A stretch of DNA of 64,000 bases from Candidatus Brocadiia bacterium (GCA_050015075.1 JBEKCB010000007.1:32001-96000); one strand, 5' to 3'; positions 1 through 64,000 are shown, numbered from the stretch's first letter. Notes: generated by a model from the sequence alone, not told the origin. Made by a program: numbers and translations.

Positions 1-735
1 CACCGACGCGATCTCACGCCCGTAACCGGGCATGTTGTCCGAAGGATGCACGTCCCGACTTTCCCAGGAGTAGACGTGGTCAAGCCATGGGCGTTGAAAG
101 GCGCGCTCCAGCTCCGCCCACGACCAGGGCGGAGCGCTGCTCGGCGGCGCGACGCTCGGCAACAGCTCCCAATGAATTTCACTGGCGCGGTGGAGGACGT
201 CTTTACTTAGGTCGCAATAGCCCGGGCGGAAAGTATCCTGTGGAACGGCTTCCTTAAGGCACGTCAGCACGGCGGCTGCTTTCATGAAGTAGGACTCGTT
301 TCCGGGCACCTTGTCGGCGGTCAGTCCGGGTTCAAAGCTGAGCGCCGAGACCAGCGAATCTCCCGGCTTGAGTTCCAGGGGATACTTCGCCGTTAATTCC
401 TGCCGAAAACAATTGGCAAACCGGCCGTCATAGGCGCTATAGCCCGTCACGGGCGGATTCAGCATCGAACCGTTGCGAAAAGTTTTGCCTTGTCCGGTTG
501 GCGCCGGCGTAACCTCGACCACGGTCACCGGCCCGACCACATAGTAGTCGCCGGTTACGAATTGGCCGACGGGCGCCTTCTTGTCAAACTTCCAGGTTAT
601 CCCATATTGCGAAACGCTGTCCTGCACCGGCAGGTCTTTGAGCGCCGACGCCTGGGGAGCATCGGCGGCCAGGCTCATGCCGCCGCAAAACCCGGCTGCC
701 AGGAACAGACTCAGCCACATCCGTAACGATTTCAT
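1..735 (-). CDS. Secreted hypothetical protein, 3' end beyond window edge; paralog of 3161..4771
   Basis: Absent from the ORF track. Manual translation from ATG at 735 (GAAAGGGAGA upstream) gives MKSLRMWLSLFLAAGFCGGMSLAADAPQASALKDLPVQDSVSQYGITWKFDKKAPVGQFVTGDYYVVGPVT...RNGSMLNPP, matching SQYGMTWTF..VGQFVNGDFYVVGPVT..RNGFMLNPP in 3161..4771. Confidence 0.85.
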   Translation of the reverse strand, partial: MKSLRMWLSLFLAAGFCGGMSLAADAPQASALKDLPVQDSVSQYGITWKFDKKAPVGQFVTGDYYVVGPVTVVEVTPAPTGQGKTFRNGSMLNPPVTGYSAYDGRFANCFRQELTAKYPLELKPGDSLVSALSFEPGLTADKVPGNESYFMKAAAVLTCLKEAVPQDTFRPGYCDLSKDVLHRASEIHWELLPSVAPPSSAPPWSWAELERAFQRPWLDHVYSWESRDVHPSDNMPGYGREIASV

Positions 736-820
736 GGTTCTCCCTTTCAGAAGGCGGCCAGGGTCCACATATCGCGCGCAGTATGCTGCGCGCTCGTGAC
801 GGTCAGCCATCAAAGTTCGC

Positions 821-849
821 ATTCTGACTATCCGAATTCCGCCTGTCAA
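821..849 (-). promoter_or_regulatory. Sigma70-type promoter for the 1..735 gene
   Basis: TTGACA-N17-CAGAAT on the minus strand. Confidence 0.6.
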
Positions 850-963
850 GTCGGGAGTCGAAGATCGGCGGGCCGTGCTTAATTCCGCGAAGGATTTCGG
901 CTCCTGCTTCGACTAGAATAGTGGACATCCGGTTTTCGCACCAACCGTGTTGAGCATGGGACC

Positions 964-1497
964 ATGGACACGCCCCGATTCGAACAACTGTTCGACCGGC
1001 ACTTTGAAGAGATCTACGGCTACGTCGCCTTCAGGATCGCGCCGGACATTGACGGCGCCCGGGATGTCACGCAGGAAGTCTTCACGGCCGCGCTGGCATC
1101 CTTCCTTAGCCTGCGGCAGAACGAGAAAGCCGGCGCCTGGCTGCGTGGGATCGCCAGGCATAAAGTCGCCGACTACTTTCGCAACCGGCGGGCCGCGCCC
1201 GCGTCGGTCGGCGACGCCATCAATGAGGTTCGGAGTCGTCCGGATGGCCCGCTCTCGTCGGCGCAAGCGGCCGCAATTCAGGTATCCATCGCCTTGCGCC
1301 GCCTTCCGCAGCGAGACGCGGAGCTGTTGGAGGATAAGTACCTGGAGAGCCGCTCCGTCAAGGAGATGGCCGAAAGTCGCGGGACGACCGAAAAAGCGGT
1401 GGAGTCGGCGCTTTCCCGGGCGCGCGAAGCGTTTCGCGCGATAATGTCCGAGGTTCAAACGAAGGAGGGTTACCCGAATGAACACGGACCTGGATGA
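964..1497 (+). CDS. ECF RNA polymerase sigma factor
   Basis: Region 2 (ARDVTQEVF...AWLRGIARHKVADYFR) and region 4 HTH (SVKEMAESRGTTEKAVESALSRAR); 177 aa. Confidence 0.92.
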   Translation: MDTPRFEQLFDRHFEEIYGYVAFRIAPDIDGARDVTQEVFTAALASFLSLRQNEKAGAWLRGIARHKVADYFRNRRAAPASVGDAINEVRSRPDGPLSSAQAAAIQVSIALRRLPQRDAELLEDKYLESRSVKEMAESRGTTEKAVESALSRAREAFRAIMSEVQTKEGYPNEHGPG

Positions 1498-1999
1498 CGA
1501 CTTCGCGCTTGAGAAAACGTTCAAGGATGCGTCCGGGGCATTCCCACCGCCGGACGGACTGAAGGACCGGATGCGGGCCTCTCTCGCGGGCAGGGCGACG
1601 GCGACGCGCAGTCACACGTGGCTGTGGCGTTGCGCCGCGGCAGCGGTCGCCGCGTGCGTTCTGATCGGCCTGGCAGTCTGGATGATCGGCAGACCGGAGA
1701 ACCGTCATGACCGCGTCCGGGAGGAACGCGGGGCGGCCGGCGTCGTCCTGCCGCCGCCTGTTGCCGCAAAGCCGGCTGATCTTCCGTCGGCCGATTACCT
1801 GGTCTATTCTCGTGCGTGGGAAGAATCTCCCGATGCACTGGACGACCTGCTGACGCGCGACGCAGCGGTCCTGCTTCGGCCGGAACCGATTCCGACCGAG
1901 TTGAACACGCTCAGGTTTCTTCAGACCATGAACCAGACTAAGGAGAAGCACAATGAGAAACACAGCATGCGCAACGTTCATTCTGGCGCTTTTGTTTAG
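1478..1999 (+). CDS. Putative membrane anti-sigma factor
   Basis: Overlaps the ECF stop codon; single TM helix (AAAAVAACVLIGLAVWMI). Confidence 0.65.
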   Translation: MNTDLDDDFALEKTFKDASGAFPPPDGLKDRMRASLAGRATATRSHTWLWRCAAAAVAACVLIGLAVWMIGRPENRHDRVREERGAAGVVLPPPVAAKPADLPSADYLVYSRAWEESPDALDDLLTRDAAVLLRPEPIPTELNTLRFLQTMNQTKEKHNEKHSMRNVHSGAFV

Positions 2000-3146
2000 C
2001 ACCGGTCCAGCCCTGGCGGCAGAAGGCGAGTCGGTAGCGCCCGACCTCGGGCGCAACGCGGCGCTGACGTACTGGCGCGCCTTCGCCATGAGTCCTGTAA
2101 TGACCGACGATGAGCTGAAAATCTTCAACCCTCGCCCTGGGACCGAGCCCAAGACGTCGCCGGAGAAGAACGCTGCGTTAGTCAAACGATGGGGCCAGGC
2201 TCTGCAACTGATGCACCAGGCGGCCGCCGTCTCGCAATGCGACTGGGGAATTGATTACGAGAAAGAGGGATTGCATGCGTCGCTTCCACATTTCTCCAAG
2301 GCCTGGACCTTGGCAAGGGCCGCGGCCTTTCGCGCGAAATATCTCTGGGAGAAGGGGCAGCGGAAGGACGCGGCGGAGGACCTCCGCGCGACAGTGGTCA
2401 TGGCGCGTCACGTCGGAAACGATGGGCGAGAGACGGACATTGCGCTGTTCATGCAGATCGCGATCGAGGGGCTTGTGCAGGATGCCGCGGCGCAATTGCT
2501 GACCGACCGGGAGGCGGCCGACCTGTTCGCGGATGTTCTTGGAGATCTCAGCAATGGACCTTCGGCGCTCCTCTCCAAGAACGCGATCCTGGCGGAAAAG
2601 AGAGTTCGCATTTTATGGATGCGTCATCGGGCAGAGTCTGAGCCGGATATCGGAAAGAAACTCGCAAAAGACTTGGGGCCGGCCGAGTCGGAAACGAGGA
2701 AGGAAGTTTTAATCAAGCTCAGCCAAACGCAGAACGCGGATATACTGAAGTGGCTCGACGAGGAACTCAAGCAGTACGACGACATGGCGGCTATCGCTGA
2801 CCTGCCCTTCCAGGAGTTCCAAACCAGGTGGGCGGCGCTTGACGAGAGAATCAAGGCAAGCAAGAACCCGTTCTCTGAACTCATTCTCCCTTACATAGTA
2901 AGCGTCCGCAAGGAAGAGGAGCGCTACCGCATCAGATGGGCTATGGTCCGAGCAGCCATCGAGATCAGGCGCGAAGGTGAGAGCGCCCTGACCAAGGTCA
3001 CGGATCCGCACGATGGAAAGCCCTTCCAGTACACGGCTCTGGAGGGCGGCGCCTTCGAACTGAAGTCAACCATGCTGGTACGCGGCCGGCAATTCGACCA
3101 GCCGCTCGTCATGACCTTCGGGCGCCCGCCGGCCGGGAAGGACTGA
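1953..3146 (+). CDS. Secreted helical hypothetical protein
   Basis: Signal peptide (..STGPALA), AAGGAG upstream, NAALTY..CDWG and DPHDGKPFQY motifs; third gene of the ECF operon. Confidence 0.8.
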   Translation: MRNTACATFILALLFSTGPALAAEGESVAPDLGRNAALTYWRAFAMSPVMTDDELKIFNPRPGTEPKTSPEKNAALVKRWGQALQLMHQAAAVSQCDWGIDYEKEGLHASLPHFSKAWTLARAAAFRAKYLWEKGQRKDAAEDLRATVVMARHVGNDGRETDIALFMQIAIEGLVQDAAAQLLTDREAADLFADVLGDLSNGPSALLSKNAILAEKRVRILWMRHRAESEPDIGKKLAKDLGPAESETRKEVLIKLSQTQNADILKWLDEELKQYDDMAAIADLPFQEFQTRWAALDERIKASKNPFSELILPYIVSVRKEEERYRIRWAMVRAAIEIRREGESALTKVTDPHDGKPFQYTALEGGAFELKSTMLVRGRQFDQPLVMTFGRPPAGKD

Positions 3147-3160
3147 CCGCGCGCCGTAAT

Positions 3161-4771
3161 CTATCTCCCGTTCCGGGCGGGGCCTTTGGGTTCTTTGGCG
3201 ATGGCGTTTTTGTAATAGCTGTCGTCGTGCTGCTGTTTCCAGCCGTCGGTCGGCGGCATGCCGGGGCCGGCGCGGTATTTCGCCCACATTTCGTTGACGA
3301 AATCGTCCCAGCATTCACCTTGCCGGCACCAGCTCTTGTCGTAGTCAACACCGATGGTGGCTTTGAGTGTTTTAATGTTGGCGCTGTCTTTTTCGAACAT
3401 CCAGCGGTCAACGTAATCGAAGAACGCGTCGTGGTCCCAGGCTTTTTCGGCGTGCAGCAGGTGGAGCGCCAGGGCCTGGGCGACCCAGGCGACGGTGGTG
3501 CTGGTGCGGCGGTAGCCTTCGCTGGTTTTCTGGCCAGCGCCCCAGGTCGAGGGCTGCGTGTGTTCGTAGGGACCCCAGGCGGCCCCGCGAGCATAGTCGC
3601 GGCCGATCCCGGTGACTTCATCTATGCCGGAGTGACCGGTGAAGACGACCTTGGCGCCGGTCCAGGAGTCGCCGTAGGCGGTCTGTTCATCTTCGCCGAA
3701 GCAGGCTTTGGGGAAGTGCTTATTAATGTTGGCAAGTTCCTCGTCGCCGAGGAGGAATCCGGCGAAGACGATGGGGATCTTGCGGCCGCTGGCGTGGCCG
3801 CCCCAGCAGTACCATCCGGGATGTCCGGAGCGGATCATGCCGCCCAGGTCTATGCCGATCTGCACGAAGTTATCGAGGAGCGGCTCTTTCTGCTGGGGCG
3901 TGAAGTTGCAGCACAGGAGCAGCGCGGCATTGCCGACGACGCGGCCGATCTCGCGGCCGTACCACGGCATGTTGTCGGCCGGTTCATCGAACCCGAAGAA
4001 GCAGGTGTTGACCCACGGGCGCTGCGTCCAGCCGATGTATTGCTGGAGCGGCGGCGCGTCGGCGGGGCGGACGACGTCGGGCAGCAGCTCGCGCTTCAGA
4101 TTGCGCGCCAGGTAGATTTTTTGAGTGCGGTCGCAGAACGCGGGGCGGAACGCGTCCGCCGGCAGCGGCTCGGCGACGCAGGTCAGCACGGCGGCGTCTC
4201 TGACCGGGCTGGCATCGCCCACGGCGCGGGATTCCGTTTCGCTGCTGTCGCCCTGCAGCGGAACGTGGAGGACCAGCCCCATCGGCATGCTGATCGTGGA
4301 GACGAAGGAATCGCCGGGCTTCATGGAGACCGGGAGCTTCCGGATCAGCGACGGGTCAAAATAGTTTCTGACGCCGCTGTCGTAGGAGACTTTTCGATCC
4401 GCCGGCGGATTGAGCATGAAGCCGTTGCGGACGCGGTTCTTTTCCGCCTGCTGCTTATCCAACGGGTCGAGTTGAGCGGCGGGAATTTCGGCGCCGTAAA
4501 GAGGCTTGGGCGTGATCGCGGTGATCGTCACCGGCCCGACGACGTAAAAGTCGCCATTGACGAATTGCCCGACTCGCGCCGGCTTCGCAAACGTCCAGGT
4601 CATGCCGTACTGCGAGAGGCTGTCTTTCAAGGGAAGGTCATCGAGCTTGGGCGCCGCCGGGGCGTTGGCCTCGGTGTAAATGACGGCCGGCTTTTCCTGG
4701 CTCCAGCATGGACTCGACAGGCCCGCGACCGCCGCGACAGAGAGACCGATCACTGCAATCTTTTCGAACAT
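3161..4771 (-). CDS. Secreted hypothetical protein (536 aa), paralog of 1..735
   Basis: Signal peptide; aromatic-rich C-terminal region (WDHDAFFDYVDRWM); codon usage typical of the genome. Confidence 0.85.
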   Translation of the reverse strand: MFEKIAVIGLSVAAVAGLSSPCWSQEKPAVIYTEANAPAAPKLDDLPLKDSLSQYGMTWTFAKPARVGQFVNGDFYVVGPVTITAITPKPLYGAEIPAAQLDPLDKQQAEKNRVRNGFMLNPPADRKVSYDSGVRNYFDPSLIRKLPVSMKPGDSFVSTISMPMGLVLHVPLQGDSSETESRAVGDASPVRDAAVLTCVAEPLPADAFRPAFCDRTQKIYLARNLKRELLPDVVRPADAPPLQQYIGWTQRPWVNTCFFGFDEPADNMPWYGREIGRVVGNAALLLCCNFTPQQKEPLLDNFVQIGIDLGGMIRSGHPGWYCWGGHASGRKIPIVFAGFLLGDEELANINKHFPKACFGEDEQTAYGDSWTGAKVVFTGHSGIDEVTGIGRDYARGAAWGPYEHTQPSTWGAGQKTSEGYRRTSTTVAWVAQALALHLLHAEKAWDHDAFFDYVDRWMFEKDSANIKTLKATIGVDYDKSWCRQGECWDDFVNEMWAKYRAGPGMPPTDGWKQQHDDSYYKNAIAKEPKGPARNGR

Positions 4772-4858
4772 GACAGGATTCCCTTTCGTTTCGGCCCCAG
4801 ACGAGACCGGAAGCGCCCGCCGCCTCGCGCGGTCTCTCCACTTTCACTTGCGCGCCCA

Positions 4859-4887
4859 CTTATAGCAGGCGCCCTATGCTATTTCAA
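4859..4887 (-). promoter_or_regulatory. Sigma70-type promoter (extended -10) for 3161..4771
   Basis: TTGAAA-N17-TATAAG with TG just upstream of the -10; ATAGCA...TGCTAT inverted repeat overlapping the spacer. Confidence 0.6.
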
Positions 4888-4896
4888 CAGCCGGGG

Positions 4897-4926
4897 TTGG
4901 CATATCGTCAGCAGGTGGAATAAAAT
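4897..4926 (+). promoter_or_regulatory. Divergent sigma70-type promoter for 4996..5433
   Basis: TTGGCA-N18-TAAAAT. Confidence 0.5.
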
Positions 4927-4995
4927 GACAGAGGCGCGAGCGCGGGTGCGGCCGGCGCCGGTCACGCGATCCATGCAGGCACTAGCGGAGGGGAA

Positions 4996-5433
4996 ATGAT
5001 GAGCGGAATGGAATCGCCGCGCCGAATGCGGGCGCGGGGGCTGTTCATAGGCGTGCTGATCGTCCTCCTCGTGGCCGCAGTGATCGTACTCGCCGCGTGG
5101 GCGACGCGCCTGCAAGCGCGGGAACGGGGCTTGCGCAACGCCGCTGCGCAAAATGCAGTCGTAGGCGGGCAAGAGGCGCCGGCTCCGGTCACCGGGCAGG
5201 AGGAAGCGGTCGCCGGGGAAGCGCCGCCGCCGCCCATGGCGGAAGCGGCGCCTGTCGCGCCGGGCCCGGAGGTGGACTATCTATGGATCGGCGGATGGTG
5301 GGGGTGGGACGGCCGATGGGTTTGGCATGCCGGCTATTGGGCGCGCAGGCCGCATCCGGGCGCGGTTTGGGTTCCCCATGCCTGGGCTCGCAGCTCGCGC
5401 GGCTGGGTTCACAGCGGCGGCCGCTGGCGCTGA
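4996..5433 (+). CDS. YXWGXW-repeat membrane-anchored protein
   Basis: N-terminal TM helix, Pro-rich linker, then YLWIGGWWGWDGRWVWHAGYW..VWVPHAW..WVHSGGRW; GGAGG RBS. Confidence 0.8.
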   Translation: MMSGMESPRRMRARGLFIGVLIVLLVAAVIVLAAWATRLQARERGLRNAAAQNAVVGGQEAPAPVTGQEEAVAGEAPPPPMAEAAPVAPGPEVDYLWIGGWWGWDGRWVWHAGYWARRPHPGAVWVPHAWARSSRGWVHSGGRWR

Positions 5434-5469
5434 GAGCGGCCACAGGGTAAATCCCGGTCAAGGAACGTC

Positions 5470-6969
5470 ATGAATATGCGATCCCGAAATCCTGTCTTGC
5501 GGCCGGGCGCGCTGATGCTGCTGCTCGGCGCGGTCGTGTGCCTGGCCGGGTGCGCCGCGCGGGCGGCGGACTCGACGATCCGGGACGAGTGGGACGTCAT
5601 GTCGCTGTCCGGCGTGCAGATCGGCTACGACCACACGATCACGCGCAGGGTGGCTGAGCCGCAGCCGGAGATCGTGACCTTGACCTTCTCCGAGACGCGC
5701 ATCAAGGATTTCGGCGCCACGCTCGTCACGCACGAGACCGAGGAAGACCACGAGACGCCCGAAGGGGCGCTGCTCCGTGTGACCTATTCCGTGTCCGGCG
5801 CGGAGATGAGCGACTCCGAGGCGAGGATCGAGAACGGCAAGCTGATCGTGACCACGCATACCGGCGGGACGACGCACGTCACCGAGACCGCCTGGGACCC
5901 GGAGGTGCTCGGCCCCGAAGCGCAGATGCGCCGGATGCGCGAGTCGGGCTTCCCGGTCGGCAAGGGCGTCACGTTCAAGGAGTACCTGCGCGAAATCAAC
6001 AAAGTCGTCACGTCCACGATCACGGTCGAGGGCCGCGAGACGGTGACGATCGCGGGCAAGCCGCGCGAGCTTTACAAGGCCACGGAGGTGACCGACGCGC
6101 TGCCGGGAGTGGTGACGCGCGTCTGGCTCGACGAGACCGGCGACGAGCTTAAGAGCGTGACGAACGACGGCTTCGAAGAGATCTGCGTCACGCGCGAGGA
6201 GGCGCTGGGCGCGGTGACCTCGCCCGATCAGACCGACCTGGCGACGCTGTCCGTGATCGTCTCGAACGTGAAGTTCGACCGGCCGGACCTGGTCACGGAG
6301 GCGCTCTACCGGATCGAAGGCCGCGTCGAGAATCTGAAGCTCGAGGACCGGCGTCAGAAGATCGAGAAGCAGGGCCCCGGCTGGGTGCTGCTGCGCGTGA
6401 AGGCGCTCGGCGACGCGGCGGAGCCTTCGGCGGAGAAGCCCGGGCCGGAATACCTGGCCGCCTCCGCTTATCTGCAGAGCGACGACCCGGATATCCAGCG
6501 CATGGCGCGCGACAACGTCTCGCCCGACGCCTCGCCGGAGACCAAGGCAAGACAGCTCGCCGCGTGGGTGGTCAGGTACATCACCCAGAAGGACTACAAC
6601 GTCGGCTTCGCCTCGGCGAAGGAGACGCTGTTCTCGCGCGAGGGCGATTGCAAGGAGCACTCCCTGCTGCTCGCCGCGCTGCTGCGGGCGGCGGGAATCC
6701 CGTCGCGAGTGGCTGTCGGCGTCGTCTACGCGAACGGCCAGTTCATGAGCCACATGTGGACCGAGGCGTACCTCAACGACTGGACCGCCCTCGACGCCAC
6801 GCTGTCGGGCGGCAACATCGTGGATGCCGCCCACATCAAGCTGGGCGGCAGCGCGATGGACGGCCCCACTCCCGACGACGCCGCGCTCATCGTCGAGGCG
6901 CAGGCGCATCAGAACCTCAAGATCAACGTTCAGGAGTTCAAAGCGGAACGCGCGCCGGAAGCTCCTTGA
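5470..6969 (+). CDS. Transglutaminase-like domain lipoprotein
   Basis: Lipobox LAGC; catalytic motifs GDCKEHS, HMWTE and WTALDAT. Confidence 0.88.
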   Translation: MNMRSRNPVLRPGALMLLLGAVVCLAGCAARAADSTIRDEWDVMSLSGVQIGYDHTITRRVAEPQPEIVTLTFSETRIKDFGATLVTHETEEDHETPEGALLRVTYSVSGAEMSDSEARIENGKLIVTTHTGGTTHVTETAWDPEVLGPEAQMRRMRESGFPVGKGVTFKEYLREINKVVTSTITVEGRETVTIAGKPRELYKATEVTDALPGVVTRVWLDETGDELKSVTNDGFEEICVTREEALGAVTSPDQTDLATLSVIVSNVKFDRPDLVTEALYRIEGRVENLKLEDRRQKIEKQGPGWVLLRVKALGDAAEPSAEKPGPEYLAASAYLQSDDPDIQRMARDNVSPDASPETKARQLAAWVVRYITQKDYNVGFASAKETLFSREGDCKEHSLLLAALLRAAGIPSRVAVGVVYANGQFMSHMWTEAYLNDWTALDATLSGGNIVDAAHIKLGGSAMDGPTPDDAALIVEAQAHQNLKINVQEFKAERAPEAP

Positions 6970-7014
6970 CACTCCACAACGCCGCGGAAGAAGATAGTTC
7001 CCGCCGAGACTCCG

Positions 7015-7043
7015 TTGACCGGGGCAATTTCAGTCGGTAGACT
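7015..7043 (+). promoter_or_regulatory. Sigma70-type promoter for the lyase gene
   Basis: TTGACC-N17-TAGACT. Confidence 0.6.
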
Positions 7044-7111
7044 CTTTGCACGTCGGCGAAAGCCGTTTTTGAAATCTGCTCCACGTGGAACACCCTAAGA
7101 GGAGAAGAGGA

Positions 7112-10100
7112 ATGCGGCACCTCGTGGCGATTCTGGCGCTGGCCGGCCTGGCGGCGATGGCTACGGCTCAAACTACGGCAACCAAACCCAAGGGAGCGCC
7201 GCGACCGATGGAGCAGGCGCCGGCCGCCGATCAGCCGGACTCGACCGGGCTCTATAACGCGGCGCTGCTGGAGCTTGGCGCCACGGCCAAGGGCAGCGGG
7301 GCGGCCTTCAACAGGGACTGGCCGCCGGACAACATGCTGGTGCGCGACATGTACAGCGGCGGGACCATCTTCGACAAGAGCGGCTCGCTCAAGGGCGGCC
7401 GCGTGGATATCCGCCTCCTGATCCCCGTGGACATCAAGGCCATCGAGGTCGTGGGGCTGGACTACCACGGCACGAGGCAACCGAAGGCCATAGACATTTT
7501 CGTCGAGGGCAAGCGGGTCGGGCACGCGGACCTGGCGGACGCTCCGGGACAAATCCAGCGCATCGAGCTGGAGGCCCATGGGCAGAACGTCGGGATTCTC
7601 GTCACCGACGAATATCCGCCCCGGCCGCTGGACTACGGCGGCTGGATGCGGTTGCGGGTGCTGACGACGACCAATGTGGCGGAGAAGATGAAGACGCCGG
7701 CGCAGTATGACGTGAAGGCGTCGCCGTCGAACCTGGTCCCGACGGGCGGCAGCGCGGCCGAGGGCAAGGTCCAAGTCGTCGGCCAGCCGCGCATGACCCA
7801 GGGCCATCCCTGCACGCTGTGGGACAACGAGGACATCGCCCATTACAAGGACATGCTGAAGACGAGCAAGGAACTCCAGGCCCAATTGGCCGGGCTCAAG
7901 ACTTCAATGGATATCCGGATGACGCAGCCGTTCGGCATTCCCCAGCCGGAGAAAGGGCCGGACGGCCAGTGGATGCACCTGATTGACAACAAGGTGTCGC
8001 CGAACGGACAGACGTACGGCGCGATTCACAATCAGCTCGCCCTGGACATCGCCAACCTCGGCGCGGTGTACGTCCTGACGGGCGAGGAGAAGTACGCGGA
8101 CTTCTGCAAGAAACTACTGCTGGCCTACGCGGACGCTTATCCCAATTACGGCATCGGGGCGCGGCCGGGCTTCAACCATGACCCGAGCAAGGTCTTCGAC
8201 CAGCGCCTGAGCGACGCCACGTGGCTGATCCAGGTCGCGCGCGGTTACGACCTGATCCACAACCTGCCCTCGATCACGCCCGAGGAGCGGAAGCACATCG
8301 AGGACGACCTGGTCAGGGCCAACGGCCGCCATATCACGGAGAACCACGCGGCGGTCGAGGCGCCGACCAACTGGTCGGCGATTGACACCTGCGCGGTCCT
8401 GACGGCCGGCTATGCCTGCGACGACGAGAAGCTGATCAACATCGCTTATTACGGTCTCCAGGGCACCGAGGAGAAGCCGACCGGCGGCCTGTTCGAGAGG
8501 CACTTCACGCAGCCGATTGACGTGGACGGCATGTGGGCCGAGGGCGCCATGGGCTATCAGTTCATGGCCCTGCAGGCGCTGGTCATGGACGCCGAGGAGC
8601 TGTGGCACCACGGCATAGACATGTACCGCTATCACAATTGCGCCCTGAAGCGGCTGTTCGATTCGCCGCTGCAATTCTGCTATCCGGACCTGACGACGCC
8701 GGCCACGCACGATTCGGGCCGCGACTCGATCGTCGGCGGCGATTCCTACGTCTACGAATACGCTTACCGCCGCTACCGCGATCCGAGCTACCTGCTGATC
8801 CTCAACCAGACCGGCCGCCACCTGGACGCCCATTTCCAGCAGTTCCCCGTCTCGGTGCTTTATGACCGCGACCCGAAAGAGAAGCAGCCGGCCGTGGAAT
8901 TCAAGAGCGTGAACTTCTTCGGCGTCGGCTACGGCATTACGCGGATCACCACTCCGGCGGGCATCACCAGCCTGCTGCTGGAATACGGGCCGAACCGCTC
9001 GCACGGCCATCCCGACAAGCTGTGCCTCGATCTCTATGCCTTCAACGACCAGCTCATGATGGACCCGGGCAGCGTCTGGTACGAACTGCCGCTCTACTTG
9101 CAGTGGTACCACAGCACGCTGGCCCACAACACGCTGGTCGTGGACGAGCGCAACCAGGTCATGTGCGGGGCGACGCAACTGGTTTACGCTCCGGCCGAGA
9201 CCATGGGCATGCAGCGCGCCTCGTGCCGCGACGCCTATCCCGGCGTCATCATGGACCGGGCGACGTTCATGACGGCGGACTACGTGGCCGACATCTTCGG
9301 CGCGTTCGCGAGCCTGCAGCGCAGGTACGACCTGGCCTGGCACATTCGCGGCGAATTCGCCTCGGACTTGAAGCTGGATCCGACGACGCTGCCGGAACCG
9401 AGGGAGTTCGGATACGTGGCCTTGACCAACGTCCGCAAGGCCGCGCCGAGCGACAAGGCCTGGTCCGCGACGGTGACGCGCGAGGGCAACGTCGCGCGGT
9501 TCGTGGCCGCCGGCGGAACCCCGACGGAAGTCATCGTCGGCGACGGGCATTACGGTCTCGAAACGCCGCCGGCGATCCTGGAGCGGCGCGAGACCGCGGC
9601 GACCGTCTACGGCAATGCCATTGACATTTCCGGCGGCAAGCAGGCTTACGTCAAGGGCCTCCAGCAGGAGGGCAGCCTGGAAGCCGGTTACGGCCTGCTG
9701 AAGGTCGAGACGGCCAAAGGCACGGACCTGTGCTTCGCGTCGTACCGGCCGGGCGCGTACCAGGCCGGCGGGCTGGAGACGGACGCCCAGCAGGCGTTCG
9801 TGGTGATGGACGGCCATGCGGTGAAGGCCATGTACCTCGGCGGCGGCAAGATGCTGAAGGCCGGCGGTGCGGCGCTCGAGCGAAGCGAGCCGGGCCTGGC
9901 CTGCATCGAGAAGGCGGATACCGGCGCGTACGTGCTGGCCAACCCGTCGCCGAGCGACGCCACGGTCACGGTGACCTTCAAGCCGCTGGCCGCGATGGAA
10001 GCGTTCAACCTGGACCTCACAGGCCGGCGCAGCGGCGCCGCGACGGTCAGCCCGGGCGCGGTGGCCAACTCGTTCTCGCTGCAAATGAAGGCGACGTCGA

Positions 10101-10753
10101 GGGTGGAGTTCGCCCCCAAGGGCGCGATCAGCGTCTATGACCAGCGTCAGGCCGTGCTCCAGCAGCGCCAGGCCGAGCAGGAAGCGGCCATGAGCAAGGC
10201 CCATGACGAGTGCGTGGCCCGGACCAAGGTCCGCGAGGCCGAGGCCAAGGCCAGGCCGGCTCCGGCAAACACCGTGATCGTCGTCCAGGGCCGGAACTTC
10301 TCGGCCGAAGGCGGCGGCCATGTCCAGACCTCGGACCTGAAGCGGGCCGTCGCCAGCGGAACGTGCATCCTGCAGTGGGACGCCCAGGGCCAGTGGCTCG
10401 AATGGACGTTCGACGTGCCTGCCGAGGGCTATTACAACTTGACCCTCTGCTACTGCAGCGAGCTGGACCTGGCGCAGCGCCAGATCAAGGTCGCCGGCGA
10501 GGTGCAGGAACCGTTCGCCCCGATGGTCTTCCCGTCCACCGGCGGCTGGGCCAACGGCTCGGACGACTGGCGGCTGTTCACGGCCTCGAACCCGACGAAC
10601 GACAAGCCGCTGCTGCTGAAGTTCAAGCAGGGAAAGAACGTGGTCCGCCTGACGAACCTGAACGGGCGCGGAATCAACGTGGACTATGTGGCCCTGACCA
10701 GCCCGGACGTCAAGGTGACGCGCAAGTTGCTGGCCGGAATGCTGAAAAAATAG
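7112..10753 (+). CDS. Secreted polysaccharide lyase: alginate-lyase-like alpha/alpha domain, heparinase II/III domain and C-terminal CBM6/35-like domain
   Basis: Signal peptide after GGAGAAGAGG; motifs TNW, DGMWAEGAMGYQF, SHGHPDKL, DPGSVWY and STLAHNTLVVD; C-terminal GQWLEWTFDVPAEGYY..FPSTGGW..INVDYVAL. Confidence 0.85.
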   Translation: MRHLVAILALAGLAAMATAQTTATKPKGAPRPMEQAPAADQPDSTGLYNAALLELGATAKGSGAAFNRDWPPDNMLVRDMYSGGTIFDKSGSLKGGRVDIRLLIPVDIKAIEVVGLDYHGTRQPKAIDIFVEGKRVGHADLADAPGQIQRIELEAHGQNVGILVTDEYPPRPLDYGGWMRLRVLTTTNVAEKMKTPAQYDVKASPSNLVPTGGSAAEGKVQVVGQPRMTQGHPCTLWDNEDIAHYKDMLKTSKELQAQLAGLKTSMDIRMTQPFGIPQPEKGPDGQWMHLIDNKVSPNGQTYGAIHNQLALDIANLGAVYVLTGEEKYADFCKKLLLAYADAYPNYGIGARPGFNHDPSKVFDQRLSDATWLIQVARGYDLIHNLPSITPEERKHIEDDLVRANGRHITENHAAVEAPTNWSAIDTCAVLTAGYACDDEKLINIAYYGLQGTEEKPTGGLFERHFTQPIDVDGMWAEGAMGYQFMALQALVMDAEELWHHGIDMYRYHNCALKRLFDSPLQFCYPDLTTPATHDSGRDSIVGGDSYVYEYAYRRYRDPSYLLILNQTGRHLDAHFQQFPVSVLYDRDPKEKQPAVEFKSVNFFGVGYGITRITTPAGITSLLLEYGPNRSHGHPDKLCLDLYAFNDQLMMDPGSVWYELPLYLQWYHSTLAHNTLVVDERNQVMCGATQLVYAPAETMGMQRASCRDAYPGVIMDRATFMTADYVADIFGAFASLQRRYDLAWHIRGEFASDLKLDPTTLPEPREFGYVALTNVRKAAPSDKAWSATVTREGNVARFVAAGGTPTEVIVGDGHYGLETPPAILERRETAATVYGNAIDISGGKQAYVKGLQQEGSLEAGYGLLKVETAKGTDLCFASYRPGAYQAGGLETDAQQAFVVMDGHAVKAMYLGGGKMLKAGGAALERSEPGLACIEKADTGAYVLANPSPSDATVTVTFKPLAAMEAFNLDLTGRRSGAATVSPGAVANSFSLQMKATSRVEFAPKGAISVYDQRQAVLQQRQAEQEAAMSKAHDECVARTKVREAEAKARPAPANTVIVVQGRNFSAEGGGHVQTSDLKRAVASGTCILQWDAQGQWLEWTFDVPAEGYYNLTLCYCSELDLAQRQIKVAGEVQEPFAPMVFPSTGGWANGSDDWRLFTASNPTNDKPLLLKFKQGKNVVRLTNLNGRGINVDYVALTSPDVKVTRKLLAGMLKK

Positions 10754-10764
10754 AGCCGCTCGTA

Positions 10765-10790
10765 GTGTGCCCGTAAGGGCATACGTTTTT
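10765..10790 (+). terminator. Rho-independent terminator
   Basis: GTGTGCCC-GTAA-GGGCATAC stem-loop followed by GTTTTT, just after the lyase stop codon. Confidence 0.65.
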
Positions 10791-10871
10791 CCACTGCGCT
10801 TGACGGAAGCAGCGCCTGACGGCGCCACTGCAAGCAATACGCTCGCGCGGGTGAGACCGGAGATTCCCGTG

Positions 10872-11324
10872 ATGCACTTTGACATGGACCACATCGCCTT
10901 GAACGTGCGCGACATGAATTCCATGCTCCGGTTCTACGTCGCCGTCCTGGGCCTGAAGCCGGAACGGCTCGATCTCTACCGCAAGCGGAAGGCGCCGTTC
11001 CCGTCGGTGCGCGTTAATGCCGACACCATCATTGACCTGTTCCCTGCGGCGATGTGGCAAGGCAAACAGGGGAAGCGCGTCCGGAAGCTGAATCCCGACG
11101 CCCGGCTCAACCACGTCTGCCTGGCGATCCGGAAAGGGGAATGGGCTTCCTTCCTGAAGCGGATCCGGAAATGCGGCGTCCACGTGCTGGAAGGCCCCGT
11201 GCCGCGATGGGGAGCGCACGGCACGGGGATTTCGGTTTACTTCTACGACCCCGACGGAAATAAGATCGAGGTCCGGCATTACCCGGCCAAGAAGCGCGGG
11301 CGAATAGAAGGCCTCGTGTCATGA
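10872..11324 (+). CDS. VOC/glyoxalase family protein
   Basis: DHIALNVRD..FY..VLGL, LNHVCL and SVYFYDPDGNKIE motifs. Confidence 0.9.
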   Translation: MHFDMDHIALNVRDMNSMLRFYVAVLGLKPERLDLYRKRKAPFPSVRVNADTIIDLFPAAMWQGKQGKRVRKLNPDARLNHVCLAIRKGEWASFLKRIRKCGVHVLEGPVPRWGAHGTGISVYFYDPDGNKIEVRHYPAKKRGRIEGLVS

Positions 11325-11508
11325 CAGCCTCTCGCGCCGCGTGAAGGTCCCAGTTGACCGCCGGCCATCCGCCTGCTTTCCAGCGCCTTCCCTATGAGCA
11401 GAAACCTTATGCACTTTTCAGGACGGACGGCGGCAGGATTTGCTTGACATGGCCGGCCGCGTCCGAGAGACTTATTTTAAGGAGTGCGGTTGGATAAGGA
11501 GGCAAGCC

Positions 11509-11985
11509 ATGTCAATATCACATCGTTCGTCCCCATGGTTCCTGATTGCGGCGGGCTTCATGTGCCTGGCCTGCGCGTTCACGGCGACCCGGACCGAGGC
11601 AGCCGCGAAGGCGGCTTTCCCCGTCCAGTCGTCGGAATTGCGCGGGATTCTAGCCAGCGTGGACACAGCCACCGGCAGCTTCATTATGGCGACCGAGGTG
11701 ACGCGAGGCGTGCCCGGGCCGGAGGTGCGGATGTTCACGAACGCACAAACGGTCATCATCGTTGACGGCTCGAACGGCATCTTTGCCTTGTTGAGACCCG
11801 GGATGTTCGTCACCGTCGTCGCGGCGAACGGCGTCGCCGTACTGGTTGACGCTCGCACCAGCGGGCCTGCGCCGTTGTCTCCCGAAGCGGGCGGGTTATT
11901 GGTGAAGATGGGTCTCGTAAAGCAGGCCGAGGGCCTTCAGGCCGCGGGCCCCTTCAACCGCCGCTCGCAGAGCGCCGGCGCCTGA
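11509..11985 (+). CDS. Small secreted or membrane hypothetical protein (beta-rich)
   Basis: Strong TAAGGAGG RBS; hydrophobic N-terminus; 3' end overlaps the convergent GT4 gene. Confidence 0.6.
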   Translation: MSISHRSSPWFLIAAGFMCLACAFTATRTEAAAKAAFPVQSSELRGILASVDTATGSFIMATEVTRGVPGPEVRMFTNAQTVIIVDGSNGIFALLRPGMFVTVVAANGVAVLVDARTSGPAPLSPEAGGLLVKMGLVKQAEGLQAAGPFNRRSQSAGA

Positions 11986-13046
11986 GCGGCCTGGACGCTC
12001 GGCATGACGTGGGACAACACGTCCCACGTGCGCTCGGCGCATTGCCGCCATGAGAACTGCGCCGCGCGCTCGATCCCGCGCTCGCCGAGGCGGCGCCGCT
12101 TTTCCTTGTCGGTCAGGAGCGCCAGCATCGCGTCGGCTATTGCGCGGACGTCGCCGGGATTGACGTAGGCTGCCGCGTCGCCCATCACCTCGCGCAAGGC
12201 GGGGATATCGCTGACCAGCGCGGGCGTGCCGCAGGCCGCCGCCTCGAGCGCGGCCAGGCCGAAGCTTTCATGAAGCGACGGGAGCACCAGCAGCGCCGCG
12301 CTCCGATAAATCGCCGCCAGCTCCTCGCTGTCATTGACTTGGCCGAGCCATCGGACGCGGTCCGCGCCGATCCGCGCGACGACGGCCTCCGTCTCCGGCG
12401 CGAGCGCGAAGGGAGAGCCCTTTCGGCCCACGACCCAAAGGGCGCACGCCGTCTTGTCGCGGATTTCGGCGAACGACGCGAGCAGGCCGTGGAGGTTCTT
12501 GGCCGAGCTCAGGCTGCCGACGAACAGCACCACGGGCAGGCGGCGCGGCTCGCGGGGCGGGGCGAAGGTCCGGCTGACGCCGAGCGGGATCACGCGGATC
12601 TTCGCCGCCGCGGAGGGAAAACGCGCTGCGATCCGTTCGGCCTCGGCATGGGAAACCGTGATGACCGCGTCGGCGCGCCACATCGCCCGCGCGACGACGA
12701 GGCGGTAATAGTTGCGGAATGCCCAGCGGTAACTCCCGGCGACCTCCATGAAGGGCAAGGAATGGATCGTCACCACCAGGCCGGTGCGCCTGGGAACGTA
12801 GAGCGGCGCCACATTGGCCGGGCAGAAAAGGACCTTGTAGCGGCCGGCCAGCCGCGGCAGGACCAGGTGCTCCCAGCATTGCCGGCCGTATCTCGTCGTC
12901 GCGCCCGGGGTGGCCACGTCGAAGGGCAGCGCCCGTTCCCGCAACGCGCCGACGAGTTCGCGGGCATAGCGCTGGACGCCGGATAACCCGGCGTGCTTCA
13001 GCACGCGACCGTCAATCAGGACCGCCGCTTTTTCGTTAGCGATCAT
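11937..13046 (-). CDS. Glycosyltransferase family 4
   Basis: SGVQRY, FVGSLSSAKN and PSLHESFGLAALEAAACG (EX7E) motifs. Confidence 0.93.
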   Translation of the reverse strand: MIANEKAAVLIDGRVLKHAGLSGVQRYARELVGALRERALPFDVATPGATTRYGRQCWEHLVLPRLAGRYKVLFCPANVAPLYVPRRTGLVVTIHSLPFMEVAGSYRWAFRNYYRLVVARAMWRADAVITVSHAEAERIAARFPSAAAKIRVIPLGVSRTFAPPREPRRLPVVLFVGSLSSAKNLHGLLASFAEIRDKTACALWVVGRKGSPFALAPETEAVVARIGADRVRWLGQVNDSEELAAIYRSAALLVLPSLHESFGLAALEAAACGTPALVSDIPALREVMGDAAAYVNPGDVRAIADAMLALLTDKEKRRRLGERGIERAAQFSWRQCAERTWDVLSHVMPSVQAAQAPALCERRLKGPAA

Positions 13047-14287
13047 TCAGGCCGCACTGTTCCTCCGCCTTGCCGGCCTGCATGCTCGGGAATCCGTTCC
13101 CGCTGGGAGCGGGATGACGTGTGATTGACTTCGCGCACCAGGACGCCCTCGCACTCGGGAAGAAGCGCGGGCCGGAGAGCGGTCTGCTGTTCCATGGGGA
13201 TTGAGGTCGGTTCGGTGCGCGCGGGGCCGGTGATCGTCCGAATGGGCGCCTGCCAGCTGATCTGACCCTCCTGGACAAAAGAGAACGGCACGTTGCGGAT
13301 TTTGAGTTCCGCCGCCGCCTCCAGCACCGAGTCGCGCTTCTCGATGGAGCAACAGGCCACCATGTGCCCGCCGCCGCCGGCGCCGGTGATCTTGCCGCCG
13401 GTCATTCCCGCCTCGCTGAGCCGCTCGTAGATCGCATCTATCGCCGGATTGGAGACATCCTTGCTGAACTGTTTCTTCTGCTGCCAGAGGAGATGCAGGA
13501 GGCCGCCGATCCGCTCGACGTCCACGTCCTCGAGGGCCTCGCGCATCTCGGCCACGCGCATCTTGGAGGCGTGAAAGGCTTCGAGCGACCTGCCGCCGTT
13601 CTTCATCGCCGTGCGCTGGTCCTCGATGATGCCGCCGGAAGCCTTCCGCTCTCCCAGCCAGAAGAGCAGCAGGGCCTGGTTCAGTATGCGCTCGCCGGCC
13701 CGGCCGATGTCCAGGGGGCGGGTGCGGACCTTGTTTCCTCCCAGGAACTCGAAATGGTTGAATCCGCCGAACGCGGCGGCGTACTGGTCCTGCCGGCCCG
13801 AGGCGTTCCCCAGCCGGACCGTCTCGATCTCATACGCCAGTTCCGCCAGATCGTAATTGTTCAGCTTCTTGCCATGCCGGGCGGCGTTGAAGGCGCCGAG
13901 GACCGCCATGCACATGGCGCCCGATCCGCCGAGGCCGCTCCGCATGGGAAGGCTTGAATAGACGAACAGCTCAAAGCCGCCGCGGCCGTCGTACATCGCC
14001 TGGGCGGCCGCCTTGATGAAGTCCAGTTGTCCGTCGAACGCCATGTCCTTGAAGCTGGGATAGACCATCGGCTGGGGGCGCGTATTGGCGTGAATGATCA
14101 CCGTGGGATCGCGCGACAGCCGCAACCGCGCGAGCATGAAGACCGAGATGGTCGCATTGACGACCTCGCCGCCGAACTGCTCCGGGTACGGCGAGACGTC
14201 GGTGCCGCCGCCCGCCAGGCTGATGCGCGTGGGGGCCTGGCTGATGATCTCCACTTCATACAGGCCGTTTCCATTTCCGTTCGCCAT
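13043..14287 (-). CDS. hddA: GHMP kinase, D-glycero-alpha-D-manno-heptose-7-phosphate kinase-like
   Basis: APTRISLAGGGTD, PMRSGLGGSG, GRQDQYAAAFGG and GGKITGAGGGG motifs; start at the TGATG overlap at 14287. Confidence 0.8.
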   Translation of the reverse strand: MANGNGNGLYEVEIISQAPTRISLAGGGTDVSPYPEQFGGEVVNATISVFMLARLRLSRDPTVIIHANTRPQPMVYPSFKDMAFDGQLDFIKAAAQAMYDGRGGFELFVYSSLPMRSGLGGSGAMCMAVLGAFNAARHGKKLNNYDLAELAYEIETVRLGNASGRQDQYAAAFGGFNHFEFLGGNKVRTRPLDIGRAGERILNQALLLFWLGERKASGGIIEDQRTAMKNGGRSLEAFHASKMRVAEMREALEDVDVERIGGLLHLLWQQKKQFSKDVSNPAIDAIYERLSEAGMTGGKITGAGGGGHMVACCSIEKRDSVLEAAAELKIRNVPFSFVQEGQISWQAPIRTITGPARTEPTSIPMEQQTALRPALLPECEGVLVREVNHTSSRSQRERIPEHAGRQGGGTVRPE

Positions 14288-15024
14288 CAACGTGGCCTCC
14301 TCTGCTTTTCGGGCGTCAATCCGCCGGCCATCTGTTTGCGGAACTCTTCCAGGGAGGACATGGTGCCGATGTCCGCGAACCCGGCGTCGCAAGTATAGGC
14401 GGCGATGCGTCCGCTCAGCCGCGGAAAAACGTCCTTCTCCAGCGAGAAGGCCGTCCCGCGCTTGAACGGCTCGAGAGCCTGCCGGCTCATGACGTACACG
14501 CCGCCGTTGATCCAGCCCGGACCGGCGTGCGGCTTCTTCTCCTCGAATCCCGCGACGCGCCCTTCCCGGACCGTCACCTTCCCGAAGCGGCTGCAGTCGT
14601 CCTGGCGCGCGAGCGCCATGGTGGCGGGCAGCCCTTGCTCGCGGTGGGTCCGGAGCATCGCCCGCCAGTCCTCCGGCAGGAACGTGTCCGCGTTGGCCAC
14701 GAGCGCGGCGTCGCGCCACAGCGGCTGCGCCCACAGCAGCGCGCCGCCGGTGCCCAGCGGCTCCGGTTCCACGGAGTACTCGATCCGCCATCCGAAGCGC
14801 GCCCCGTCGCCGAAGTACGCCTCGATCTGTTCCCACCGGTAGCTCACCGCCAGCACAAACCGCCGGAAACCCAGAGAGCCGAAGTGGTCGAGGAGCAGTT
14901 GGAGGAACGGGCGATCGCCCACGGGAACCATGGACTTGGGAACGCTGTCGGTGATGGGGCGCAGCCGCGTGCTCAGGCCGCCCGCCAGCAGACAAACCGG
15001 GAAGTCCTGCACTCTCGGGTCCAC
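14287..15024 (-). CDS. hddC: Sugar-1-phosphate nucleotidyltransferase (HddC-like guanylyltransferase)
   Basis: LAGGLSTRL..PKSM, EPLGTGGAL, NADT, INGGVY and FADIG motifs; adjacent to the HddA-like kinase; GTG start after GAAGAGG. Confidence 0.75.
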   Translation of the reverse strand: MDPRVQDFPVCLLAGGLSTRLRPITDSVPKSMVPVGDRPFLQLLLDHFGSLGFRRFVLAVSYRWEQIEAYFGDGARFGWRIEYSVEPEPLGTGGALLWAQPLWRDAALVANADTFLPEDWRAMLRTHREQGLPATMALARQDDCSRFGKVTVREGRVAGFEEKKPHAGPGWINGGVYVMSRQALEPFKRGTAFSLEKDVFPRLSGRIAAYTCDAGFADIGTMSSLEEFRKQMAGGLTPEKQRRPR

Positions 15025-15041
15025 AGCTGCACCTCTTCGGT

Positions 15042-16241
15042 CTATGCGTGAGCGTGTCGCGTCATGAAATCGCGCAAAGTGTTCATCAGATAGTCCACGT
15101 GTTGCGGACCCAGGTCCTGGTGGACGCCGACGTGGAATCCATGCGTGCCCACGTACTCGGCCTCGGGGAACTGACCGGGTTCGTATCCCAGGAACGCAAA
15201 GCCGGCGCACTGAGTGGGCATGGAGAGGAACAGGTTGCGGGTGTCAATGCCGGCTTCCTCCAGGTGGCGGACGAGTTCGTCCCGGGTGAACGGGGCGTTC
15301 TCCGCCACCAGGATAGGCAGCGCGTGCGGCCCGATGCGCTCGTGGTCCTCCTGGCGGAAGGTCGTCAGGTGCGGCTCGAACTCGCGGAGCCGCTCCATCA
15401 TTTCGGCGAGATTGCGGCTGCGCTTCTCCAGGATCTCGTGGTACACGCCGAGGCTGCCCAATCCGACGGCGGCCTCCAGCTCGTTCATCTTGCTGGAGAA
15501 GCCGATCCGCTCGAAGACGAACCGCGCGTCGGACCCGTACTGGAACCGCCGCTTGCAGCCGCCGCCCGAGCTGTTGATCACGCAACTCTTGCACTTGCAC
15601 GCCCGGCCGTGCGACCGGAGCGAGCGGATGACCTCGGCGAAGTCCTCCCGGTCGGTGGTGATGACGCCGCCCTCGACGGAGGTGATGATGTGCGCCAGGT
15701 AGAGGCTGTAGGCGGCCATGTCGCCGAGTGTGCCGACGTTGCGCCCCTTATACGTGGCGCCGTGGGCTTCGGCGGCGTCCTCGACGACGAACAGGTCGTG
15801 TCGCCTGGCGATGGCGTTGATCGTGTCCATCTCGGCCGGCTTGCCCATGAGGTGAACGGGCATGATGGCCACCGTGCGATCGGTGACGGCCGCCTCGATG
15901 CGGGCCGGGTTGATGTTCAGCGTGGCCCGCTCGACGTCCACGAAGGCCGGCGTGAACCCGGCCTGGAGCACCGCGTTGCCGGTGGCGACGAAGGAGAGCG
16001 ATGGCACGATGACCTCATCGCCGCGCTCAGCGCCGAAATCGTACAGGGCGGCCAGCGCCAGAGCGTCGGCATCCGCGCCGCTCGATACGGCGACGGCCTC
16101 GCGCGTGCCGGTGAGTTCAGCGAAGCGCTGCTCGAATTCGCGGACCATTTTGCCGCTCGACACGCGGCCGCTTTCCAGGGCCGCGAGGACGCGCTGCTTC
16201 GCGTCATCGGTGATCGTGATGGTTCCGAAAGGAATCTTCAT
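15042..16241 (-). CDS. DegT/DnrJ/EryC1/StrS family PLP-dependent sugar aminotransferase or dehydratase
   Basis: AVSSG, VHLMG, EDAAEAHG and SLYLAHIITSVEGG motifs. Confidence 0.9.
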   Translation of the reverse strand: MKIPFGTITITDDAKQRVLAALESGRVSSGKMVREFEQRFAELTGTREAVAVSSGADADALALAALYDFGAERGDEVIVPSLSFVATGNAVLQAGFTPAFVDVERATLNINPARIEAAVTDRTVAIMPVHLMGKPAEMDTINAIARRHDLFVVEDAAEAHGATYKGRNVGTLGDMAAYSLYLAHIITSVEGGVITTDREDFAEVIRSLRSHGRACKCKSCVINSSGGGCKRRFQYGSDARFVFERIGFSSKMNELEAAVGLGSLGVYHEILEKRSRNLAEMMERLREFEPHLTTFRQEDHERIGPHALPILVAENAPFTRDELVRHLEEAGIDTRNLFLSMPTQCAGFAFLGYEPGQFPEAEYVGTHGFHVGVHQDLGPQHVDYLMNTLRDFMTRHAHA

Positions 16242-16271
16242 GGACCGCCTTTGCTTGCCGCTGCTCGGAAC

Positions 16272-17207
16272 TCAAACATTGCCGTAGGAGAACTTGGGCA
16301 GAAGCCGGTAGGACTTGATGAGTTCCGCGATGCCTTCTCGGAGCGTGCGCCCGGCCTTGAAGCCCGCCGCCTCGATCCTGGCGTTGGAGACGATGTAGTC
16401 GCGCTTGTCCGGGTCCTTGCCCAACGCGTATTCGGCAATGTGGAAATCCGGAATCTGCGCCTTGATCTCCTCGCACAGTTCCCGCTTGGACAGGTTCGCC
16501 TCGGACAGCCCCACGTTGTAGGGGCGTCCCTTCAGCCGGTCGAAATTCTCCAGGCAGAAGAGGAACGCGTCGGCCACGTCGCGCACGTGCAGGAAGTTGC
16601 GCTTGAAGTCCCCCTCGAACAGGACGATGAACCGGTCATTGACCGCGCGGAACACGAAGTCGTTCACCAGCAGGTCCGTCCGCATGCGCGGGCTGGCGCC
16701 GAAGACCGTGGCCAGGCGCAGCGTGACGGTGTTGTCCGCGGCGAGCAGCTCTCCCTCGATCTCCACCTTCAGCCGCCCGTACAAGCTGACCGGCCGCAGC
16801 GGCGTCTCCTCGGTGCAGTACTTGCCTTTCTCCCCGACTCCGTAGCCGCTGTTCGTGGTGGGAAAGATGATGAGCTGGCTCCCGGAGCGCAGTTTCAGGA
16901 TATCGCGGACCGCGTCCCGGATCACCGTCGTCGCGCCGACCGGGTCCTGGTTGCACAGCGGGGCGCCGGTCAGGCAGGCGAGCGGGAAGACGGCGTCAAC
17001 GTCCTTGAGGCACCGCGCGAGAAGGTCGCGGTCCCGGCAGTCTCCGCGCACCACGTCGAATCGAGGATTCGCACAGCATTCGAGGAGGGAACTCTGGCGG
17101 TACATGAAGTTGTCCAGCGCCAGCACCGCGTGCCCCGCCGCCAGCAATCGAGGGACCATGACCGAGCCAATATACCCGGCGGCGCCCGTCACGAGAATCT
17201 TCGCCAC
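16272..17207 (-). CDS. NAD-dependent nucleotide-sugar epimerase/dehydratase
   Basis: ILVTGAAGYIG and YGRLK (YxxxK); start codon uncertain (17207 or 17246). Confidence 0.9.
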   Translation of the reverse strand: MAKILVTGAAGYIGSVMVPRLLAAGHAVLALDNFMYRQSSLLECCANPRFDVVRGDCRDRDLLARCLKDVDAVFPLACLTGAPLCNQDPVGATTVIRDAVRDILKLRSGSQLIIFPTTNSGYGVGEKGKYCTEETPLRPVSLYGRLKVEIEGELLAADNTVTLRLATVFGASPRMRTDLLVNDFVFRAVNDRFIVLFEGDFKRNFLHVRDVADAFLFCLENFDRLKGRPYNVGLSEANLSKRELCEEIKAQIPDFHIAEYALGKDPDKRDYIVSNARIEAAGFKAGRTLREGIAELIKSYRLLPKFSYGNV

Positions 17208-17351
17208 GTCGCGCTCCGAAGCGCCTTCAGGTCCACTCAAAGGCACAAAATGCCTACTCTCTGAATCTTACCTATTCTGTCGGGTTTTCGCAAGATGTAT
17301 TCTGCGAGGCACCGCGGCCTGTGCAGGGCTTGCGAAGATTGAAGCTCGGCC

Positions 17352-18929
17352 CTATTGCATGGTAATGATGCGGTCCCGAGGCACGCCGAGCGCCTTCAGC
17401 CGCTCGACGCGCTCGCCGATCCCGACAATGGCCGCCACCACGATGGTGTCGCCGCTTTGAGCCATCTCCTTCTCCGTCATCGTCGGGCGCCCGAGCAATC
17501 GCGGCGGCGCCGTGGGCCGGAACGGGCACACGGCCTTGATGTGGACGGGCAGGCGCCTGGCCATCGCGCAGAGGACGCGGGCCACATCGCCCTCTCCGTA
17601 CAGAACCAGGTCGGTGCGGCGTTCCTGAATGGCAAAGCCCAGCGCCAGGGAGCACTGTCTGAACCAGTACCGGTCGAAGGCGATAATCCTCTTAAGGAAG
17701 GAGACCAGCGCTTTGGATTTGCGAACGCCCTCATGGGCGGCGGAACTGCCCGCTCGAGGGGCGGCGAGGGCGGCCGCGCGCCACTTGACCCGCCACTGAT
17801 GCCACAGAATGCGAAGCGCCACCGGCCGCAGATACAGACGCGTCCAGCGGCCGAGCCGGTGACCGAAGGGCGGTACATGCGCGGAGGCCGGCCCCTGCGC
17901 CGGGGCGCCCGAGCCCGCGCGTTCCCGCAAAGCGATCTTGCGTTCACCCAGACGATAAGGCCGCGTCACCGCGTCGAGCCGGTCGTACCGCCAGGACGGC
18001 AGCCAGTCCGGGTCCACCAGGTCTTCCAGCGGGGCGGCGCTCGGCGGGCGGACCGCGTCCAGGCGCAGCTTGCGCAGGGCCGGGCACTCGAGGAAGGGCA
18101 GCGTTCGGTTTGAATGGAGGCACATCAGCGCCCGGGTGGACATGTGCCGTCCGTCGTGCGGCCCGGCGTAATTGCGATCGCCGGCCTGGCCGGGATGCCA
18201 CACATGGTACAGCCACTCCGCGTCCTGCCAGACTTCCCGCTTTCCGAGGTTGACGAGCCGCCACGTCATCTCGTAAGCGCCCGCAATATGGCCCAGGTAG
18301 TCCAGGTGCATGTCGGACCCGCCGATGGCGACCAGGTCGTCGCGGCGCGCGGCCATGCACGCGCCGTAGTTCCGCGTGTGCAGAGGGTCGGCCTTGTCGA
18401 GCAATCCCAGCGGCTTGCCGTTGACCCAGTTGATGCACCCGAAGCCGGTGATGTCCTCGAACCGCGCTCGGTCGAAGGGATAGAAGCTCGGGTGGTTGTT
18501 GCGGACTTCGTCCAGATGCAGCACGATGTTCGGGTCCGCCTGGAAGGCGTTGCGGATGGACTCGATGAACGTGGGGCGCGCCAGGGCGTCGGAGTCCGCG
18601 AAGCACACGACGCGGCCGCGCGCCAGCAGGATGCCCGCGTTGTACATGGCGTGCTTGTGGTAGCACAGACCCGGGTCCATGCCCAGCACGGCCCAGACGT
18701 CCACAGGCGGCGCCTGGCCGGAAGCGGCCGCGCGGTCCATCCGCTCGCGCAGGGCCGGCCACTCGCGCTGATAGTACTCGATCCAGATGATCTCGTAACG
18801 CTCGCGGTCAACGGTCTGCTCGGCGAGGCAGTCGAGCAGGTGCGCGCTCTCCCGGCAGGACCAGTCCAGCAGGACCAGGCTGACATCCACGCCGGCGGGG
18901 CGCTCTCTATTGACGATGAACCGGGTCAC
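17352..18929 (-). CDS. Glycosyltransferase family 2 with C-terminal Rossmann-like domain
   Basis: YEIIWIE, YNAGILLARG..FADSD and HVWHP motifs; GTG start overlapping the upstream stop. Confidence 0.8.
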   Translation of the reverse strand: MTRFIVNRERPAGVDVSLVLLDWSCRESAHLLDCLAEQTVDRERYEIIWIEYYQREWPALRERMDRAAASGQAPPVDVWAVLGMDPGLCYHKHAMYNAGILLARGRVVCFADSDALARPTFIESIRNAFQADPNIVLHLDEVRNNHPSFYPFDRARFEDITGFGCINWVNGKPLGLLDKADPLHTRNYGACMAARRDDLVAIGGSDMHLDYLGHIAGAYEMTWRLVNLGKREVWQDAEWLYHVWHPGQAGDRNYAGPHDGRHMSTRALMCLHSNRTLPFLECPALRKLRLDAVRPPSAAPLEDLVDPDWLPSWRYDRLDAVTRPYRLGERKIALRERAGSGAPAQGPASAHVPPFGHRLGRWTRLYLRPVALRILWHQWRVKWRAAALAAPRAGSSAAHEGVRKSKALVSFLKRIIAFDRYWFRQCSLALGFAIQERRTDLVLYGEGDVARVLCAMARRLPVHIKAVCPFRPTAPPRLLGRPTMTEKEMAQSGDTIVVAAIVGIGERVERLKALGVPRDRIITMQ

Positions 18930-19654
18930 GGCCTGCCCTTCGCTCTTCGGGCCAGGTTCTCGGCGGCGATCTGGCGCCCTTCTTCCCAGGCGATGAAGAC
19001 CAGTTCGTCGGCGAACTCCCGGGGCTTGACGTACGTCGCATCCAGCGGCGCCTTGCCCGCCTCGAAATGCATGTGCTCGAGCACAATGTCCTTCAAGTAG
19101 GCGAGGCGGTCGCAACCGAGGGCCTTGAGCTTCCGGAAGATGTCGTACAGATGGGTGTCAATGTAGTCGCGGTTGTACTCGACAGGCACCAGCCCGCCCG
19201 CCAGCGCCCACGCTTCGCGGTGGAAGGCCGGCAGGCAAGGCAGCGCCGCTCCTCGAAACAGGTCGTTGCACCACACGAGCGCAATCCGATCGGGGAACCG
19301 GTTGAGCGCCTCGACCACCGCCGTATCCCAGCCGGCAGTGCGGCACACGACGTCATCGTTCATCAGCATGAGGTAGTCGCCCCGCGCGGCCGCGTAACAC
19401 GCGCCGGTCATGGCGCCCATCTTGGCGGACCGCCCAATGCACCGGCGGACCGACAGCCTCGGATGGCCCACGTTGTGGCTGGCGCGATCGTCGGCATCCA
19501 GGAAGAGCACCACCTCGATGCGGTCCGGCCGGTCCGCCGTGGCTACGATGCTCTCGAACAGCCTCGCGACGCAGTCCGGACGGCCCCGAACGGGAAGCAG
19601 AAGGCTGAGGACGCTGTTCTGTGCGATTTCCGCCATGTCGGAGCCGCATTCCAA
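18926..19654 (-). CDS. Glycosyltransferase family 2
   Basis: SLLLPVRGRP, LDADD, LMNDD and LEHMH motifs; paralogous to the N-terminal domain of 26879..30427. Confidence 0.85.
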   Translation of the reverse strand: MECGSDMAEIAQNSVLSLLLPVRGRPDCVARLFESIVATADRPDRIEVVLFLDADDRASHNVGHPRLSVRRCIGRSAKMGAMTGACYAAARGDYLMLMNDDVVCRTAGWDTAVVEALNRFPDRIALVWCNDLFRGAALPCLPAFHREAWALAGGLVPVEYNRDYIDTHLYDIFRKLKALGCDRLAYLKDIVLEHMHFEAGKAPLDATYVKPREFADELVFIAWEEGRQIAAENLARRAKGRP

Positions 19655-21127
19655 TCACGAATAGAGATTGCGCCGGATCGGCTGCTCCAGCATTTTCTTC
19701 ACGTGGACGACGGTCGGCCGGCCGAATTTCTCTTCGAGCATTTGCAGATAGCGCGGGTTGCTGTGATACGCGCGGAAGGCCTCGTCCCTGAACCGCAGCA
19801 CCTCGGCGGCGGACAGGTGCTTGGTTGGCAACGGCTGCGTGTCGGGGCTGAGCTGCGCGTAAGCTCCCCACGTGTCCGGCAGGCGGAGCCGCGCGTTGAG
19901 GGCGTCCTGGTACAATCGGGAGCCGGGGTACGCCATGGCACAATACAGGTTCAGGTACTCGAAGTTGTGCCGGTACGCCTCATCCAGGGTCTGCCGCATC
20001 GTCTCGGCATCGTCGTCGGGCAGGCCGACGATGTAGTTCGCGATGATGTGGATGCCCGCCTCCTTCGTCCAGCGGATGGCATTCTCCACTTTCTCCGCCG
20101 TCACGCCTTTTTCCACGCCGTCCCTGACGTTCGCCGAGGCGGATTCGAATCCATAGGCCAGCCACCGCATGCCCGCCCGCCGAAGCTTCTTGAGCAGTTC
20201 GGGCGTGACGGTGTCCACGCGCGCGTACGCCCACATGTTCAGATCGTAGTTTCGCTCGATCAGCGCATCGCAGAACTGCTCGATGCGGTCGCGTTTGAGC
20301 ACGAACAGCTCGTCGAGAATCTTGATCGTCCTGACGTGCCAGCGGTTCACGAGGAGGTCAATTTCCTCGACGACCTGCCCGATGCTGCGATAGCGGATGC
20401 CGCTCTCGCCGAAAAGCGCGTTGATGCAGCAGAAGTGGCAGCGGAACGGGCAGCCGAGCGAGGTGTAAATCACGGCGTAAGGGCTGCGCTCGTGAAGGCG
20501 GCCGAAGCAGTGCCAGTTGTGCGCGCGGTACCGGTCCATGGGAAGCAAGTCCCACGCCACGCCCGGCAACTCCGCGTCCAGGTCCTCGATCAGCGGCGCG
20601 GCTCCGTTGAATACGATTCGGCCGTCCCGGCGATGCCACAGGCCGGGGATGGCGGCAAGGTCCTCGCTGCCGGCGCGCAGCGCCCTCAGCAACGGCTGGA
20701 TCGTACGCGGGCCTTCGCCCTGGCACACGAAATCGGCGGCCTCTTCCCGGAGCGTCCGTTCCGGCAGGGCCGAGACGTGAAGCCCGCCGAGCATCTGCTT
20801 CACATCGGGCGCCGCGTTTCGAACGGCGGCGCAGATGGCGCCGGCCGCCGGCATTTTCTGCGTCGAGGCCGATGGGTTCGCGCCGAACACCACGGTCATG
20901 GCCAGACGAGGCCGCGCCTCGGCAACCCGCCGCGCCACTTCCTCGGGGCCGAGGCCTTCCGCTTCCGCATCGAGGATCGCCACGCGGAAGCCCGCATTGC
21001 GGGCGTTCGTGGCCAGAAGGCCGGCCCAGACCGGCGGCTCCACGGCCGCGAACTCGCCGGCGAGCGCCTGGTAGGCCTGGTTCCGTCCGCCGGGATTGAT
21101 CAACAGCAAGTCCAGCCGGTCGCTCAT
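19655..21127 (-). CDS. Cobalamin-binding radical SAM enzyme (class B methyltransferase-like)
   Basis: LLINP..EPP..GGLHVS..GEG B12 domain; GCPFRCHFC (CX3CX2C). Confidence 0.9.
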   Translation of the reverse strand: MSDRLDLLLINPGGRNQAYQALAGEFAAVEPPVWAGLLATNARNAGFRVAILDAEAEGLGPEEVARRVAEARPRLAMTVVFGANPSASTQKMPAAGAICAAVRNAAPDVKQMLGGLHVSALPERTLREEAADFVCQGEGPRTIQPLLRALRAGSEDLAAIPGLWHRRDGRIVFNGAAPLIEDLDAELPGVAWDLLPMDRYRAHNWHCFGRLHERSPYAVIYTSLGCPFRCHFCCINALFGESGIRYRSIGQVVEEIDLLVNRWHVRTIKILDELFVLKRDRIEQFCDALIERNYDLNMWAYARVDTVTPELLKKLRRAGMRWLAYGFESASANVRDGVEKGVTAEKVENAIRWTKEAGIHIIANYIVGLPDDDAETMRQTLDEAYRHNFEYLNLYCAMAYPGSRLYQDALNARLRLPDTWGAYAQLSPDTQPLPTKHLSAAEVLRFRDEAFRAYHSNPRYLQMLEEKFGRPTVVHVKKMLEQPIRRNLYS

Positions 21128-22176
21128 CGCGCCGCCCGCCCCGCTTTCCGCCCGACCAGCGCCCGGGCCGCCGAGACGACGTCCCTGGGACCCGGGTAAT
21201 AAGTGGACTCACTGCATGCGGGCACGGGCGTATCGGGCAAGCCGATCCGCGCAGGCGCCGCCTTGAATGCGCCCGGCCCGACGCCCGAAAGGGTCTGCGC
21301 GATGACCTCGCCGCCCACCCCGAACAGCGTGTGACCCGTGTCCACCACCAGCAGGCGCCCGGTCTTGCGCACCGACTCGCACACCGGCGCCGGATCGAGC
21401 GGGCGCAGCCAGCGGAGATCAATGACTTCGGCCTCGATGCCATGTTCCTCGGCCAGTGTGCCCGCGGCCAGCAGGGCATCGGCCAGCGCGTAACTCAGGG
21501 CTACGATGGTCAAATCCGATCCTTCCCGGACCGTCTGCGGCGGCCCCGGCGGACGGAAGTAGACGCCCTCTTCCACGTGCCCGGAAAGGTTCCAAAGCCA
21601 CTTGTGTTCCATCAACATCACCGGCCCGGCGGCTTCCAGGGCCGCGTAAAGCAGCATACCCTTGGCGTCCGCGGGAGTAAAGGGAACGGCGACGCGCAGT
21701 CCCGGGAAATGCGCCAGGACCGCGTGGAGGGCCTGGCTGTGCTGGGCGGCCGAACCCCAGCCCCGGCAGGCGACCGAGCGGATCGCCATGGGAGTTGCGG
21801 TTTGATGGCCGAACATCAGGTCCCACTTGGCGGCGTGGTTGGCAATCTGGTCCAGGCCGACCAGCAGAAAGTCGTTGCGGGGATGGACGACGATGGGGCG
21901 CAGCCCGCCCAGGCTCATGCCGATGCCCATGCCGGTGATGATTTCCTCGGCCGTGGGGACATCGAAGACGCGTTCCTCGCCGAAGACCTCCTGAAGTCCT
22001 TTCGTCGTCCCGTAAGTCCCGCCCAGGTCCGCGACGCCCTCGCCGAAGAGCCGCACGCGCGCATCGGTCTCCAGCGCCAGCCGCGTGGCCTCGGCCAGGG
22101 CCTGCTGGTACGTCAGCGGCCGCTTTCCTTGAGCGAGAAGCTCGGGCAGCTTGGGCGTCGTTCCCCAGTTGCTCAT
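21124..22176 (-). CDS. TPP-dependent enzyme, E1-beta / transketolase C-terminal subunit
   Basis: FGEGV, DVPTAE, AAQHSQ, EHKWL and EVIDLRWLRPLD motifs. Confidence 0.9.
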   Translation of the reverse strand: MSNWGTTPKLPELLAQGKRPLTYQQALAEATRLALETDARVRLFGEGVADLGGTYGTTKGLQEVFGEERVFDVPTAEEIITGMGIGMSLGGLRPIVVHPRNDFLLVGLDQIANHAAKWDLMFGHQTATPMAIRSVACRGWGSAAQHSQALHAVLAHFPGLRVAVPFTPADAKGMLLYAALEAAGPVMLMEHKWLWNLSGHVEEGVYFRPPGPPQTVREGSDLTIVALSYALADALLAAGTLAEEHGIEAEVIDLRWLRPLDPAPVCESVRKTGRLLVVDTGHTLFGVGGEVIAQTLSGVGPGAFKAAPARIGLPDTPVPACSESTYYPGPRDVVSAARALVGRKAGRAAR

Positions 22177-22194
22177 CGGTCTGCTGACCCATCT

Positions 22195-23118
22195 CTAAAC
22201 GTGGCGGTACTCCAGGACGGTCTCTTCACTCTTCAGCGCCTCGGCGTAGGCCCGGTCAACCTGGCCGCTGACCTCCGCGTCAATCGCATCAGCCTCCGCG
22301 CGGGCCAGCGTGCAGCGGGCCACCTTCATGGGGCAGTACTTCTCAAAGAGTTCCATCTCGACCGCGTCGCGGAAGCCGGCGGCGATGTCGTCGCGGATGC
22401 CGTTGTGGTCATATCGGCGGACCGTGCTGCACTCGACGAACAGCGGTCCGCCGGCCTCGCGCACGCGCCGGATCGGCTCGGCCAGCGCCCGGTGAAGCGC
22501 GAAGACGTCGTTGGCCACCTCGATGGAGAAGTCATGCGTTTCCATGCCGAAGGCCCGCGCCACCGCCGCCGGATGCGCCGCCCGCCGGACGCGCTGCGGC
22601 GTGTAGACGCTGTAGCGGTTGTTTTCGCAGAGGAAGATCACCGGCGCGCCGCGGAGCTGGGCGTAGTTGAGGCTCTCCGCGAACACGCCCTCGTCGGCCG
22701 CCGCGTCGCCGAACAACACGGCCGCCACCGTCGGCCGCCGCACGGCCAGCCCCAATCCGACGGCGATGGGCAAGGCGCCGCCGACGATGCTCGTCGTGCC
22801 CACCAGGCTGTTCTTGCGGTCCACAAGGTGCATCGAGCCGCCGTATCCGCCGCTGCACCCGCATCGGCGACCCAGCAACTCGCCGAAGAAAGCCACCAGG
22901 TCGCCGCCGTTGGCCAGATAAAGCGCGTGCGATCGGTGCGTGCCGATTTTCAGATCGTCCGGGGCCAGGTGCGCGCACAGCGCCACCGCGACGGATTCCT
23001 GCCCGACGCTCAAGTGCACCGGACACTGCATCACGTTGGACGCGTACACGTCCAGGATCTTCTGCTCAGCGTGACGGACCAGCGACAGGGTCCGGTAAAG
23101 TTGGCTGTTTTCTTCCAT
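22195..23118 (-). CDS. TPP-dependent enzyme, E1-alpha subunit
   Basis: HLSVGQE, THRSH, GGSMH and FGDAAADEG..ENN TPP motif. Confidence 0.9.
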   Translation of the reverse strand: MEENSQLYRTLSLVRHAEQKILDVYASNVMQCPVHLSVGQESVAVALCAHLAPDDLKIGTHRSHALYLANGGDLVAFFGELLGRRCGCSGGYGGSMHLVDRKNSLVGTTSIVGGALPIAVGLGLAVRRPTVAAVLFGDAAADEGVFAESLNYAQLRGAPVIFLCENNRYSVYTPQRVRRAAHPAAVARAFGMETHDFSIEVANDVFALHRALAEPIRRVREAGGPLFVECSTVRRYDHNGIRDDIAAGFRDAVEMELFEKYCPMKVARCTLARAEADAIDAEVSGQVDRAYAEALKSEETVLEYRHV

Positions 23119-23196
23119 GGTTTCGCTGCCGGGCCAGGTTGCGCGGCATCTCAGTCCTTTTGAGCCGGATGCTCGAACGGCGTGAGGCGGCCGCGT

Positions 23197-24126
23197 TCAC
23201 TTCTGACAGAAAGCCAGGCCGACGAATGATTTCATCGAAGGGCCGGCCGGCTTCGGCTGTGCGGGCGCCGGGGTCGCATAGTCATGCCGTCCGGCGGCCT
23301 CGGCATGGTAGGCCGACGACGGAAACCGCGTTTCGAGGTCAACCACCCGCGCGAATCCCGCTTCCTTCAGGCAGCGCCGCAGGAGCTTTTCCGACAGGTA
23401 GACGGAGTTGTCAAAGCACCATGGGAACGGATTCGAGAACACCTGGTTCGGTTCGCCCATTCTGATGACATACTCATCGTCATCCCAGACATTGGTGATC
23501 AGCAGCAGGGCTTCGCGGGTGATCGAGCGCAGGAAGTGAAGATGACGAAGAGGTTCCGTCAAATGCTGAAGAACGCTCATCGAAACCACCACGTCGTATT
23601 CGGGGCAGTTGGGTATGACGCCCAGGCGCAGATCGTAACCGGCGTGGACGAATTTTGCCTTGGTGCCCAGCAACCGATTCAGGAAATCAACGCACGCGCC
23701 CCGGTCGTCCTGATCATAACCGACCGCGAGCCTCATTCCACGCCTCGACATCGCCACGGGAATATATCCGGCGAAGCAGCCGATGTCCGCCAACGACTTC
23801 TCGCCGAGGTCGTGAATGTGTTCGCACAACTGGTCTACAAATCCGTCGTAGACCTGGCGTATCGCCGAATTGGCCAGGCTGAATGCCTGCGCTTCCTGAT
23901 CGGCGACCAAGAGACGCGGCACGGACGCGCTGGGGTATTTGGCGGCATCGTATCCCGGCCAGCGAATCTGCCCCGCACTCGGGTTCCGCGTCACAAACGT
24001 ATAGCCGGCGCCGACTTCGAGCTGGTCCGTGATGATGAAGGGCTGATAGGTAAAGCTTCCGGAGCAGATGAGCCGCTTGGCCTCTTCCGCATCAGCTTCG
24101 GTTTTGACGAACGGCCTCAAGTCCAC
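23197..24126 (-). CDS. Class I SAM-dependent methyltransferase
   Basis: LADIGCFAG and YDVVVSMSVLQHLTEP motifs. Confidence 0.8.
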   Translation of the reverse strand: MDLRPFVKTEADAEEAKRLICSGSFTYQPFIITDQLEVGAGYTFVTRNPSAGQIRWPGYDAAKYPSASVPRLLVADQEAQAFSLANSAIRQVYDGFVDQLCEHIHDLGEKSLADIGCFAGYIPVAMSRRGMRLAVGYDQDDRGACVDFLNRLLGTKAKFVHAGYDLRLGVIPNCPEYDVVVSMSVLQHLTEPLRHLHFLRSITREALLLITNVWDDDEYVIRMGEPNQVFSNPFPWCFDNSVYLSEKLLRRCLKEAGFARVVDLETRFPSSAYHAEAAGRHDYATPAPAQPKPAGPSMKSFVGLAFCQK

Positions 24127-24235
24127 GTGAGCCTCGCTTAACCGTAAGGGTCGCGCGGGTGTCTCGCCACCCGCCTAACCCGCGGGAATCTGTGTCTGAT
24201 CGAAGCCCATGCGATGGTCAGGCGTCAACCCTCGG

Positions 24236-24264
24236 ATTCTGACAACCGAGGTTGCCTCTGTCAA
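24236..24264 (-). promoter_or_regulatory. Internal sigma70-type promoter in the glycan cluster
   Basis: TTGACA-N17-CAGAAT in the 160-bp gap; same hexamers as at 821..849. Confidence 0.6.
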
Positions 24265-24286
24265 GCAATTGTCCTGCGCGGCGATG

Positions 24287-26866
24287 TCAACCGCGGCCGA
24301 GGGTGTCGTCTATCATGGCGCGCGCCTGCGCTTCGGTCAAAGCCAGGAGAATGCCGGGCGTTTCTCTGTCCGCCTTGCGAGCCAGATTCAGCGGTCCCAA
24401 CGTAAGAGGCGCCGCAAGGACGCACCGTCCGTAGGCGACCAGATTGTAGCCCTTGTACGATCCGATCAGGGTGGGCGGAGGGCTTCCCTCGTAGCGCGGC
24501 AGGGCTTTCACCGCTTTCACGGCGACTTCGCCGGCAACCGATGGGATGCCGAGAAACGCGTCGCCCACGCGGCAGACCAGGTAAGGCTCGCCGTCCCCGG
24601 CCAGGCTCAGGAATCCGTCAATGGCCTGGATCAACTGATCGCGGGTCTCACCGATGATTATCCATGGCTGCGCGCGGTCCGCCGCACGGGTGAAGTCAAT
24701 GCGTCCGAGCGCGGCGGGCGCGCCGTAAAAAAGGCCGCGATAAAGGACCACGTTGTAGCCCCGGTAGGCCTGGAACAATTGAGGTTGGTCGGAGGCGTGC
24801 GCGACCGCCTCGTTGACTGCGGCGGACGCGGGCTTGCTCTGTTCCTTGCACGCCGGCGCGTTGTGCGTGGAGGCCAGGTCGGCATCCTTTCGTTCGACCT
24901 CCTGCGCGGTGAACTCGGTCCACGCCGTTGTGGGAATGCCGTTCTCATGGAGCGCGCGGACGATCCGCTTGAGCCTCTGATAGCGGACTTGCGCGTCAAT
25001 ATAAGGGGATTCGCTGTGCCACTCGCCGTCGGGGATGGCCACGGGGTAACGAGAATAGAGTTGTTCCCGGGGCGTGCGGAATTTAATGCCGAACTCCTCG
25101 GGCCGGTTCCAGTAGTCGGAGCCTCGGAAAAGCATCAGCGGGTTGACGAAGGGCACGCGCCCGATCCAGGGTTTCAGCGCCTTGAAGAACTCGATCGCCT
25201 CATCCACGTCCGCCTCGGTCTCGCCCGGAATCCCCACAATCGCGTTCACCTCGGTGGTGATGCCGGCCTCCGCGGCAAACCGCAGATTGTCGTGAACGAC
25301 CTCCTTGCTGTACCCTTTCCGCTGAAGTTTCATCGTATTGGCGGACCAGCCATCCACGCCGAACCGCAGGCAGACGAAGCCGGCCTTCGCGAGCTTGAGG
25401 TAATATTCCTTTCCGGCGCGCTTGTTGCAGCGGAGTTGCGCGGTCATGTGAATCGCCAGGCCCCGCCGGATGATTTCATCGCACAGCCTCTCGATCAGCG
25501 ACGTGTCGCCGTGCAGGTCGCTCTCATTGAAGACGAACTCGACGGCGCCCATCTTGCAGAAGTACTCGATATCGTCCACCACTTTCTCCGGCGTGCGGGC
25601 GCGCCAGTGGAAACGCTCCGCGCAAAAGCGGCAACGCGACCACGGACATCCTCGGCTTCCCACAATCGGCACCAGCCAGTAGCCGTTCCAGTTTCGATAA
25701 CGCCGCGGGTCGGTCCATTCGTAACGCGGATGACCCAGCGGATCGAGTTCGGCCGGAATGGGGCCCGGCTGGAATTCACGGTCGGGCGTATCGCCGCGCG
25801 ACCAGACGCCCGGCAGGTCGTGCGGCTTTTCGCCCCTGAGGATGGCTTTGACCAGCGGCCCGACCGTGAGGTCCGCCTCGCCCACGACGGTATAATCCGC
25901 CGGCGGGAAGATGAACTTGGCGACGCCCGGCTGCAGGCAGCTCATGCCTCCTGCAATCACCACCAGGCCGGGGAGGCGGCTGCGCACTTCCTGCACGATG
26001 TGCCGGGCGAACGTGAGGTTCGCCTGCTGCAGCGAACAGGCAAGGATCTTCGGTTGCGCCCGCACCAGTTTGGCGACGATCTCATCCATGTCCGGCTGGA
26101 AGTAGCCGACAAAATCGTCTTTTTCCCACTCGAGGTAGTGAACGGACTGCCAGGGGTCCTCCGGCATGCGCCGGCCCGCAGGCGTTCTCATCACGGGGAT
26201 CGCGTCCAGAATCCGGTCCGAGTGGAAGCGATGATAGATGATATTGTCCAGGTCCACTGTCTGGAGGCGGATCCCCTCGCGTGCGAGCGCCATCTGCACA
26301 TAACCGAATCCCACGGGCAATTGGGCGATGCTCCGGGCAGGGAAGTCCAGCAGAATCACATCCTGTCCCGGGAGGAACTCGATCTCCGGGATTTCAATGG
26401 GATAGATGCTCTTGACGGCGGGGACCCAGGCGCGCGAGGGGATCGCTCTCCAATCGAGATTTTTCAGGTCGTCCAGGGTCACTTGCCTGACGCGCGCGGG
26501 CAAGGCCTTGCGCATGCGGTCCAGGACGCGCCCGCGGACCTCGCACAGGAAAACGGTGCTCACGGCGGCGGGCAGAGACTCCGGGCGCATGGCGGCCATC
26601 CCGGCAAAGTCTCCGGCGGCGCGCACCGGGTCCTCATCCACGATCACCGAAACGCGTTCTCTCAAAATGGGCGATTGTTCGAGAAGATACCGGGCAAGGC
26701 GCCCGGCGCCGAAGAAGGCCACTCCGCCCTCCATGCCGGCGAGATGGTTGGCCAGAACCGACACGCAGCGACGGTCCTCCTCGCCGCCGTCAAACCGAAA
26801 ACAGCGCGCGCGCGAGAAAACCATTTCCTTGAGATCGGCCTCAAGGGTTATGGCGGCATTCGCCAT
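24287..26866 (-). CDS. Multidomain cobalamin-binding radical SAM enzyme with two C-terminal copies of an unknown module
   Basis: AGG..VVGEAD B12 domain; SRGCPWSRCRFC; N-terminal FFGAG Rossmann-like segment. Confidence 0.88.
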   Translation of the reverse strand: MANAAITLEADLKEMVFSRARCFRFDGGEEDRRCVSVLANHLAGMEGGVAFFGAGRLARYLLEQSPILRERVSVIVDEDPVRAAGDFAGMAAMRPESLPAAVSTVFLCEVRGRVLDRMRKALPARVRQVTLDDLKNLDWRAIPSRAWVPAVKSIYPIEIPEIEFLPGQDVILLDFPARSIAQLPVGFGYVQMALAREGIRLQTVDLDNIIYHRFHSDRILDAIPVMRTPAGRRMPEDPWQSVHYLEWEKDDFVGYFQPDMDEIVAKLVRAQPKILACSLQQANLTFARHIVQEVRSRLPGLVVIAGGMSCLQPGVAKFIFPPADYTVVGEADLTVGPLVKAILRGEKPHDLPGVWSRGDTPDREFQPGPIPAELDPLGHPRYEWTDPRRYRNWNGYWLVPIVGSRGCPWSRCRFCAERFHWRARTPEKVVDDIEYFCKMGAVEFVFNESDLHGDTSLIERLCDEIIRRGLAIHMTAQLRCNKRAGKEYYLKLAKAGFVCLRFGVDGWSANTMKLQRKGYSKEVVHDNLRFAAEAGITTEVNAIVGIPGETEADVDEAIEFFKALKPWIGRVPFVNPLMLFRGSDYWNRPEEFGIKFRTPREQLYSRYPVAIPDGEWHSESPYIDAQVRYQRLKRIVRALHENGIPTTAWTEFTAQEVERKDADLASTHNAPACKEQSKPASAAVNEAVAHASDQPQLFQAYRGYNVVLYRGLFYGAPAALGRIDFTRAADRAQPWIIIGETRDQLIQAIDGFLSLAGDGEPYLVCRVGDAFLGIPSVAGEVAVKAVKALPRYEGSPPPTLIGSYKGYNLVAYGRCVLAAPLTLGPLNLARKADRETPGILLALTEAQARAMIDDTLGRG

Positions 26867-26878
26867 CTCTTTTTCCCT

Positions 26879-29800
26879 CTACTTCACCCGCACCGCAAGC
26901 TCAAAGCCATGGGCGATGAGATCGTCGGGCGGAATCGAACTCAATTCCTTCCGGATATCTTCGGTCAGGAGGTCCTTCCCTTCGTACGAGCGCACGAAAT
27001 GCAGCACCTCGACGTCCGGGGCCTCCATGAATTCACGAATCCCGTATTCCTCGAAGCGCTTCCGGTTCACGTGGGCCGGGTTGAGCATGGATTCGAGGTA
27101 CTCCTTCGGCTCTCTTCCCATCTTGCGCCGCATGACCGCGTCCAGGCCGCGCTTTCTGCAATGAGCCAGGATGGCCTCCGGAGTGAGGCGAAGATGAATC
27201 CACGGGAAGTCGTCGAAATAGCCGAACATATGATGCCCGAACGGCGAGAAATAAAGAGGGCCGGCCTGCAAATAAATGCAGCCGCCGGAGCAGGTGACGC
27301 GTTTCATTTCCTGCAGCGCGCGTGCGGGGTCTGTGATATGTTCGAGCGTGGCAATGGAGAAGCACGCGTCAAAGCTGCCGTCGGGGAAGTCCATTTCCGT
27401 CGCCCCCATTCGGCGATACGTGATGCGGGGATTGGGATACGCGCAGCCGACCGTGGCCAGCAGGTCAATGCCGGTCATGGATGCGGGCTCTTCGGCCAGG
27501 AGAAGATCGCACACGAGCCCGTCGCTGCAGCCGACTTCCAGCACGTGCTTGCCCTTCAGCGGCGGAACGAAGCGGAACATGCTGTTGAGATAGGCCTTGT
27601 TGTACACGATGCGATGCACGTCCTCGCCCCGGTACGTGCGAGCCGGACGATCGGCGGATGCGATAATCAGCCAGTCGGCCAATTGCGCCGCGAGCGCCTC
27701 CGCATGGTTGTCGGCCCACTTCGGCCGGCCATCGCACGGAAGGATGACGACATCGCAGCGTTCCTTGCGAAGGGCCTCCAGGAGTTCGGGCGACAAGCGG
27801 GCCGGATCGAAGAGGTCCGTCTCGCGGCCCTGGGCATCCTTCAGGACATGCATGGGGCCTTCGGCGTACTCCCGAGCCCAATGCGCGGGCGCCAGGCAGG
27901 CGACCTCGTAATCCGGGAATTGGCGCACCAGCCGTTTCGCCGTGGCGGGGGCGACGGTCCCCAGGAACAGCGCTTTGACTTTTCCGCCGGCCTTCGAACG
28001 GCGCTGAATTTCCTGCTGCACCTCCTCGATGGTGTTCCCGATCAGGCATTGACTGTAATTCCCCTTTTGCGCGCGCGCCAGCTCGAACGCTCCCTCGCTC
28101 TGCGGCGTGGCGAAATATTTTGTCGCGCAGAAGGTGATGGTGAAACCTTGATAATCGGGCAGCACCGTGCGGGCGGTTGCCGAAGCCGAATCATCGCCGA
28201 CCGGCGGCAGCGCGCGCGGATTTTCAACCCGAGCGCCGCCGCTCCGCCGCGGCGGGCGCGGGGTCAGCGCGGATATCAGTTTCTTCGTCAAGGCCCGCGG
28301 CCCGAAGCCGGGAGGATTCCTTCTGCCGCTGAGCTTGACGCCCAGAGAACGGCCGAGTTCGAAGAGAATCGCCGCGGCCTGCGAGAAACTGACCTTCTGC
28401 CGAACCAGCTCGTTGCGCACGAAGGGAGAGCCGTCGGCGGAAGATGTGACTTGATCTATCCGGCTTCGCGCGTCTGCTTCGGAGGCGCACGCCAGGACTC
28501 CTTCACGAGACCGCGCGGACTCCTCCCTCAAGTCCATTTCTCCGAATGCCAGCGGCACGGCCAGGACCGTTCTGCCGAATTCAACGACATTGTACGACTT
28601 GTATGAGGAGAGCAGAATGGGCGCATAGCCGCCGCGAACGATCGGCGTACGCTGCAGGCGCTCCAGGACTTTTTCGGCGATCCGCATGCGGCCCTCATCG
28701 CCGCTCGCCGCGTACTGCGTCCGGGCTTTTGCCAGTTCGGTCACGAGCAGGCTGCGAAACAGCGGGAATGGTTCCGAGGCTCGGACCACCTCTTCCAGTT
28801 GTGCGGCAAAGCGGTCCGGCTCCGTCGGCCCCTCGCCGCCGAGGAGTCCATAGATCCGCCTGGGGATTGCGACGAACGGGGCCAGCCGCTCGTCGGGCAG
28901 CCACACACTCTCTTCCAGCTTGGAGAGCCGGCCCGTGTCCAGCCACTCGGCGACAAAGACGTCCAGGTCCTTGTTCCAGAGCCGTTGGGAAGCGGCGGAA
29001 CCGTGCGGCAGGGTGGCGCCGGCGAGATGCGTGACGCAAACCTCAGGCGTGCACACCAGCTTGTAGCGCGTTTCCCAGATTTTCAGGCTGTAGTCAATGT
29101 CGAGGAAGTACTTGCTGAAGGCCTCATTGAAGCGAATGTCGCCCACTCTGCGCATGTGGACCAGGAGGCAGGCGCTGCATGCGCAGGGCGTTTCGCGGGG
29201 ACGCTCCGGCACATCCAGGAGATGCGAGTGCGACCCGAACCGGTCGCCCATCATATACGCGCCGGTGAAGGATATATTGCCCGCGGCGTCTTTGTGCATG
29301 GGCGCGACGACGCCCACGTCCGGCTCCAGGGCGCGCAGCAGACCGTCCAGCCAGCCGTTTTCGACATACACGTCGTCATCCATGAGAACCAGGTAGTCGC
29401 TCCGGACCGCTCGAAGGACTTTGTTCATTTCCCGCGGATGATTGAAATCCCGGCTCCGATTGTTGTCGAGCAGAATGAGTTCCGCCTCGCTCGCGTGCTC
29501 CTTGAGCAGCGAAAGGCAGCGGGCGGAGTGCGTCTGCCGGAAATCGGCGCTGACGACCGCGATGGTCACCGAGGGCTTCCGCGACGATGTGTCGGACGAT
29601 CCGGTGGGCCACCAGTTGACGTACTCCGGCCGACGGAACATATAAGGATCCGTGATATGGCCCAGCCGGCGGGTATAGCCGCTTCGTTTTCGCGCGGCGG
29701 ATGATTCGTCAATCAGCGCGGCGAGGCGAAGCGCATTGGTCCGCCGCTCGTCGAGCTTCTCCATGAAGCGCCGGGAGTCCGCCTCGTGGATTTCCTGGCT

Positions 29801-30427
29801 GGGCACATAAACTTTGGCTTCCTCGGATTGGAAAACCGACTTGGCCTTCCCGTCCGCAGCCTTGTCAAAATTGTCATGCTCGAAAACCACGTCGGGCAGG
29901 TAGAAGATGCGTTTGTGGCCCAGGTGCGCGAGCATGCAATACGTGTCGTAGATGTGATCGTCAATCCGATACCGATGGTAGTCGGCCGGGCACAGGCCGA
30001 TCTCACGGCAGGCCCTGCGCGAGAGGCAGGGGAACGTGCACAACTTCTCACGGAAGAGCAGGTCGTTGAGATGGACGAGGGCGATGTCGTCCCGGACGGA
30101 TCGAAACACGTCGCCCACCGCCCGGTCCCAGTTCTTCGTTCGGACGATGATGTCATCGTTGACGAGCATCACGTGGCGGCCCGACGACGCCTCGAAACAG
30201 GCGCGGTTGAGCCGGCCCATGGAAAGCCCCGGCGGAACGACGACTTTTTTCAGACTGAGAGCGCTGAACTGGATGGACTGAGAGGCTTTGTCGTCCTCGT
30301 CCAGGCAGAGGACGACCTCCAGCGATCCCGGAACGAGGACCGTCTCGGCCACGCTCTCCAGGAAGCGCCGCACCAGCTCCGGCCGTCCCCTCGTCGGGAG
30401 GAGCAGCGAGTATTCGAACACGTTCAA
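26879..30427 (-). CDS. Multidomain enzyme: GT2 + GT2 + two unknown modules + class I methyltransferase
   Basis: LLLPTRGR..VNDD; second GT2 LLDNN..LMDDD..YFLDIDYS; C-terminal VLEVGCSDG..FDACFSIATLEH. Confidence 0.88.
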   Translation of the reverse strand: MNVFEYSLLLPTRGRPELVRRFLESVAETVLVPGSLEVVLCLDEDDKASQSIQFSALSLKKVVVPPGLSMGRLNRACFEASSGRHVMLVNDDIIVRTKNWDRAVGDVFRSVRDDIALVHLNDLLFREKLCTFPCLSRRACREIGLCPADYHRYRIDDHIYDTYCMLAHLGHKRIFYLPDVVFEHDNFDKAADGKAKSVFQSEEAKVYVPSQEIHEADSRRFMEKLDERRTNALRLAALIDESSAARKRSGYTRRLGHITDPYMFRRPEYVNWWPTGSSDTSSRKPSVTIAVVSADFRQTHSARCLSLLKEHASEAELILLDNNRSRDFNHPREMNKVLRAVRSDYLVLMDDDVYVENGWLDGLLRALEPDVGVVAPMHKDAAGNISFTGAYMMGDRFGSHSHLLDVPERPRETPCACSACLLVHMRRVGDIRFNEAFSKYFLDIDYSLKIWETRYKLVCTPEVCVTHLAGATLPHGSAASQRLWNKDLDVFVAEWLDTGRLSKLEESVWLPDERLAPFVAIPRRIYGLLGGEGPTEPDRFAAQLEEVVRASEPFPLFRSLLVTELAKARTQYAASGDEGRMRIAEKVLERLQRTPIVRGGYAPILLSSYKSYNVVEFGRTVLAVPLAFGEMDLREESARSREGVLACASEADARSRIDQVTSSADGSPFVRNELVRQKVSFSQAAAILFELGRSLGVKLSGRRNPPGFGPRALTKKLISALTPRPPRRSGGARVENPRALPPVGDDSASATARTVLPDYQGFTITFCATKYFATPQSEGAFELARAQKGNYSQCLIGNTIEEVQQEIQRRSKAGGKVKALFLGTVAPATAKRLVRQFPDYEVACLAPAHWAREYAEGPMHVLKDAQGRETDLFDPARLSPELLEALRKERCDVVILPCDGRPKWADNHAEALAAQLADWLIIASADRPARTYRGEDVHRIVYNKAYLNSMFRFVPPLKGKHVLEVGCSDGLVCDLLLAEEPASMTGIDLLATVGCAYPNPRITYRRMGATEMDFPDGSFDACFSIATLEHITDPARALQEMKRVTCSGGCIYLQAGPLYFSPFGHHMFGYFDDFPWIHLRLTPEAILAHCRKRGLDAVMRRKMGREPKEYLESMLNPAHVNRKRFEEYGIREFMEAPDVEVLHFVRSYEGKDLLTEDIRKELSSIPPDDLIAHGFELAVRVK

Positions 30428-30474
30428 CGGCCATCCTCCGGTTCAGCCCGACGCATCAGACAGCAGCGGCGCGC

Positions 30475-32316
30475 TTACGCTTTTGCCGTCTTTCTCAAAC
30501 CGAGAAACCAGGCGCGCCAGCCCGGCTTGGGTTTGGCATCCTCCGTCCGCCGCATGGCTTCGAGAGCGGCATGCGCTTGCGAGACAGCCTGGTCCTTGTC
30601 TGCGATCTCAGCGTCCTTCTCGGCAATCACTTTCCAGAGCGTGGCGAGCTCGGCGTCCTTATGCTCCATTTCCTGTCGGAGCGTGGCTAGATCGGCCTCG
30701 CTCGCCCGCCGCAGAGCTTCAAGAGCTGCGCGCAATTGGCAGGCGTCCTGGTCCTTGCCGGCAATCGCCGCCTCTTTTTCAGCGACCACTTTACGAAGCG
30801 CGGCGATTTCTTCATCCTGGCGTTCCGTCCCTTTTCGGAGCGCGGCCAGATCGGCCTCGGCCGCGCGGCGCAGGGCTTCGAGAGTCGCGCGCAATTGGCA
30901 GGCGTCCTGGTCCTTGCCGGCAATCGCCGCCTCTTTTTCAGCGACCACTTTACGAAGCGCGGCGATTTCTCCATCCCTGCGTTCCGTCTCTTTACGGAGC
31001 GCGGTCAGATCGGCCTCAGCCGCGCGACGCAGGGCTTCGAGAGCCGCGCGCAGTTGCGAGACGGCCTGGTCCTTGCCGGCCATTGCGGCGTCTTTTTCAG
31101 CGACCGCCTTACGGAGCGCGGCGATTTCTCCATCCTTGCGCACCGTCCCTTCGCGGAGCGCGGCCAGATCGGCCTCGCGCACCGCGGCGGCGGCTTGCAG
31201 CGCCCCGATTTGCGCCGCCTTTTCATCGAATTCAACGCGGAGGCGCCTGGAGCGCGCTCGATCAACGAGTTGTTGCGCCTGGGGCACGTCCTCCGCTACG
31301 ACGAGCATGTGCTGCGCCTGGAGTTCATTCAAACGCGGCGCGTCGAGGCTTCGCAGGTCCAGCGGCCCCAACTCCACCGAAGCCGCATAGACTCTGCCGG
31401 CGTACCGCACGAGGTTATACCCTTCGTGATTTCCGATGAGGGCGGGAGAATCGTCCGCGATCGGCGGCTCGTTGAGCCTGGGCAGCAGACTTTCCATGCT
31501 CTCCGAACGGAGGACTTCGGGTCGCTCGCGAAGGGCTTGTCGGGTTATATCGAGACCTTGGAGAAGGGCATGCGGAACCGCGTATATGTTTTTCTCGTAT
31601 CGGAAAAGAGCGTAAGTGCGCGTGTAGCAGAGCGGCGGAGGCGGCTGCTGGAGGCTGTCTTCAATGCCCGGAAAAGCGATGTCGGTCGGCTCCCAGCCCT
31701 GGCTCTGCGGCAGGCGGCGCACGCTCCAGATCGAATGATTGATCGAGTACTTCTCGAAGGTCTCGCCGACGGCCAGCACGACGCCGCAATGGACGGTTTG
31801 GAAATAATCGGTCTCTTTGCCCTGGTCGAGGAACCCGCGCTCGAAGTCGCGGATGCGGCCTTCGCAGTCGTGCCCGCAAAGAATTCCGCCGCTCCGCACC
31901 AGGTTGGAGTAGGCCTGAATGTCCCGCAGGACGCCGCCGTAGCGGTGGTCCCCGTCAATGAACACCAGGTCAAAGGCGCCCTCTTTGAGTATCGCGGCGG
32001 CAAGGTCCGATCTGCCCCTGATGGGCACGACGGTATTCTCAAGCCCTTGCTCGCAAATCCCGGCCCAGAACCTGGAGAATATATCCTCTCTCTGCGCCGC
32101 CGCGAAAAGCTCCGTGCCGGGACTGCCCTTCCACCAGTCCACGCAGAAGAGGTGCCCATCGTGACATTGCGCGACCTTGCCGAGAATAGCGGCGGATTCG
32201 CCGAGCCAACTGCCCACTTCGAGGAACCGGGCGCCCGGACGGGCCGCCGCCTCGGCCAGGGTGCGCAGGACGATCTCCTGTTCGCGGCTCGGGATCTGCT
32301 TCGCGGGCGCGGTCAT
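30475..32316 (-). CDS. SAM methyltransferase (Methyltransf_24-like) with two unknown modules and a long coiled coil; WbdD-like architecture
   Basis: LEVGSWLGES, FDLVFIDGDH and GGILCGHD motifs; four 53-aa helical repeats; C-terminal amphipathic WRAWFLGLRK. Confidence 0.85.
   Translation of the reverse strand: MTAPAKQIPSREQEIVLRTLAEAAARPGARFLEVGSWLGESAAILGKVAQCHDGHLFCVDWWKGSPGTELFAAAQREDIFSRFWAGICEQGLENTVVPIRGRSDLAAAILKEGAFDLVFIDGDHRYGGVLRDIQAYSNLVRSGGILCGHDCEGRIRDFERGFLDQGKETDYFQTVHCGVVLAVGETFEKYSINHSIWSVRRLPQSQGWEPTDIAFPGIEDSLQQPPPPLCYTRTYALFRYEKNIYAVPHALLQGLDITRQALRERPEVLRSESMESLLPRLNEPPIADDSPALIGNHEGYNLVRYAGRVYAASVELGPLDLRSLDAPRLNELQAQHMLVVAEDVPQAQQLVDRARSRRLRVEFDEKAAQIGALQAAAAVREADLAALREGTVRKDGEIAALRKAVAEKDAAMAGKDQAVSQLRAALEALRRAAEADLTALRKETERRDGEIAALRKVVAEKEAAIAGKDQDACQLRATLEALRRAAEADLAALRKGTERQDEEIAALRKVVAEKEAAIAGKDQDACQLRAALEALRRASEADLATLRQEMEHKDAELATLWKVIAEKDAEIADKDQAVSQAHAALEAMRRTEDAKPKPGWRAWFLGLRKTAKA
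30545..31179. repeat. Four tandem 159-bp (53-aa) coiled-coil repeats
   Basis: AGATCGGCCTC recurs with its GATC ending at 30693, 30852, 31011 and 31170, an exact 159-bp period. Confidence 0.95.
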
Positions 32317-33902
32317 CTGTGGCTGTTTCCTTCGACTCCGGACACGAGCGTAAAGGAACTCTCCAGCGCCGCGATCCCATCGAACCGCCGCGTCTGGCGC
32401 ACGGCCAGATGGATGACGCTGGTGCGAATGTCAATCGGCACGTCCTCCGCCGGCTCTTTCTGGGCCAGCCCCAGGTCCATAAAGTAGTCGCCGTAATGAA
32501 CGTTGAGCTGAATCGTGAACTTCCCCAGAAGGATCTCTCCGCCGGACACCGGGGCCAATTCCACTCCCATGAACCGCGTGTTGCTCCCGTTGACCATGAG
32601 GCCGTCGAGGGCTCTCAGGGCGTATCCGAACATCGGGTTGGCGATCGGCTGGTGCACGCGGGCCTTCACATAGATGTCCACGACCTCGCCGCTGTCCATG
32701 GCCGCCGGGGCGCAGGAGGCGGCATCCGCGACGAGGAAGTCCACGATTTCGCCGCGACGATCGCCGAAACGGTATTCATTCCTATTGTAGCCGCTGCGCG
32801 CCGGACAATGATCTCCCGGCGGCGTGTCCCGCAGGAATTCCTCGATCTGCCTGGCCCGGAGCGCTTTTGCCTTGTCGTTCACCGCCTCTCCGGTCGTCGT
32901 CTCGGCGGCCGATGCGCCGCGCGGCTGGGCGCTGTCGGGGCGCGAGGCGTCCACCGCCTCGCGGACCGCCTTTTCCGAATTGCCGACGAAGATCCGCTTT
33001 TCCTCCACGCGCTGCTCGATGACCGTCTCCGGCAGACTCGAGAAATCCATCGGCCCGAGTCCCTGGTCCACCGCGAACAACCGGCGGCCGAATTTCACGA
33101 TGTTGAACCCCTTGTAACCTTCGAAGACCAGTTCCGGATACGGCGTGTACCCCTCGATGACGCCGGTGAACAGCAGCTCATTGTAACAGTTCGCCACGTG
33201 CTTCGGCTCGCCCTGTTCGAGCACCCGGCCATGGTCCAGGAGAATGGCGCGGTTGCAATGTTCCACAATCGCGTTCGTATCGTGACTGACGAAGAGGATG
33301 GTTTTTCCGCCCGACTGGAACTCGAGGAACTTCCGGTAGCACTTGTGCTGGAACTTGGCGTCGCCGACCGCGAGCGCCTCGTCCACCACCAGGATATCGG
33401 GGTCCACGTAGATCGCGGCGGCGAACGCCAGGCGGGCATACATCCCCGAGGAATAGGTCTTCAGCGGCTGGTCGAAGAACTCGTCAATCTCAGCGAACTG
33501 CTGGATCACCGGAAGCCGGCTCCGCATCTCCGACGCCGAATACCCGAATGTCCTGCCCTGCATCAGAACGTTCTCCCGGCCGGTGAACTCCGGGCTGAAG
33601 CCGGCGCCCAGCTCCAGCAGCGCCGACACCCGCCCGCGGACTTCCACCGTGCCGGCCGTGGGCCGCAACACGGAACTGACGATCTGCAGCAGGGTGCTCT
33701 TCCCCGATCCGTTTCGGCCCATGATGCCCAAGGTCAGCCCCTTCGGCACATCGAAGCTGACCTCCTGCAAGGCCCAGAACTCCTTGTGATGCTTCTTCCG
33801 GAAAGGGTCGAGCGCCTCCAGCAACCGTTCCTTGGGCGAGCCGTAGAGCCGGTATTTCTTGGAGAGCCCCTTTGCCGAGATGGCCAGGGAATCATCCGCC
33901 AT
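32313..33902 (-). CDS. wzt: Polysaccharide ABC transporter ATP-binding protein with Wzt C-terminal domain
   Basis: GRNGSGKST, YSSGMYARLAF and DEALAVGD motifs; C-terminal RFGD..GEVVDI..GSNT..GDYF domain. Confidence 0.93.
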   Translation of the reverse strand: MADDSLAISAKGLSKKYRLYGSPKERLLEALDPFRKKHHKEFWALQEVSFDVPKGLTLGIMGRNGSGKSTLLQIVSSVLRPTAGTVEVRGRVSALLELGAGFSPEFTGRENVLMQGRTFGYSASEMRSRLPVIQQFAEIDEFFDQPLKTYSSGMYARLAFAAAIYVDPDILVVDEALAVGDAKFQHKCYRKFLEFQSGGKTILFVSHDTNAIVEHCNRAILLDHGRVLEQGEPKHVANCYNELLFTGVIEGYTPYPELVFEGYKGFNIVKFGRRLFAVDQGLGPMDFSSLPETVIEQRVEEKRIFVGNSEKAVREAVDASRPDSAQPRGASAAETTTGEAVNDKAKALRARQIEEFLRDTPPGDHCPARSGYNRNEYRFGDRRGEIVDFLVADAASCAPAAMDSGEVVDIYVKARVHQPIANPMFGYALRALDGLMVNGSNTRFMGVELAPVSGGEILLGKFTIQLNVHYGDYFMDLGLAQKEPAEDVPIDIRTSVIHLAVRQTRRFDGIAALESSFTLVSGVEGNSHR

Positions 33903-33903
33903 T

Positions 33904-34743
33904 CTAGAGCACCTCCGGGAAGTCCGGCTTCAGCCGCCGGAACAGCAGCCCGCCGGCGGAGAAGAGTCCCAGGCTGACGATCCAGAAATAAATTCCCGCC
34001 TTCCAGTTCTGCCAGAGCGGCGCGTACAGGTCCGGGATAAAGCTCGCCCGGTAGCCGTGGATGACGTAGTACATGGGATTCAACTTAGGCAGAAAACGCA
34101 GAGACTGCGGCAACCGAAGCATCATGTCCTCGGTCCACACCACCGGCGTCAGCCAGAACCACATATTCAGCACCACGGCGAGAATCTGACCGACGTCGCG
34201 GTAAAAGACGTTCAGCGCCGCGACGATCCATCCCAGGCCCACGCTGAACACGGCCATCCCGAGCAGGAAATAGACGAATTGAACGTTGTAGAACGAAAAC
34301 CGCAGACCGCTGGCCATGATCACGATGGCCAGGATCACCAGCATGATCACATGGCTGACCATGCTGGCCAGCCAGTGTGCGAGGGGCAGAATCTCCGTCG
34401 GAAAAACCGTCTTCTTGACCAGGTACGGATTGCCGGTGACCGCATTGCTGCTCGCCGATACGGTCTCGGCAAAGGCCGTCCAGGGAATCAGACCGCACAG
34501 GAAGTAGACGATGAACGGCGTGTTGCCGGCCGGGTGAACCCGGAAGCCGAGCGAAAAGATCACCCAGTAGATGAGGATCATCATCAGCGGGTGCGCGACC
34601 GACCAGGCCATCCCGGCGAGCGTCCCCACGTATCGCTTGCGAATTTCCATTCGGGCCATGGCCCAAATAGTCCTTCGGTTGCCCACAACCCGGATCACGA
34701 ACCTTGCGAGGGACGCCAAGAGGGACTCTCCGTGTCTGCGCAA
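33904..34743 (-). CDS. wzm: Polysaccharide ABC transporter permease
   Basis: RKRYVGTLAGMAWS, GLIPW, YLVKKTVFP, RDVGQ, FWLTP and NPMYY motifs. Confidence 0.93.
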   Translation of the reverse strand: MRRHGESLLASLARFVIRVVGNRRTIWAMARMEIRKRYVGTLAGMAWSVAHPLMMILIYWVIFSLGFRVHPAGNTPFIVYFLCGLIPWTAFAETVSASSNAVTGNPYLVKKTVFPTEILPLAHWLASMVSHVIMLVILAIVIMASGLRFSFYNVQFVYFLLGMAVFSVGLGWIVAALNVFYRDVGQILAVVLNMWFWLTPVVWTEDMMLRLPQSLRFLPKLNPMYYVIHGYRASFIPDLYAPLWQNWKAGIYFWIVSLGLFSAGGLLFRRLKPDFPEVL

Positions 34744-34766
34744 GACAACTCAGTCTCTGGGAGGTT

Positions 34767-34799
34767 AGTGTATCACGTCGCGTTGCGCTGCCGCAACGC
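34767..34799 (-). promoter_or_regulatory. Putative promoter and operator of the glycan operon
   Basis: TTGCGG-N18-TACACT with extended TG; inverted repeat GCGTTGCG-N4-CGCAACGC over the -35. Confidence 0.4.
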
Positions 34800-34882
34800 C
34801 CGCGGACCGCGGCGCAGTGTCAACATCGGCTGAGAAGGAGTGATGCTGCCGGGATTCCCGAGTGAGGCGATGCGTAGTGGAA

Positions 34883-35212
34883 TCATTCCGGAATCATTCG
34901 GGTCGCTTCCGCGCCCTCGATATCCGCGGAATCCGCCACCTGCCGAACTGAGGCCGCTTTTGAAAGCCTGCCGATGGCAGCGTTGGCTGCGGACAAACAG
35001 ACCAGGCGCCTCAGCACGCGTGCCCGCGCCGCCTGCCACTCCAGAAAGGCGCGGCGCGCCGCCTCGTCCTGGAACCGGGGTGCGGCCGGGTTTTCAGGCA
35101 TGGCCATTTTCTCCCGCGTCATTTTCGTTGCTGGAGCACGGTCTATCGCCTGGGCCGCATGCCGCGGGGCGGCGTGGCAATCTCGACGACGACTTTTTCG
35201 CTTGTCGGCCAT
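34883..35212 (-). CDS. Small hypothetical protein
   Basis: GAGAGGAG RBS and fills the intergenic space; no recognisable motif. Confidence 0.35.
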   Translation of the reverse strand: MADKRKSRRRDCHAAPRHAAQAIDRAPATKMTREKMAMPENPAAPRFQDEAARRAFLEWQAARARVLRRLVCLSAANAAIGRLSKAASVRQVADSADIEGAEATRMIPE

Positions 35213-35320
35213 CCCGCCTCTCCTCTCATTTCCCTGGGCCTGGCGGTTCGTGTCTTCAGTGTTAGCGTTATTCCGGCCACAGGACGTTTTTTGCCGTCAT
35301 AGACCGTGTTGATAAGAGGC

Positions 35321-36370
35321 CTACTCGAACCGGAAGTTTTCGCTCCTGATAAGCTCGCAGCAGGCATTTGCCGCATTCGCGTCAAAAAGCGTGCCGCAGC
35401 CCTTGGTCACTTGTTCAATCACAAGCTCAATCGTCATAGCCGGACGATAGGGACGAGGAGAGGACATTGCCTCGACCACGTCGGCCACGGCCAGAACCTG
35501 CGCTTCGAGGATGATCTGGCTCCCCTTGAGTCCATGAGGGTAGCCGGAGCCGTTGAGCCGTTCATGGTGCTGCAGCGTCGCGTCTGCAACAGGCCAGAAG
35601 AAGTCAATCTTTCGCAAAATGTCATAACCGACCTGCGGGTGCGTCTTGATGATGCCGAACTCGCATTCGCTGAGCTTCCCCGGCTTGGAAAGAATTTCGG
35701 CGGGCACGGCGATCTTCCCTATATCGTGCAGGAACCCGGTAATCTCGATGCCTCGCTCCTGCGTCTCGCTGATGCCCAACCGTCGAGCGATTGCCGCAGC
35801 CAGGCGTGCGACGCGCCGTTCGTGCCCCGCCGTGAAGGGGTCGCGGATTTCAATTGCCGACGATATGGCTTCGACACTTCCGTCCATCACGCGCTCAAGA
35901 CGACTCTCGCGCTCCTGCAGCGCCGAGGTTCGGTCAATGATCAGGTCCTCCATCCTTTCCCGGTAGCGCAGGTTTTCAGCTTCGAGTCTCGCCTTTTCGT
36001 CATTCAACGTCCTGATTTTGCAGGCGTTGCCTACAGAGCGCAGGACGGCCTCTTTGGTACAGGGTTTGAACAGGTAGTCCACGGCCCCATCCCGGAGCGA
36101 TGCCGCCGCCGTCTCGGCCGTCGGTTCACCGGTCATCATGACCACCAGCGTGCGCGGCGTGGCCACCTTGATCTTTGCGAGGAGTGCGACACCATTCAGG
36201 CCGGGGAGAATGATATCCGAAAGAATGACATCGAATTCCTTTGCGCGGAACAGCGTTTCCGCCGCATCGGCGTTCTCGGCCGTATCCACTTCGTACCCGG
36301 CGGCGCCGAGGAACGTGCTGAACGTCCTGCGTATCGCCTTCTCGTCGTCTACAACAAGCACTTTTGCCAT
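35321..36370 (-). CDS. Response regulator with HD-GYP c-di-GMP phosphodiesterase domain
   Basis: REC (VVDDE, SDIILP, KP); RDPFTAGH, HDIGK, HHERLNGSGYP and VADV motifs. Confidence 0.93.
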   Translation of the reverse strand: MAKVLVVDDEKAIRRTFSTFLGAAGYEVDTAENADAAETLFRAKEFDVILSDIILPGLNGVALLAKIKVATPRTLVVMMTGEPTAETAAASLRDGAVDYLFKPCTKEAVLRSVGNACKIRTLNDEKARLEAENLRYRERMEDLIIDRTSALQERESRLERVMDGSVEAISSAIEIRDPFTAGHERRVARLAAAIARRLGISETQERGIEITGFLHDIGKIAVPAEILSKPGKLSECEFGIIKTHPQVGYDILRKIDFFWPVADATLQHHERLNGSGYPHGLKGSQIILEAQVLAVADVVEAMSSPRPYRPAMTIELVIEQVTKGCGTLFDANAANACCELIRSENFRFE

Positions 36371-36443
36371 GACATGGTCTCCATTGCCTTTTCGTCACTT
36401 GCCGGGTGGCTCAACGCTCATCCGGGTCGCCTCGGGGCATCCA

Positions 36444-37706
36444 TCACGTTCTTCGCACGACCAGAATCGTCTGGTCGTCTGTTTGCGGTTGTCCCGTGCT
36501 GAAATACGACACGGCCTGGGCCACCGCGCTGACCAGCGCATCCGGTTGCCCGTGGTGTGTACGAAGTACCTCTTCCAAACGGGCAGCGCCGAAGAACTCC
36601 CCGTTGCCATCCACGGCATCCGTGATGCCGTCGGTGTACAAGACCAGACTATCACCGCTCTCCAAAGTCAGGTCGGAACCGTCATATTCGCAGTTTTCAT
36701 CCACGCCGAGCGGCAGTCCATTCTTAACCGCGACCGGACTCAGCGTGCCTCTTTTTTCGCAGATCAGGTATGGCGGCGAGTGGCCGGCGCCGTAGATGGA
36801 CGCCGTGGAGCGGTCCATGTTGATCACGACCATCAAAGCCGTGGCGAAGGTGCGGTCGCACCATTCCCTCGCGAGGAAGCGGTTGACATAGGGCAGCAGC
36901 CCTTCGGCGTCGTTTCGCAGGGAGGCGACCGCGCGGAAGTAGCTCATGACGCGCGCCATGTACAATGCGGCGGCAATGCCCTTGCCGCACACGTCTCCGA
37001 GGAGCACAACTTGCATGTTGCCGATCAAGGGAAGGACATCATAGAAATCGCCTGCCACCTTGCGGGCGGAATGACAGTACGCCGCGAACTGTAAGTTTCC
37101 TCCCGCGGGAAAGGCCTTCGGGAGGAAGGCCTGCTGGATGTCCTGCGCCAAATCGAGCTCGAAGTCTATGCGTTTCTTTTCCTCCTCCACTTCGCGCAAT
37201 TCCGCTTTTTCCAGAGCAATCACCAGGAAGTTCGCGACCGTGCTCAGCAGCACCTGGTCCGATTCTTTGAAGACCGCGCCGTCGCGCTTGTTGTTCACGT
37301 TCAGCACGCCGATCACCCGGTCCCGGAAGAGCAGGGGAACACTCAATAGAGAGCGCGTACTATAGTGGGCAGCGCTTTGTCGTTTGAAAAGCGGGTGCGT
37401 GGCGACGTCCTTGACCAGCAGGGGACGGCCATGCAGAGCGACCCAGCCGGCAATGCCTTCGCCCATTCTAATCCGCGCGGCCTTGACGACGTCCGGGGCA
37501 ATGCCGTGGGCGGCGCGGATGCGCAGCGTCTTGCCGCCCGGCTCGATCAACATCAACGAGCATCGGTTGACCTCGAGCATGCGCCCGACCCGGCGCACGA
37601 GTTCGTTCAGGACTCTTTCTGAATCCTTCTGGGACGCGACGATGTCGCTGATTTCCTTAAAGATCGCCTGCACGAAAGACTGACCTTGATCCAACGACGC
37701 TATCAT
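36444..37706 (-). CDS. GAF + SpoIIE/PP2C (RsbU-like) phosphatase
   Basis: GAF (GEGIAGWV, VPL..IGVLNVNNK); GDFYD, DVCGKG, LYTDG and DDQT motifs; AAGGAG RBS. Confidence 0.9.
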   Translation of the reverse strand: MIASLDQGQSFVQAIFKEISDIVASQKDSERVLNELVRRVGRMLEVNRCSLMLIEPGGKTLRIRAAHGIAPDVVKAARIRMGEGIAGWVALHGRPLLVKDVATHPLFKRQSAAHYSTRSLLSVPLLFRDRVIGVLNVNNKRDGAVFKESDQVLLSTVANFLVIALEKAELREVEEEKKRIDFELDLAQDIQQAFLPKAFPAGGNLQFAAYCHSARKVAGDFYDVLPLIGNMQVVLLGDVCGKGIAAALYMARVMSYFRAVASLRNDAEGLLPYVNRFLAREWCDRTFATALMVVINMDRSTASIYGAGHSPPYLICEKRGTLSPVAVKNGLPLGVDENCEYDGSDLTLESGDSLVLYTDGITDAVDGNGEFFGAARLEEVLRTHHGQPDALVSAVAQAVSYFSTGQPQTDDQTILVVRRT

Positions 37707-37847
37707 GACACGTCTCCTTAGCCTTGTTGCAGCATGTCCAGCCCAAAAGGGCCGGCCATCGTCGAGCGACGGGTTTCCCCGCCGACGACTGCCCTCGCTC
37801 CGTCCGTAGCCACCATGTTGCACTTCCCGAATGTAAGCGTCTATCAA

Positions 37848-39284
37848 TCAATTCCGAGGCTGCTGCTTCTGATCCTCGGCGAAAGTGGTCGGGTTGCGCG
37901 CGTAAACGCGGGCGACGTTCATCTCCACGATGCCGTTCCTGACGAGGTTGGCCAGGGAGTGGTCGAGCAGGTACATGCCGGACTTGCTGCCCGACTCCTG
38001 ACACGTCTGGATCTGGTCCATGTGCCCCTGCCGGATGAGATTGCTCACCGCCGGCGTAACGATCAGCACTTCGGTCGCCAGCACACGCCCCTTCAGGTCG
38101 CGGCGCGGCAGCAGGACCTGTCCGATGACGCCCTGCAGGACCGATGCCAACTGCCTGCGCACTTGCTCCTGCTGCCCGCCCGGATAGGCGTCCACGATGC
38201 GATTGATGCATTCAATGGTATTGGTCGTGTGAAGGGTGGTCAGCACCAGGTGGCCCGACTCCGCCGCCGTGATGGCCATCGAAGTCGAGTCCAGATCGCG
38301 AATCTCGCCCACGAGGATCACGTTGGGGTCCTGCCGCAACACGTGCCGGAGCGCGCTGGCAAAGGAAGGCGTATCCACCCCCACTTCCCGCTGCTTGACA
38401 ATGCTGCCCGAGCCGGCGGAGGCGTAAATGTACTCGATGGGGTCCTCAATGCTGATGATCATACACTGGCGCTGACGACGGATCAGATCCACGATGGAGG
38501 CGAGGGTCGTGCTCTTGCCGGATCCCGCCGGACCGCTGACGATCACCAGCCCCTTCTGCAGCTTGGCGAGGTCCTGCACGACTGCGGGCAGTCCAAGCTC
38601 GTCCCACGGTGGAATGGAGATGGATATCACGCGGAAGGCCGCCTCGACGTTCCCCATACCGATGTTCACGTTGACTCGGAATCGTGTGCCTTCAGGAAGG
38701 GTGTATGAGAAGTCCATATCCTGGTGCTGCTGAAAACCCTGGCTTTGCTCCTCGCTCATCATGCCCATCAGGATGCGCTCGAGCACGGGGGCCTCGAGGA
38801 CTTGGGTGTCGCCCGGCACAAGGTTGCCGTTAATGCGGAACATCGGAGGCCGGCCGGCTGTCAAGTGTACGTCCGAAGCTCCCCGCTGCACCGCCTCCCG
38901 CAAGATCTGGTTCATCCTGCCGGATTCCGCGTACTCTTCCATTGCATGGCGGTCGTCCGGATCCATTTTGTCAATCGCGATCCCGTGAAGAAACAAGGTA
39001 CCGCCCGCGACTTCCGCTAGCCGCACAACGCGTCCCTGCGCCCGCACCGGCGCGCGCACCAGCCCCGTGATGAACAGTTGCATGTCCACGCGCGACCCGA
39101 CCTGCAGCGGCTTCTGGCCCTCGAACGCGATGCCATTCGCGCTGACATCCACCGCCGTTGCCGTCCCCGCCAGCGGCTTGAGATCCTCGGTTTGGTACTT
39201 GACCATGAAACGGGCGCGCTTGCGCCAACTTTTCCGTTTGGATAAGAGCAGATCATTCTCGTGGACTAGACTTGAACGCGCCAT
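37848..39284 (-). CDS. pilT: PilZ-domain-fused PilT/PilU-family ATPase
   Basis: N-terminal RKRAR and DVSANG; ASDVHL, GPAGSGKSTT, EDPIE, LRQDPNVILVGEIRD and AVSNLIRQ motifs. Confidence 0.88.
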   Translation of the reverse strand: MARSSLVHENDLLLSKRKSWRKRARFMVKYQTEDLKPLAGTATAVDVSANGIAFEGQKPLQVGSRVDMQLFITGLVRAPVRAQGRVVRLAEVAGGTLFLHGIAIDKMDPDDRHAMEEYAESGRMNQILREAVQRGASDVHLTAGRPPMFRINGNLVPGDTQVLEAPVLERILMGMMSEEQSQGFQQHQDMDFSYTLPEGTRFRVNVNIGMGNVEAAFRVISISIPPWDELGLPAVVQDLAKLQKGLVIVSGPAGSGKSTTLASIVDLIRRQRQCMIISIEDPIEYIYASAGSGSIVKQREVGVDTPSFASALRHVLRQDPNVILVGEIRDLDSTSMAITAAESGHLVLTTLHTTNTIECINRIVDAYPGGQQEQVRRQLASVLQGVIGQVLLPRRDLKGRVLATEVLIVTPAVSNLIRQGHMDQIQTCQESGSKSGMYLLDHSLANLVRNGIVEMNVARVYARNPTTFAEDQKQQPRN

Positions 39285-39485
39285 GCTATCGCCTCCTAAA
39301 AGGGTGCCCACCGCCGCCTTGTTGCAGCGCCTCCAGCCTGTAAGTTCCAGCCATTGTCGAGCGGTGAGCCCACGCACATCCGCGTTTAGCGCCCGTCCTC
39401 CGTCTCGAGGTGACCGCGCCGCCATGGTCCTTAATAATCCCGTGGCTGATCGCAAGCCCGGGCCCGTGCCGCGGTCGCGCGGCTT

Positions 39486-41357
39486 TCAAATGGACATCTC
39501 CAGCTCGAACGCGTCTTCCAATGTGGTAATGCCCGCGATGGCCTTGCGCAGCGCGTTCTCGAGCAAGCTGCCGGACGCGTGCTTTCTTTGGTACGCGCGC
39601 AGTTCGGCCTCCGGCGCGCGGCGCGTCACGAGTTCTTTCGCCTCATCATCGAGGTGGAAGTACTCGAAGACGGCGGCGCGCCCGCGATAGCCGGTCCCGG
39701 CGCAGTTGGCGCAGCCGGCGCCGCGCCAGAGCCGTTTCGGAATGTCCTCCTGGAGGAGTTCGTGCATGCGCGCCCGCACCGGGTCGGGCAGGTCGTACTC
39801 TTCCTTGCAATGCGGGCAGATCGAGCGCACGAGCCGTTGCGCGGCCGCCGTGATTAGCGTCGAGGCGATCAGGTACGGTTCGGTGCCCATGTTGACCATG
39901 CGCGTAATGGTGGAGACGGAGTCGTTGGTGTGGATCGTGCTCAAGACGAGATGCCCGGTGAGCGAGGAGCGGATGCCGATCTCGAGCGTTTCGAGGTCGC
40001 GCATCTCGCCGACCATGATGATGTCCGGGTCCTGCCGCAGGATGGACCGCAGCGCGCGCGCGAAGGTCAGCCCGATCTCCGGCCGCGCGTGCACCTGCGT
40101 GACGCCCTCGACCTCGTACTCGATCGGGTCTTCGACGGAGATGACGTTCTTGGTGACGTTCTTGACGTATTGGAGGCTCGCGTAGAGCGTGGTGGTCTTG
40201 CCGCTGCCGGTCGGCCCGGTGACCAGGATCATGCCGCTCTGCCGGGCGAGGATCTTCTGCATATGCGCCAGGAAGGCCGCGTCGGTGATGATCTTGTTCA
40301 GCTCGAGGTTCACTGAGCTCCGGTCGAGGATTCGCAGCACGACCTTTTCGCCGTTGATGGAGGGCAAGGTAGAAACGCGCAGGTCTACGTCGCGCCCCTG
40401 GAACTTTGCGCGCATGCGGCCGTCGAGCGGCAGCCGTTTCTCCGCGATGTCCAGCCGCGAGAGGATCTTGATGCGCGAGATCACGGCGTTCTGCATCCGC
40501 TTGGGCGGCGGGATCGTTCGGCGCAGGCGACCGTCCACGCGCACGCGGACGGAGACCGCTTCGCGGCCGGGTTCGATGTGGATATCGCTGGCGCGCTCGG
40601 CGATGGAGTCTCTGATCAGCGAGTCCACGTATTTCACCACCGGCGCGTCCTCGGCCTCGTTGCGGAGCTGCTCGGCCTCCGCCACGGACTCATCGCTCTC
40701 GAGGCTGATTTCCTCTTCGTTTCCGGTGGTGACCATATCCGAGGCGCTGCGTTGCAGATCGGAACGGATCCCATAGCAGCGCTCGAGCGCTTGGCGGATG
40801 GCGTGTTCGGTCGCGGCCACCGGCTTCACCTCGAAGCCGGTCACGGCGCGGACCACGTCGAGCGCGTAGACGTTGCCCGGGCTGCTCATAGCGACGACGA
40901 GGACGTTGCCCTCAATGCGCAGGGGAATCAGCGAGTAACGGCGCGCAATGCGGTCCGGCACCACTGCAATCGCCGCCGGCTGCGTCTCGGAAGGCTCGGT
41001 CAATTCGGTGAAGCCGACTCCCAGGCGAAGGCTCACCGCATACGCGAGCTGCCCTTCGTTGATCACTCCTTTGTGGAGCAGCCGCATGCCCAATCGGGCG
41101 TAGGCGTCTTCCTTGCTGTCGAGCGCCTGATCAATCTGTACCGTCGTGACATAGCCCAGGTCCACCAGGATTTCGCCGATGCGCCGGCCCGGCGTATTGC
41201 CGTTCGTTTCCGGCTCCGAAGCGCCCGCCGCGCCGGAAGCCGCCGCGCCGGCTGCGTTGTTTTCGGGAATCACGGCGAGCGGGACGGCTTCCCCTGCCGT
41301 TCCCGCCGGGCGGGGCTTGTAGGCCAGCATCTCAGGCCGCGCGGATGAAACAACCAT
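39486..41357 (-). CDS. pilB: PilB/GspE-family ATPase with MshEN-type N-terminus
   Basis: RIGEILVDLGYVT..RLGMRLLHKG; ASDIHIEP, GPTGSGKTTT and CxxC zinc pairs. Confidence 0.9.
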   Translation of the reverse strand: MVVSSARPEMLAYKPRPAGTAGEAVPLAVIPENNAAGAAASGAAGASEPETNGNTPGRRIGEILVDLGYVTTVQIDQALDSKEDAYARLGMRLLHKGVINEGQLAYAVSLRLGVGFTELTEPSETQPAAIAVVPDRIARRYSLIPLRIEGNVLVVAMSSPGNVYALDVVRAVTGFEVKPVAATEHAIRQALERCYGIRSDLQRSASDMVTTGNEEEISLESDESVAEAEQLRNEAEDAPVVKYVDSLIRDSIAERASDIHIEPGREAVSVRVRVDGRLRRTIPPPKRMQNAVISRIKILSRLDIAEKRLPLDGRMRAKFQGRDVDLRVSTLPSINGEKVVLRILDRSSVNLELNKIITDAAFLAHMQKILARQSGMILVTGPTGSGKTTTLYASLQYVKNVTKNVISVEDPIEYEVEGVTQVHARPEIGLTFARALRSILRQDPDIIMVGEMRDLETLEIGIRSSLTGHLVLSTIHTNDSVSTITRMVNMGTEPYLIASTLITAAAQRLVRSICPHCKEEYDLPDPVRARMHELLQEDIPKRLWRGAGCANCAGTGYRGRAAVFEYFHLDDEAKELVTRRAPEAELRAYQRKHASGSLLENALRKAIAGITTLEDAFELEMSI

Positions 41358-41462
41358 GGTAAACGACCTTTCTGAAAATGTCGCCGGGTCCGCCGCAGGC
41401 GGAATGCCGAATGTCTTGTGATGAATTCATTCGGCCATGGGCCATCCGTCAATGGCCGCCCA

Positions 41463-42365
41463 TCATCTCTTCGGTTCTTTGAGGCGCTCCACAAACACGC
41501 CGGGTTTCTCCCCGCCGCCGACGGCCGTCGCTCCGTATTCCCCGTTTGAAGTCAGGTCGCCCGCGAGCCGCTTGAGCGCCGCGCGGTGAATCTGGCAGAC
41601 GCGGGGAACGGTCACATGGAGGATGGCGCCTATCTCGTGCAGCGCCAGCCGCTCGAAGTAATAGCGCCTGATGACCATCCGCTCGGTCCCGGGCAGGCGA
41701 AGGATGGCTCCGGCGAGCCGGGACTTGCTCTCCTCGAGCGCCGCGCAGTCCGGCGGCTGGAGTGCGGAGTCGCGCCGCTCGTACTGCGGCATCGCATACT
41801 TCCCATCGAGCCCACCCGCCGGCGGCGGGGCGTCCAACGAGAAAAACGCGTGCGCACCGGCGACCTTCAGCCTGGCGAGATCCTGCGCCGCGAGTCCCGC
41901 TCGGCCGCAAATCTCGGCGGACGTCGGCGGCCGGCTGACTTCCTGCTCGAGTTCCGCGCTGATGCGCGCGACGCGTCGCAGCGTCGAACGCACCGAACGC
42001 GGCAGCCAATCGGCGGACCGCAGCAGATCCAGCATAGCTCCGCGGATCCGGATCATAGCGTAAGTGTGAAAGCGTATGTTCCGGCCCGGGTCAAAACGGT
42101 CGGTCGCTTCAATCAGGCCCAGCGTGCCCGCTTCCAGCAAGTCTTCCCGGTCAACGTGAGACGGCAAGTGCGCGGCGACGCAGGACAGGACATGTTTCAC
42201 CAGCGGCAGATGGTCCAGAATCAACTTCTCCCGCACCGCTTGCGAAAAACGCCCGGCATGGCGTCCGCGCTCCACGGCTTCTCCTGCACATGGGCTCGCC
42301 TTCCGGCCGAACGACGCGCGACGAGCCGCCATGCCCGTGACGCGATCCGCCGTGGAAGTTATCAT
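41463..42365 (-). CDS. fliA: FliA/WhiG family sigma factor (sigma-28)
   Basis: HLPLVK, DLLEAGTLGL, RIRGAMLDLLRSADWLPRSVR and EIGAILHVTVPRVCQIH motifs. Confidence 0.88.
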   Translation of the reverse strand: MITSTADRVTGMAARRASFGRKASPCAGEAVERGRHAGRFSQAVREKLILDHLPLVKHVLSCVAAHLPSHVDREDLLEAGTLGLIEATDRFDPGRNIRFHTYAMIRIRGAMLDLLRSADWLPRSVRSTLRRVARISAELEQEVSRPPTSAEICGRAGLAAQDLARLKVAGAHAFFSLDAPPPAGGLDGKYAMPQYERRDSALQPPDCAALEESKSRLAGAILRLPGTERMVIRRYYFERLALHEIGAILHVTVPRVCQIHRAALKRLAGDLTSNGEYGATAVGGGEKPGVFVERLKEPKR

Positions 42366-42409
42366 CTGCTTCTCCTTTTCCGGCCCGTCGTTGCTTTTCA
42401 AGTGCCGCA

Positions 42410-42829
42410 TCATCCGTCGCGCGCACCGGCGCTCACCGCCCGCACCCCGCTTAACCCGCCGCCGAGAAAGAAAGCGCACAAGAGCGACGCGTTATCACTC
42501 TCGACGGTCCAGATTTCCTCGATAATCTCGATCATGTGATCCAGCAGCGTATCCAATTTCGAGCGGTCCGGGCATTTCGGCGGCTTCTTGAAAAGCACAA
42601 CGGCCCTCGCGGCGCGCATTCCCAATTCGATCTCTTCGACCATCTGGAGGAGGTCCTCCTTCTCGTCCCGGAGGTCGTGGAATTGATCCAGGTCCCATCC
42701 TTCGTGGAGCGTGTCGTGCTGTTTCCATGTGAGCCTGCGGACGTGCGTGTAGAGTTGCGCCTCTTCTTTGTAACCGTGCACCAGGGCGTTGATAGCCGCC
42801 GCGACGTCGGTCAGCGTGTCGTTCTTCAC
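42410..42829 (-). CDS. Helical hypothetical protein, possibly FlgN-like
   Basis: GAGGAGGG RBS, GTG start, four-helix pattern, directly upstream of fliA. Confidence 0.5.
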   Translation of the reverse strand: MKNDTLTDVAAAINALVHGYKEEAQLYTHVRRLTWKQHDTLHEGWDLDQFHDLRDEKEDLLQMVEEIELGMRAARAVVLFKKPPKCPDRSKLDTLLDHMIEIIEEIWTVESDNASLLCAFFLGGGLSGVRAVSAGARDG

Positions 42830-42939
42830 GGAATTCCCTCCTCATATCTCGCAAAATGAAAGTGTGCGGCCCAGCTCAGGCCACCGTTTGCACCGGGTCG
42901 TCTCCCTGACGGAACGCTCCCCGCGTGTCAATCCAGTCT

Positions 42940-43812
42940 TCAATCCCGGACGCAATCTCTGCCGGCGGACTTGGCGCGATACAGGGCCTCGTCGGCTGCC
43001 TGGAGAAGCGCCCCCGCCGAGTTACGGCCCTCGCTATCCGCGACGCCAAAGCTCACTGTGACCTCCAATGTCTTGTCGCGAACTGTCAAGTGTCCGGAGC
43101 GGATGCTCATCCGCAGCCGCTCGGCGAAGGCCATGGCGCCCTGAAGAGAGATTTCCGGCGCCACGACGACGAACTCCTCGCCGCCGAAGCGAACAGGGGT
43201 ATCCGATTGGCGGCAGCGCGCGGCCAGCAGGCGGGCCACCTGGCGCAGGACATCGTCGCCTGCCGCATGGCCAAACTGGTCGTTGACCCTTTTGAAATGA
43301 TCAATGTCCGCCATAATGACCGACAGATGCTCACCATACCGCACATGTCTGGTCCACTCGCGCTGAAGGCATTCGTCCAGGGCCCGGCGGTTGAACAACT
43401 CGGTCAGGGGATCCATCAAGGCGTGTTTCCGGAGCAGGTCCTGGAGACGCTTGGTCCGCAAGGCCGCCCGGACGCGCGCGCGCAACTCGAATGCGTCGAA
43501 GGGCTTGGTGACGAAGTCCACGCCTCCCAGATCCAGTCCCTTGACTTTATCGTCGGCGCCGTCCGACCCGGACAGGAAGATCACCGGAATCGAAGAGGTG
43601 AGCGCCTCGCTCTTCAGTCGCCGGCAGACCTCGAAGCCGCTCATGCCGGGCATGTCCACGTCCAGCAGGACCAGGTCCGGGATATCGCGGCTGGCCGCCT
43701 CAAGCCCATCTTTGCCGCCGCCGGCGCACAGAATCTCGTGGCCTTCATGGGCCAGCCGGGCCTTTGCCACAGCCAGCGCGTCGGGGCTATCGTCTATAAT
43801 GAGTATCTTCAT
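42940..43812 (-). CDS. REC-GGDEF diguanylate cyclase
   Basis: REC; [21 protein letters not shown]-site RQSD and GGEEF. Confidence 0.95.
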
Positions 43813-46793
43813 GTCTTCCCCACATCCGAGGACACGTAATCCGGCACGTGTCCTGCTTGAATTCTCTCGCACAAATGCCCCAGGTGGTCCAATACTCGAA
43901 TCGCCGCCTCGGCGTCGCCCGACCTGGCGTGGGATTCAAGCTCACCGGCCGCGTCGGTCAGGCAGGCGAAACCGTAACTGCCCCCGGCGCCCTTCATCTG
44001 GTGGGCCAGTCTGCGAAGCGCGTTCCACTGACTGTTGTGCGCCGCCTCCCGCATCTCCGCCAGTCGTCGCGGCAATTTGCCGACGAACTCCGCAATGATC
44101 CCCGCCATGTCCGGGTCGGTGCGGAAGACTGAGTGAATAGCATTCTCCGAAGACGCCTTCCCCGACGCCGGCACAACCGGCCCGCTCTCGCTCCCGGGTC
44201 CCGGACTGCCCATCAGCCGGGCGAGAATCGCCAGCAGGGCTATACGGTTCACCGGTTTCGTGGCGTAGTCATCGCACCCGGCGGCGATGCACTTCCGGCG
44301 ATCTTCCGGCATGGCGTGGGCTGTCAGGGCAACGATCGGCTTGTCGTACTTCGACTGACGCAGTTGACGGGTCGCGTCGTACCCGTCCATCACCGGCATT
44401 TGCATGTCCATGAGGATCGCGCCGTATGGCGCGCCCGCCGACAGCGCCGCCAGGGCTTTTTCCACGGCTGTTCGGCCGTTGGAGGCCAGGTCCACCTCCG
44501 CCCCGGCCATGCGAAGGATGAGGGAGATGAGCTTCTGGTTGTCAAGGCCGTCCTCGGCCAGCAGAACTCTGCCGCGAAGCTTCACGTCAGCGGGGGAAGG
44601 TGATCGTGATTCATGAGACATCCGAGTTGCCGCCTCGGAAAGATCACTCAGCATGCGGACAGACTCGGGAAGGTCCGTTTTCATCGTGAAGGTGAACGTA
44701 CTTCCCTTGCCCGGCACGCTGACGACGTGGACGTCGCCACCCAAGGCTTCCGCCAGCCGTTTGCTGATGGCCAGGCCCAGCCCGGTGCCCCCGTACTGCC
44801 GCGTCGTGGAGGAATCCGCCTGGGTGAACGGTTGGAAGAGCCGCTCGATCTGCTCGGGCGTCACGCCGATACCTGTATCCTTCACGTCGAAGGCCACGGC
44901 CGCGCGTTCGGCCTGGGCGTCCGTGACGCAGCGCACGACGATTTCCACGTGCCCCTTGGAGGTGAACTTCGCGGCATTACTGACCAGGTTCACAAGAACC
45001 TGTCGTATCCTTGCCGGATCGCTCAGGATCGTCTCCGGCAGGGGGAACTCGTAGCGGGCGTTCAGGCTCGTGTCCTTCTCAACGGCCCGGACCCTCATCA
45101 GCGACACCGTCTCTTCAACTAACTGCACGAGCGAACAGGGCACGCGCTCGACTTGAATTTTGCCGGCTTCGACCTTCGCCAGGTCCAGGATTTCGTTGAT
45201 GAGTTCCAGCAGGAGCTGGCCATTGCGACGAATGACCTGAATACTCTCTTTGTTCTGCACGCGCGTGGCGCAGGCTTGGTGATCCGGGCACGCGATGCAG
45301 CAGCACTCGATGGAGTTATCGAGCATGTCGGCGAATCCCAGGATCGCCGTCATCGGCGTGCGGATTTCATGACTCATGTTGGCCAGGAAAGCGCTCTTGG
45401 AAGCGTTGGCGGCATCGGCGGCAGCCTTGGCTTGTTTCAGGGCTTCCTCACTCTGCTTCTGTGCGGTGATGTCGCGGACCGTTGCCAGGATAAACACCTT
45501 GCCGGCCTGCTCCACCCGGGTGAGGAGCACGTTGGTGGGGAATTCCTCGCCGTCGAGCCGCTTGTGTATCCACTCGAAGAAGTGGGTGCCTTCGCGCATG
45601 GCCTTCTCAATCAGCACCCGGGCCTTCTCGGCGGAAACGCTCCCGTCCGGCTGCCGTTCGGGAGAAAGGTCCGCAGGCCCGTGCAAGAGGAACTCCGCCT
45701 CACTCTTTGCCCTGAACATCGCCACCGCTGCCGGGTTCCCGGATGTGAAACTCCATGACGGCGGCGCGTCGGTCATCAGGGCGTCGCGCGAGCTTTCAAA
45801 GAGAACCCGGAACCGCTCCTCGCTCTGCCGCAGCGCCTCCTCCGCCCGTTTGCGGTCGGTGATGTCCATATACGTTCCGAGCACGCCGATGATTTCTCCC
45901 GTAGAGTTGGGCAGAGGGACCTTGCTCGTGAGAACCGTGATGGTGTTTCCTTCAGGGGTCGTCTGGGGTTCTTCGGTGAGAAGCCTGGGGCGGCCGCTCT
46001 CGATGACTTGGCGGTCATCGGCGCGATATAATTCCGCCTGGTTGCGCCACACCATCTGGTAATCATCTTTTCCGATGATGTCTTTCGATTCGGCAAATCC
46101 CGCATCGCGCGCGAATGCCGCGTTACAGCCCAGGAAAACGAGGTTCTTGTCCTTCCAGAAAACCCTCATGGGTATTGCTTTGATAATACCTTCGATGATC
46201 TGTTGTGATGCCCGCAGCGCCTCCTCCGCCTGCTTGCGCCACGTGATATTGACGATGGAGGCGACGATGTGCGGTCGCCCGCCAATCACCGCCGGATCGG
46301 CGCTGATCTCAAGCCAGGGCTTGACCTGTACGCCGCCGACGGCCAGGACGGGCTGGACCTCAATCGCGTGAGCGGGTTGGCCGGTCTTGAAGACGTCTTC
46401 AATGACCGCTCGGATCGGACATGATGCACATGAGGAACTTCTCCCGCATCCTCCGGGGTGCTCTGAGGCATGCAGGCAGCCGAAGGCATCCCCGGGTTGG
46501 CGATTGACCATCTCGGCGGAGGTCTTGGCGACCAGCTTTGCGGCGACGTCGTTGACGGCTGTGATCACCGTGTTCGCGTCCATCAGCAGCAGCCCAACCG
46601 GCGAGGCATTGAACGTGCTTTGCCATCGCTGCTGGGAGGCCCGGGCTTCCTGGACGGCCTGCTCCAACTTTGTGGATTGGTCAATCACAACCCTTTCCTG
46701 CACCGTCAGCAACGCGGTCAGTGCCGCCACCTCAGCCTGCAGAATAGATGCCTTGTCGAGAACATCGCGGACAGCCACAACCTTTGCCTCCAT
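43809..46793 (-). CDS. PAS x3 hybrid histidine kinase with REC and Hpt
   Basis: [25 protein letters not shown]; REC (AED..MDMQMP); Hpt AHQMKGAGG. Confidence 0.95.
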
Positions 46794-46814
46794 ATGGGAA
46801 CGGTTTCCGACGCA

Positions 46815-47540
46815 TCAGCCGAAGACTCTCCCGCTAACGAAGGACAGGAGGGCAATGCCGATGCTCAATGCCAGCGTCTTGAACATCTCGGCGGTCTCCG
46901 GCGGAACGTGGGCTCTGGAAAACAAGATCGTTGTGTAGAGATTCCCTGACGGCAGCATCCCACCGAAGCCGATCACGGACCGAACGCCGAACGGCACGAC
47001 GAATTCCTTCTGCGCCGGCACATACTCGTTGCCGACGGCGTCCGGGACATAGAAGACGTTGTACGTCTTCTGCGTCAGATCCATGATGACCTTCGGGTCG
47101 GGCTCCAGCAGGGTCTTGATCTCCAGCCCAAGCTGTTGGACCAGTTGGCGGACCATCGGCACGCGGTTGACGAACTGCTCGCTGGGCAGCGGGATGACTT
47201 TATGCCCTTGGGAGTTCCTCCGGAAGTTCCACTCCGGCCTCGCGCCGGCGGTGGCGAGCAGGACCAGACATTTCATCGAGGGAGGTGGCGAAGACGCGCC
47301 GATCATGTTCCGCGCAGCAGCCCGTAACTCTTCGTCAAGCTCGTCGTAGAAGTGAGTCTTGAATAAGCGAGCCAGGACGAAAGCCTGCCGGCCCGTCTTG
47401 CCGTCGAGGAAATGGTCATAGAGATAGCGCACTATGCGGTTTGCCGTTTCCTCCATGCTCGTCGCTCCGGCCGCCATCGTCCTCAGCGCGCCGGAGCATT
47501 CGGCCATGTCCTTCATCGTGAAGTTGCCGATGTCATGCAT
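46815..47540 (-). CDS. Conserved hypothetical signalling-associated protein
   Basis: MHDIGNFTMKDMAECSGALR..RLFKTH..CLVLLATAG..SVIGFGGMLPSG; start uncertain (47540 or 47690); its stop is in frame with the downstream kinase. Confidence 0.75.
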   Translation of the reverse strand: MHDIGNFTMKDMAECSGALRTMAAGATSMEETANRIVRYLYDHFLDGKTGRQAFVLARLFKTHFYDELDEELRAAARNMIGASSPPPSMKCLVLLATAGARPEWNFRRNSQGHKVIPLPSEQFVNRVPMVRQLVQQLGLEIKTLLEPDPKVIMDLTQKTYNVFYVPDAVGNEYVPAQKEFVVPFGVRSVIGFGGMLPSGNLYTTILFSRAHVPPETAEMFKTLALSIGIALLSFVSGRVFG

Positions 47541-47741
47541 CTTCGCTTCTCCCGGAGCGGCTACGTTCGTTACAATATTCTCTGCCGATGACGCATCTGC
47601 CGACGGCAAGCGCGCAGATGAATTGTGCGTTGCCTGCGACCGCACAGCCGCTGTCTCGCGCAGGGACTCGCGTTTCACGTCATTCTCCATGTTCTTTCCT
47701 GGCCGACGCGGCGATAAACCCAAGCCACACCCAGAGACATT

Positions 47742-48785
47742 TCACGGTTCGCTGATCTCCTCGCGGATCTTCCGGAACTCGGAGACGCCTTCCATAAAGG
47801 CGTCGAAGACGGCAGGGGCGAAGTGTTTCCCTCGTCCCTCTCGCATGACCTCAAGGGTTTGTGTTTCGGGGATCGCCGGGCGATAGACCCGGTTGTGCGT
47901 CATGGCGTCATACACGCTGGCGACGGCCACGATGCGCGCGCTGAGCGGAATGGCATCGCCGGCGAGCGCGTGGATATAGCCGTTGCCGTCCCACTTCTCG
48001 TGGTGCCACAACGCAATGTCCCTGGCCATGCGCAGCAGCGGCGCCTCCTCGCCGGAAAGCATCTGCGCCCCGATGACGGTATGCCGTTTCATGATCTCGA
48101 ATTCCTCAGCGGTCAGCTTCCCCGGCTTCCTGAGAATCGCGTCGGGGACCCCGATCTTCCCGATGTCGTGCATGGGCGCCGCCAGGCGGATGTCCTCCAG
48201 TTCGCGCCCTTCCCATCCCAATTGCTGGGCGATTTGCCAGGCGTAGAGGCCGATGCGCCTGGTGCCCGCCCCGGTTGCCTCGTCGCGGCGCTCTGCGGAG
48301 GCCAGCAGTCTCAGAATGATCGCCTCCTGGGTCGCCCGGACTTCCGCCGTCCGCTCGCTGACTTTCTGTTCGAATTCCTGTTCGTGGCGCCGGAGCGCCA
48401 TCACCAGGCGACGTCGTTCCAGAGCGTTGGCGACGTTGGCCACCAATTCGTTGGCCTCAAACGGCTTGACGATATACCCGTAAGCGCCCAGTTGAAGCGC
48501 CCGGATGGCTGTGGGCCGGTCATCAACGCCCGTCACCACGATCACGGCGGTGTCGGGGCGGGCATTCCGAACTTTTTCCAGGAGTTCCAGGCCCGACATC
48601 CCCGGCATCGTGATATCCAGCACCACCAGCGAGTACTCCGCGCGCTGCAGAAGGTCCCACGCTTCGTCACCGCTTGCCGCCGTGGTGCACTCATAGCCGT
48701 CGAGATCGAGCTGTCGCGACACGAGACGGCGCAGGCATTCTTCGTCGTCCACGACCAGTATGCGATGCCTTGGTTCGTCGGCCAT
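47742..48785 (-). CDS. REC + degenerate HD-GYP protein
   Basis: Near-identical to 48802..49944 but GAH->GAG, GYP->GYI and VADV->VASV. Confidence 0.88.
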   Translation of the reverse strand: MADEPRHRILVVDDEECLRRLVSRQLDLDGYECTTAASGDEAWDLLQRAEYSLVVLDITMPGMSGLELLEKVRNARPDTAVIVVTGVDDRPTAIRALQLGAYGYIVKPFEANELVANVANALERRRLVMALRRHEQEFEQKVSERTAEVRATQEAIILRLLASAERRDEATGAGTRRIGLYAWQIAQQLGWEGRELEDIRLAAPMHDIGKIGVPDAILRKPGKLTAEEFEIMKRHTVIGAQMLSGEEAPLLRMARDIALWHHEKWDGNGYIHALAGDAIPLSARIVAVASVYDAMTHNRVYRPAIPETQTLEVMREGRGKHFAPAVFDAFMEGVSEFRKIREEISEP

Positions 48786-50070
48786 CGTTCCGTTCCTCCG
48801 CTCAACTGTCCAGGACATGGCCGACCTTTCGGGCGACCGTTTCCATTGTCAACGGCTTCAACATGAAGGCGGCGTCGGTATCGGGTGCGCCTTGATGTAA
48901 AATCGCGTCGTCCGCTTCCTCCCGGATCTTCCGGACTTGGGAAAGGACCTCCATAAAGGCGTCGAAGACGGCCGGGTCGAAGTGCTTTCCGCGCTCCTCT
49001 CGCATGATCTCAATCGTCTGTGCTTCGGGGATCGCCGGATGATAGACCCGGGCGTGCGTCATGGCGTCATAGACGTCGGCGACGGCCACGATGCGCGCGC
49101 TGAGCGGAATGGCCTCGCCGACCAGTCCCTCGGGATAGCCGCTGCCGTCCCATTTCTCATGGTGCGACATCGCAATATCCCCGGCCATGCGCAGCAACGG
49201 CGAGTTGGCGCCGGCCAGCACCTTCACCCCGATGACGGTATGCCGTTTGATGAACTCAAATTCCTCAGCGGTCAGCTTGCCCGGTTTCTGAAGTATGCCA
49301 TCCGGGACGCCGACCTTGCCGATGTCGTGCATCGGGGCCGCCAGGCGTATGTCCTCGAGTTCGCGCCCTTTCCATCCCAATTGCCGGGCGATTTGCCAGG
49401 CGTAGAGGCCGATGCGCTTGACGTGCGCTCCGGTTTCCTCGTCGCGATACTCCGTGGCGGACAGCAGTCTCAGGGTGGTTTCCTCCTGGGCCGCCCGGAC
49501 TTCCGCCGTTCGCTCGCTGACTTTCTGCTCGAGTTCCCATTCACGGTCCTGGCTCGCCCTGACCATGCGGCGGCGCTCCAGGGCGTTGACAATATTGATG
49601 GCCAACTCATTGGCTTCGAATGGCTTGACGATATAGCCGTAAGCCCCCAGTTGCAGCGCACGGATGGCGGTGGGCCGGTCGTCAACGCCCGTCACCATGA
49701 TGACGGCGATGTCCGGGCGGGCCTGCCGGACTTTCTCCAAAAGTTCCAGACCTGACATCCCCGGCATCGTGATGTCCAGCACCACCAGCGAGTATTCCGC
49801 GCGCTGGAGCATTTCCCACGCCGCTTCCCCGCTCGCGGCGAGGTCGCACTCGTAGCCCTCGAAGGTGAGCTGGCGGGCCACGAGGCGCCGCAGGAACTCT
49901 TCGTCGTCCACCACGAGAATGCGATCCCGCAATTTCACTGCCATCGTCAACCTGCTTCCTTCAACTATCCAGAACCTGCCGGACTTTATGGACGATCGTT
50001 TCGACGGTGAACGGCTTCTGCATGAAGGCGACACTAATGTCGAGCACGCCGTCGTGCACAATCGCATTGT
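47760..50070. repeat. ~1.16-kb tandem duplication (kinase 3' end + HD-GYP gene)
   Basis: Stops at 49961 and 48802 and starts at 49944 and 48785 are both offset by 1159 bp; high visible identity. Confidence 0.9.
48802..49944 (-). CDS. REC + HD-GYP phosphodiesterase
   Basis: RDEETGAH, HDIGK, HHEKWDGSGYP and VADVYDA intact; C-terminal tail derived from the kinase REC domain. Confidence 0.92.
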   Translation of the reverse strand: MAVKLRDRILVVDDEEFLRRLVARQLTFEGYECDLAASGEAAWEMLQRAEYSLVVLDITMPGMSGLELLEKVRQARPDIAVIMVTGVDDRPTAIRALQLGAYGYIVKPFEANELAINIVNALERRRMVRASQDREWELEQKVSERTAEVRAAQEETTLRLLSATEYRDEETGAHVKRIGLYAWQIARQLGWKGRELEDIRLAAPMHDIGKVGVPDGILQKPGKLTAEEFEFIKRHTVIGVKVLAGANSPLLRMAGDIAMSHHEKWDGSGYPEGLVGEAIPLSARIVAVADVYDAMTHARVYHPAIPEAQTIEIMREERGKHFDPAVFDAFMEVLSQVRKIREEADDAILHQGAPDTDAAFMLKPLTMETVARKVGHVLDS

Positions 50071-53000
50071 CCGTGTAACCGGACATGTAGAGCACCTTGA
50101 GACCGGGCAGCTTGGTCTTCAGCCGGTCAGCAAGCTCGTGTCCGCTGATTCCGGACATGACCATGTCCGTCAGCAGCAAGGCAATCGGTCCTTCATGTTC
50201 CGCGACCAGGCGTTCTGCCTCCTCGCCGGAGGCGGCCGTCAACACCGCGTATCCCCGCGCCTTCAGGACGCGTTCCGCGATCTGGCGGACGGGCGTCTCG
50301 TCCTCGACAATGAGAAGGGTTTCGCTGCCGCCCTCGGCCGAGGGCGCCACCGCGACTTTGACTGGGGCGAGCGCTTCTTCGACCCTGGGCAGATAAATCT
50401 TGAAGGTGGTCCCTTTGCCCGGCTCGCTGTAAACCCAGATGTTGCCGCCGTGCTGCGTGACGATGCCGTAGACGGTGGCCAGGCCCAGGCCCGTTCCCTT
50501 GCCCTTCTCCTTCGTCGTGAAGAACGGCTCAAAGAGGTGGCCCTTCGTGGCGGCGTCCATGCCGTGCCCCGTGTCCGACACGGCCAGCATGACATAGGGT
50601 CCGGGCTTGACGGAGACATGTTGGCCGGCATACTCCGCGTCCAGCTCGACATTCGCCGTCTCCAGCGTGAGTTTCCCGCCGGTCGGCATGGCGTCCCGCG
50701 CGTTGACGGCGAGGTTCACGAGGACCTGCTCCATCTGGCCGGGGTCGGCCCGGACGTTGCCGAGGTCCGGCGCCGGCGTGAATCGAATGTCAATGTCCTC
50801 GCCCAACACCCGCTTCAGCATCTTGCTGGCCTCCGCGGCCGTGTCATTGATATTGAGGACTTGCATCGCCAGCGGCTGACGGCGGCTGAACGCGAGCAGT
50901 TGCCGCGTCAGCTCGGCGGCCCGTTTCGTCAGCCGCTGAACTTCCGCCAGATCCTCCCGCATCGGCGACGCCGCATCCAGTTGGTCCGAGACGAGTTCGA
51001 CGTAGCCGCCGATGCCCGTCAGGATGTTGTTGAAGTCGTGCGCCACACCCCCGGCGAGACGGCCGACGGACTCCATCTTCTGGGCTTGTTGGAGTTGCGC
51101 ATCGAGCGCGGCGCGCTCAATTTCCGAGCGTTTGCGCCCGGTGATGTCGTGCAGGAAACAGACCAGGCGCCCGCCGTGAATCGGGAGGAAATTGAGGCTG
51201 ATATCCAGGTGCATCAGCGTTCCGTCTTTGCGGCGATGCCGCCGCTCGAACTGCGCCTTGCCTTCCTGGATCACGCGGCTGAGTTGCAGCATGACCTGGG
51301 GCCCCGTTTCATCGGCTTCGAGGTCGGGGATGGACATGCGCAGCAGTTCGTCGCGGCTGTAACCGGTCATGCGGCAAAAGGTGTCGTTCACCTCCAGGAA
51401 GCGCCCCTGCAGGTCGGCCAGGTAGAAGCCCTCCATCGTGGTTTTCAGAATCGTGCGGAGTTCCTCTTCGCTTTCGCGCAACGCGGCCTCGTCGCGCTTG
51501 CGCTCGGTGACGTCGCGGAGGAAGCAAACGTAGCGCCCGCCATGGGTCGAGATGAAGTTGACGCTGACATCCAGATCCGCCAGCGTTCCGTCCTTGCGGC
51601 GCTGGCGCCGCTCGAACCGCGCCTTCCCTTTCTCTGTGATGCGCCGGAGGTTGGCCGCGACCTCGGCGGGTGTTTCATCGGCTTCGACGTCGGGAATGGA
51701 CATGTGCAGCAGTTCGTCGCGGCTGTAACCGATCATGCTGCAATAGGTGTCGTTCACCTCCAGGAAGCGCCCCTGGTGGTCGAAGATGAAAACCCCTTCC
51801 ATGGTGGTTTTCAGGATCGTCCGGCTTTCCTCCTCCTGTTCGCGGACCGCGGCCACCGCGCGCTTGCGCTCGGTAATGTCGCGAATGTTGCATTGGATCA
51901 CCTTGTGATGGTCCACCGCGTAGACGTTGCTGACGAACTCCACGCTGATCTTTCGCCCGTCGGCCGTTTCCAGCGGCAAGTCGTCGTAACGGACGAATCC
52001 CTTCTTCTGCAATTCCATGAACTTAGCCTGGTTGGCCCAGACATCCTTGAAGAACCCCAGGTCCCAGACCGCCTTGTTCAGGAACTGCTCATGCGAAAAA
52101 CTCAACAACTCGATCAGGAACGGGTTCACGTCGGTGACCATGCCGGTCTCTGGATCGAGGAGCAGGATGCCGTCTTTGGCCGCCTCGAAGAGCCGGCGAT
52201 AGCGCATCTCCGAGTCGCGCAGCACATTCTCCGCCAGCTTGCGCTCGGTGATGTCCATATAAGTCCCGAGCAGGCCGCTGATCTCGCCCGTAGAACTGCG
52301 CAGAGGCAGCTTGTTCGTAAGAATCGTGATGGTTTTCCCTTCGGGAGTCGTCAGGAGTTCTTCGATGAGCAAATTGGAGCAACCGCTCTCAACGACCTGG
52401 CGGTCATCGCTGCGATACGATTCCGCCCGATCACGCCACCCCATCTGATAATCATCTTTGCCGATAATGTCCTTCGAACCGGCAAATCCCGCGTCGCGCG
52501 CAAATATCTCGTTACAGCCCAGGTAAACGAGATTCTTGTCCTTCCAGAACACCCTCACGGGGATCGCGTTGATAATCCCTTCGGTGATCTGTTGCGACGA
52601 GTGCAGCGTTTCTTCCGCCTGCTTGCGCTCGGTGATGTCTCGGGCATACAGGTTCACGTAGCCCTGGCCGACGACGGGGGCCAAGGTTGCGCTGAACGTG
52701 CGATCCCCCGCCTGGAACTCGAAGTTGACCGGGCGCTCCTTCGCAAGCGTTTCGCCGATGCGCGCCTGCCATTCGGCGTTGACCGCGCCGCCCACCGCGG
52801 CGCCCATCGTGAGGAGAATGGAGTCCGACGCCGCGTTTGCGTATTCCAGGAGGCCCTGGACAGACAGGCGCACCACCGGGTTCGGGTTTTCCGCGGGGAA
52901 CCGCGAGAGTGCTTCGATCTGCGCTGCGGCTCGCTTGCGCTCGGTGATGTCGCGGATGTTGCACTGGATCACCTTCTGGTGGTTCACGAGATAGACGTTG

Positions 53001-53965
53001 CTGACGAACTCGACGTGGCTCTGTCGTCCGTCGGCGGTTTCGAGCGGCAAGTCCTCATAGCGGACGTACCCTTTCCGCTGCAACTCCAGAAAATTGGCCC
53101 GGTTGGCGAAGATGTCCTTGAGGAATCCAAGTTCCCAGACCTTCATTTGGAGGAATTGGTCGCGCGAGAAACCCAACAGCTCGATCAGGAACGGATTTAC
53201 GTCCACGACCATGCCGGTCTCGGCGTTCAGGATCAAGATCCCATCTTTGGCCGCCTCGAAAAGCCGGCGATACCGAAGCTCCGAGTCGCGCAGCGCCTCC
53301 GAGGCCCGCTGGTGTGCAAGGGCAATTCCGATGCTTGAGCCAATCCCTTCGAGAAACTGGATTTTGTCCAACGTGAACATCCCCTTCCGGTGGTCATTGA
53401 GTTGAAGCAGGCCAATGACCTCGTCGCCGGAGCGCAGCGGAACCAGCGCCACGGACTCATACCCCTCGTCGTTGCATCGGTTGCGCGTGCGGGCCTGGCG
53501 CTCCTGCTCCGTGGCGCCGGCCGGGAGTTCCTCCATGCAGTTCGTCCAGAAGCTTCCCGCCGGCGTGAGGAAGGGCATCCCCGGGTCGTTTCGGCCGCAG
53601 AGGACGTTGCCGCATGCGCATTTCAATGCCGGCTGGCCGCTCGCTTCCCGAACGATCTTCCCGTCCGCGTCCCGCGCGCAGAGGAAGCGCTCCGCTTCGA
53701 CGAACGATTCCGGGAAGCCGCTGGTCTCGTAATAAGGGAAGTCATCGCCCTCCCGCATCCGGAGGCCGACCGCCTCCAGGCCCGTTTTTTCCTTGATGAG
53801 GTGCAGGATGTCCTTCATGAGCTGCGCGACGTCATTGCCGCGGTTGAGCGTCGCCAGTATCTGCGCGTTCAACTCCTGGCGCGCCTCCGGCAGTTTCCGC
53901 GCGGTCTTGGCCTCGAAAGGCGGTACGTGGTTCATGCGCTTGTCTTCCCGTACGCGAGTTTTCAT
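49961..53965 (-). CDS. GAF + multi-PAS hybrid histidine kinase (CckA-like HK-REC)
   Basis: QAQKMESVGRLAGGVAHDFNN, NLAVNARDAM and GTGLGL motifs; C-terminal REC; ATG at 53965. Confidence 0.95.
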   Translation of the reverse strand: MKTRVREDKRMNHVPPFEAKTARKLPEARQELNAQILATLNRGNDVAQLMKDILHLIKEKTGLEAVGLRMREGDDFPYYETSGFPESFVEAERFLCARDADGKIVREASGQPALKCACGNVLCGRNDPGMPFLTPAGSFWTNCMEELPAGATEQERQARTRNRCNDEGYESVALVPLRSGDEVIGLLQLNDHRKGMFTLDKIQFLEGIGSSIGIALAHQRASEALRDSELRYRRLFEAAKDGILILNAETGMVVDVNPFLIELLGFSRDQFLQMKVWELGFLKDIFANRANFLELQRKGYVRYEDLPLETADGRQSHVEFVSNVYLVNHQKVIQCNIRDITERKRAAAQIEALSRFPAENPNPVVRLSVQGLLEYANAASDSILLTMGAAVGGAVNAEWQARIGETLAKERPVNFEFQAGDRTFSATLAPVVGQGYVNLYARDITERKQAEETLHSSQQITEGIINAIPVRVFWKDKNLVYLGCNEIFARDAGFAGSKDIIGKDDYQMGWRDRAESYRSDDRQVVESGCSNLLIEELLTTPEGKTITILTNKLPLRSSTGEISGLLGTYMDITERKLAENVLRDSEMRYRRLFEAAKDGILLLDPETGMVTDVNPFLIELLSFSHEQFLNKAVWDLGFFKDVWANQAKFMELQKKGFVRYDDLPLETADGRKISVEFVSNVYAVDHHKVIQCNIRDITERKRAVAAVREQEEESRTILKTTMEGVFIFDHQGRFLEVNDTYCSMIGYSRDELLHMSIPDVEADETPAEVAANLRRITEKGKARFERRQRRKDGTLADLDVSVNFISTHGGRYVCFLRDVTERKRDEAALRESEEELRTILKTTMEGFYLADLQGRFLEVNDTFCRMTGYSRDELLRMSIPDLEADETGPQVMLQLSRVIQEGKAQFERRHRRKDGTLMHLDISLNFLPIHGGRLVCFLHDITGRKRSEIERAALDAQLQQAQKMESVGRLAGGVAHDFNNILTGIGGYVELVSDQLDAASPMREDLAEVQRLTKRAAELTRQLLAFSRRQPLAMQVLNINDTAAEASKMLKRVLGEDIDIRFTPAPDLGNVRADPGQMEQVLVNLAVNARDAMPTGGKLTLETANVELDAEYAGQHVSVKPGPYVMLAVSDTGHGMDAATKGHLFEPFFTTKEKGKGTGLGLATVYGIVTQHGGNIWVYSEPGKGTTFKIYLPRVEEALAPVKVAVAPSAEGGSETLLIVEDETPVRQIAERVLKARGYAVLTAASGEEAERLVAEHEGPIALLLTDMVMSGISGHELADRLKTKLPGLKVLYMSGYTDNAIVHDGVLDISVAFMQKPFTVETIVHKVRQVLDS

Positions 53966-54222
53966 GTCTTCTCCACTTCCGGGCCGGAGTTCGGCAAGCC
54001 GTCCTGATAAAGCCGCACTCGCTCCCAGATGAGGCTGAGCTTCTCGATCACTTCCTGGACCTTGGTCCAGAATTCGCGGATATCTTTGACATGCCGCTCC
54101 CATTTGGACTGGCCCATGCGTTTCATATAGGCCCGCCGAACCAGTGTGCTCATCTTTCCGAAGTCGGCTTCGGTGTGAACCACCGGCATCCAAATTGGTT
54201 TCCTCGTCAAGTGTTGGTTCAT
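53962..54222 (-). pseudogene. Short, probably truncated hypothetical protein
   Basis: PVVHTEADFG..W..RVRLYQDGLP looks like the N-terminus of a longer conserved protein; ends abruptly at the kinase start codon. Confidence 0.45.
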
Positions 54223-54809
54223 GTTCGCTCGAATCCGCTCCCGCCGGTTCGCACTGGGTGAGGCATCACAACTTTGTCGGTACGCCGATTTCTATGGGAC
54301 CTGATGCCTGCTTATGGAACTTGTGCTATGGCGCAGGCTCCATACCTTGAAAACCTCACTTCCGTGTGCACGCCCGTCGCTCCAGGGCGCGATCGCACAG
54401 GCGCTTCCAACTTGAAAGCGCAAAAGTCGTGCCGCAGAGCGAATTAATCCGTGAGTTGTCCTTATCGTCATAGATATCAGCCAATTGAACCAATCCTCCT
54501 CCAAGTCTCCTTAGGAAGGAGAAGGTTAGCATAGAACGTTAACACCTCATCGAGTGAAAGATATAAGGAAGGCAGGGTCTGGTGAGCGTCCGTTGTTGTG
54601 AGGATATCTTCGAACACGTTAAGTTGCCTTGGAAGGTAATCCCCATGTCGCTGCCCCAATACTATTATGTGCGAGTGGAGGGGTAATAGATATAGCCTGT
54701 ATAGGTTAATTCATGCGGCTTTTAGCCCTACCTAAGAAAAGCCGTAAGGATGGACTACTATGTGTGTGGCAATGCCTGCTTTGATGGTGCAACGAACGCA
54801 GGGCGGGGC

Positions 54810-55062
54810 TGGCCTTCCGCTTCCCTTTGAGAACGTCCTCAACGACGAAATGGGCGATCTTTGGACTGAGATAGTGGCGTCCTGCGCGGACCTCCCTCAC
54901 GGCTTCGATCGCGCCCGGCACGCGCATCTCTTTCGTCAAGTGTCCCGGCGTGCCGACCGCCAACACCTACTCCGCCATGGGTTTCGTATCGTGGAGGCTC
55001 AGGATGATGCCCTTCGCTGTTGGGGCTCCCTTGACCAGTTGTTTTACGGTCTCAATTCCGTT
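54810..55062 (-). pseudogene. NarL/LuxR-type receiver domain fragment
   Basis: NGIETVKQL..GIILSLHD..(TAG)..GHLTKE..AVREVRAGRHYLSPKIA; lacks N-terminus and HTH and has an internal stop. Confidence 0.65.
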
Positions 55063-55063
55063 T

Positions 55064-55192
55064 GCGTGGCCAATAACTGCGCGTTCAACTCCTGGCGAGC
55101 CTCCGGCAGCTTCCGAGCAGGATTGGCCCCGACACCGACAGGGGGACGTGGTTCATGCGCTTGTCTTCGCATACGCGAGTTTTCATGTCTTC
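55064..55192. repeat. Second copy of the kinase 5' end (53848..53971)
   Basis: GCGTTCAACTCCTGGCG..ACGTGGTTCATGCGCTTGTCTTC..TACGCGAGTTTTCATGTCTTC is shared by both loci. Confidence 0.9.
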
Positions 55193-56013
55193 ACCTGAGA
55201 CTGAATCCCTGACAGCCGTTTGTGCATGCGAAGTTCCTCCTCGGTCTGTTTCCAACGAGAGATGTCGCGGAACAACCAGATTCGGCCGCAACATCTTTCG
55301 CCGGATCCGAACATCGGAGCGGAATCGCATTCGAAAGTCTTTCCGTCCTTCAGCTCAAGTTCATCCTTACTGATGGCGTGGTCTCCATAGAGGCGGGTCA
55401 AACGTGCGACGAGACCCCGGCGATCGGCGAGACTGCAGAGGATGATGTGTTGAACACGCTTGTCGGAGCCCGCCTCCATGACCTCGAGCGGAATGCTCCA
55501 GAGGTCCATGAAGCGCCTGTTGAAATGGATGATCCTGCGCTGCTCGTCCACCACGAGCACTCCGTCCGCGCAGAGTTCAAACTGGGTTGAAAGAATCGCG
55601 GTCTTGAGTTCAAGTTCTTCCTCGATCCGCTTGCGCTCAACCGCGTGGCGAACAGATCGAATGAGCGAGGCGCTGTCGAAGTGGCACTTGACGAGGTAGT
55701 CCTGCGCCCCTTCGCGCAGCGCGCTGAAAGCCCGCGCCCCATCGTCAAGCCCCGTCAGAACCACGACCGGAGCATGAGGCAACTGCGAGTGAACGGTGCG
55801 CAGGGTATCAAGGCCCTGGCTGTCCGGCAGCGCCAGGTCCAGCAGCACCACGTCAACGCCGCCTCCGGCGTAACGATCCAGTCCGCTTGAGAGCCGGCTG
55901 ACCCAATCCAGGTCAACGTCAATCTCCGTCACTTCCGCGAGCATCTCGCGGATGACCTGCGCGTCGGCGGGGTTATCCTCGATCAACAGGATCTGGAGGT
56001 GTTCACGAGTCAT
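55183..56013 (-). CDS. REC-PAS signalling protein without output domain
   Basis: ILLIEDN..LLDLALPD..DYLVK, then PAS (DGVLVVD..FRDIS). Confidence 0.85.
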   Translation of the reverse strand: MTREHLQILLIEDNPADAQVIREMLAEVTEIDVDLDWVSRLSSGLDRYAGGGVDVVLLDLALPDSQGLDTLRTVHSQLPHAPVVVLTGLDDGARAFSALREGAQDYLVKCHFDSASLIRSVRHAVERKRIEEELELKTAILSTQFELCADGVLVVDEQRRIIHFNRRFMDLWSIPLEVMEAGSDKRVQHIILCSLADRRGLVARLTRLYGDHAISKDELELKDGKTFECDSAPMFGSGERCCGRIWLFRDISRWKQTEEELRMHKRLSGIQSQVKT

Positions 56014-56461
56014 TTTCGTCGTCCTGAGAAAGCATGACCTGATGGAACCAGAAATCTTCGATGGCCTTTACGACCTTGACATAGTCATCCAGGTCAACGG
56101 GTTTGGTGATGTAGCAGTTGGCATGCAGGTCGTAGGCCATGTCCACATCCTGCCTCGCCCGGGAGGTGGTCAAAACGATAACGGGAATGCGTTTCAAGCT
56201 TGGGTCGCTCTTGATGTCCGCCAACAGCTCCCGTCCGTCCTTTCTGGGCAGGTTGAGGTCCAGCAGGATAAGATTGGGGCGCCAATGGCTGGGACATTCG
56301 CCGCTCCCGCGAAGCAGGGTCAGCGCCTCTTCGCCGTCCTGGGCCAGGGTGAGATGGGCCAACCCGCCGCGACTCTTCAGGATTTCCACCATCAGGCGGA
56401 CGTCGCTGGGGCTGTCCTCGACCAAGAGAACCTCAATGGCTTTCGTCAGTTCGTCAATCAC
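56003..56461 (-). CDS. Single-domain response regulator (Rcp1-like)
   Basis: LLVEDSPSD, LLDLNLPRKDG, VLTTS and ANCYITKPVD motifs. Confidence 0.93.
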   Translation of the reverse strand: MIDELTKAIEVLLVEDSPSDVRLMVEILKSRGGLAHLTLAQDGEEALTLLRGSGECPSHWRPNLILLDLNLPRKDGRELLADIKSDPSLKRIPVIVLTTSRARQDVDMAYDLHANCYITKPVDLDDYVKVVKAIEDFWFHQVMLSQDDENDS

Positions 56462-57762
56462 GGCTCAAGGGTCCCTTCAGGCATGGTGAAGTGAAATATG
56501 GCCCCCTCACCAGGCTTTGATTCGGTCCAAATGGTTCCGCCGTGGCGCTCAACGATTTTCTTGCAAATGGCCAACCCGATGCCGGTGCCGGGATATTCTT
56601 CCGGAGTGTGCAGCCGCTGGAAGATCACAAAAATGCGCGCGGCATGCTTCGGGTCAATGCCGATACCGTTATCCGAAACGGAAAACAGCCAGTCGCCTTT
56701 GCGTTTTTGCGCGGAGATGTGAATGCGCGGCGGTTTCTCGCTGCGGAACTTGATGGCGTTGCCCACCAGGTTCTGGAAGAGCTGCGCAAACTGCACGGCG
56801 TCGGCCATGACCGTCGGCAGCGGGTCGCGAGTGACGAGTGCCCCGCTTTCCTTGATGGCCACGCGCAGGCCCGCAAGCACGTGATCCACAATGAGCGAAC
56901 AATCCGCCGGCTTGCGGTCTTGGGTGCGTGTGCCGACGTGAGAGTAGGCCAGGAGGTCGCAAATCAACTGTTTCATCCGGCTGGCGCCCCCGACGGCGTA
57001 TTTGATGAAATCGTCCGCATCGGCATCCAACTTGCCGCTGTATCGTTTCGCGAGCATTTGGACCATGCTGGTGACCGAGCGCAACGGCTCCTGGAGGTCG
57101 TGGGAGGCTACATATGCGAACTGCTCCAGTTCCTCGTTCGAGCGCTGGAGTTCTCGCGTGCGTTCGGCCACGCGCTGCTCCAGGTGTTCGTTGAGCGTCT
57201 GGAGTCTCTCCTCGACCCTCTTGCGCTCCGTGATATCCACCAGGTTCCCCAGAATGGCCTGCCTGCTTTGGAACTCGATGGAGGACACCGTCTCCATGAC
57301 CCATTTGACTTCTCCACTCTTGGTAAGTATGCGGCACTCATAGGGGATCGCGTACTGTCCCTTCAGCATCTTCATGGTGGTTGCCCGAACCGCTTCCCGG
57401 TCTTCGGGAAAGATCAGGCCCAGAGAGTCCATGCTCAGCAGTTCATCGTCGTTGTAACCGGTAAGCCTCTGGAATTCCGGGTTGACCATTCTGAATTGCC
57501 TGCCTTGCAGGATGTAGATGCCGGTCGGAGCGCTGAGGATGAGAGTTTGGAACAATTTTCCCGCCTCTTCCTTTTTGCCTTCGGCGGGCCGCACGGATGA
57601 CGCGCGCTCGACGACTTCCCCAGGGTCTCCGAGGCTGACATTTCCCCTCACGGAGGCCATGTCGTCTGCGCTCCGCAACTTCGAAGTGGAATGGTCACTG
57701 AATGCAGCCACTTGCTTCACGCGCTCCCAAAGCCTGACTTCATGACACTTGCTCTGATGCAT
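56458..57762 (-). CDS. PAS histidine kinase (Cph1-type transmitter)
   Basis: FAYVASHDLQEPLR, QNLVGNAIKF, FQRLH and GTGIGL motifs; start uncertain (57762 or 57660). Confidence 0.92.
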   Translation of the reverse strand: MHQSKCHEVRLWERVKQVAAFSDHSTSKLRSADDMASVRGNVSLGDPGEVVERASSVRPAEGKKEEAGKLFQTLILSAPTGIYILQGRQFRMVNPEFQRLTGYNDDELLSMDSLGLIFPEDREAVRATTMKMLKGQYAIPYECRILTKSGEVKWVMETVSSIEFQSRQAILGNLVDITERKRVEERLQTLNEHLEQRVAERTRELQRSNEELEQFAYVASHDLQEPLRSVTSMVQMLAKRYSGKLDADADDFIKYAVGGASRMKQLICDLLAYSHVGTRTQDRKPADCSLIVDHVLAGLRVAIKESGALVTRDPLPTVMADAVQFAQLFQNLVGNAIKFRSEKPPRIHISAQKRKGDWLFSVSDNGIGIDPKHAARIFVIFQRLHTPEEYPGTGIGLAICKKIVERHGGTIWTESKPGEGAIFHFTMPEGTLEP

Positions 57763-57771
57763 CCGCGCGTT

Positions 57772-58080
57772 TCAGCGCGCGGCGACCGCCAGTTCGAGCC
57801 GTTCAATCCGCTGCTTCATTTCCGCCACGCCCTCCGGGAGGACGCTCTCGCTCTGGGGACAAAAGGCCGGATTATGCGCCCACCAATCCATTCCCATCTC
57901 CTTGGCCTTATCCACGGAAGCAATCATCAGACGGATTTGAATGGTGAGGAGTTCGATGTCCACGAGCTTGATCTTGATGTCCCCGACGATAACGACACCT
58001 TTGTCGAGGACGCGCTCCAGCACGTCGGCAAGCGTGGAACTCTCGACGGAGTGTTGCATCGAACCAGGATGACCGACCAT
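57772..58080 (-). CDS. gvpJ: Gas vesicle protein, GvpA/GvpJ family
   Basis: SSTLADVLERVLDKGVVIVGDI..IELL..IASVDKAKEMGMDWW. Confidence 0.88.
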   Translation of the reverse strand: MVGHPGSMQHSVESSTLADVLERVLDKGVVIVGDIKIKLVDIELLTIQIRLMIASVDKAKEMGMDWWAHNPAFCPQSESVLPEGVAEMKQRIERLELAVAAR

Positions 58081-58094
58081 GTCAGACTCCCTTG

Positions 58095-58457
58095 CTAAAG
58101 CAATTTGCCCAGGGGACCGAGGTCAATGTTGAGATCCTCGTTCTCCAACCCGAACTCTTTCTTCAATCGCGCGACCTGCTCCGAGAGGTTCATAAAGGCG
58201 ATGCCGAGTCTTTCGGCCTCCTGCTCGGTCAGCGAACCGGACTCGATGCGCCGAATCGCCTGCCGTTCCAGGAGTTCCCGGATCAGCTCGACGAGCGTCA
58301 GCACCAGCTTCCCCAGACCGTTGGCCACATTCTCCTGGCCAAGCGCGATGCGGGGCGAGGCCACGGCCGACGGCGACATGATTCGCGCAAACGCGCCAAG
58401 GTCTTGCGACTCGGGCGCCGGCATTCTGCTGTGCGGCATGCACGGGCTCCTTTTCAC
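58095..58457 (-). CDS. gvpK: Gas vesicle protein GvpK
   Basis: GLGKLVLTLVELIRELLERQAIRR..DLNIDLGPLGKLL. Confidence 0.93.
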   Translation of the reverse strand: MKRSPCMPHSRMPAPESQDLGAFARIMSPSAVASPRIALGQENVANGLGKLVLTLVELIRELLERQAIRRIESGSLTEQEAERLGIAFMNLSEQVARLKKEFGLENEDLNIDLGPLGKLL

Positions 58458-58460
58458 GGG

Positions 58461-58691
58461 CTACACGGAAGCGATCTGCATCCGGCGGGCCGTTTCAACC
58501 GACGTCAGCACCGCCTTCACACCGAGATAGACGAGGTCAATATCCGCGACCGAAATCACGATCTCCCCGCCGATGACCACTCCTTTGTTCAGGACGCGGT
58601 CGAGGGTCTCGCACAGAGAGATGCTCTCCACATCGCCTTGGGAGACCGCGGAAGAGCGAATTCCTTCAGTTCCGTTACAGAAGTCGTTCAT
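58461..58691 (-). CDS. Gas vesicle protein, GvpA-like (GvpS/GvpM type)
   Basis: LCETLDRVLNKGVVIGGEIVISVADIDLVYLG. Confidence 0.85.
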   Translation of the reverse strand: MNDFCNGTEGIRSSAVSQGDVESISLCETLDRVLNKGVVIGGEIVISVADIDLVYLGVKAVLTSVETARRMQIASV

Positions 58692-58971
58692 AGATGCCTC
58701 GTGCCTGGTGGGGCGCCCCGATATTCTCGTAATGTTCGGCAATCTCAAGAAGCCGCTGGCGGGCGCAGGACGATTCCGGCGCACCGAGGTAGCGATCCAC
58801 CACCTCGAAATACATCTCCGCGGCCTGGTGCAGAAGGTTGTCCGCGAGGTAGCGATCCGCCATTCCCAGAAGAAGGCACTCCAGCGCTTTTAATTCGGCC
58901 TGAACGGTCAGGGAAGGCGCCTCGACAACGGACGCCGCGCTCACATTGGCGGTATGAATCTCATCGGTCAT
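58675..58971 (-). CDS. Small TPR-like helical hypothetical protein
   Basis: AAGGAG RBS; MADRY..QAAEMY and IAEHY..QARGIY helical pairs; lies within the gvp operon. Confidence 0.65.
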   Translation of the reverse strand: MTDEIHTANVSAASVVEAPSLTVQAELKALECLLLGMADRYLADNLLHQAAEMYFEVVDRYLGAPESSCARQRLLEIAEHYENIGAPHQARGIYERLL

Positions 58972-58990
58972 GAGTCTCTCCTTTACTAAG

Positions 58991-60925
58991 TTAGTTGGCA
59001 TAAAGAACGCGGCCCAGTTCAGTCAGCCGCTCAGCCCCGCGCGGAATTCCGCAACGATAAACCAGGGACTGAGGGATACGCCGGAATTCGTCACGGAACC
59101 GCGTCCGGACTTTGGATTCGACCGCGGACAATGTGCGGCACCATGGGCATTCACTCTCCGGAATCGCCATGTTCAGGAAGAGAATCGGCACGTTGACGCC
59201 CGCATGGGAGCACGCCAGGAGCAGGTCCCGCGTCTCCTCGAGGGCCATTTCGGTCAGAATGGCCACAGCGTAAACGTGGCTCTTGCGAGAGTCCTTCAGG
59301 AGGGACTGCAAGGACTCCAGGTTTCGCGAAAGGGTGGTCAGAAACAGTTGCATCCTGGGCGCCTGAAAGTTCGCCCGGTATTTGACGAAAACTCCGATAA
59401 TGGCACGGAGCCAGCCTAAAATCAGTTCCGGAAGCTCCAGAAGTCGGATCAGGTGCCCGGTCGGGGCGGTATCCACGACAATGAAGTCGTACTCTTGCGA
59501 CTCGATCAGTTCCACGATACGGGTCAACACCATCAGTTCGTCGAGTCCCGGAGGCGACAGATCAATCAGGCGCTCGACGACCTCGCGTTCGAACGGCAGG
59601 TCAACCCTGCCGCCGGTCAGGGAGTGAAAGAACTCCTCCACCTCGTCGGCATACAGGCTCTTCAGTTTCTTGAATTCCACTATGGCGTCAATTTCCATCG
59701 CCGTCAGACCGGGGGCCACGGCGACTCCGTCCGGCCCCACCGGCATCTGCAGGCAATCGGAGAGAGAATGGGCCGGGTCGGTGGAGAAAAGCAGAGTGCG
59801 GCGGTCGGCGTATCCCTGGGAAAGCCGGAAGGCCGTGGCGCAGGCCAGAGTCGTCTTGCCCACGCCTCCCTTGCCGGCGAACAGGCGCAGCACAGTATGC
59901 TTTCCCGGCAGATTATGGGGGGACTCCACATGCGACGGAAATGCCGGGACCGGCAGCGGCTCGCCCGTGTTCCGAACCGGCTGAATGTCGTCCCAGAAAG
60001 CAGACAACTGTCCGGCGCCCCTCACCTCGGCGCGCTGGTATGGGATTTCCCACAGCGGGTTGGAGGAGAACTCGGGGACGATCTGCCGCAATTCCGTCAA
60101 CTGCTGGCCGCGGACGCAACGACAGACGGCACAGCCGTTCGAGGAAGACGAATACAGTTTGTTCACCAGGATGTCCCCCACTGAAATATCCCAGTCGTGC
60201 AGCCTGTCCACGAAGCGCCGGGTCTCACTGGTGCTCAACGGCTCCGCCAACATCACAGGCACAAAGCGACAGCGCTGCGGGTCACGAAGCAGGGCGGCCA
60301 GTCCCTCGATGAGCTGCGACAGTTCTTCCAAAAAGAGATCCGCAGCGGTCTTGGTGTACATCCTGCGGTAAAGCATGGCCATGTAGCGGTGTTTGGCCAG
60401 CATGGCATCCAGGACGGACACCCACTGGGCCAGAACTTCAGGCAGGCCCAGGAACCTCAGCGTGTGGCCCGTGGCGGCGGTGTCAACGATGATGCAGGAA
60501 TAGGTGGCGCTCTCCACGAGACTGGATATTTCCAGGAAGGCCATGATCTCGTCCATGCCGGGCATGGACAGGTCCAGGAGGTGCGAGAGATCTTCGTCAT
60601 CCAGGAAAGTCCCGCTGGACACTATCTGGCGCAGTTGCGCGGCGTGCGCCTCTTTGAATCTTCCGAGACTCTCGTTGGCGTCTATCTCCCGCATCTCAAG
60701 GTTTGCCGGCAAAACGGATCCGCCAAAACTATCGACCAGAGAGTGAGCCGGATCTGTGGAAATAACCAGGTACCGCAGGTCGGGGAACCGGCGTGCCAGG
60801 CGCAGAGCCGCAGCCGCCGCACAAGTCGTCTTCCCCACGCCTCCCTTGCCGCCGAAAAAGAGAAGGCTCAGGCCGTGCCGGCCCAGAAACGACGGAACGC
60901 ATTCAGTTGGGCGGGCATCTGTCAT
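58991..60925 (-). CDS. Tandem ArsA/Get3-family ATPase
   Basis: Two GKGGVGKTT, two STDPAHSL, DTAATGH and DTAPTGH, PGMDE and PGLDE, and a CxxC in each half. Confidence 0.92.
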   Translation of the reverse strand: MTDARPTECVPSFLGRHGLSLLFFGGKGGVGKTTCAAAAALRLARRFPDLRYLVISTDPAHSLVDSFGGSVLPANLEMREIDANESLGRFKEAHAAQLRQIVSSGTFLDDEDLSHLLDLSMPGMDEIMAFLEISSLVESATYSCIIVDTAATGHTLRFLGLPEVLAQWVSVLDAMLAKHRYMAMLYRRMYTKTAADLFLEELSQLIEGLAALLRDPQRCRFVPVMLAEPLSTSETRRFVDRLHDWDISVGDILVNKLYSSSSNGCAVCRCVRGQQLTELRQIVPEFSSNPLWEIPYQRAEVRGAGQLSAFWDDIQPVRNTGEPLPVPAFPSHVESPHNLPGKHTVLRLFAGKGGVGKTTLACATAFRLSQGYADRRTLLFSTDPAHSLSDCLQMPVGPDGVAVAPGLTAMEIDAIVEFKKLKSLYADEVEEFFHSLTGGRVDLPFEREVVERLIDLSPPGLDELMVLTRIVELIESQEYDFIVVDTAPTGHLIRLLELPELILGWLRAIIGVFVKYRANFQAPRMQLFLTTLSRNLESLQSLLKDSRKSHVYAVAILTEMALEETRDLLLACSHAGVNVPILFLNMAIPESECPWCRTLSAVESKVRTRFRDEFRRIPQSLVYRCGIPRGAERLTELGRVLYAN

Positions 60926-61182
60926 GGTTTGTTCACCGGTGTCTCCGACTCCCGTTGAGGCGCTTCAATTGCGTCGAGGCGGTCCAGAAGTCGCGCCTCG
61001 CGCGCATCGAACTCATCCGAAGTAATCCCGCCCGTTTCCAGCATTCGGTACAACTCCGTCAGTTCCGCTCGCAGGCCGTCGGCGCTTTTGGCGGTTGCTT
61101 CCCGGGCGGCGGACTCAATCGTGCGGGCCAGGTGCAGGGTGCCGGTCAGTGGGAGAAGCAGAAGATTGTCTATCAGGAACAT
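60922..61182 (-). CDS. gvpG: Gas vesicle protein GvpG
   Basis: MFLIDNLLLLP..LETGGITSDEFDAREARLLDRL. Confidence 0.88.
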   Translation of the reverse strand: MFLIDNLLLLPLTGTLHLARTIESAAREATAKSADGLRAELTELYRMLETGGITSDEFDAREARLLDRLDAIEAPQRESETPVNKP

Positions 61183-61991
61183 GACGCCCTCGCGTTCCGC
61201 ATTTCAGCCATGCTCAAGTCCAAGTCCACGAAATTGTGAGGCGGGAACGGCCCGCTGATATCGAACGTATAGGTGTCGTCGAACTGGCTGGCCGACTGGA
61301 GAACGGCGTTCTCGAACTCCGCCTGCGCGGTTTTCGCGATGAGGCAGACCAGGTTCATCACCTCGCGTTCCTCCCGCAGCTTGTTCTCCTTGATCTCGGA
61401 GCATCCGTTGCGCAGGGCGCCGATCACGCTCCGCGTGTGATGCGCTTGCTCGCGGGTGAGCATCCGCTCGAACAGCCGGCCGAGGTTGATCTTCTCCTCG
61501 GCGGAAGGCTCGCACCCGGGGCGGAACAACCTGTCCCGGAACTCGCGCAGTTCCCCGCACACATTGATGAAGTGCTCGAAGATGTTGGGGACGTTCCAGG
61601 ACACCTTGAGCCCCATCTCCACCTTTCCCTCCACGCGCTTGAGCTGCTCGAGCAGCATGTCTTTATGGGACTGGAGAATCCGTTGAATGACCTCCTCGTT
61701 CTCCGCGATCGTTCCGAACGCCATCGGCAAGACGGCCCCTTGCCCCATGAGGCGTTTCAGCACGGCATAATGAATCGCCAGATTGCGGCGTTCGGGCCGC
61801 AGCGCGCAGTTGGGAACGTCGCTGACCACCGCGGCCACTCGTGCCTCGGAGACCAGGCGCACGCGGCCCCCGCCGAAGCCGAGGCAATCCTCGCCCCAGG
61901 GGAACCCGCCTCGCTCGCCGGCCGCGCCGTCCTTGTCATCTATGATTGCGTAGATGTATCGTCCGGTGGCATTTGCCTGTTCTACAGTCAT
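61173..61991 (-). CDS. gvpF: Gas vesicle protein GvpF/GvpL family
   Basis: YIYAII, VLPMAFGT, GKVEMGLKV and SGPFPPHNFV motifs. Confidence 0.92.
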   Translation of the reverse strand: MTVEQANATGRYIYAIIDDKDGAAGERGGFPWGEDCLGFGGGRVRLVSEARVAAVVSDVPNCALRPERRNLAIHYAVLKRLMGQGAVLPMAFGTIAENEEVIQRILQSHKDMLLEQLKRVEGKVEMGLKVSWNVPNIFEHFINVCGELREFRDRLFRPGCEPSAEEKINLGRLFERMLTREQAHHTRSVIGALRNGCSEIKENKLREEREVMNLVCLIAKTAQAEFENAVLQSASQFDDTYTFDISGPFPPHNFVDLDLSMAEMRNARASCS

Positions 61992-62016
61992 GTCTCTTTG
62001 CTCCTAAGCAGTTCAG

Positions 62017-62370
62017 CTAGTACCTGAGCCTGAAGACGGGCCTGGGGGACCCCGGCGCGGCGTCCGGTGAACAACGGGAATCTTCGCGAGCTTTGCGCGT
62101 CTTGAGTGCTTTTCGGGGATCCTCGCGGGCCTTGCGCGCCTTGAGTGCTTTCAGGATCAGGGCCTGTTCCGCCTCGATTTCCCGGGAGCGATCGTCAATG
62201 CTCTTGACACGGCTCATCGCGCTCTGCCGTTCCTGCCCCCGGCGGAATTTTTCCAGTTCGAGAGAAGCGATCCGCATGTATCCGGTGTGGGGCTGGATCG
62301 TCTCCTCCGGCGCGCGGGAGTGTGTCCGAATGTCCCGAACACCTCTTGTCCGTCCTGCGGGTCTGGCCAT
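62017..62370 (-). CDS. gvpV: GvpV-like gas vesicle accessory protein
   Basis: Position between gvpN and gvpF; RDIRTHS..LELEKFRRGQER pattern recalled from Serratia-type GvpV (from memory, unverified). Confidence 0.6.
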   Translation of the reverse strand: MARPAGRTRGVRDIRTHSRAPEETIQPHTGYMRIASLELEKFRRGQERQSAMSRVKSIDDRSREIEAEQALILKALKARKAREDPRKALKTRKAREDSRCSPDAAPGSPRPVFRLRY

Positions 62371-62374
62371 GTGT

Positions 62375-63382
62375 TTATCCTTTCTCCCCGGCGGAGCAAT
62401 TCAGACGTTTCTTGTTGGTCCGCGGCGAGCAGATCCTCTCGATAGCATCCTGCACGCCGTTCGACATGAGTGACTCACCCGAACGCGTGACCTTTGCCAG
62501 TTCCAGATTGCTCAAAACGTCGTGGCAGACGGACTTGAACACGGGGTCGTCGTTGCGGGCATGGCCGCCGCGATGAACCAGGACACGAGCGATGGCGATG
62601 CACGACCGGATCGTCGGCCGGTGTTTTTTCTGTCCCAGGGCGCGCAGTTCCCTCGCGGTGTCCACGATATTCTCGGCATCTTCACGAGAGACGCCGGAGT
62701 GAGCGATCGTGATGCAGATTTCCGTCTCCCGATCATGGTGCTCCAGTTCAATCGTGATGAGTCTGTCCATCAAGGCGTCCTGGGTCTTGTGAGTTCCGGC
62801 ATACTCCTCGGGGTTCGAGGTGAAAATGGCGTGAAACTCCGGGTGCACCTCCATGTAGCCTTCACCGGACATCCGCAGGCTCGGAAGGTTCAGAATCCTT
62901 TCCGAGAGGACGCTGAGGAGGGCGTTGTTGGCCTCCGGCCTGGAGCGGTTGAACTCATCGTAGATCAGCGTGCAACCATTCTGGCAGGCCGTGGTGAGAC
63001 GGTTGTCCACCCACAGGGATTTCATTTCCTCCTCCGCTCTGAGGACGGAGTGGATGTAATTGTCCACGGTCCGGGACTTGCGGTAGCCGGAGTTCCTGCC
63101 GATGAGGTCGGAGCTGCCGAACTCGTCGTCCCCATGGATGAGGATGACCGGCCTTCCGAGCCGTGCCGCGATGTGAAAAGCGAGGGTGGTTTTCCCTGTC
63201 CCGGCGGTTCCGGCGAAGTGAACCGGGTATCCCACCTCGAGGTAGGCGAGCGCGCGATCCGTCAGGGACTCAATCGCCGGCGTGATCACGAACTCCTCGC
63301 TGCGCTCGGGCAGTATGCCGTCCTCCATCGGCGACACTCGGACTGTGGCCGATGAGGTGCAGGTTGCTTCTTTATTGAGCAT
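62375..63382 (-). CDS. gvpN: Gas vesicle AAA+ ATPase GvpN
   Basis: PVHFAGTAGTGKTT, VDNYIHSV, WVDNRLT, YDEFNRSRPEANN and TSNPEEYAG motifs. Confidence 0.95.
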   Translation of the reverse strand: MLNKEATCTSSATVRVSPMEDGILPERSEEFVITPAIESLTDRALAYLEVGYPVHFAGTAGTGKTTLAFHIAARLGRPVILIHGDDEFGSSDLIGRNSGYRKSRTVDNYIHSVLRAEEEMKSLWVDNRLTTACQNGCTLIYDEFNRSRPEANNALLSVLSERILNLPSLRMSGEGYMEVHPEFHAIFTSNPEEYAGTHKTQDALMDRLITIELEHHDRETEICITIAHSGVSREDAENIVDTARELRALGQKKHRPTIRSCIAIARVLVHRGGHARNDDPVFKSVCHDVLSNLELAKVTRSGESLMSNGVQDAIERICSPRTNKKRLNCSAGEKG

Positions 63383-63517
63383 CTCGATCAACTTCCTACC
63401 CACCCTTTCTAGGGGGTTCTTTTTCTCGGCCGGACGACGGATACACTCCCTCAATTCCTCCGGTAAGACGCGCGACCTCATTCCTGATCCGGCTCGCCCG
63501 TACGGAGCGAGGATTCC

Positions 63518-63886
63518 TCACGCCTTGTTCTTGTGCTTCCTGGAATGCTCCACCTTCTTGACGGGAACGCGAACGGACGAGCCATGTCCGCTCCACGCCA
63601 CGCGCGCTCCGGCCAGGTCGGCGGCGAACTCGCGCCTCACTCCCAGCGCCCTCTTCTCCAGGTCTCCCACGGTGTGCTTGAGTTCGGCGAGGAACGCCTG
63701 GCTCTCCGCCTTCATCGTGCGCGCCATGTGCTCTCGACCGTTACGGAAGTCCGTCTGCATCCGCTGAACGCCATCGCGCAGATCCGATACCTTGCTCGTG
63801 AGTTCCCGCATGAACGTGGTGCGCGCCTCGCGGAGCGTCCCGATCTCGCGGGCCAGGCTTGCCATTTCCCGTGTCATCTGATCCAT
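63518..63886 (-). CDS. gvpC: GvpC-like helical protein
   Basis: AAGGAG RBS; amphipathic helical repeats (RTTFMREL, SQAFLAEL, RREFAADL); position upstream of gvpN. Confidence 0.55.
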   Translation of the reverse strand: MDQMTREMASLAREIGTLREARTTFMRELTSKVSDLRDGVQRMQTDFRNGREHMARTMKAESQAFLAELKHTVGDLEKRALGVRREFAADLAGARVAWSGHGSSVRVPVKKVEHSRKHKNKA

Positions 63887-64000
63887 TTTCAACTCCTTTG
63901 TTTGCTGGAATCCTCAAGTGACCTTCTTTCTCGTTGTCCGCCGAACCGCTGGAGGCCGCATCACCAGAGTACCGGGAGGGGACTTAGGCGTTCCCCTCCC

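Follow-up and report, generated by a model that had tools for sequence, protein, structure and literature searches.

In O-antigen ABC exporters, as described in PMC9445017, the Wzt_C domain of the ATPase recognizes the capped end of the chain. In the WbdD-WbdA systems of Escherichia coli O9a and Klebsiella pneumoniae O3, the enzymes are complexed on a membrane-anchored coiled-coil terminator (PMC11231755; PMC3482155); the recruitment site given there is a region near the membrane rather than a repeated folded domain in both partners, and these accounts describe no shared tag. In ORF6, the K. pneumoniae O7 terminator, a putative Ig-like CBM lies between the methyltransferase and the coiled coil and, according to PMC11231755, CBMs had not been identified in other terminators.

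Here we analyzed a 64,000-nt stretch of DNA from a Candidatus Brocadiia bacterium (GCA_050015075.1 JBEKCB010000007.1:32001-96000; hereafter the window), in which four consecutive genes share a small module.

Seven module copies in a glycan export locus

The window encodes a Wzm/Wzt glycan ABC exporter, with an ABC-2 permease and an ATPase bearing Wzt_C, along with putative glycan enzymes:

33904..34743, minus strand: wzm, ABC-2 permease of the glycan exporter (PF01061, 8.7e-22)
32313..33902, minus strand: wzt, exporter ATPase of 529 aa with a C-terminal carbohydrate-binding domain (ABC_tran, 3.6e-21; Wzt_C, 2.1e-23)
30475..32316, minus strand: terminator-like protein of 613 aa (PF13578, Methyltransf_24, 3.6e-20, aa 32-151)
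26879..30427, minus strand: GT2-GT2-methyltransferase protein of 1182 aa (Glycos_transf_2, Methyltransf_11)
24287..26866, minus strand: B12-binding radical SAM protein of 859 aa (Radical_SAM, 1.2e-17; B12-binding, 4.2e-7)
17352..19115, minus strand: GT2-like protein without the module (homologues at E 1e-79 to 1e-117)

The 613-aa protein resembles WbdD-type terminators in combining its methyltransferase with coiled-coil-type matches (aa 355-600) and a basic, hydrophobic C-terminal tail, and in having Wzt_C encoded by the next gene. Its methyltransferase belongs to a Pfam family that we take to be other than that of WbdD, and its capping role is putative. A 159-bp tandem repeat (3.2 copies, with a unit of 53 residues) occupies positions 30676-31178 of its gene. 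The architecture of the GT2-GT2-methyltransferase protein recurs in another locus, L085, as a 1220-aa ORF with two modules. No module was found at E ≤ 100 in the GT2-like protein at 17352..19115; in other loci, its catalytic domain bears module arrays more often than any other.

The original prediction placed seven diverged copies of an unannotated module in the genes for Wzt, a terminator-like methyltransferase, a multidomain GT2 protein and a radical SAM protein. All seven were found there by profile, on the minus strand and with lengths of 57-64 residues; copy residues were taken from the family profile, and window coordinates were computed from those residues and the gene ends:

32946..33137, minus strand: Wzt copy (aa 256-319), long subtype, separating the ATPase domain from Wzt_C
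31468..31641, minus strand: MT_1 (aa 226-283), short subtype, methyltransferase/coiled-coil protein
31258..31446, minus strand: MT_2 (aa 291-353), long subtype with an extra helix, methyltransferase/coiled-coil protein
28451..28621, minus strand: GT2_1 (aa 603-659), short subtype, GT2-GT2-methyltransferase protein
28001..28171, minus strand: GT2_2 (aa 753-809), short subtype, GT2-GT2-methyltransferase protein
24614..24784, minus strand: rSAM_1 (aa 695-751), short subtype, B12-binding radical SAM protein
24305..24475, minus strand: rSAM_2 (aa 798-854), short subtype, C-terminal end of the radical SAM protein

As predicted, the Wzt copy is inserted between ABC_tran (aa 45-177) and Wzt_C (aa 375-512). 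The copies in the terminator-like protein lie between the methyltransferase and the coiled coil. Divergence was also borne out, with 20-43% identity of window copies to the reference copy rSAM_2; in the divergent variant GT2_2, 'EGAFE' replaces 'LGxxD'.

The module belongs to a previously undescribed domain family

A profile of the seven copies, searched against 59,773 ORFs from a six-frame translation of the 4.64-Mb genome, matched the four ORFs only, with the next best ORF at E = 0.97. Profiles that left out one protein at a time recovered five of the seven copies (Wzt, 2e-7; MT_2, 4.4e-7; GT2_1, 1.3e-10; rSAM_1, 5.1e-10; rSAM_2, 4e-15) and missed the two most divergent, MT_1 (0.33), which is the extreme case, and GT2_2 (9.3). 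When the profile was built from 388 copies from elsewhere, each less than 50% identical to any window copy, all seven were recovered among the same ORFs at 6.9e-7 to 1.5e-16 (Wzt, 7.9e-16; MT_2, 2.1e-12; rSAM_1, 1.5e-16), and no further ORF appeared at E ≤ 1. Outside profiles gave 1.4e-8 and 6.9e-7 for MT_1, and 3.7e-15 and 1.3e-13 for GT2_2. Values with the family profile were 1e-16 (Wzt), 9.5e-14 (MT_2), 8.2e-16 (GT2_1), 1.3e-17 (rSAM_1) and 3.8e-17 (rSAM_2). A possible eighth copy, a hairpin-only remnant between the rSAM copies, was not significant (4.9 bits alone; i-E 7.9e3 genome-wide).

In agreement with the original prediction that the module is unnamed, Pfam-A 2025 and NCBIfam 20.0 hold no model for it, and searches with the four whole proteins placed no family over it. 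The seven copies alone gave, at E ≤ 10, two chance matches in Pfam (0.054 and 0.081) and one in NCBIfam (0.15), each to a single copy, and matches of repeat-only relatives to family models were inconsistent among relatives. One candidate, CD1375-like, reached 30.7 bits on the relative P0023 against a whole-protein cut-off of 27, and was rejected as no single stretch was significant and no other relative matched. Precomputed Pfam annotation of three Wzt relatives listed PF14524 and PF00005 only. The module profile had no match among PDB sequences at E ≤ 10, and Foldseek with the module model returned none at E ≤ 0.001. VIA-align over 48,161 chains gave best Z-scores of 4.7 (single module) and 4.0 (tandem model), which is background level. 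These results indicate that the module is a member of a previously undescribed family of small, non-catalytic domains.

AlphaFold predicted a confident β3-α-β-α fold for a single copy, rSAM_2 (pLDDT 95, pTM 0.80), and a similar fold for the divergent MT_1. The module is thus predicted to fold autonomously. For a tandem pair, mean confidence stayed high (pLDDT 92.8), but pTM was 0.57 and pLDDT dipped to 71 in the linker, so that adjacent copies look like beads on a string. Compared with a genome of the same genus, dN/dS was 0.08-0.32 for modules and 0.09-0.23 for catalytic domains; the module is under purifying selection. About 15 positions are conserved in the family, most strongly P1, Y/F10, N11, Y/F15, Y20, G27 and D30.

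Two subtypes are sorted by host protein

The module occurs in a short form of about 57 residues and a long form of 63-64 residues with one extra helix (residues 104-112 of the AlphaFold model in the case of MT_2). The Wzt copy (64 residues) and MT_2 have the same 6-residue insertion. Of the hosts outside the window, 10 of 11 Methyltransf_24 proteins and 5 of 6 Wzt proteins had the long form, as against only 1 of 22 GT2-like proteins and 1 of 14 proteins of B12 radical SAM type. The long subtype therefore marks Wzt and terminator-like methyltransferases, and the short subtype marks GT2-like and radical SAM enzymes, a distinction that is new. Wzt and Methyltransf_24 proteins often mix the two, for example in the order short-long in the window and in locus L052, and short-long-long-long in L066.

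Module arrays vary among homologues

The module is present in 1225 protein clusters, with arrays that reach 11-12 copies in one protein. The 150 best representative proteins included Methyltransf_24 (22), radical SAM (12), GT2 (10), Methyltransf_11 (8), GT1/4 (6), sulfotransferase (5) and pyruvyl transferase (1) hosts. Homologues of the window GT2-like domain carry 0, 1, 2, 4, 5, 7 or 11 modules.

Such variation in copy number, together with regular linkers (a gap of 7 residues between adjacent module envelopes in 48 of 180 pairs), is what a flexible tether or spacer might show. The array would then do no more than fix how far a catalytic domain can lie from a membrane anchor or second domain, as a beads-on-a-string counterpart of the coiled-coil ruler in WbdD-type terminators. 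Modules do lie between domains in the window Wzt, GT2 protein and terminator-like protein, and in 27 of 156 ORFs the array is followed by a tail of 17-60 residues, basic in 21 (net +3 or more) and resembling amphipathic membrane helices. However, 89 of the 156 ORFs, including that of the window radical SAM protein, have no more than 16 residues after the last copy and thus nothing to space, so the module cannot be merely an inter-domain spacer; nor would a spacer be expected to keep some 15 positions conserved over 1225 clusters or to have two host-sorted subtypes. We regard a purely spacing role as improbable.

Binding to the membrane or the lipid carrier, with the module keeping peripheral enzymes at the inner leaflet or attached to undecaprenyl-phosphate-linked intermediates, seems very unlikely. 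From pathway knowledge, the hosts would act peripherally on lipid-linked substrates, which would suit such a role. The average module, however, is acidic, with a mean net charge of -2.5 (72% are negative), and the membrane tail, where seen, is a separate basic segment that follows the array.

The module recurs across glycan loci

Co-occurrence in several enzymes of a locus, the test set by the original prediction, was confirmed: among 28 non-redundant metagenome loci of at least 8 kb, 21 had the module in at least two genes and 14 in at least three, with up to 5-6 module-bearing genes per locus, although these loci were fetched by a motif pattern that oversamples copy-rich loci and inflates the multi-gene share, and counts from related loci are not independent. 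All ten loci with annotated neighbours were glycan loci. Close homologues of the window GT2-like protein occurred in 15 of the 28 loci, as did homologues of the B12 radical SAM protein. A Wzt-like ATPase was present in 12 loci, with the module on Wzt in only two, and Wzm was found in 10 of the 28, although many loci are cut off. Thus a shared module forming its own domain family stood, whereas tethering to the exporter as a general role, and a restriction to wzm/wzt loci, did not. Module-bearing Wzt proteins do occur elsewhere, in L062, L028 and L071 and in three close relatives. At the other extreme, loci L035 and L068 each showed a lone copy, in a single gene, over 16-20 kb, and the 9.4-Mb genome G164 (91% complete) had a single copy genome-wide, terminating a 353-aa ORF with an N-terminus that resembles a signal peptide.

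These patterns bear on homotypic docking, in which modules on different proteins would bind one another and gather polymerizing, modifying and capping enzymes, and sometimes the exporter, with multi-copy proteins acting as scaffolds. We consider this possible, if unlikely. The presence of several module genes per locus argues for it (four proteins of one pathway in the window, with sampling that favours copy-rich loci elsewhere), as does the concentration of long copies, often mixed with short ones, in Wzt and Methyltransf_24 proteins. In each of the four loci with the module on Wzt (the window, L062, L028 and L071), a module of matching subtype is present on a neighbouring protein. Moreover, GT2_1 and rSAM_2, from different proteins of one locus, are mutual closest relatives among 334 copies (46% identity), and, when other ORFs alone are considered, 27 of 189 copies had their nearest relative within their own locus (2.6 expected). 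Coiled-coil terminators are, in the account of PMC11231755, known polymerase-recruiting scaffolds. By contrast, Wzt lacks the module in 10 of 12 loci, several of which have long modules on other proteins (L066, L052 and L018), and a partner copy was not always present, as the single-gene loci L035 and L068 and the single-copy genome G164 show. Arrays of 4-11 copies, varying in number among homologues, are ill-suited to specific docking, adjacent copies of one chain are not predicted to pack, and within-locus similarity can be explained by duplication inside the locus.

In a more elaborate form, the module would be a self-recognizing two-code tag, the short subtype joining chain-building and chain-decorating enzymes and the long subtype connecting the ABC exporter with the capping enzyme. 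Bearing both subtypes, the coiled-coil terminator would form the hub, with multi-copy proteins again serving as scaffolds. This proposal is doubtful, more so than docking as such; if it is true, the assembly line of a bacterial glycan would be organized by modular docking, a kind of system not described so far.

The module as a candidate substrate tether

We favour tethering to the substrate over homotypic docking. The module is most likely, in what remains a tentative assignment with less than even confidence, a substrate-tethering module; we infer both that it binds and that the ligand is the nascent glycan, or else another ligand common to such pathways. Each enzyme, and the exporter, would be held on the polymer on which all act, with module copy number setting avidity. 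The short subtype would serve chain-building or chain-decorating enzymes, and the long subtype the chain-end proteins, namely the terminator-like methyltransferase and Wzt.

Array size that varies among homologues of one enzyme is an avidity-type pattern, unlike the prediction of one-to-one docking; LysM, SH3b and choline-binding repeats, among other repeats that bind polymers with avidity, show such variable-copy arrays. The lone copies in L035, L068 and G164 are taken to mean that the module works without a partner copy. Because the annotated loci were all glycan loci and the GT2-like and B12 radical SAM homologues recur in so many, a common glycan feature is plausible. Position also argues for tethering, since the Wzt module adjoins a known carbohydrate-binding domain and the terminator modules lie where the O7 terminator, as described, has its putative Ig-like CBM. 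So does the sorting of subtypes by host task. The predicted autonomous fold, dN/dS in the range of catalytic domains, and glycan-enzyme hosts are consistent with this role: like CBMs, the module appears to fold on its own on carbohydrate-active proteins (GT2, GT4, methyltransferases, sulfotransferases, radical SAM enzymes and Wzt).

Against tethering, no known carbohydrate-binding fold matches the module, all Z-scores being at background, and the strongly conserved residues may serve structure alone. The loci probably produce different glycans, and a domain so conserved among them speaks against the recognition of a glycan particular to one locus. Host range, shared chemistry and the fit of subtype to task suit homotypic docking equally well. 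Judged from the sequences, a shared glycan- or ligand-binding module, which the original prediction gave as its alternative, would fit at least as well as docking.

Comparison with known systems

Wzt_C (PF14524) and the module are both non-catalytic accessory domains of the exporter ATPase, adjacent in the window Wzt, but they have no sequence or fold relation, and the Pfam Wzt_C match does not extend to the module. The module is found on many enzymes and in arrays, as to our knowledge Wzt_C is not. CBMs are likewise small autonomous domains on glycan enzymes, and that of O7 ORF6, as described, occupies the same site in the terminator; it is an Ig-like sandwich, whereas the module has a predicted β3-α-β-α fold, is common to as many as 5-6 genes of a locus and binds sugar only putatively. 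The window terminator-like protein appears to share the architecture of WbdD, on which the enzymes of that pathway form their complex.

Cohesin-dockerin pairs and PKS/NRPS docking domains are small modular tags that assemble the enzymes of one pathway, and cellulosomes have multi-copy scaffolds. Both use two different partners, whereas here one family is present on all proteins and its binding is putative. LysM, SH3b, GW and choline-binding repeats are, like the module, small tandem domains that vary in copy number and are joined by short linkers, with no sequence or fold relation found in Pfam or by fold search. They act outside the cell on finished wall polymers, whereas most module hosts need cytoplasmic cofactors (SAM, B12 or PAPS). 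Carried by an exporter and three types of enzyme, and recurring in many environmental bacteria, the module points to a putative shared binding tag.

Seven old copies of a module in one glycan operon

The region 24287-34743 of the window is a minus-strand operon. It belongs to a locus of the ABC-transporter-dependent type whose glycan is heavily tailored. Its genes are:

33904-34743, minus strand: wzm
32313-33902, minus strand: wzt, 529 aa (ABC_tran at aa 45-177, Wzt_C at aa 375-512)
30475-32316, minus strand: 613-aa protein with Methyltransf_24 (aa 32-151), a long coiled coil and a basic hydrophobic tail
26879-30427, minus strand: GT2-GT2-Methyltransf_11 protein, 1182 aa
24287-26866, minus strand: B12-binding radical SAM protein, 859 aa

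On the 3' side of the 859-aa gene lie a methyltransferase, followed within the glycan operon by TPP-dependent E1 alpha and beta and a second B12 radical SAM enzyme (19655-23118, minus strand), and beyond these a GT2-like protein, an epimerase, a DegT aminotransferase, a GHMP kinase and a GT4.

Seven copies of a module of about 55 residues had been noted in four consecutive genes, those downstream of wzm, and all seven were present at the coordinates given: one in Wzt (Wzt_1), and two each in the methyltransferase (MT_1 and MT_2), the GT2 protein (GT2_1 and GT2_2) and the radical SAM protein (rSAM_1 and rSAM_2). A profile of the seven copies, searched against 59,773 six-frame ORFs from the whole 4.64-Mb genome, matched the four operon ORFs only, with the runner-up at E 0.97. 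Because this test is circular, we also built profiles leaving out one protein at a time; these found five copies again (2e-7 to 4e-15) and did not recover MT_1 (0.33) or GT2_2 (9.3). A profile made solely from outside, with 388 copies from other proteins, each less than 50% identical to every window copy, found 7/7 window copies among the whole-genome ORFs (6.9e-7 to 1.5e-16) and no further ORF of the genome at E ≤ 1. A candidate for an eighth copy, at aa 764-785 of the radical SAM protein (24512-24577, minus strand), was not significant. This hairpin-like segment, 'VCRVGDAFLGIPSVAGEV', which lies between the two modules of that protein, scored only 4.9 bits and is thus at most a decayed remnant.

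The copies share 20-43% identity with rSAM_2 as the reference. The same four genes and seven copies occur in the same-genus genome G001, and dN/dS between the two genomes was 0.08-0.32 for the modules and 0.09-0.23 for the catalytic domains. The copies are old and under constraint.

Two further features of the region were observed. The methyltransferase/coiled-coil gene contains a tandem repeat of 159 bp (30676-31178, minus strand; 3.2 copies, 88% matches) that codes for 53-residue units of the coiled coil. A same-genus orthologue of the 613-aa protein has a longer open frame (662 vs 613 residues; 66% identity outside the domains), so a possible molecular ruler may differ in length between close relatives. 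Upstream of the operon, a dense signalling block (35321-54193, minus strand) encodes three response-regulator/HD-GYP proteins, a GGDEF response regulator, two large PAS/GAF hybrid histidine kinases, a GAF-SpoIIE phosphatase, a PilZ-T2SSE ATPase and an MshEN-T2SSE ATPase. This set of genes, beside the glycan locus, suggests that a surface structure is controlled by c-di-GMP.

A domain family with a confidently predicted fold

We rate the module as a previously undescribed domain family with an unusual spread over many genes of one locus. Neither Pfam nor NCBIfam holds a model for it, PDB sequences gave no match, and the open-access literature, as searched by title and start of abstract, yielded no description of such a module. 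From the seven-row alignment, AlphaFold2 gave a confident small fold (pLDDT 95, pTM 0.80) with a predicted beta3-alpha-beta-alpha order, in which the first helix is short and the second is C-terminal. A Foldseek search with this model returned nothing at E ≤ 0.001. Exhaustive structural alignment with 48,161 chains reached a top Z of 4.7, which is background level; the match to 6d7k_H, the MMOD subunit of methane monooxygenase (Z 4.7 with the single module and 4.0 with the tandem model), and the other folds listed were set aside as background. In the ESM Atlas, the module matched small proteins without names (top score 0.87), and a repeat-only protein gave no usable match. CD1375-like and other Pfam matches on repeat-only proteins were likewise rejected: they differ between proteins, and the only one to pass its curated cut-off has no significant stretch of its own. 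One repeat-only member, P0023, is a 'hypothetical protein' in NCBI.

Searching 1.84 billion representative proteins with a profile retrieved 1225 clusters at E ≤ 0.001, of which 518 reached 1e-10 and 69 reached 1e-30, with up to 12 matched stretches in a single protein. The best 150 of the 1225 contained 561 copies by the family profile. Their partner domains were Methyltransf_24 (22), radical SAM (12, with SPASM in 10 and B12-binding in 5), GT2 (10), Methyltransf_11 (8), GT1/4 (6), sulfotransferase (5) and others found once each, pyruvyl transferase among them; many of these 150 had no Pfam domain at all.

Subtypes, linkers and ends

The module has a short and a long subtype. Among 334 unique copies, 219 had no inserted residues and 64 carried 6-7, which in a tandem model are predicted to form an extra helix. 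Among hosts outside the window, one or more long copies were present in 10/11 Methyltransf_24 hosts and 5/6 Wzt hosts, against only 1/22 GT2-like and 1/14 B12 radical SAM-type hosts. Of the seven copies in the window, Wzt_1 and MT_2 belong to the long subtype and the remaining five to the short one.

Linkers between adjacent copies are short and regular, with a gap of 7 residues in 48/180 adjacent pairs. The tandem model (pLDDT 92.8, pTM 0.57) dips in confidence at the linker, and adjacent copies are not predicted to pack together. For the 156 module ORFs with a true C-terminus, the last copy ended within 16 residues of the ORF end in 89, was followed by a tail of 17-60 residues in 27 (basic in 21 of these) and had more than 60 residues beyond it in 40. 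The modules themselves are acidic, with a mean net charge of -2.5.

Taken together, the mostly terminal arrays, the conservation and the sorting of subtypes by host point to a putative binding function and not a mere spacer, and the net acidity of the modules and the separateness of the basic tails argue against direct membrane binding. Two serious readings remain: a tether to the glycan or another common ligand, and docking of modules on one another.

Occurrence in genomes and metagenome loci

The module is rare among the species genomes sampled. It was carried by 2/41 relatives (the window's genome and a congener) and by 2/401 sampled genomes of the same phylum, the window's own included, and by 0/401 genomes sampled from the phylum of another genome compared, G424. 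On metagenome contigs, the motif pattern found at least 136 stretches in 131 loci. Among the matches listed, the family profile confirmed the module in 129/131 loci, and merging of overlapping loci left 118 groups.

Groups of module loci by locus length, among the matches listed
Length; groups; two or more module genes; three or more; Wzt-like ATPase; Wzm; Wzt with module
8 kb or more; 28; 21; 14; 12; 10; 2
15 kb or more; 12; 9; 7; 7; 6; 2

Co-occurrence in several enzymes of a single locus, which had been proposed as a test, was seen, as two or more module genes, in 21/28 groups of at least 8 kb among the matches listed, a count to be read with the pattern search favouring copy-rich loci, related loci not being independent and many loci being cut by contig ends. 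Two groups had five module genes and one had six, among the matches listed.

All loci with annotated neighbours (10/10) were glycan loci, and different enzymes were tagged within one locus. Tagged enzymes elsewhere include radical SAM/SPASM, B12 radical SAM, Methyltransf_24 and GT4 proteins, as well as a 1220-aa GT2-Methyltransf_11 protein with an architecture like that in the window. A tagged Wzt is adjoined by a sulfotransferase in one locus (L071) and by a coiled-coil protein in another (L062). Recurrent neighbours resemble those of the window: B12 radical SAM, E1 alpha/beta, DegT, GHMP kinase, epimerase, GT2 and methyltransferases. In three module loci (L048, L073 and L086), the E1 alpha/beta and B12 radical SAM set was found again with DegT and GHMP kinase. 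This recurrence suggests a shared branched or C-methylated amino sugar. Homologues of the window's second B12 radical SAM enzyme occur in 15/28 loci among the matches listed.

The window's GT2-like protein (17352-19115, minus strand) has a weak Pfam GT2 match and no module, and its C-terminal 200 residues look like a different domain. Very close homologues of its catalytic domain (E 1e-79 to 1e-117) occur in 15/28 loci among the matches listed. This GT2-like catalytic domain, module-less in the window, is the commonest array carrier elsewhere; its homologues carry 0, 1, 2, 4, 5, 7 or 11 copies.

Lone copies also exist. Two loci, L035 and L068, each have one module gene with one copy, and G164, a 9.4-Mb genome of the same phylum, has a single copy genome-wide, at the C-terminal end of a 353-aa ORF (locus L151, 9900-10958, minus strand). 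By eye, the hydrophobic N-terminus of this ORF looks like a signal or lipoprotein (lipobox-like) peptide, so the module may also work outside the cytoplasm. In L046 (6947-10153, plus strand) and L060 (1406-5392, minus strand), the module accompanies F5/8 type C (discoidin-like, sugar-binding) domains and, in another protein, an adenylation, carrier-protein and thioesterase set; module hosts thus extend past classic glycan enzymes.

Tether or docking

We tentatively rank first a putative tether to the glycan or another common ligand, because homologues of a single enzyme differ widely in copy number, arrays run to 11-12 copies, lone copies exist, the hosts all work on a polymer and the loci share chemistry. 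In addition, the module in Wzt and in the terminator-like protein occupies a site at which a carbohydrate-binding domain is known or has been proposed (PMC11231755).

Homotypic docking, in which modules of the pathway proteins would bind one another, is the other serious reading and somewhat less likely. It would account equally well for the spread over several genes and for the sorting of subtypes, and it predicts that the terminator-like protein, which has a copy of each subtype, would be a hub; however, Wzt is without the module in 10/12 loci among the matches listed, and long arrays on single enzymes and lone copies also speak against it. Similarity within loci is enriched, with the nearest copy from another ORF lying in the same locus for 27/189 copies vs 2.6 expected. 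We discarded this as a test of co-evolution, since it does not separate docking, a shared ligand and duplication within the locus.

Discussion

To our knowledge, how the enzymes of ABC-dependent glycan pathways find the growing substrate and each other is known in only a few enterobacterial models. The module is a sequence-recognisable tag on the exporter, the likely terminator, a polymerase-type glycosyltransferase and the tailoring enzymes of one pathway. If it binds glycan, as in the tether reading that we favour, it would represent a new family of cytoplasmic substrate-tethering modules and account for the access of tailoring enzymes (radical SAM methylases and sulfotransferases, for example) to a polymer. 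If it binds itself, it would be a portable assembly tag of use in glycoengineering. On either reading, the profile would annotate many proteins now called 'hypothetical' and pick out glycan loci of a distinct class.

In function, the module comes closest to Wzt_C, to the CBMs of carbohydrate-active enzymes, including the putative one in the Klebsiella O7 terminator, and to the WbdD-WbdA scaffold; sequence and fold searches placed it in none of these families.
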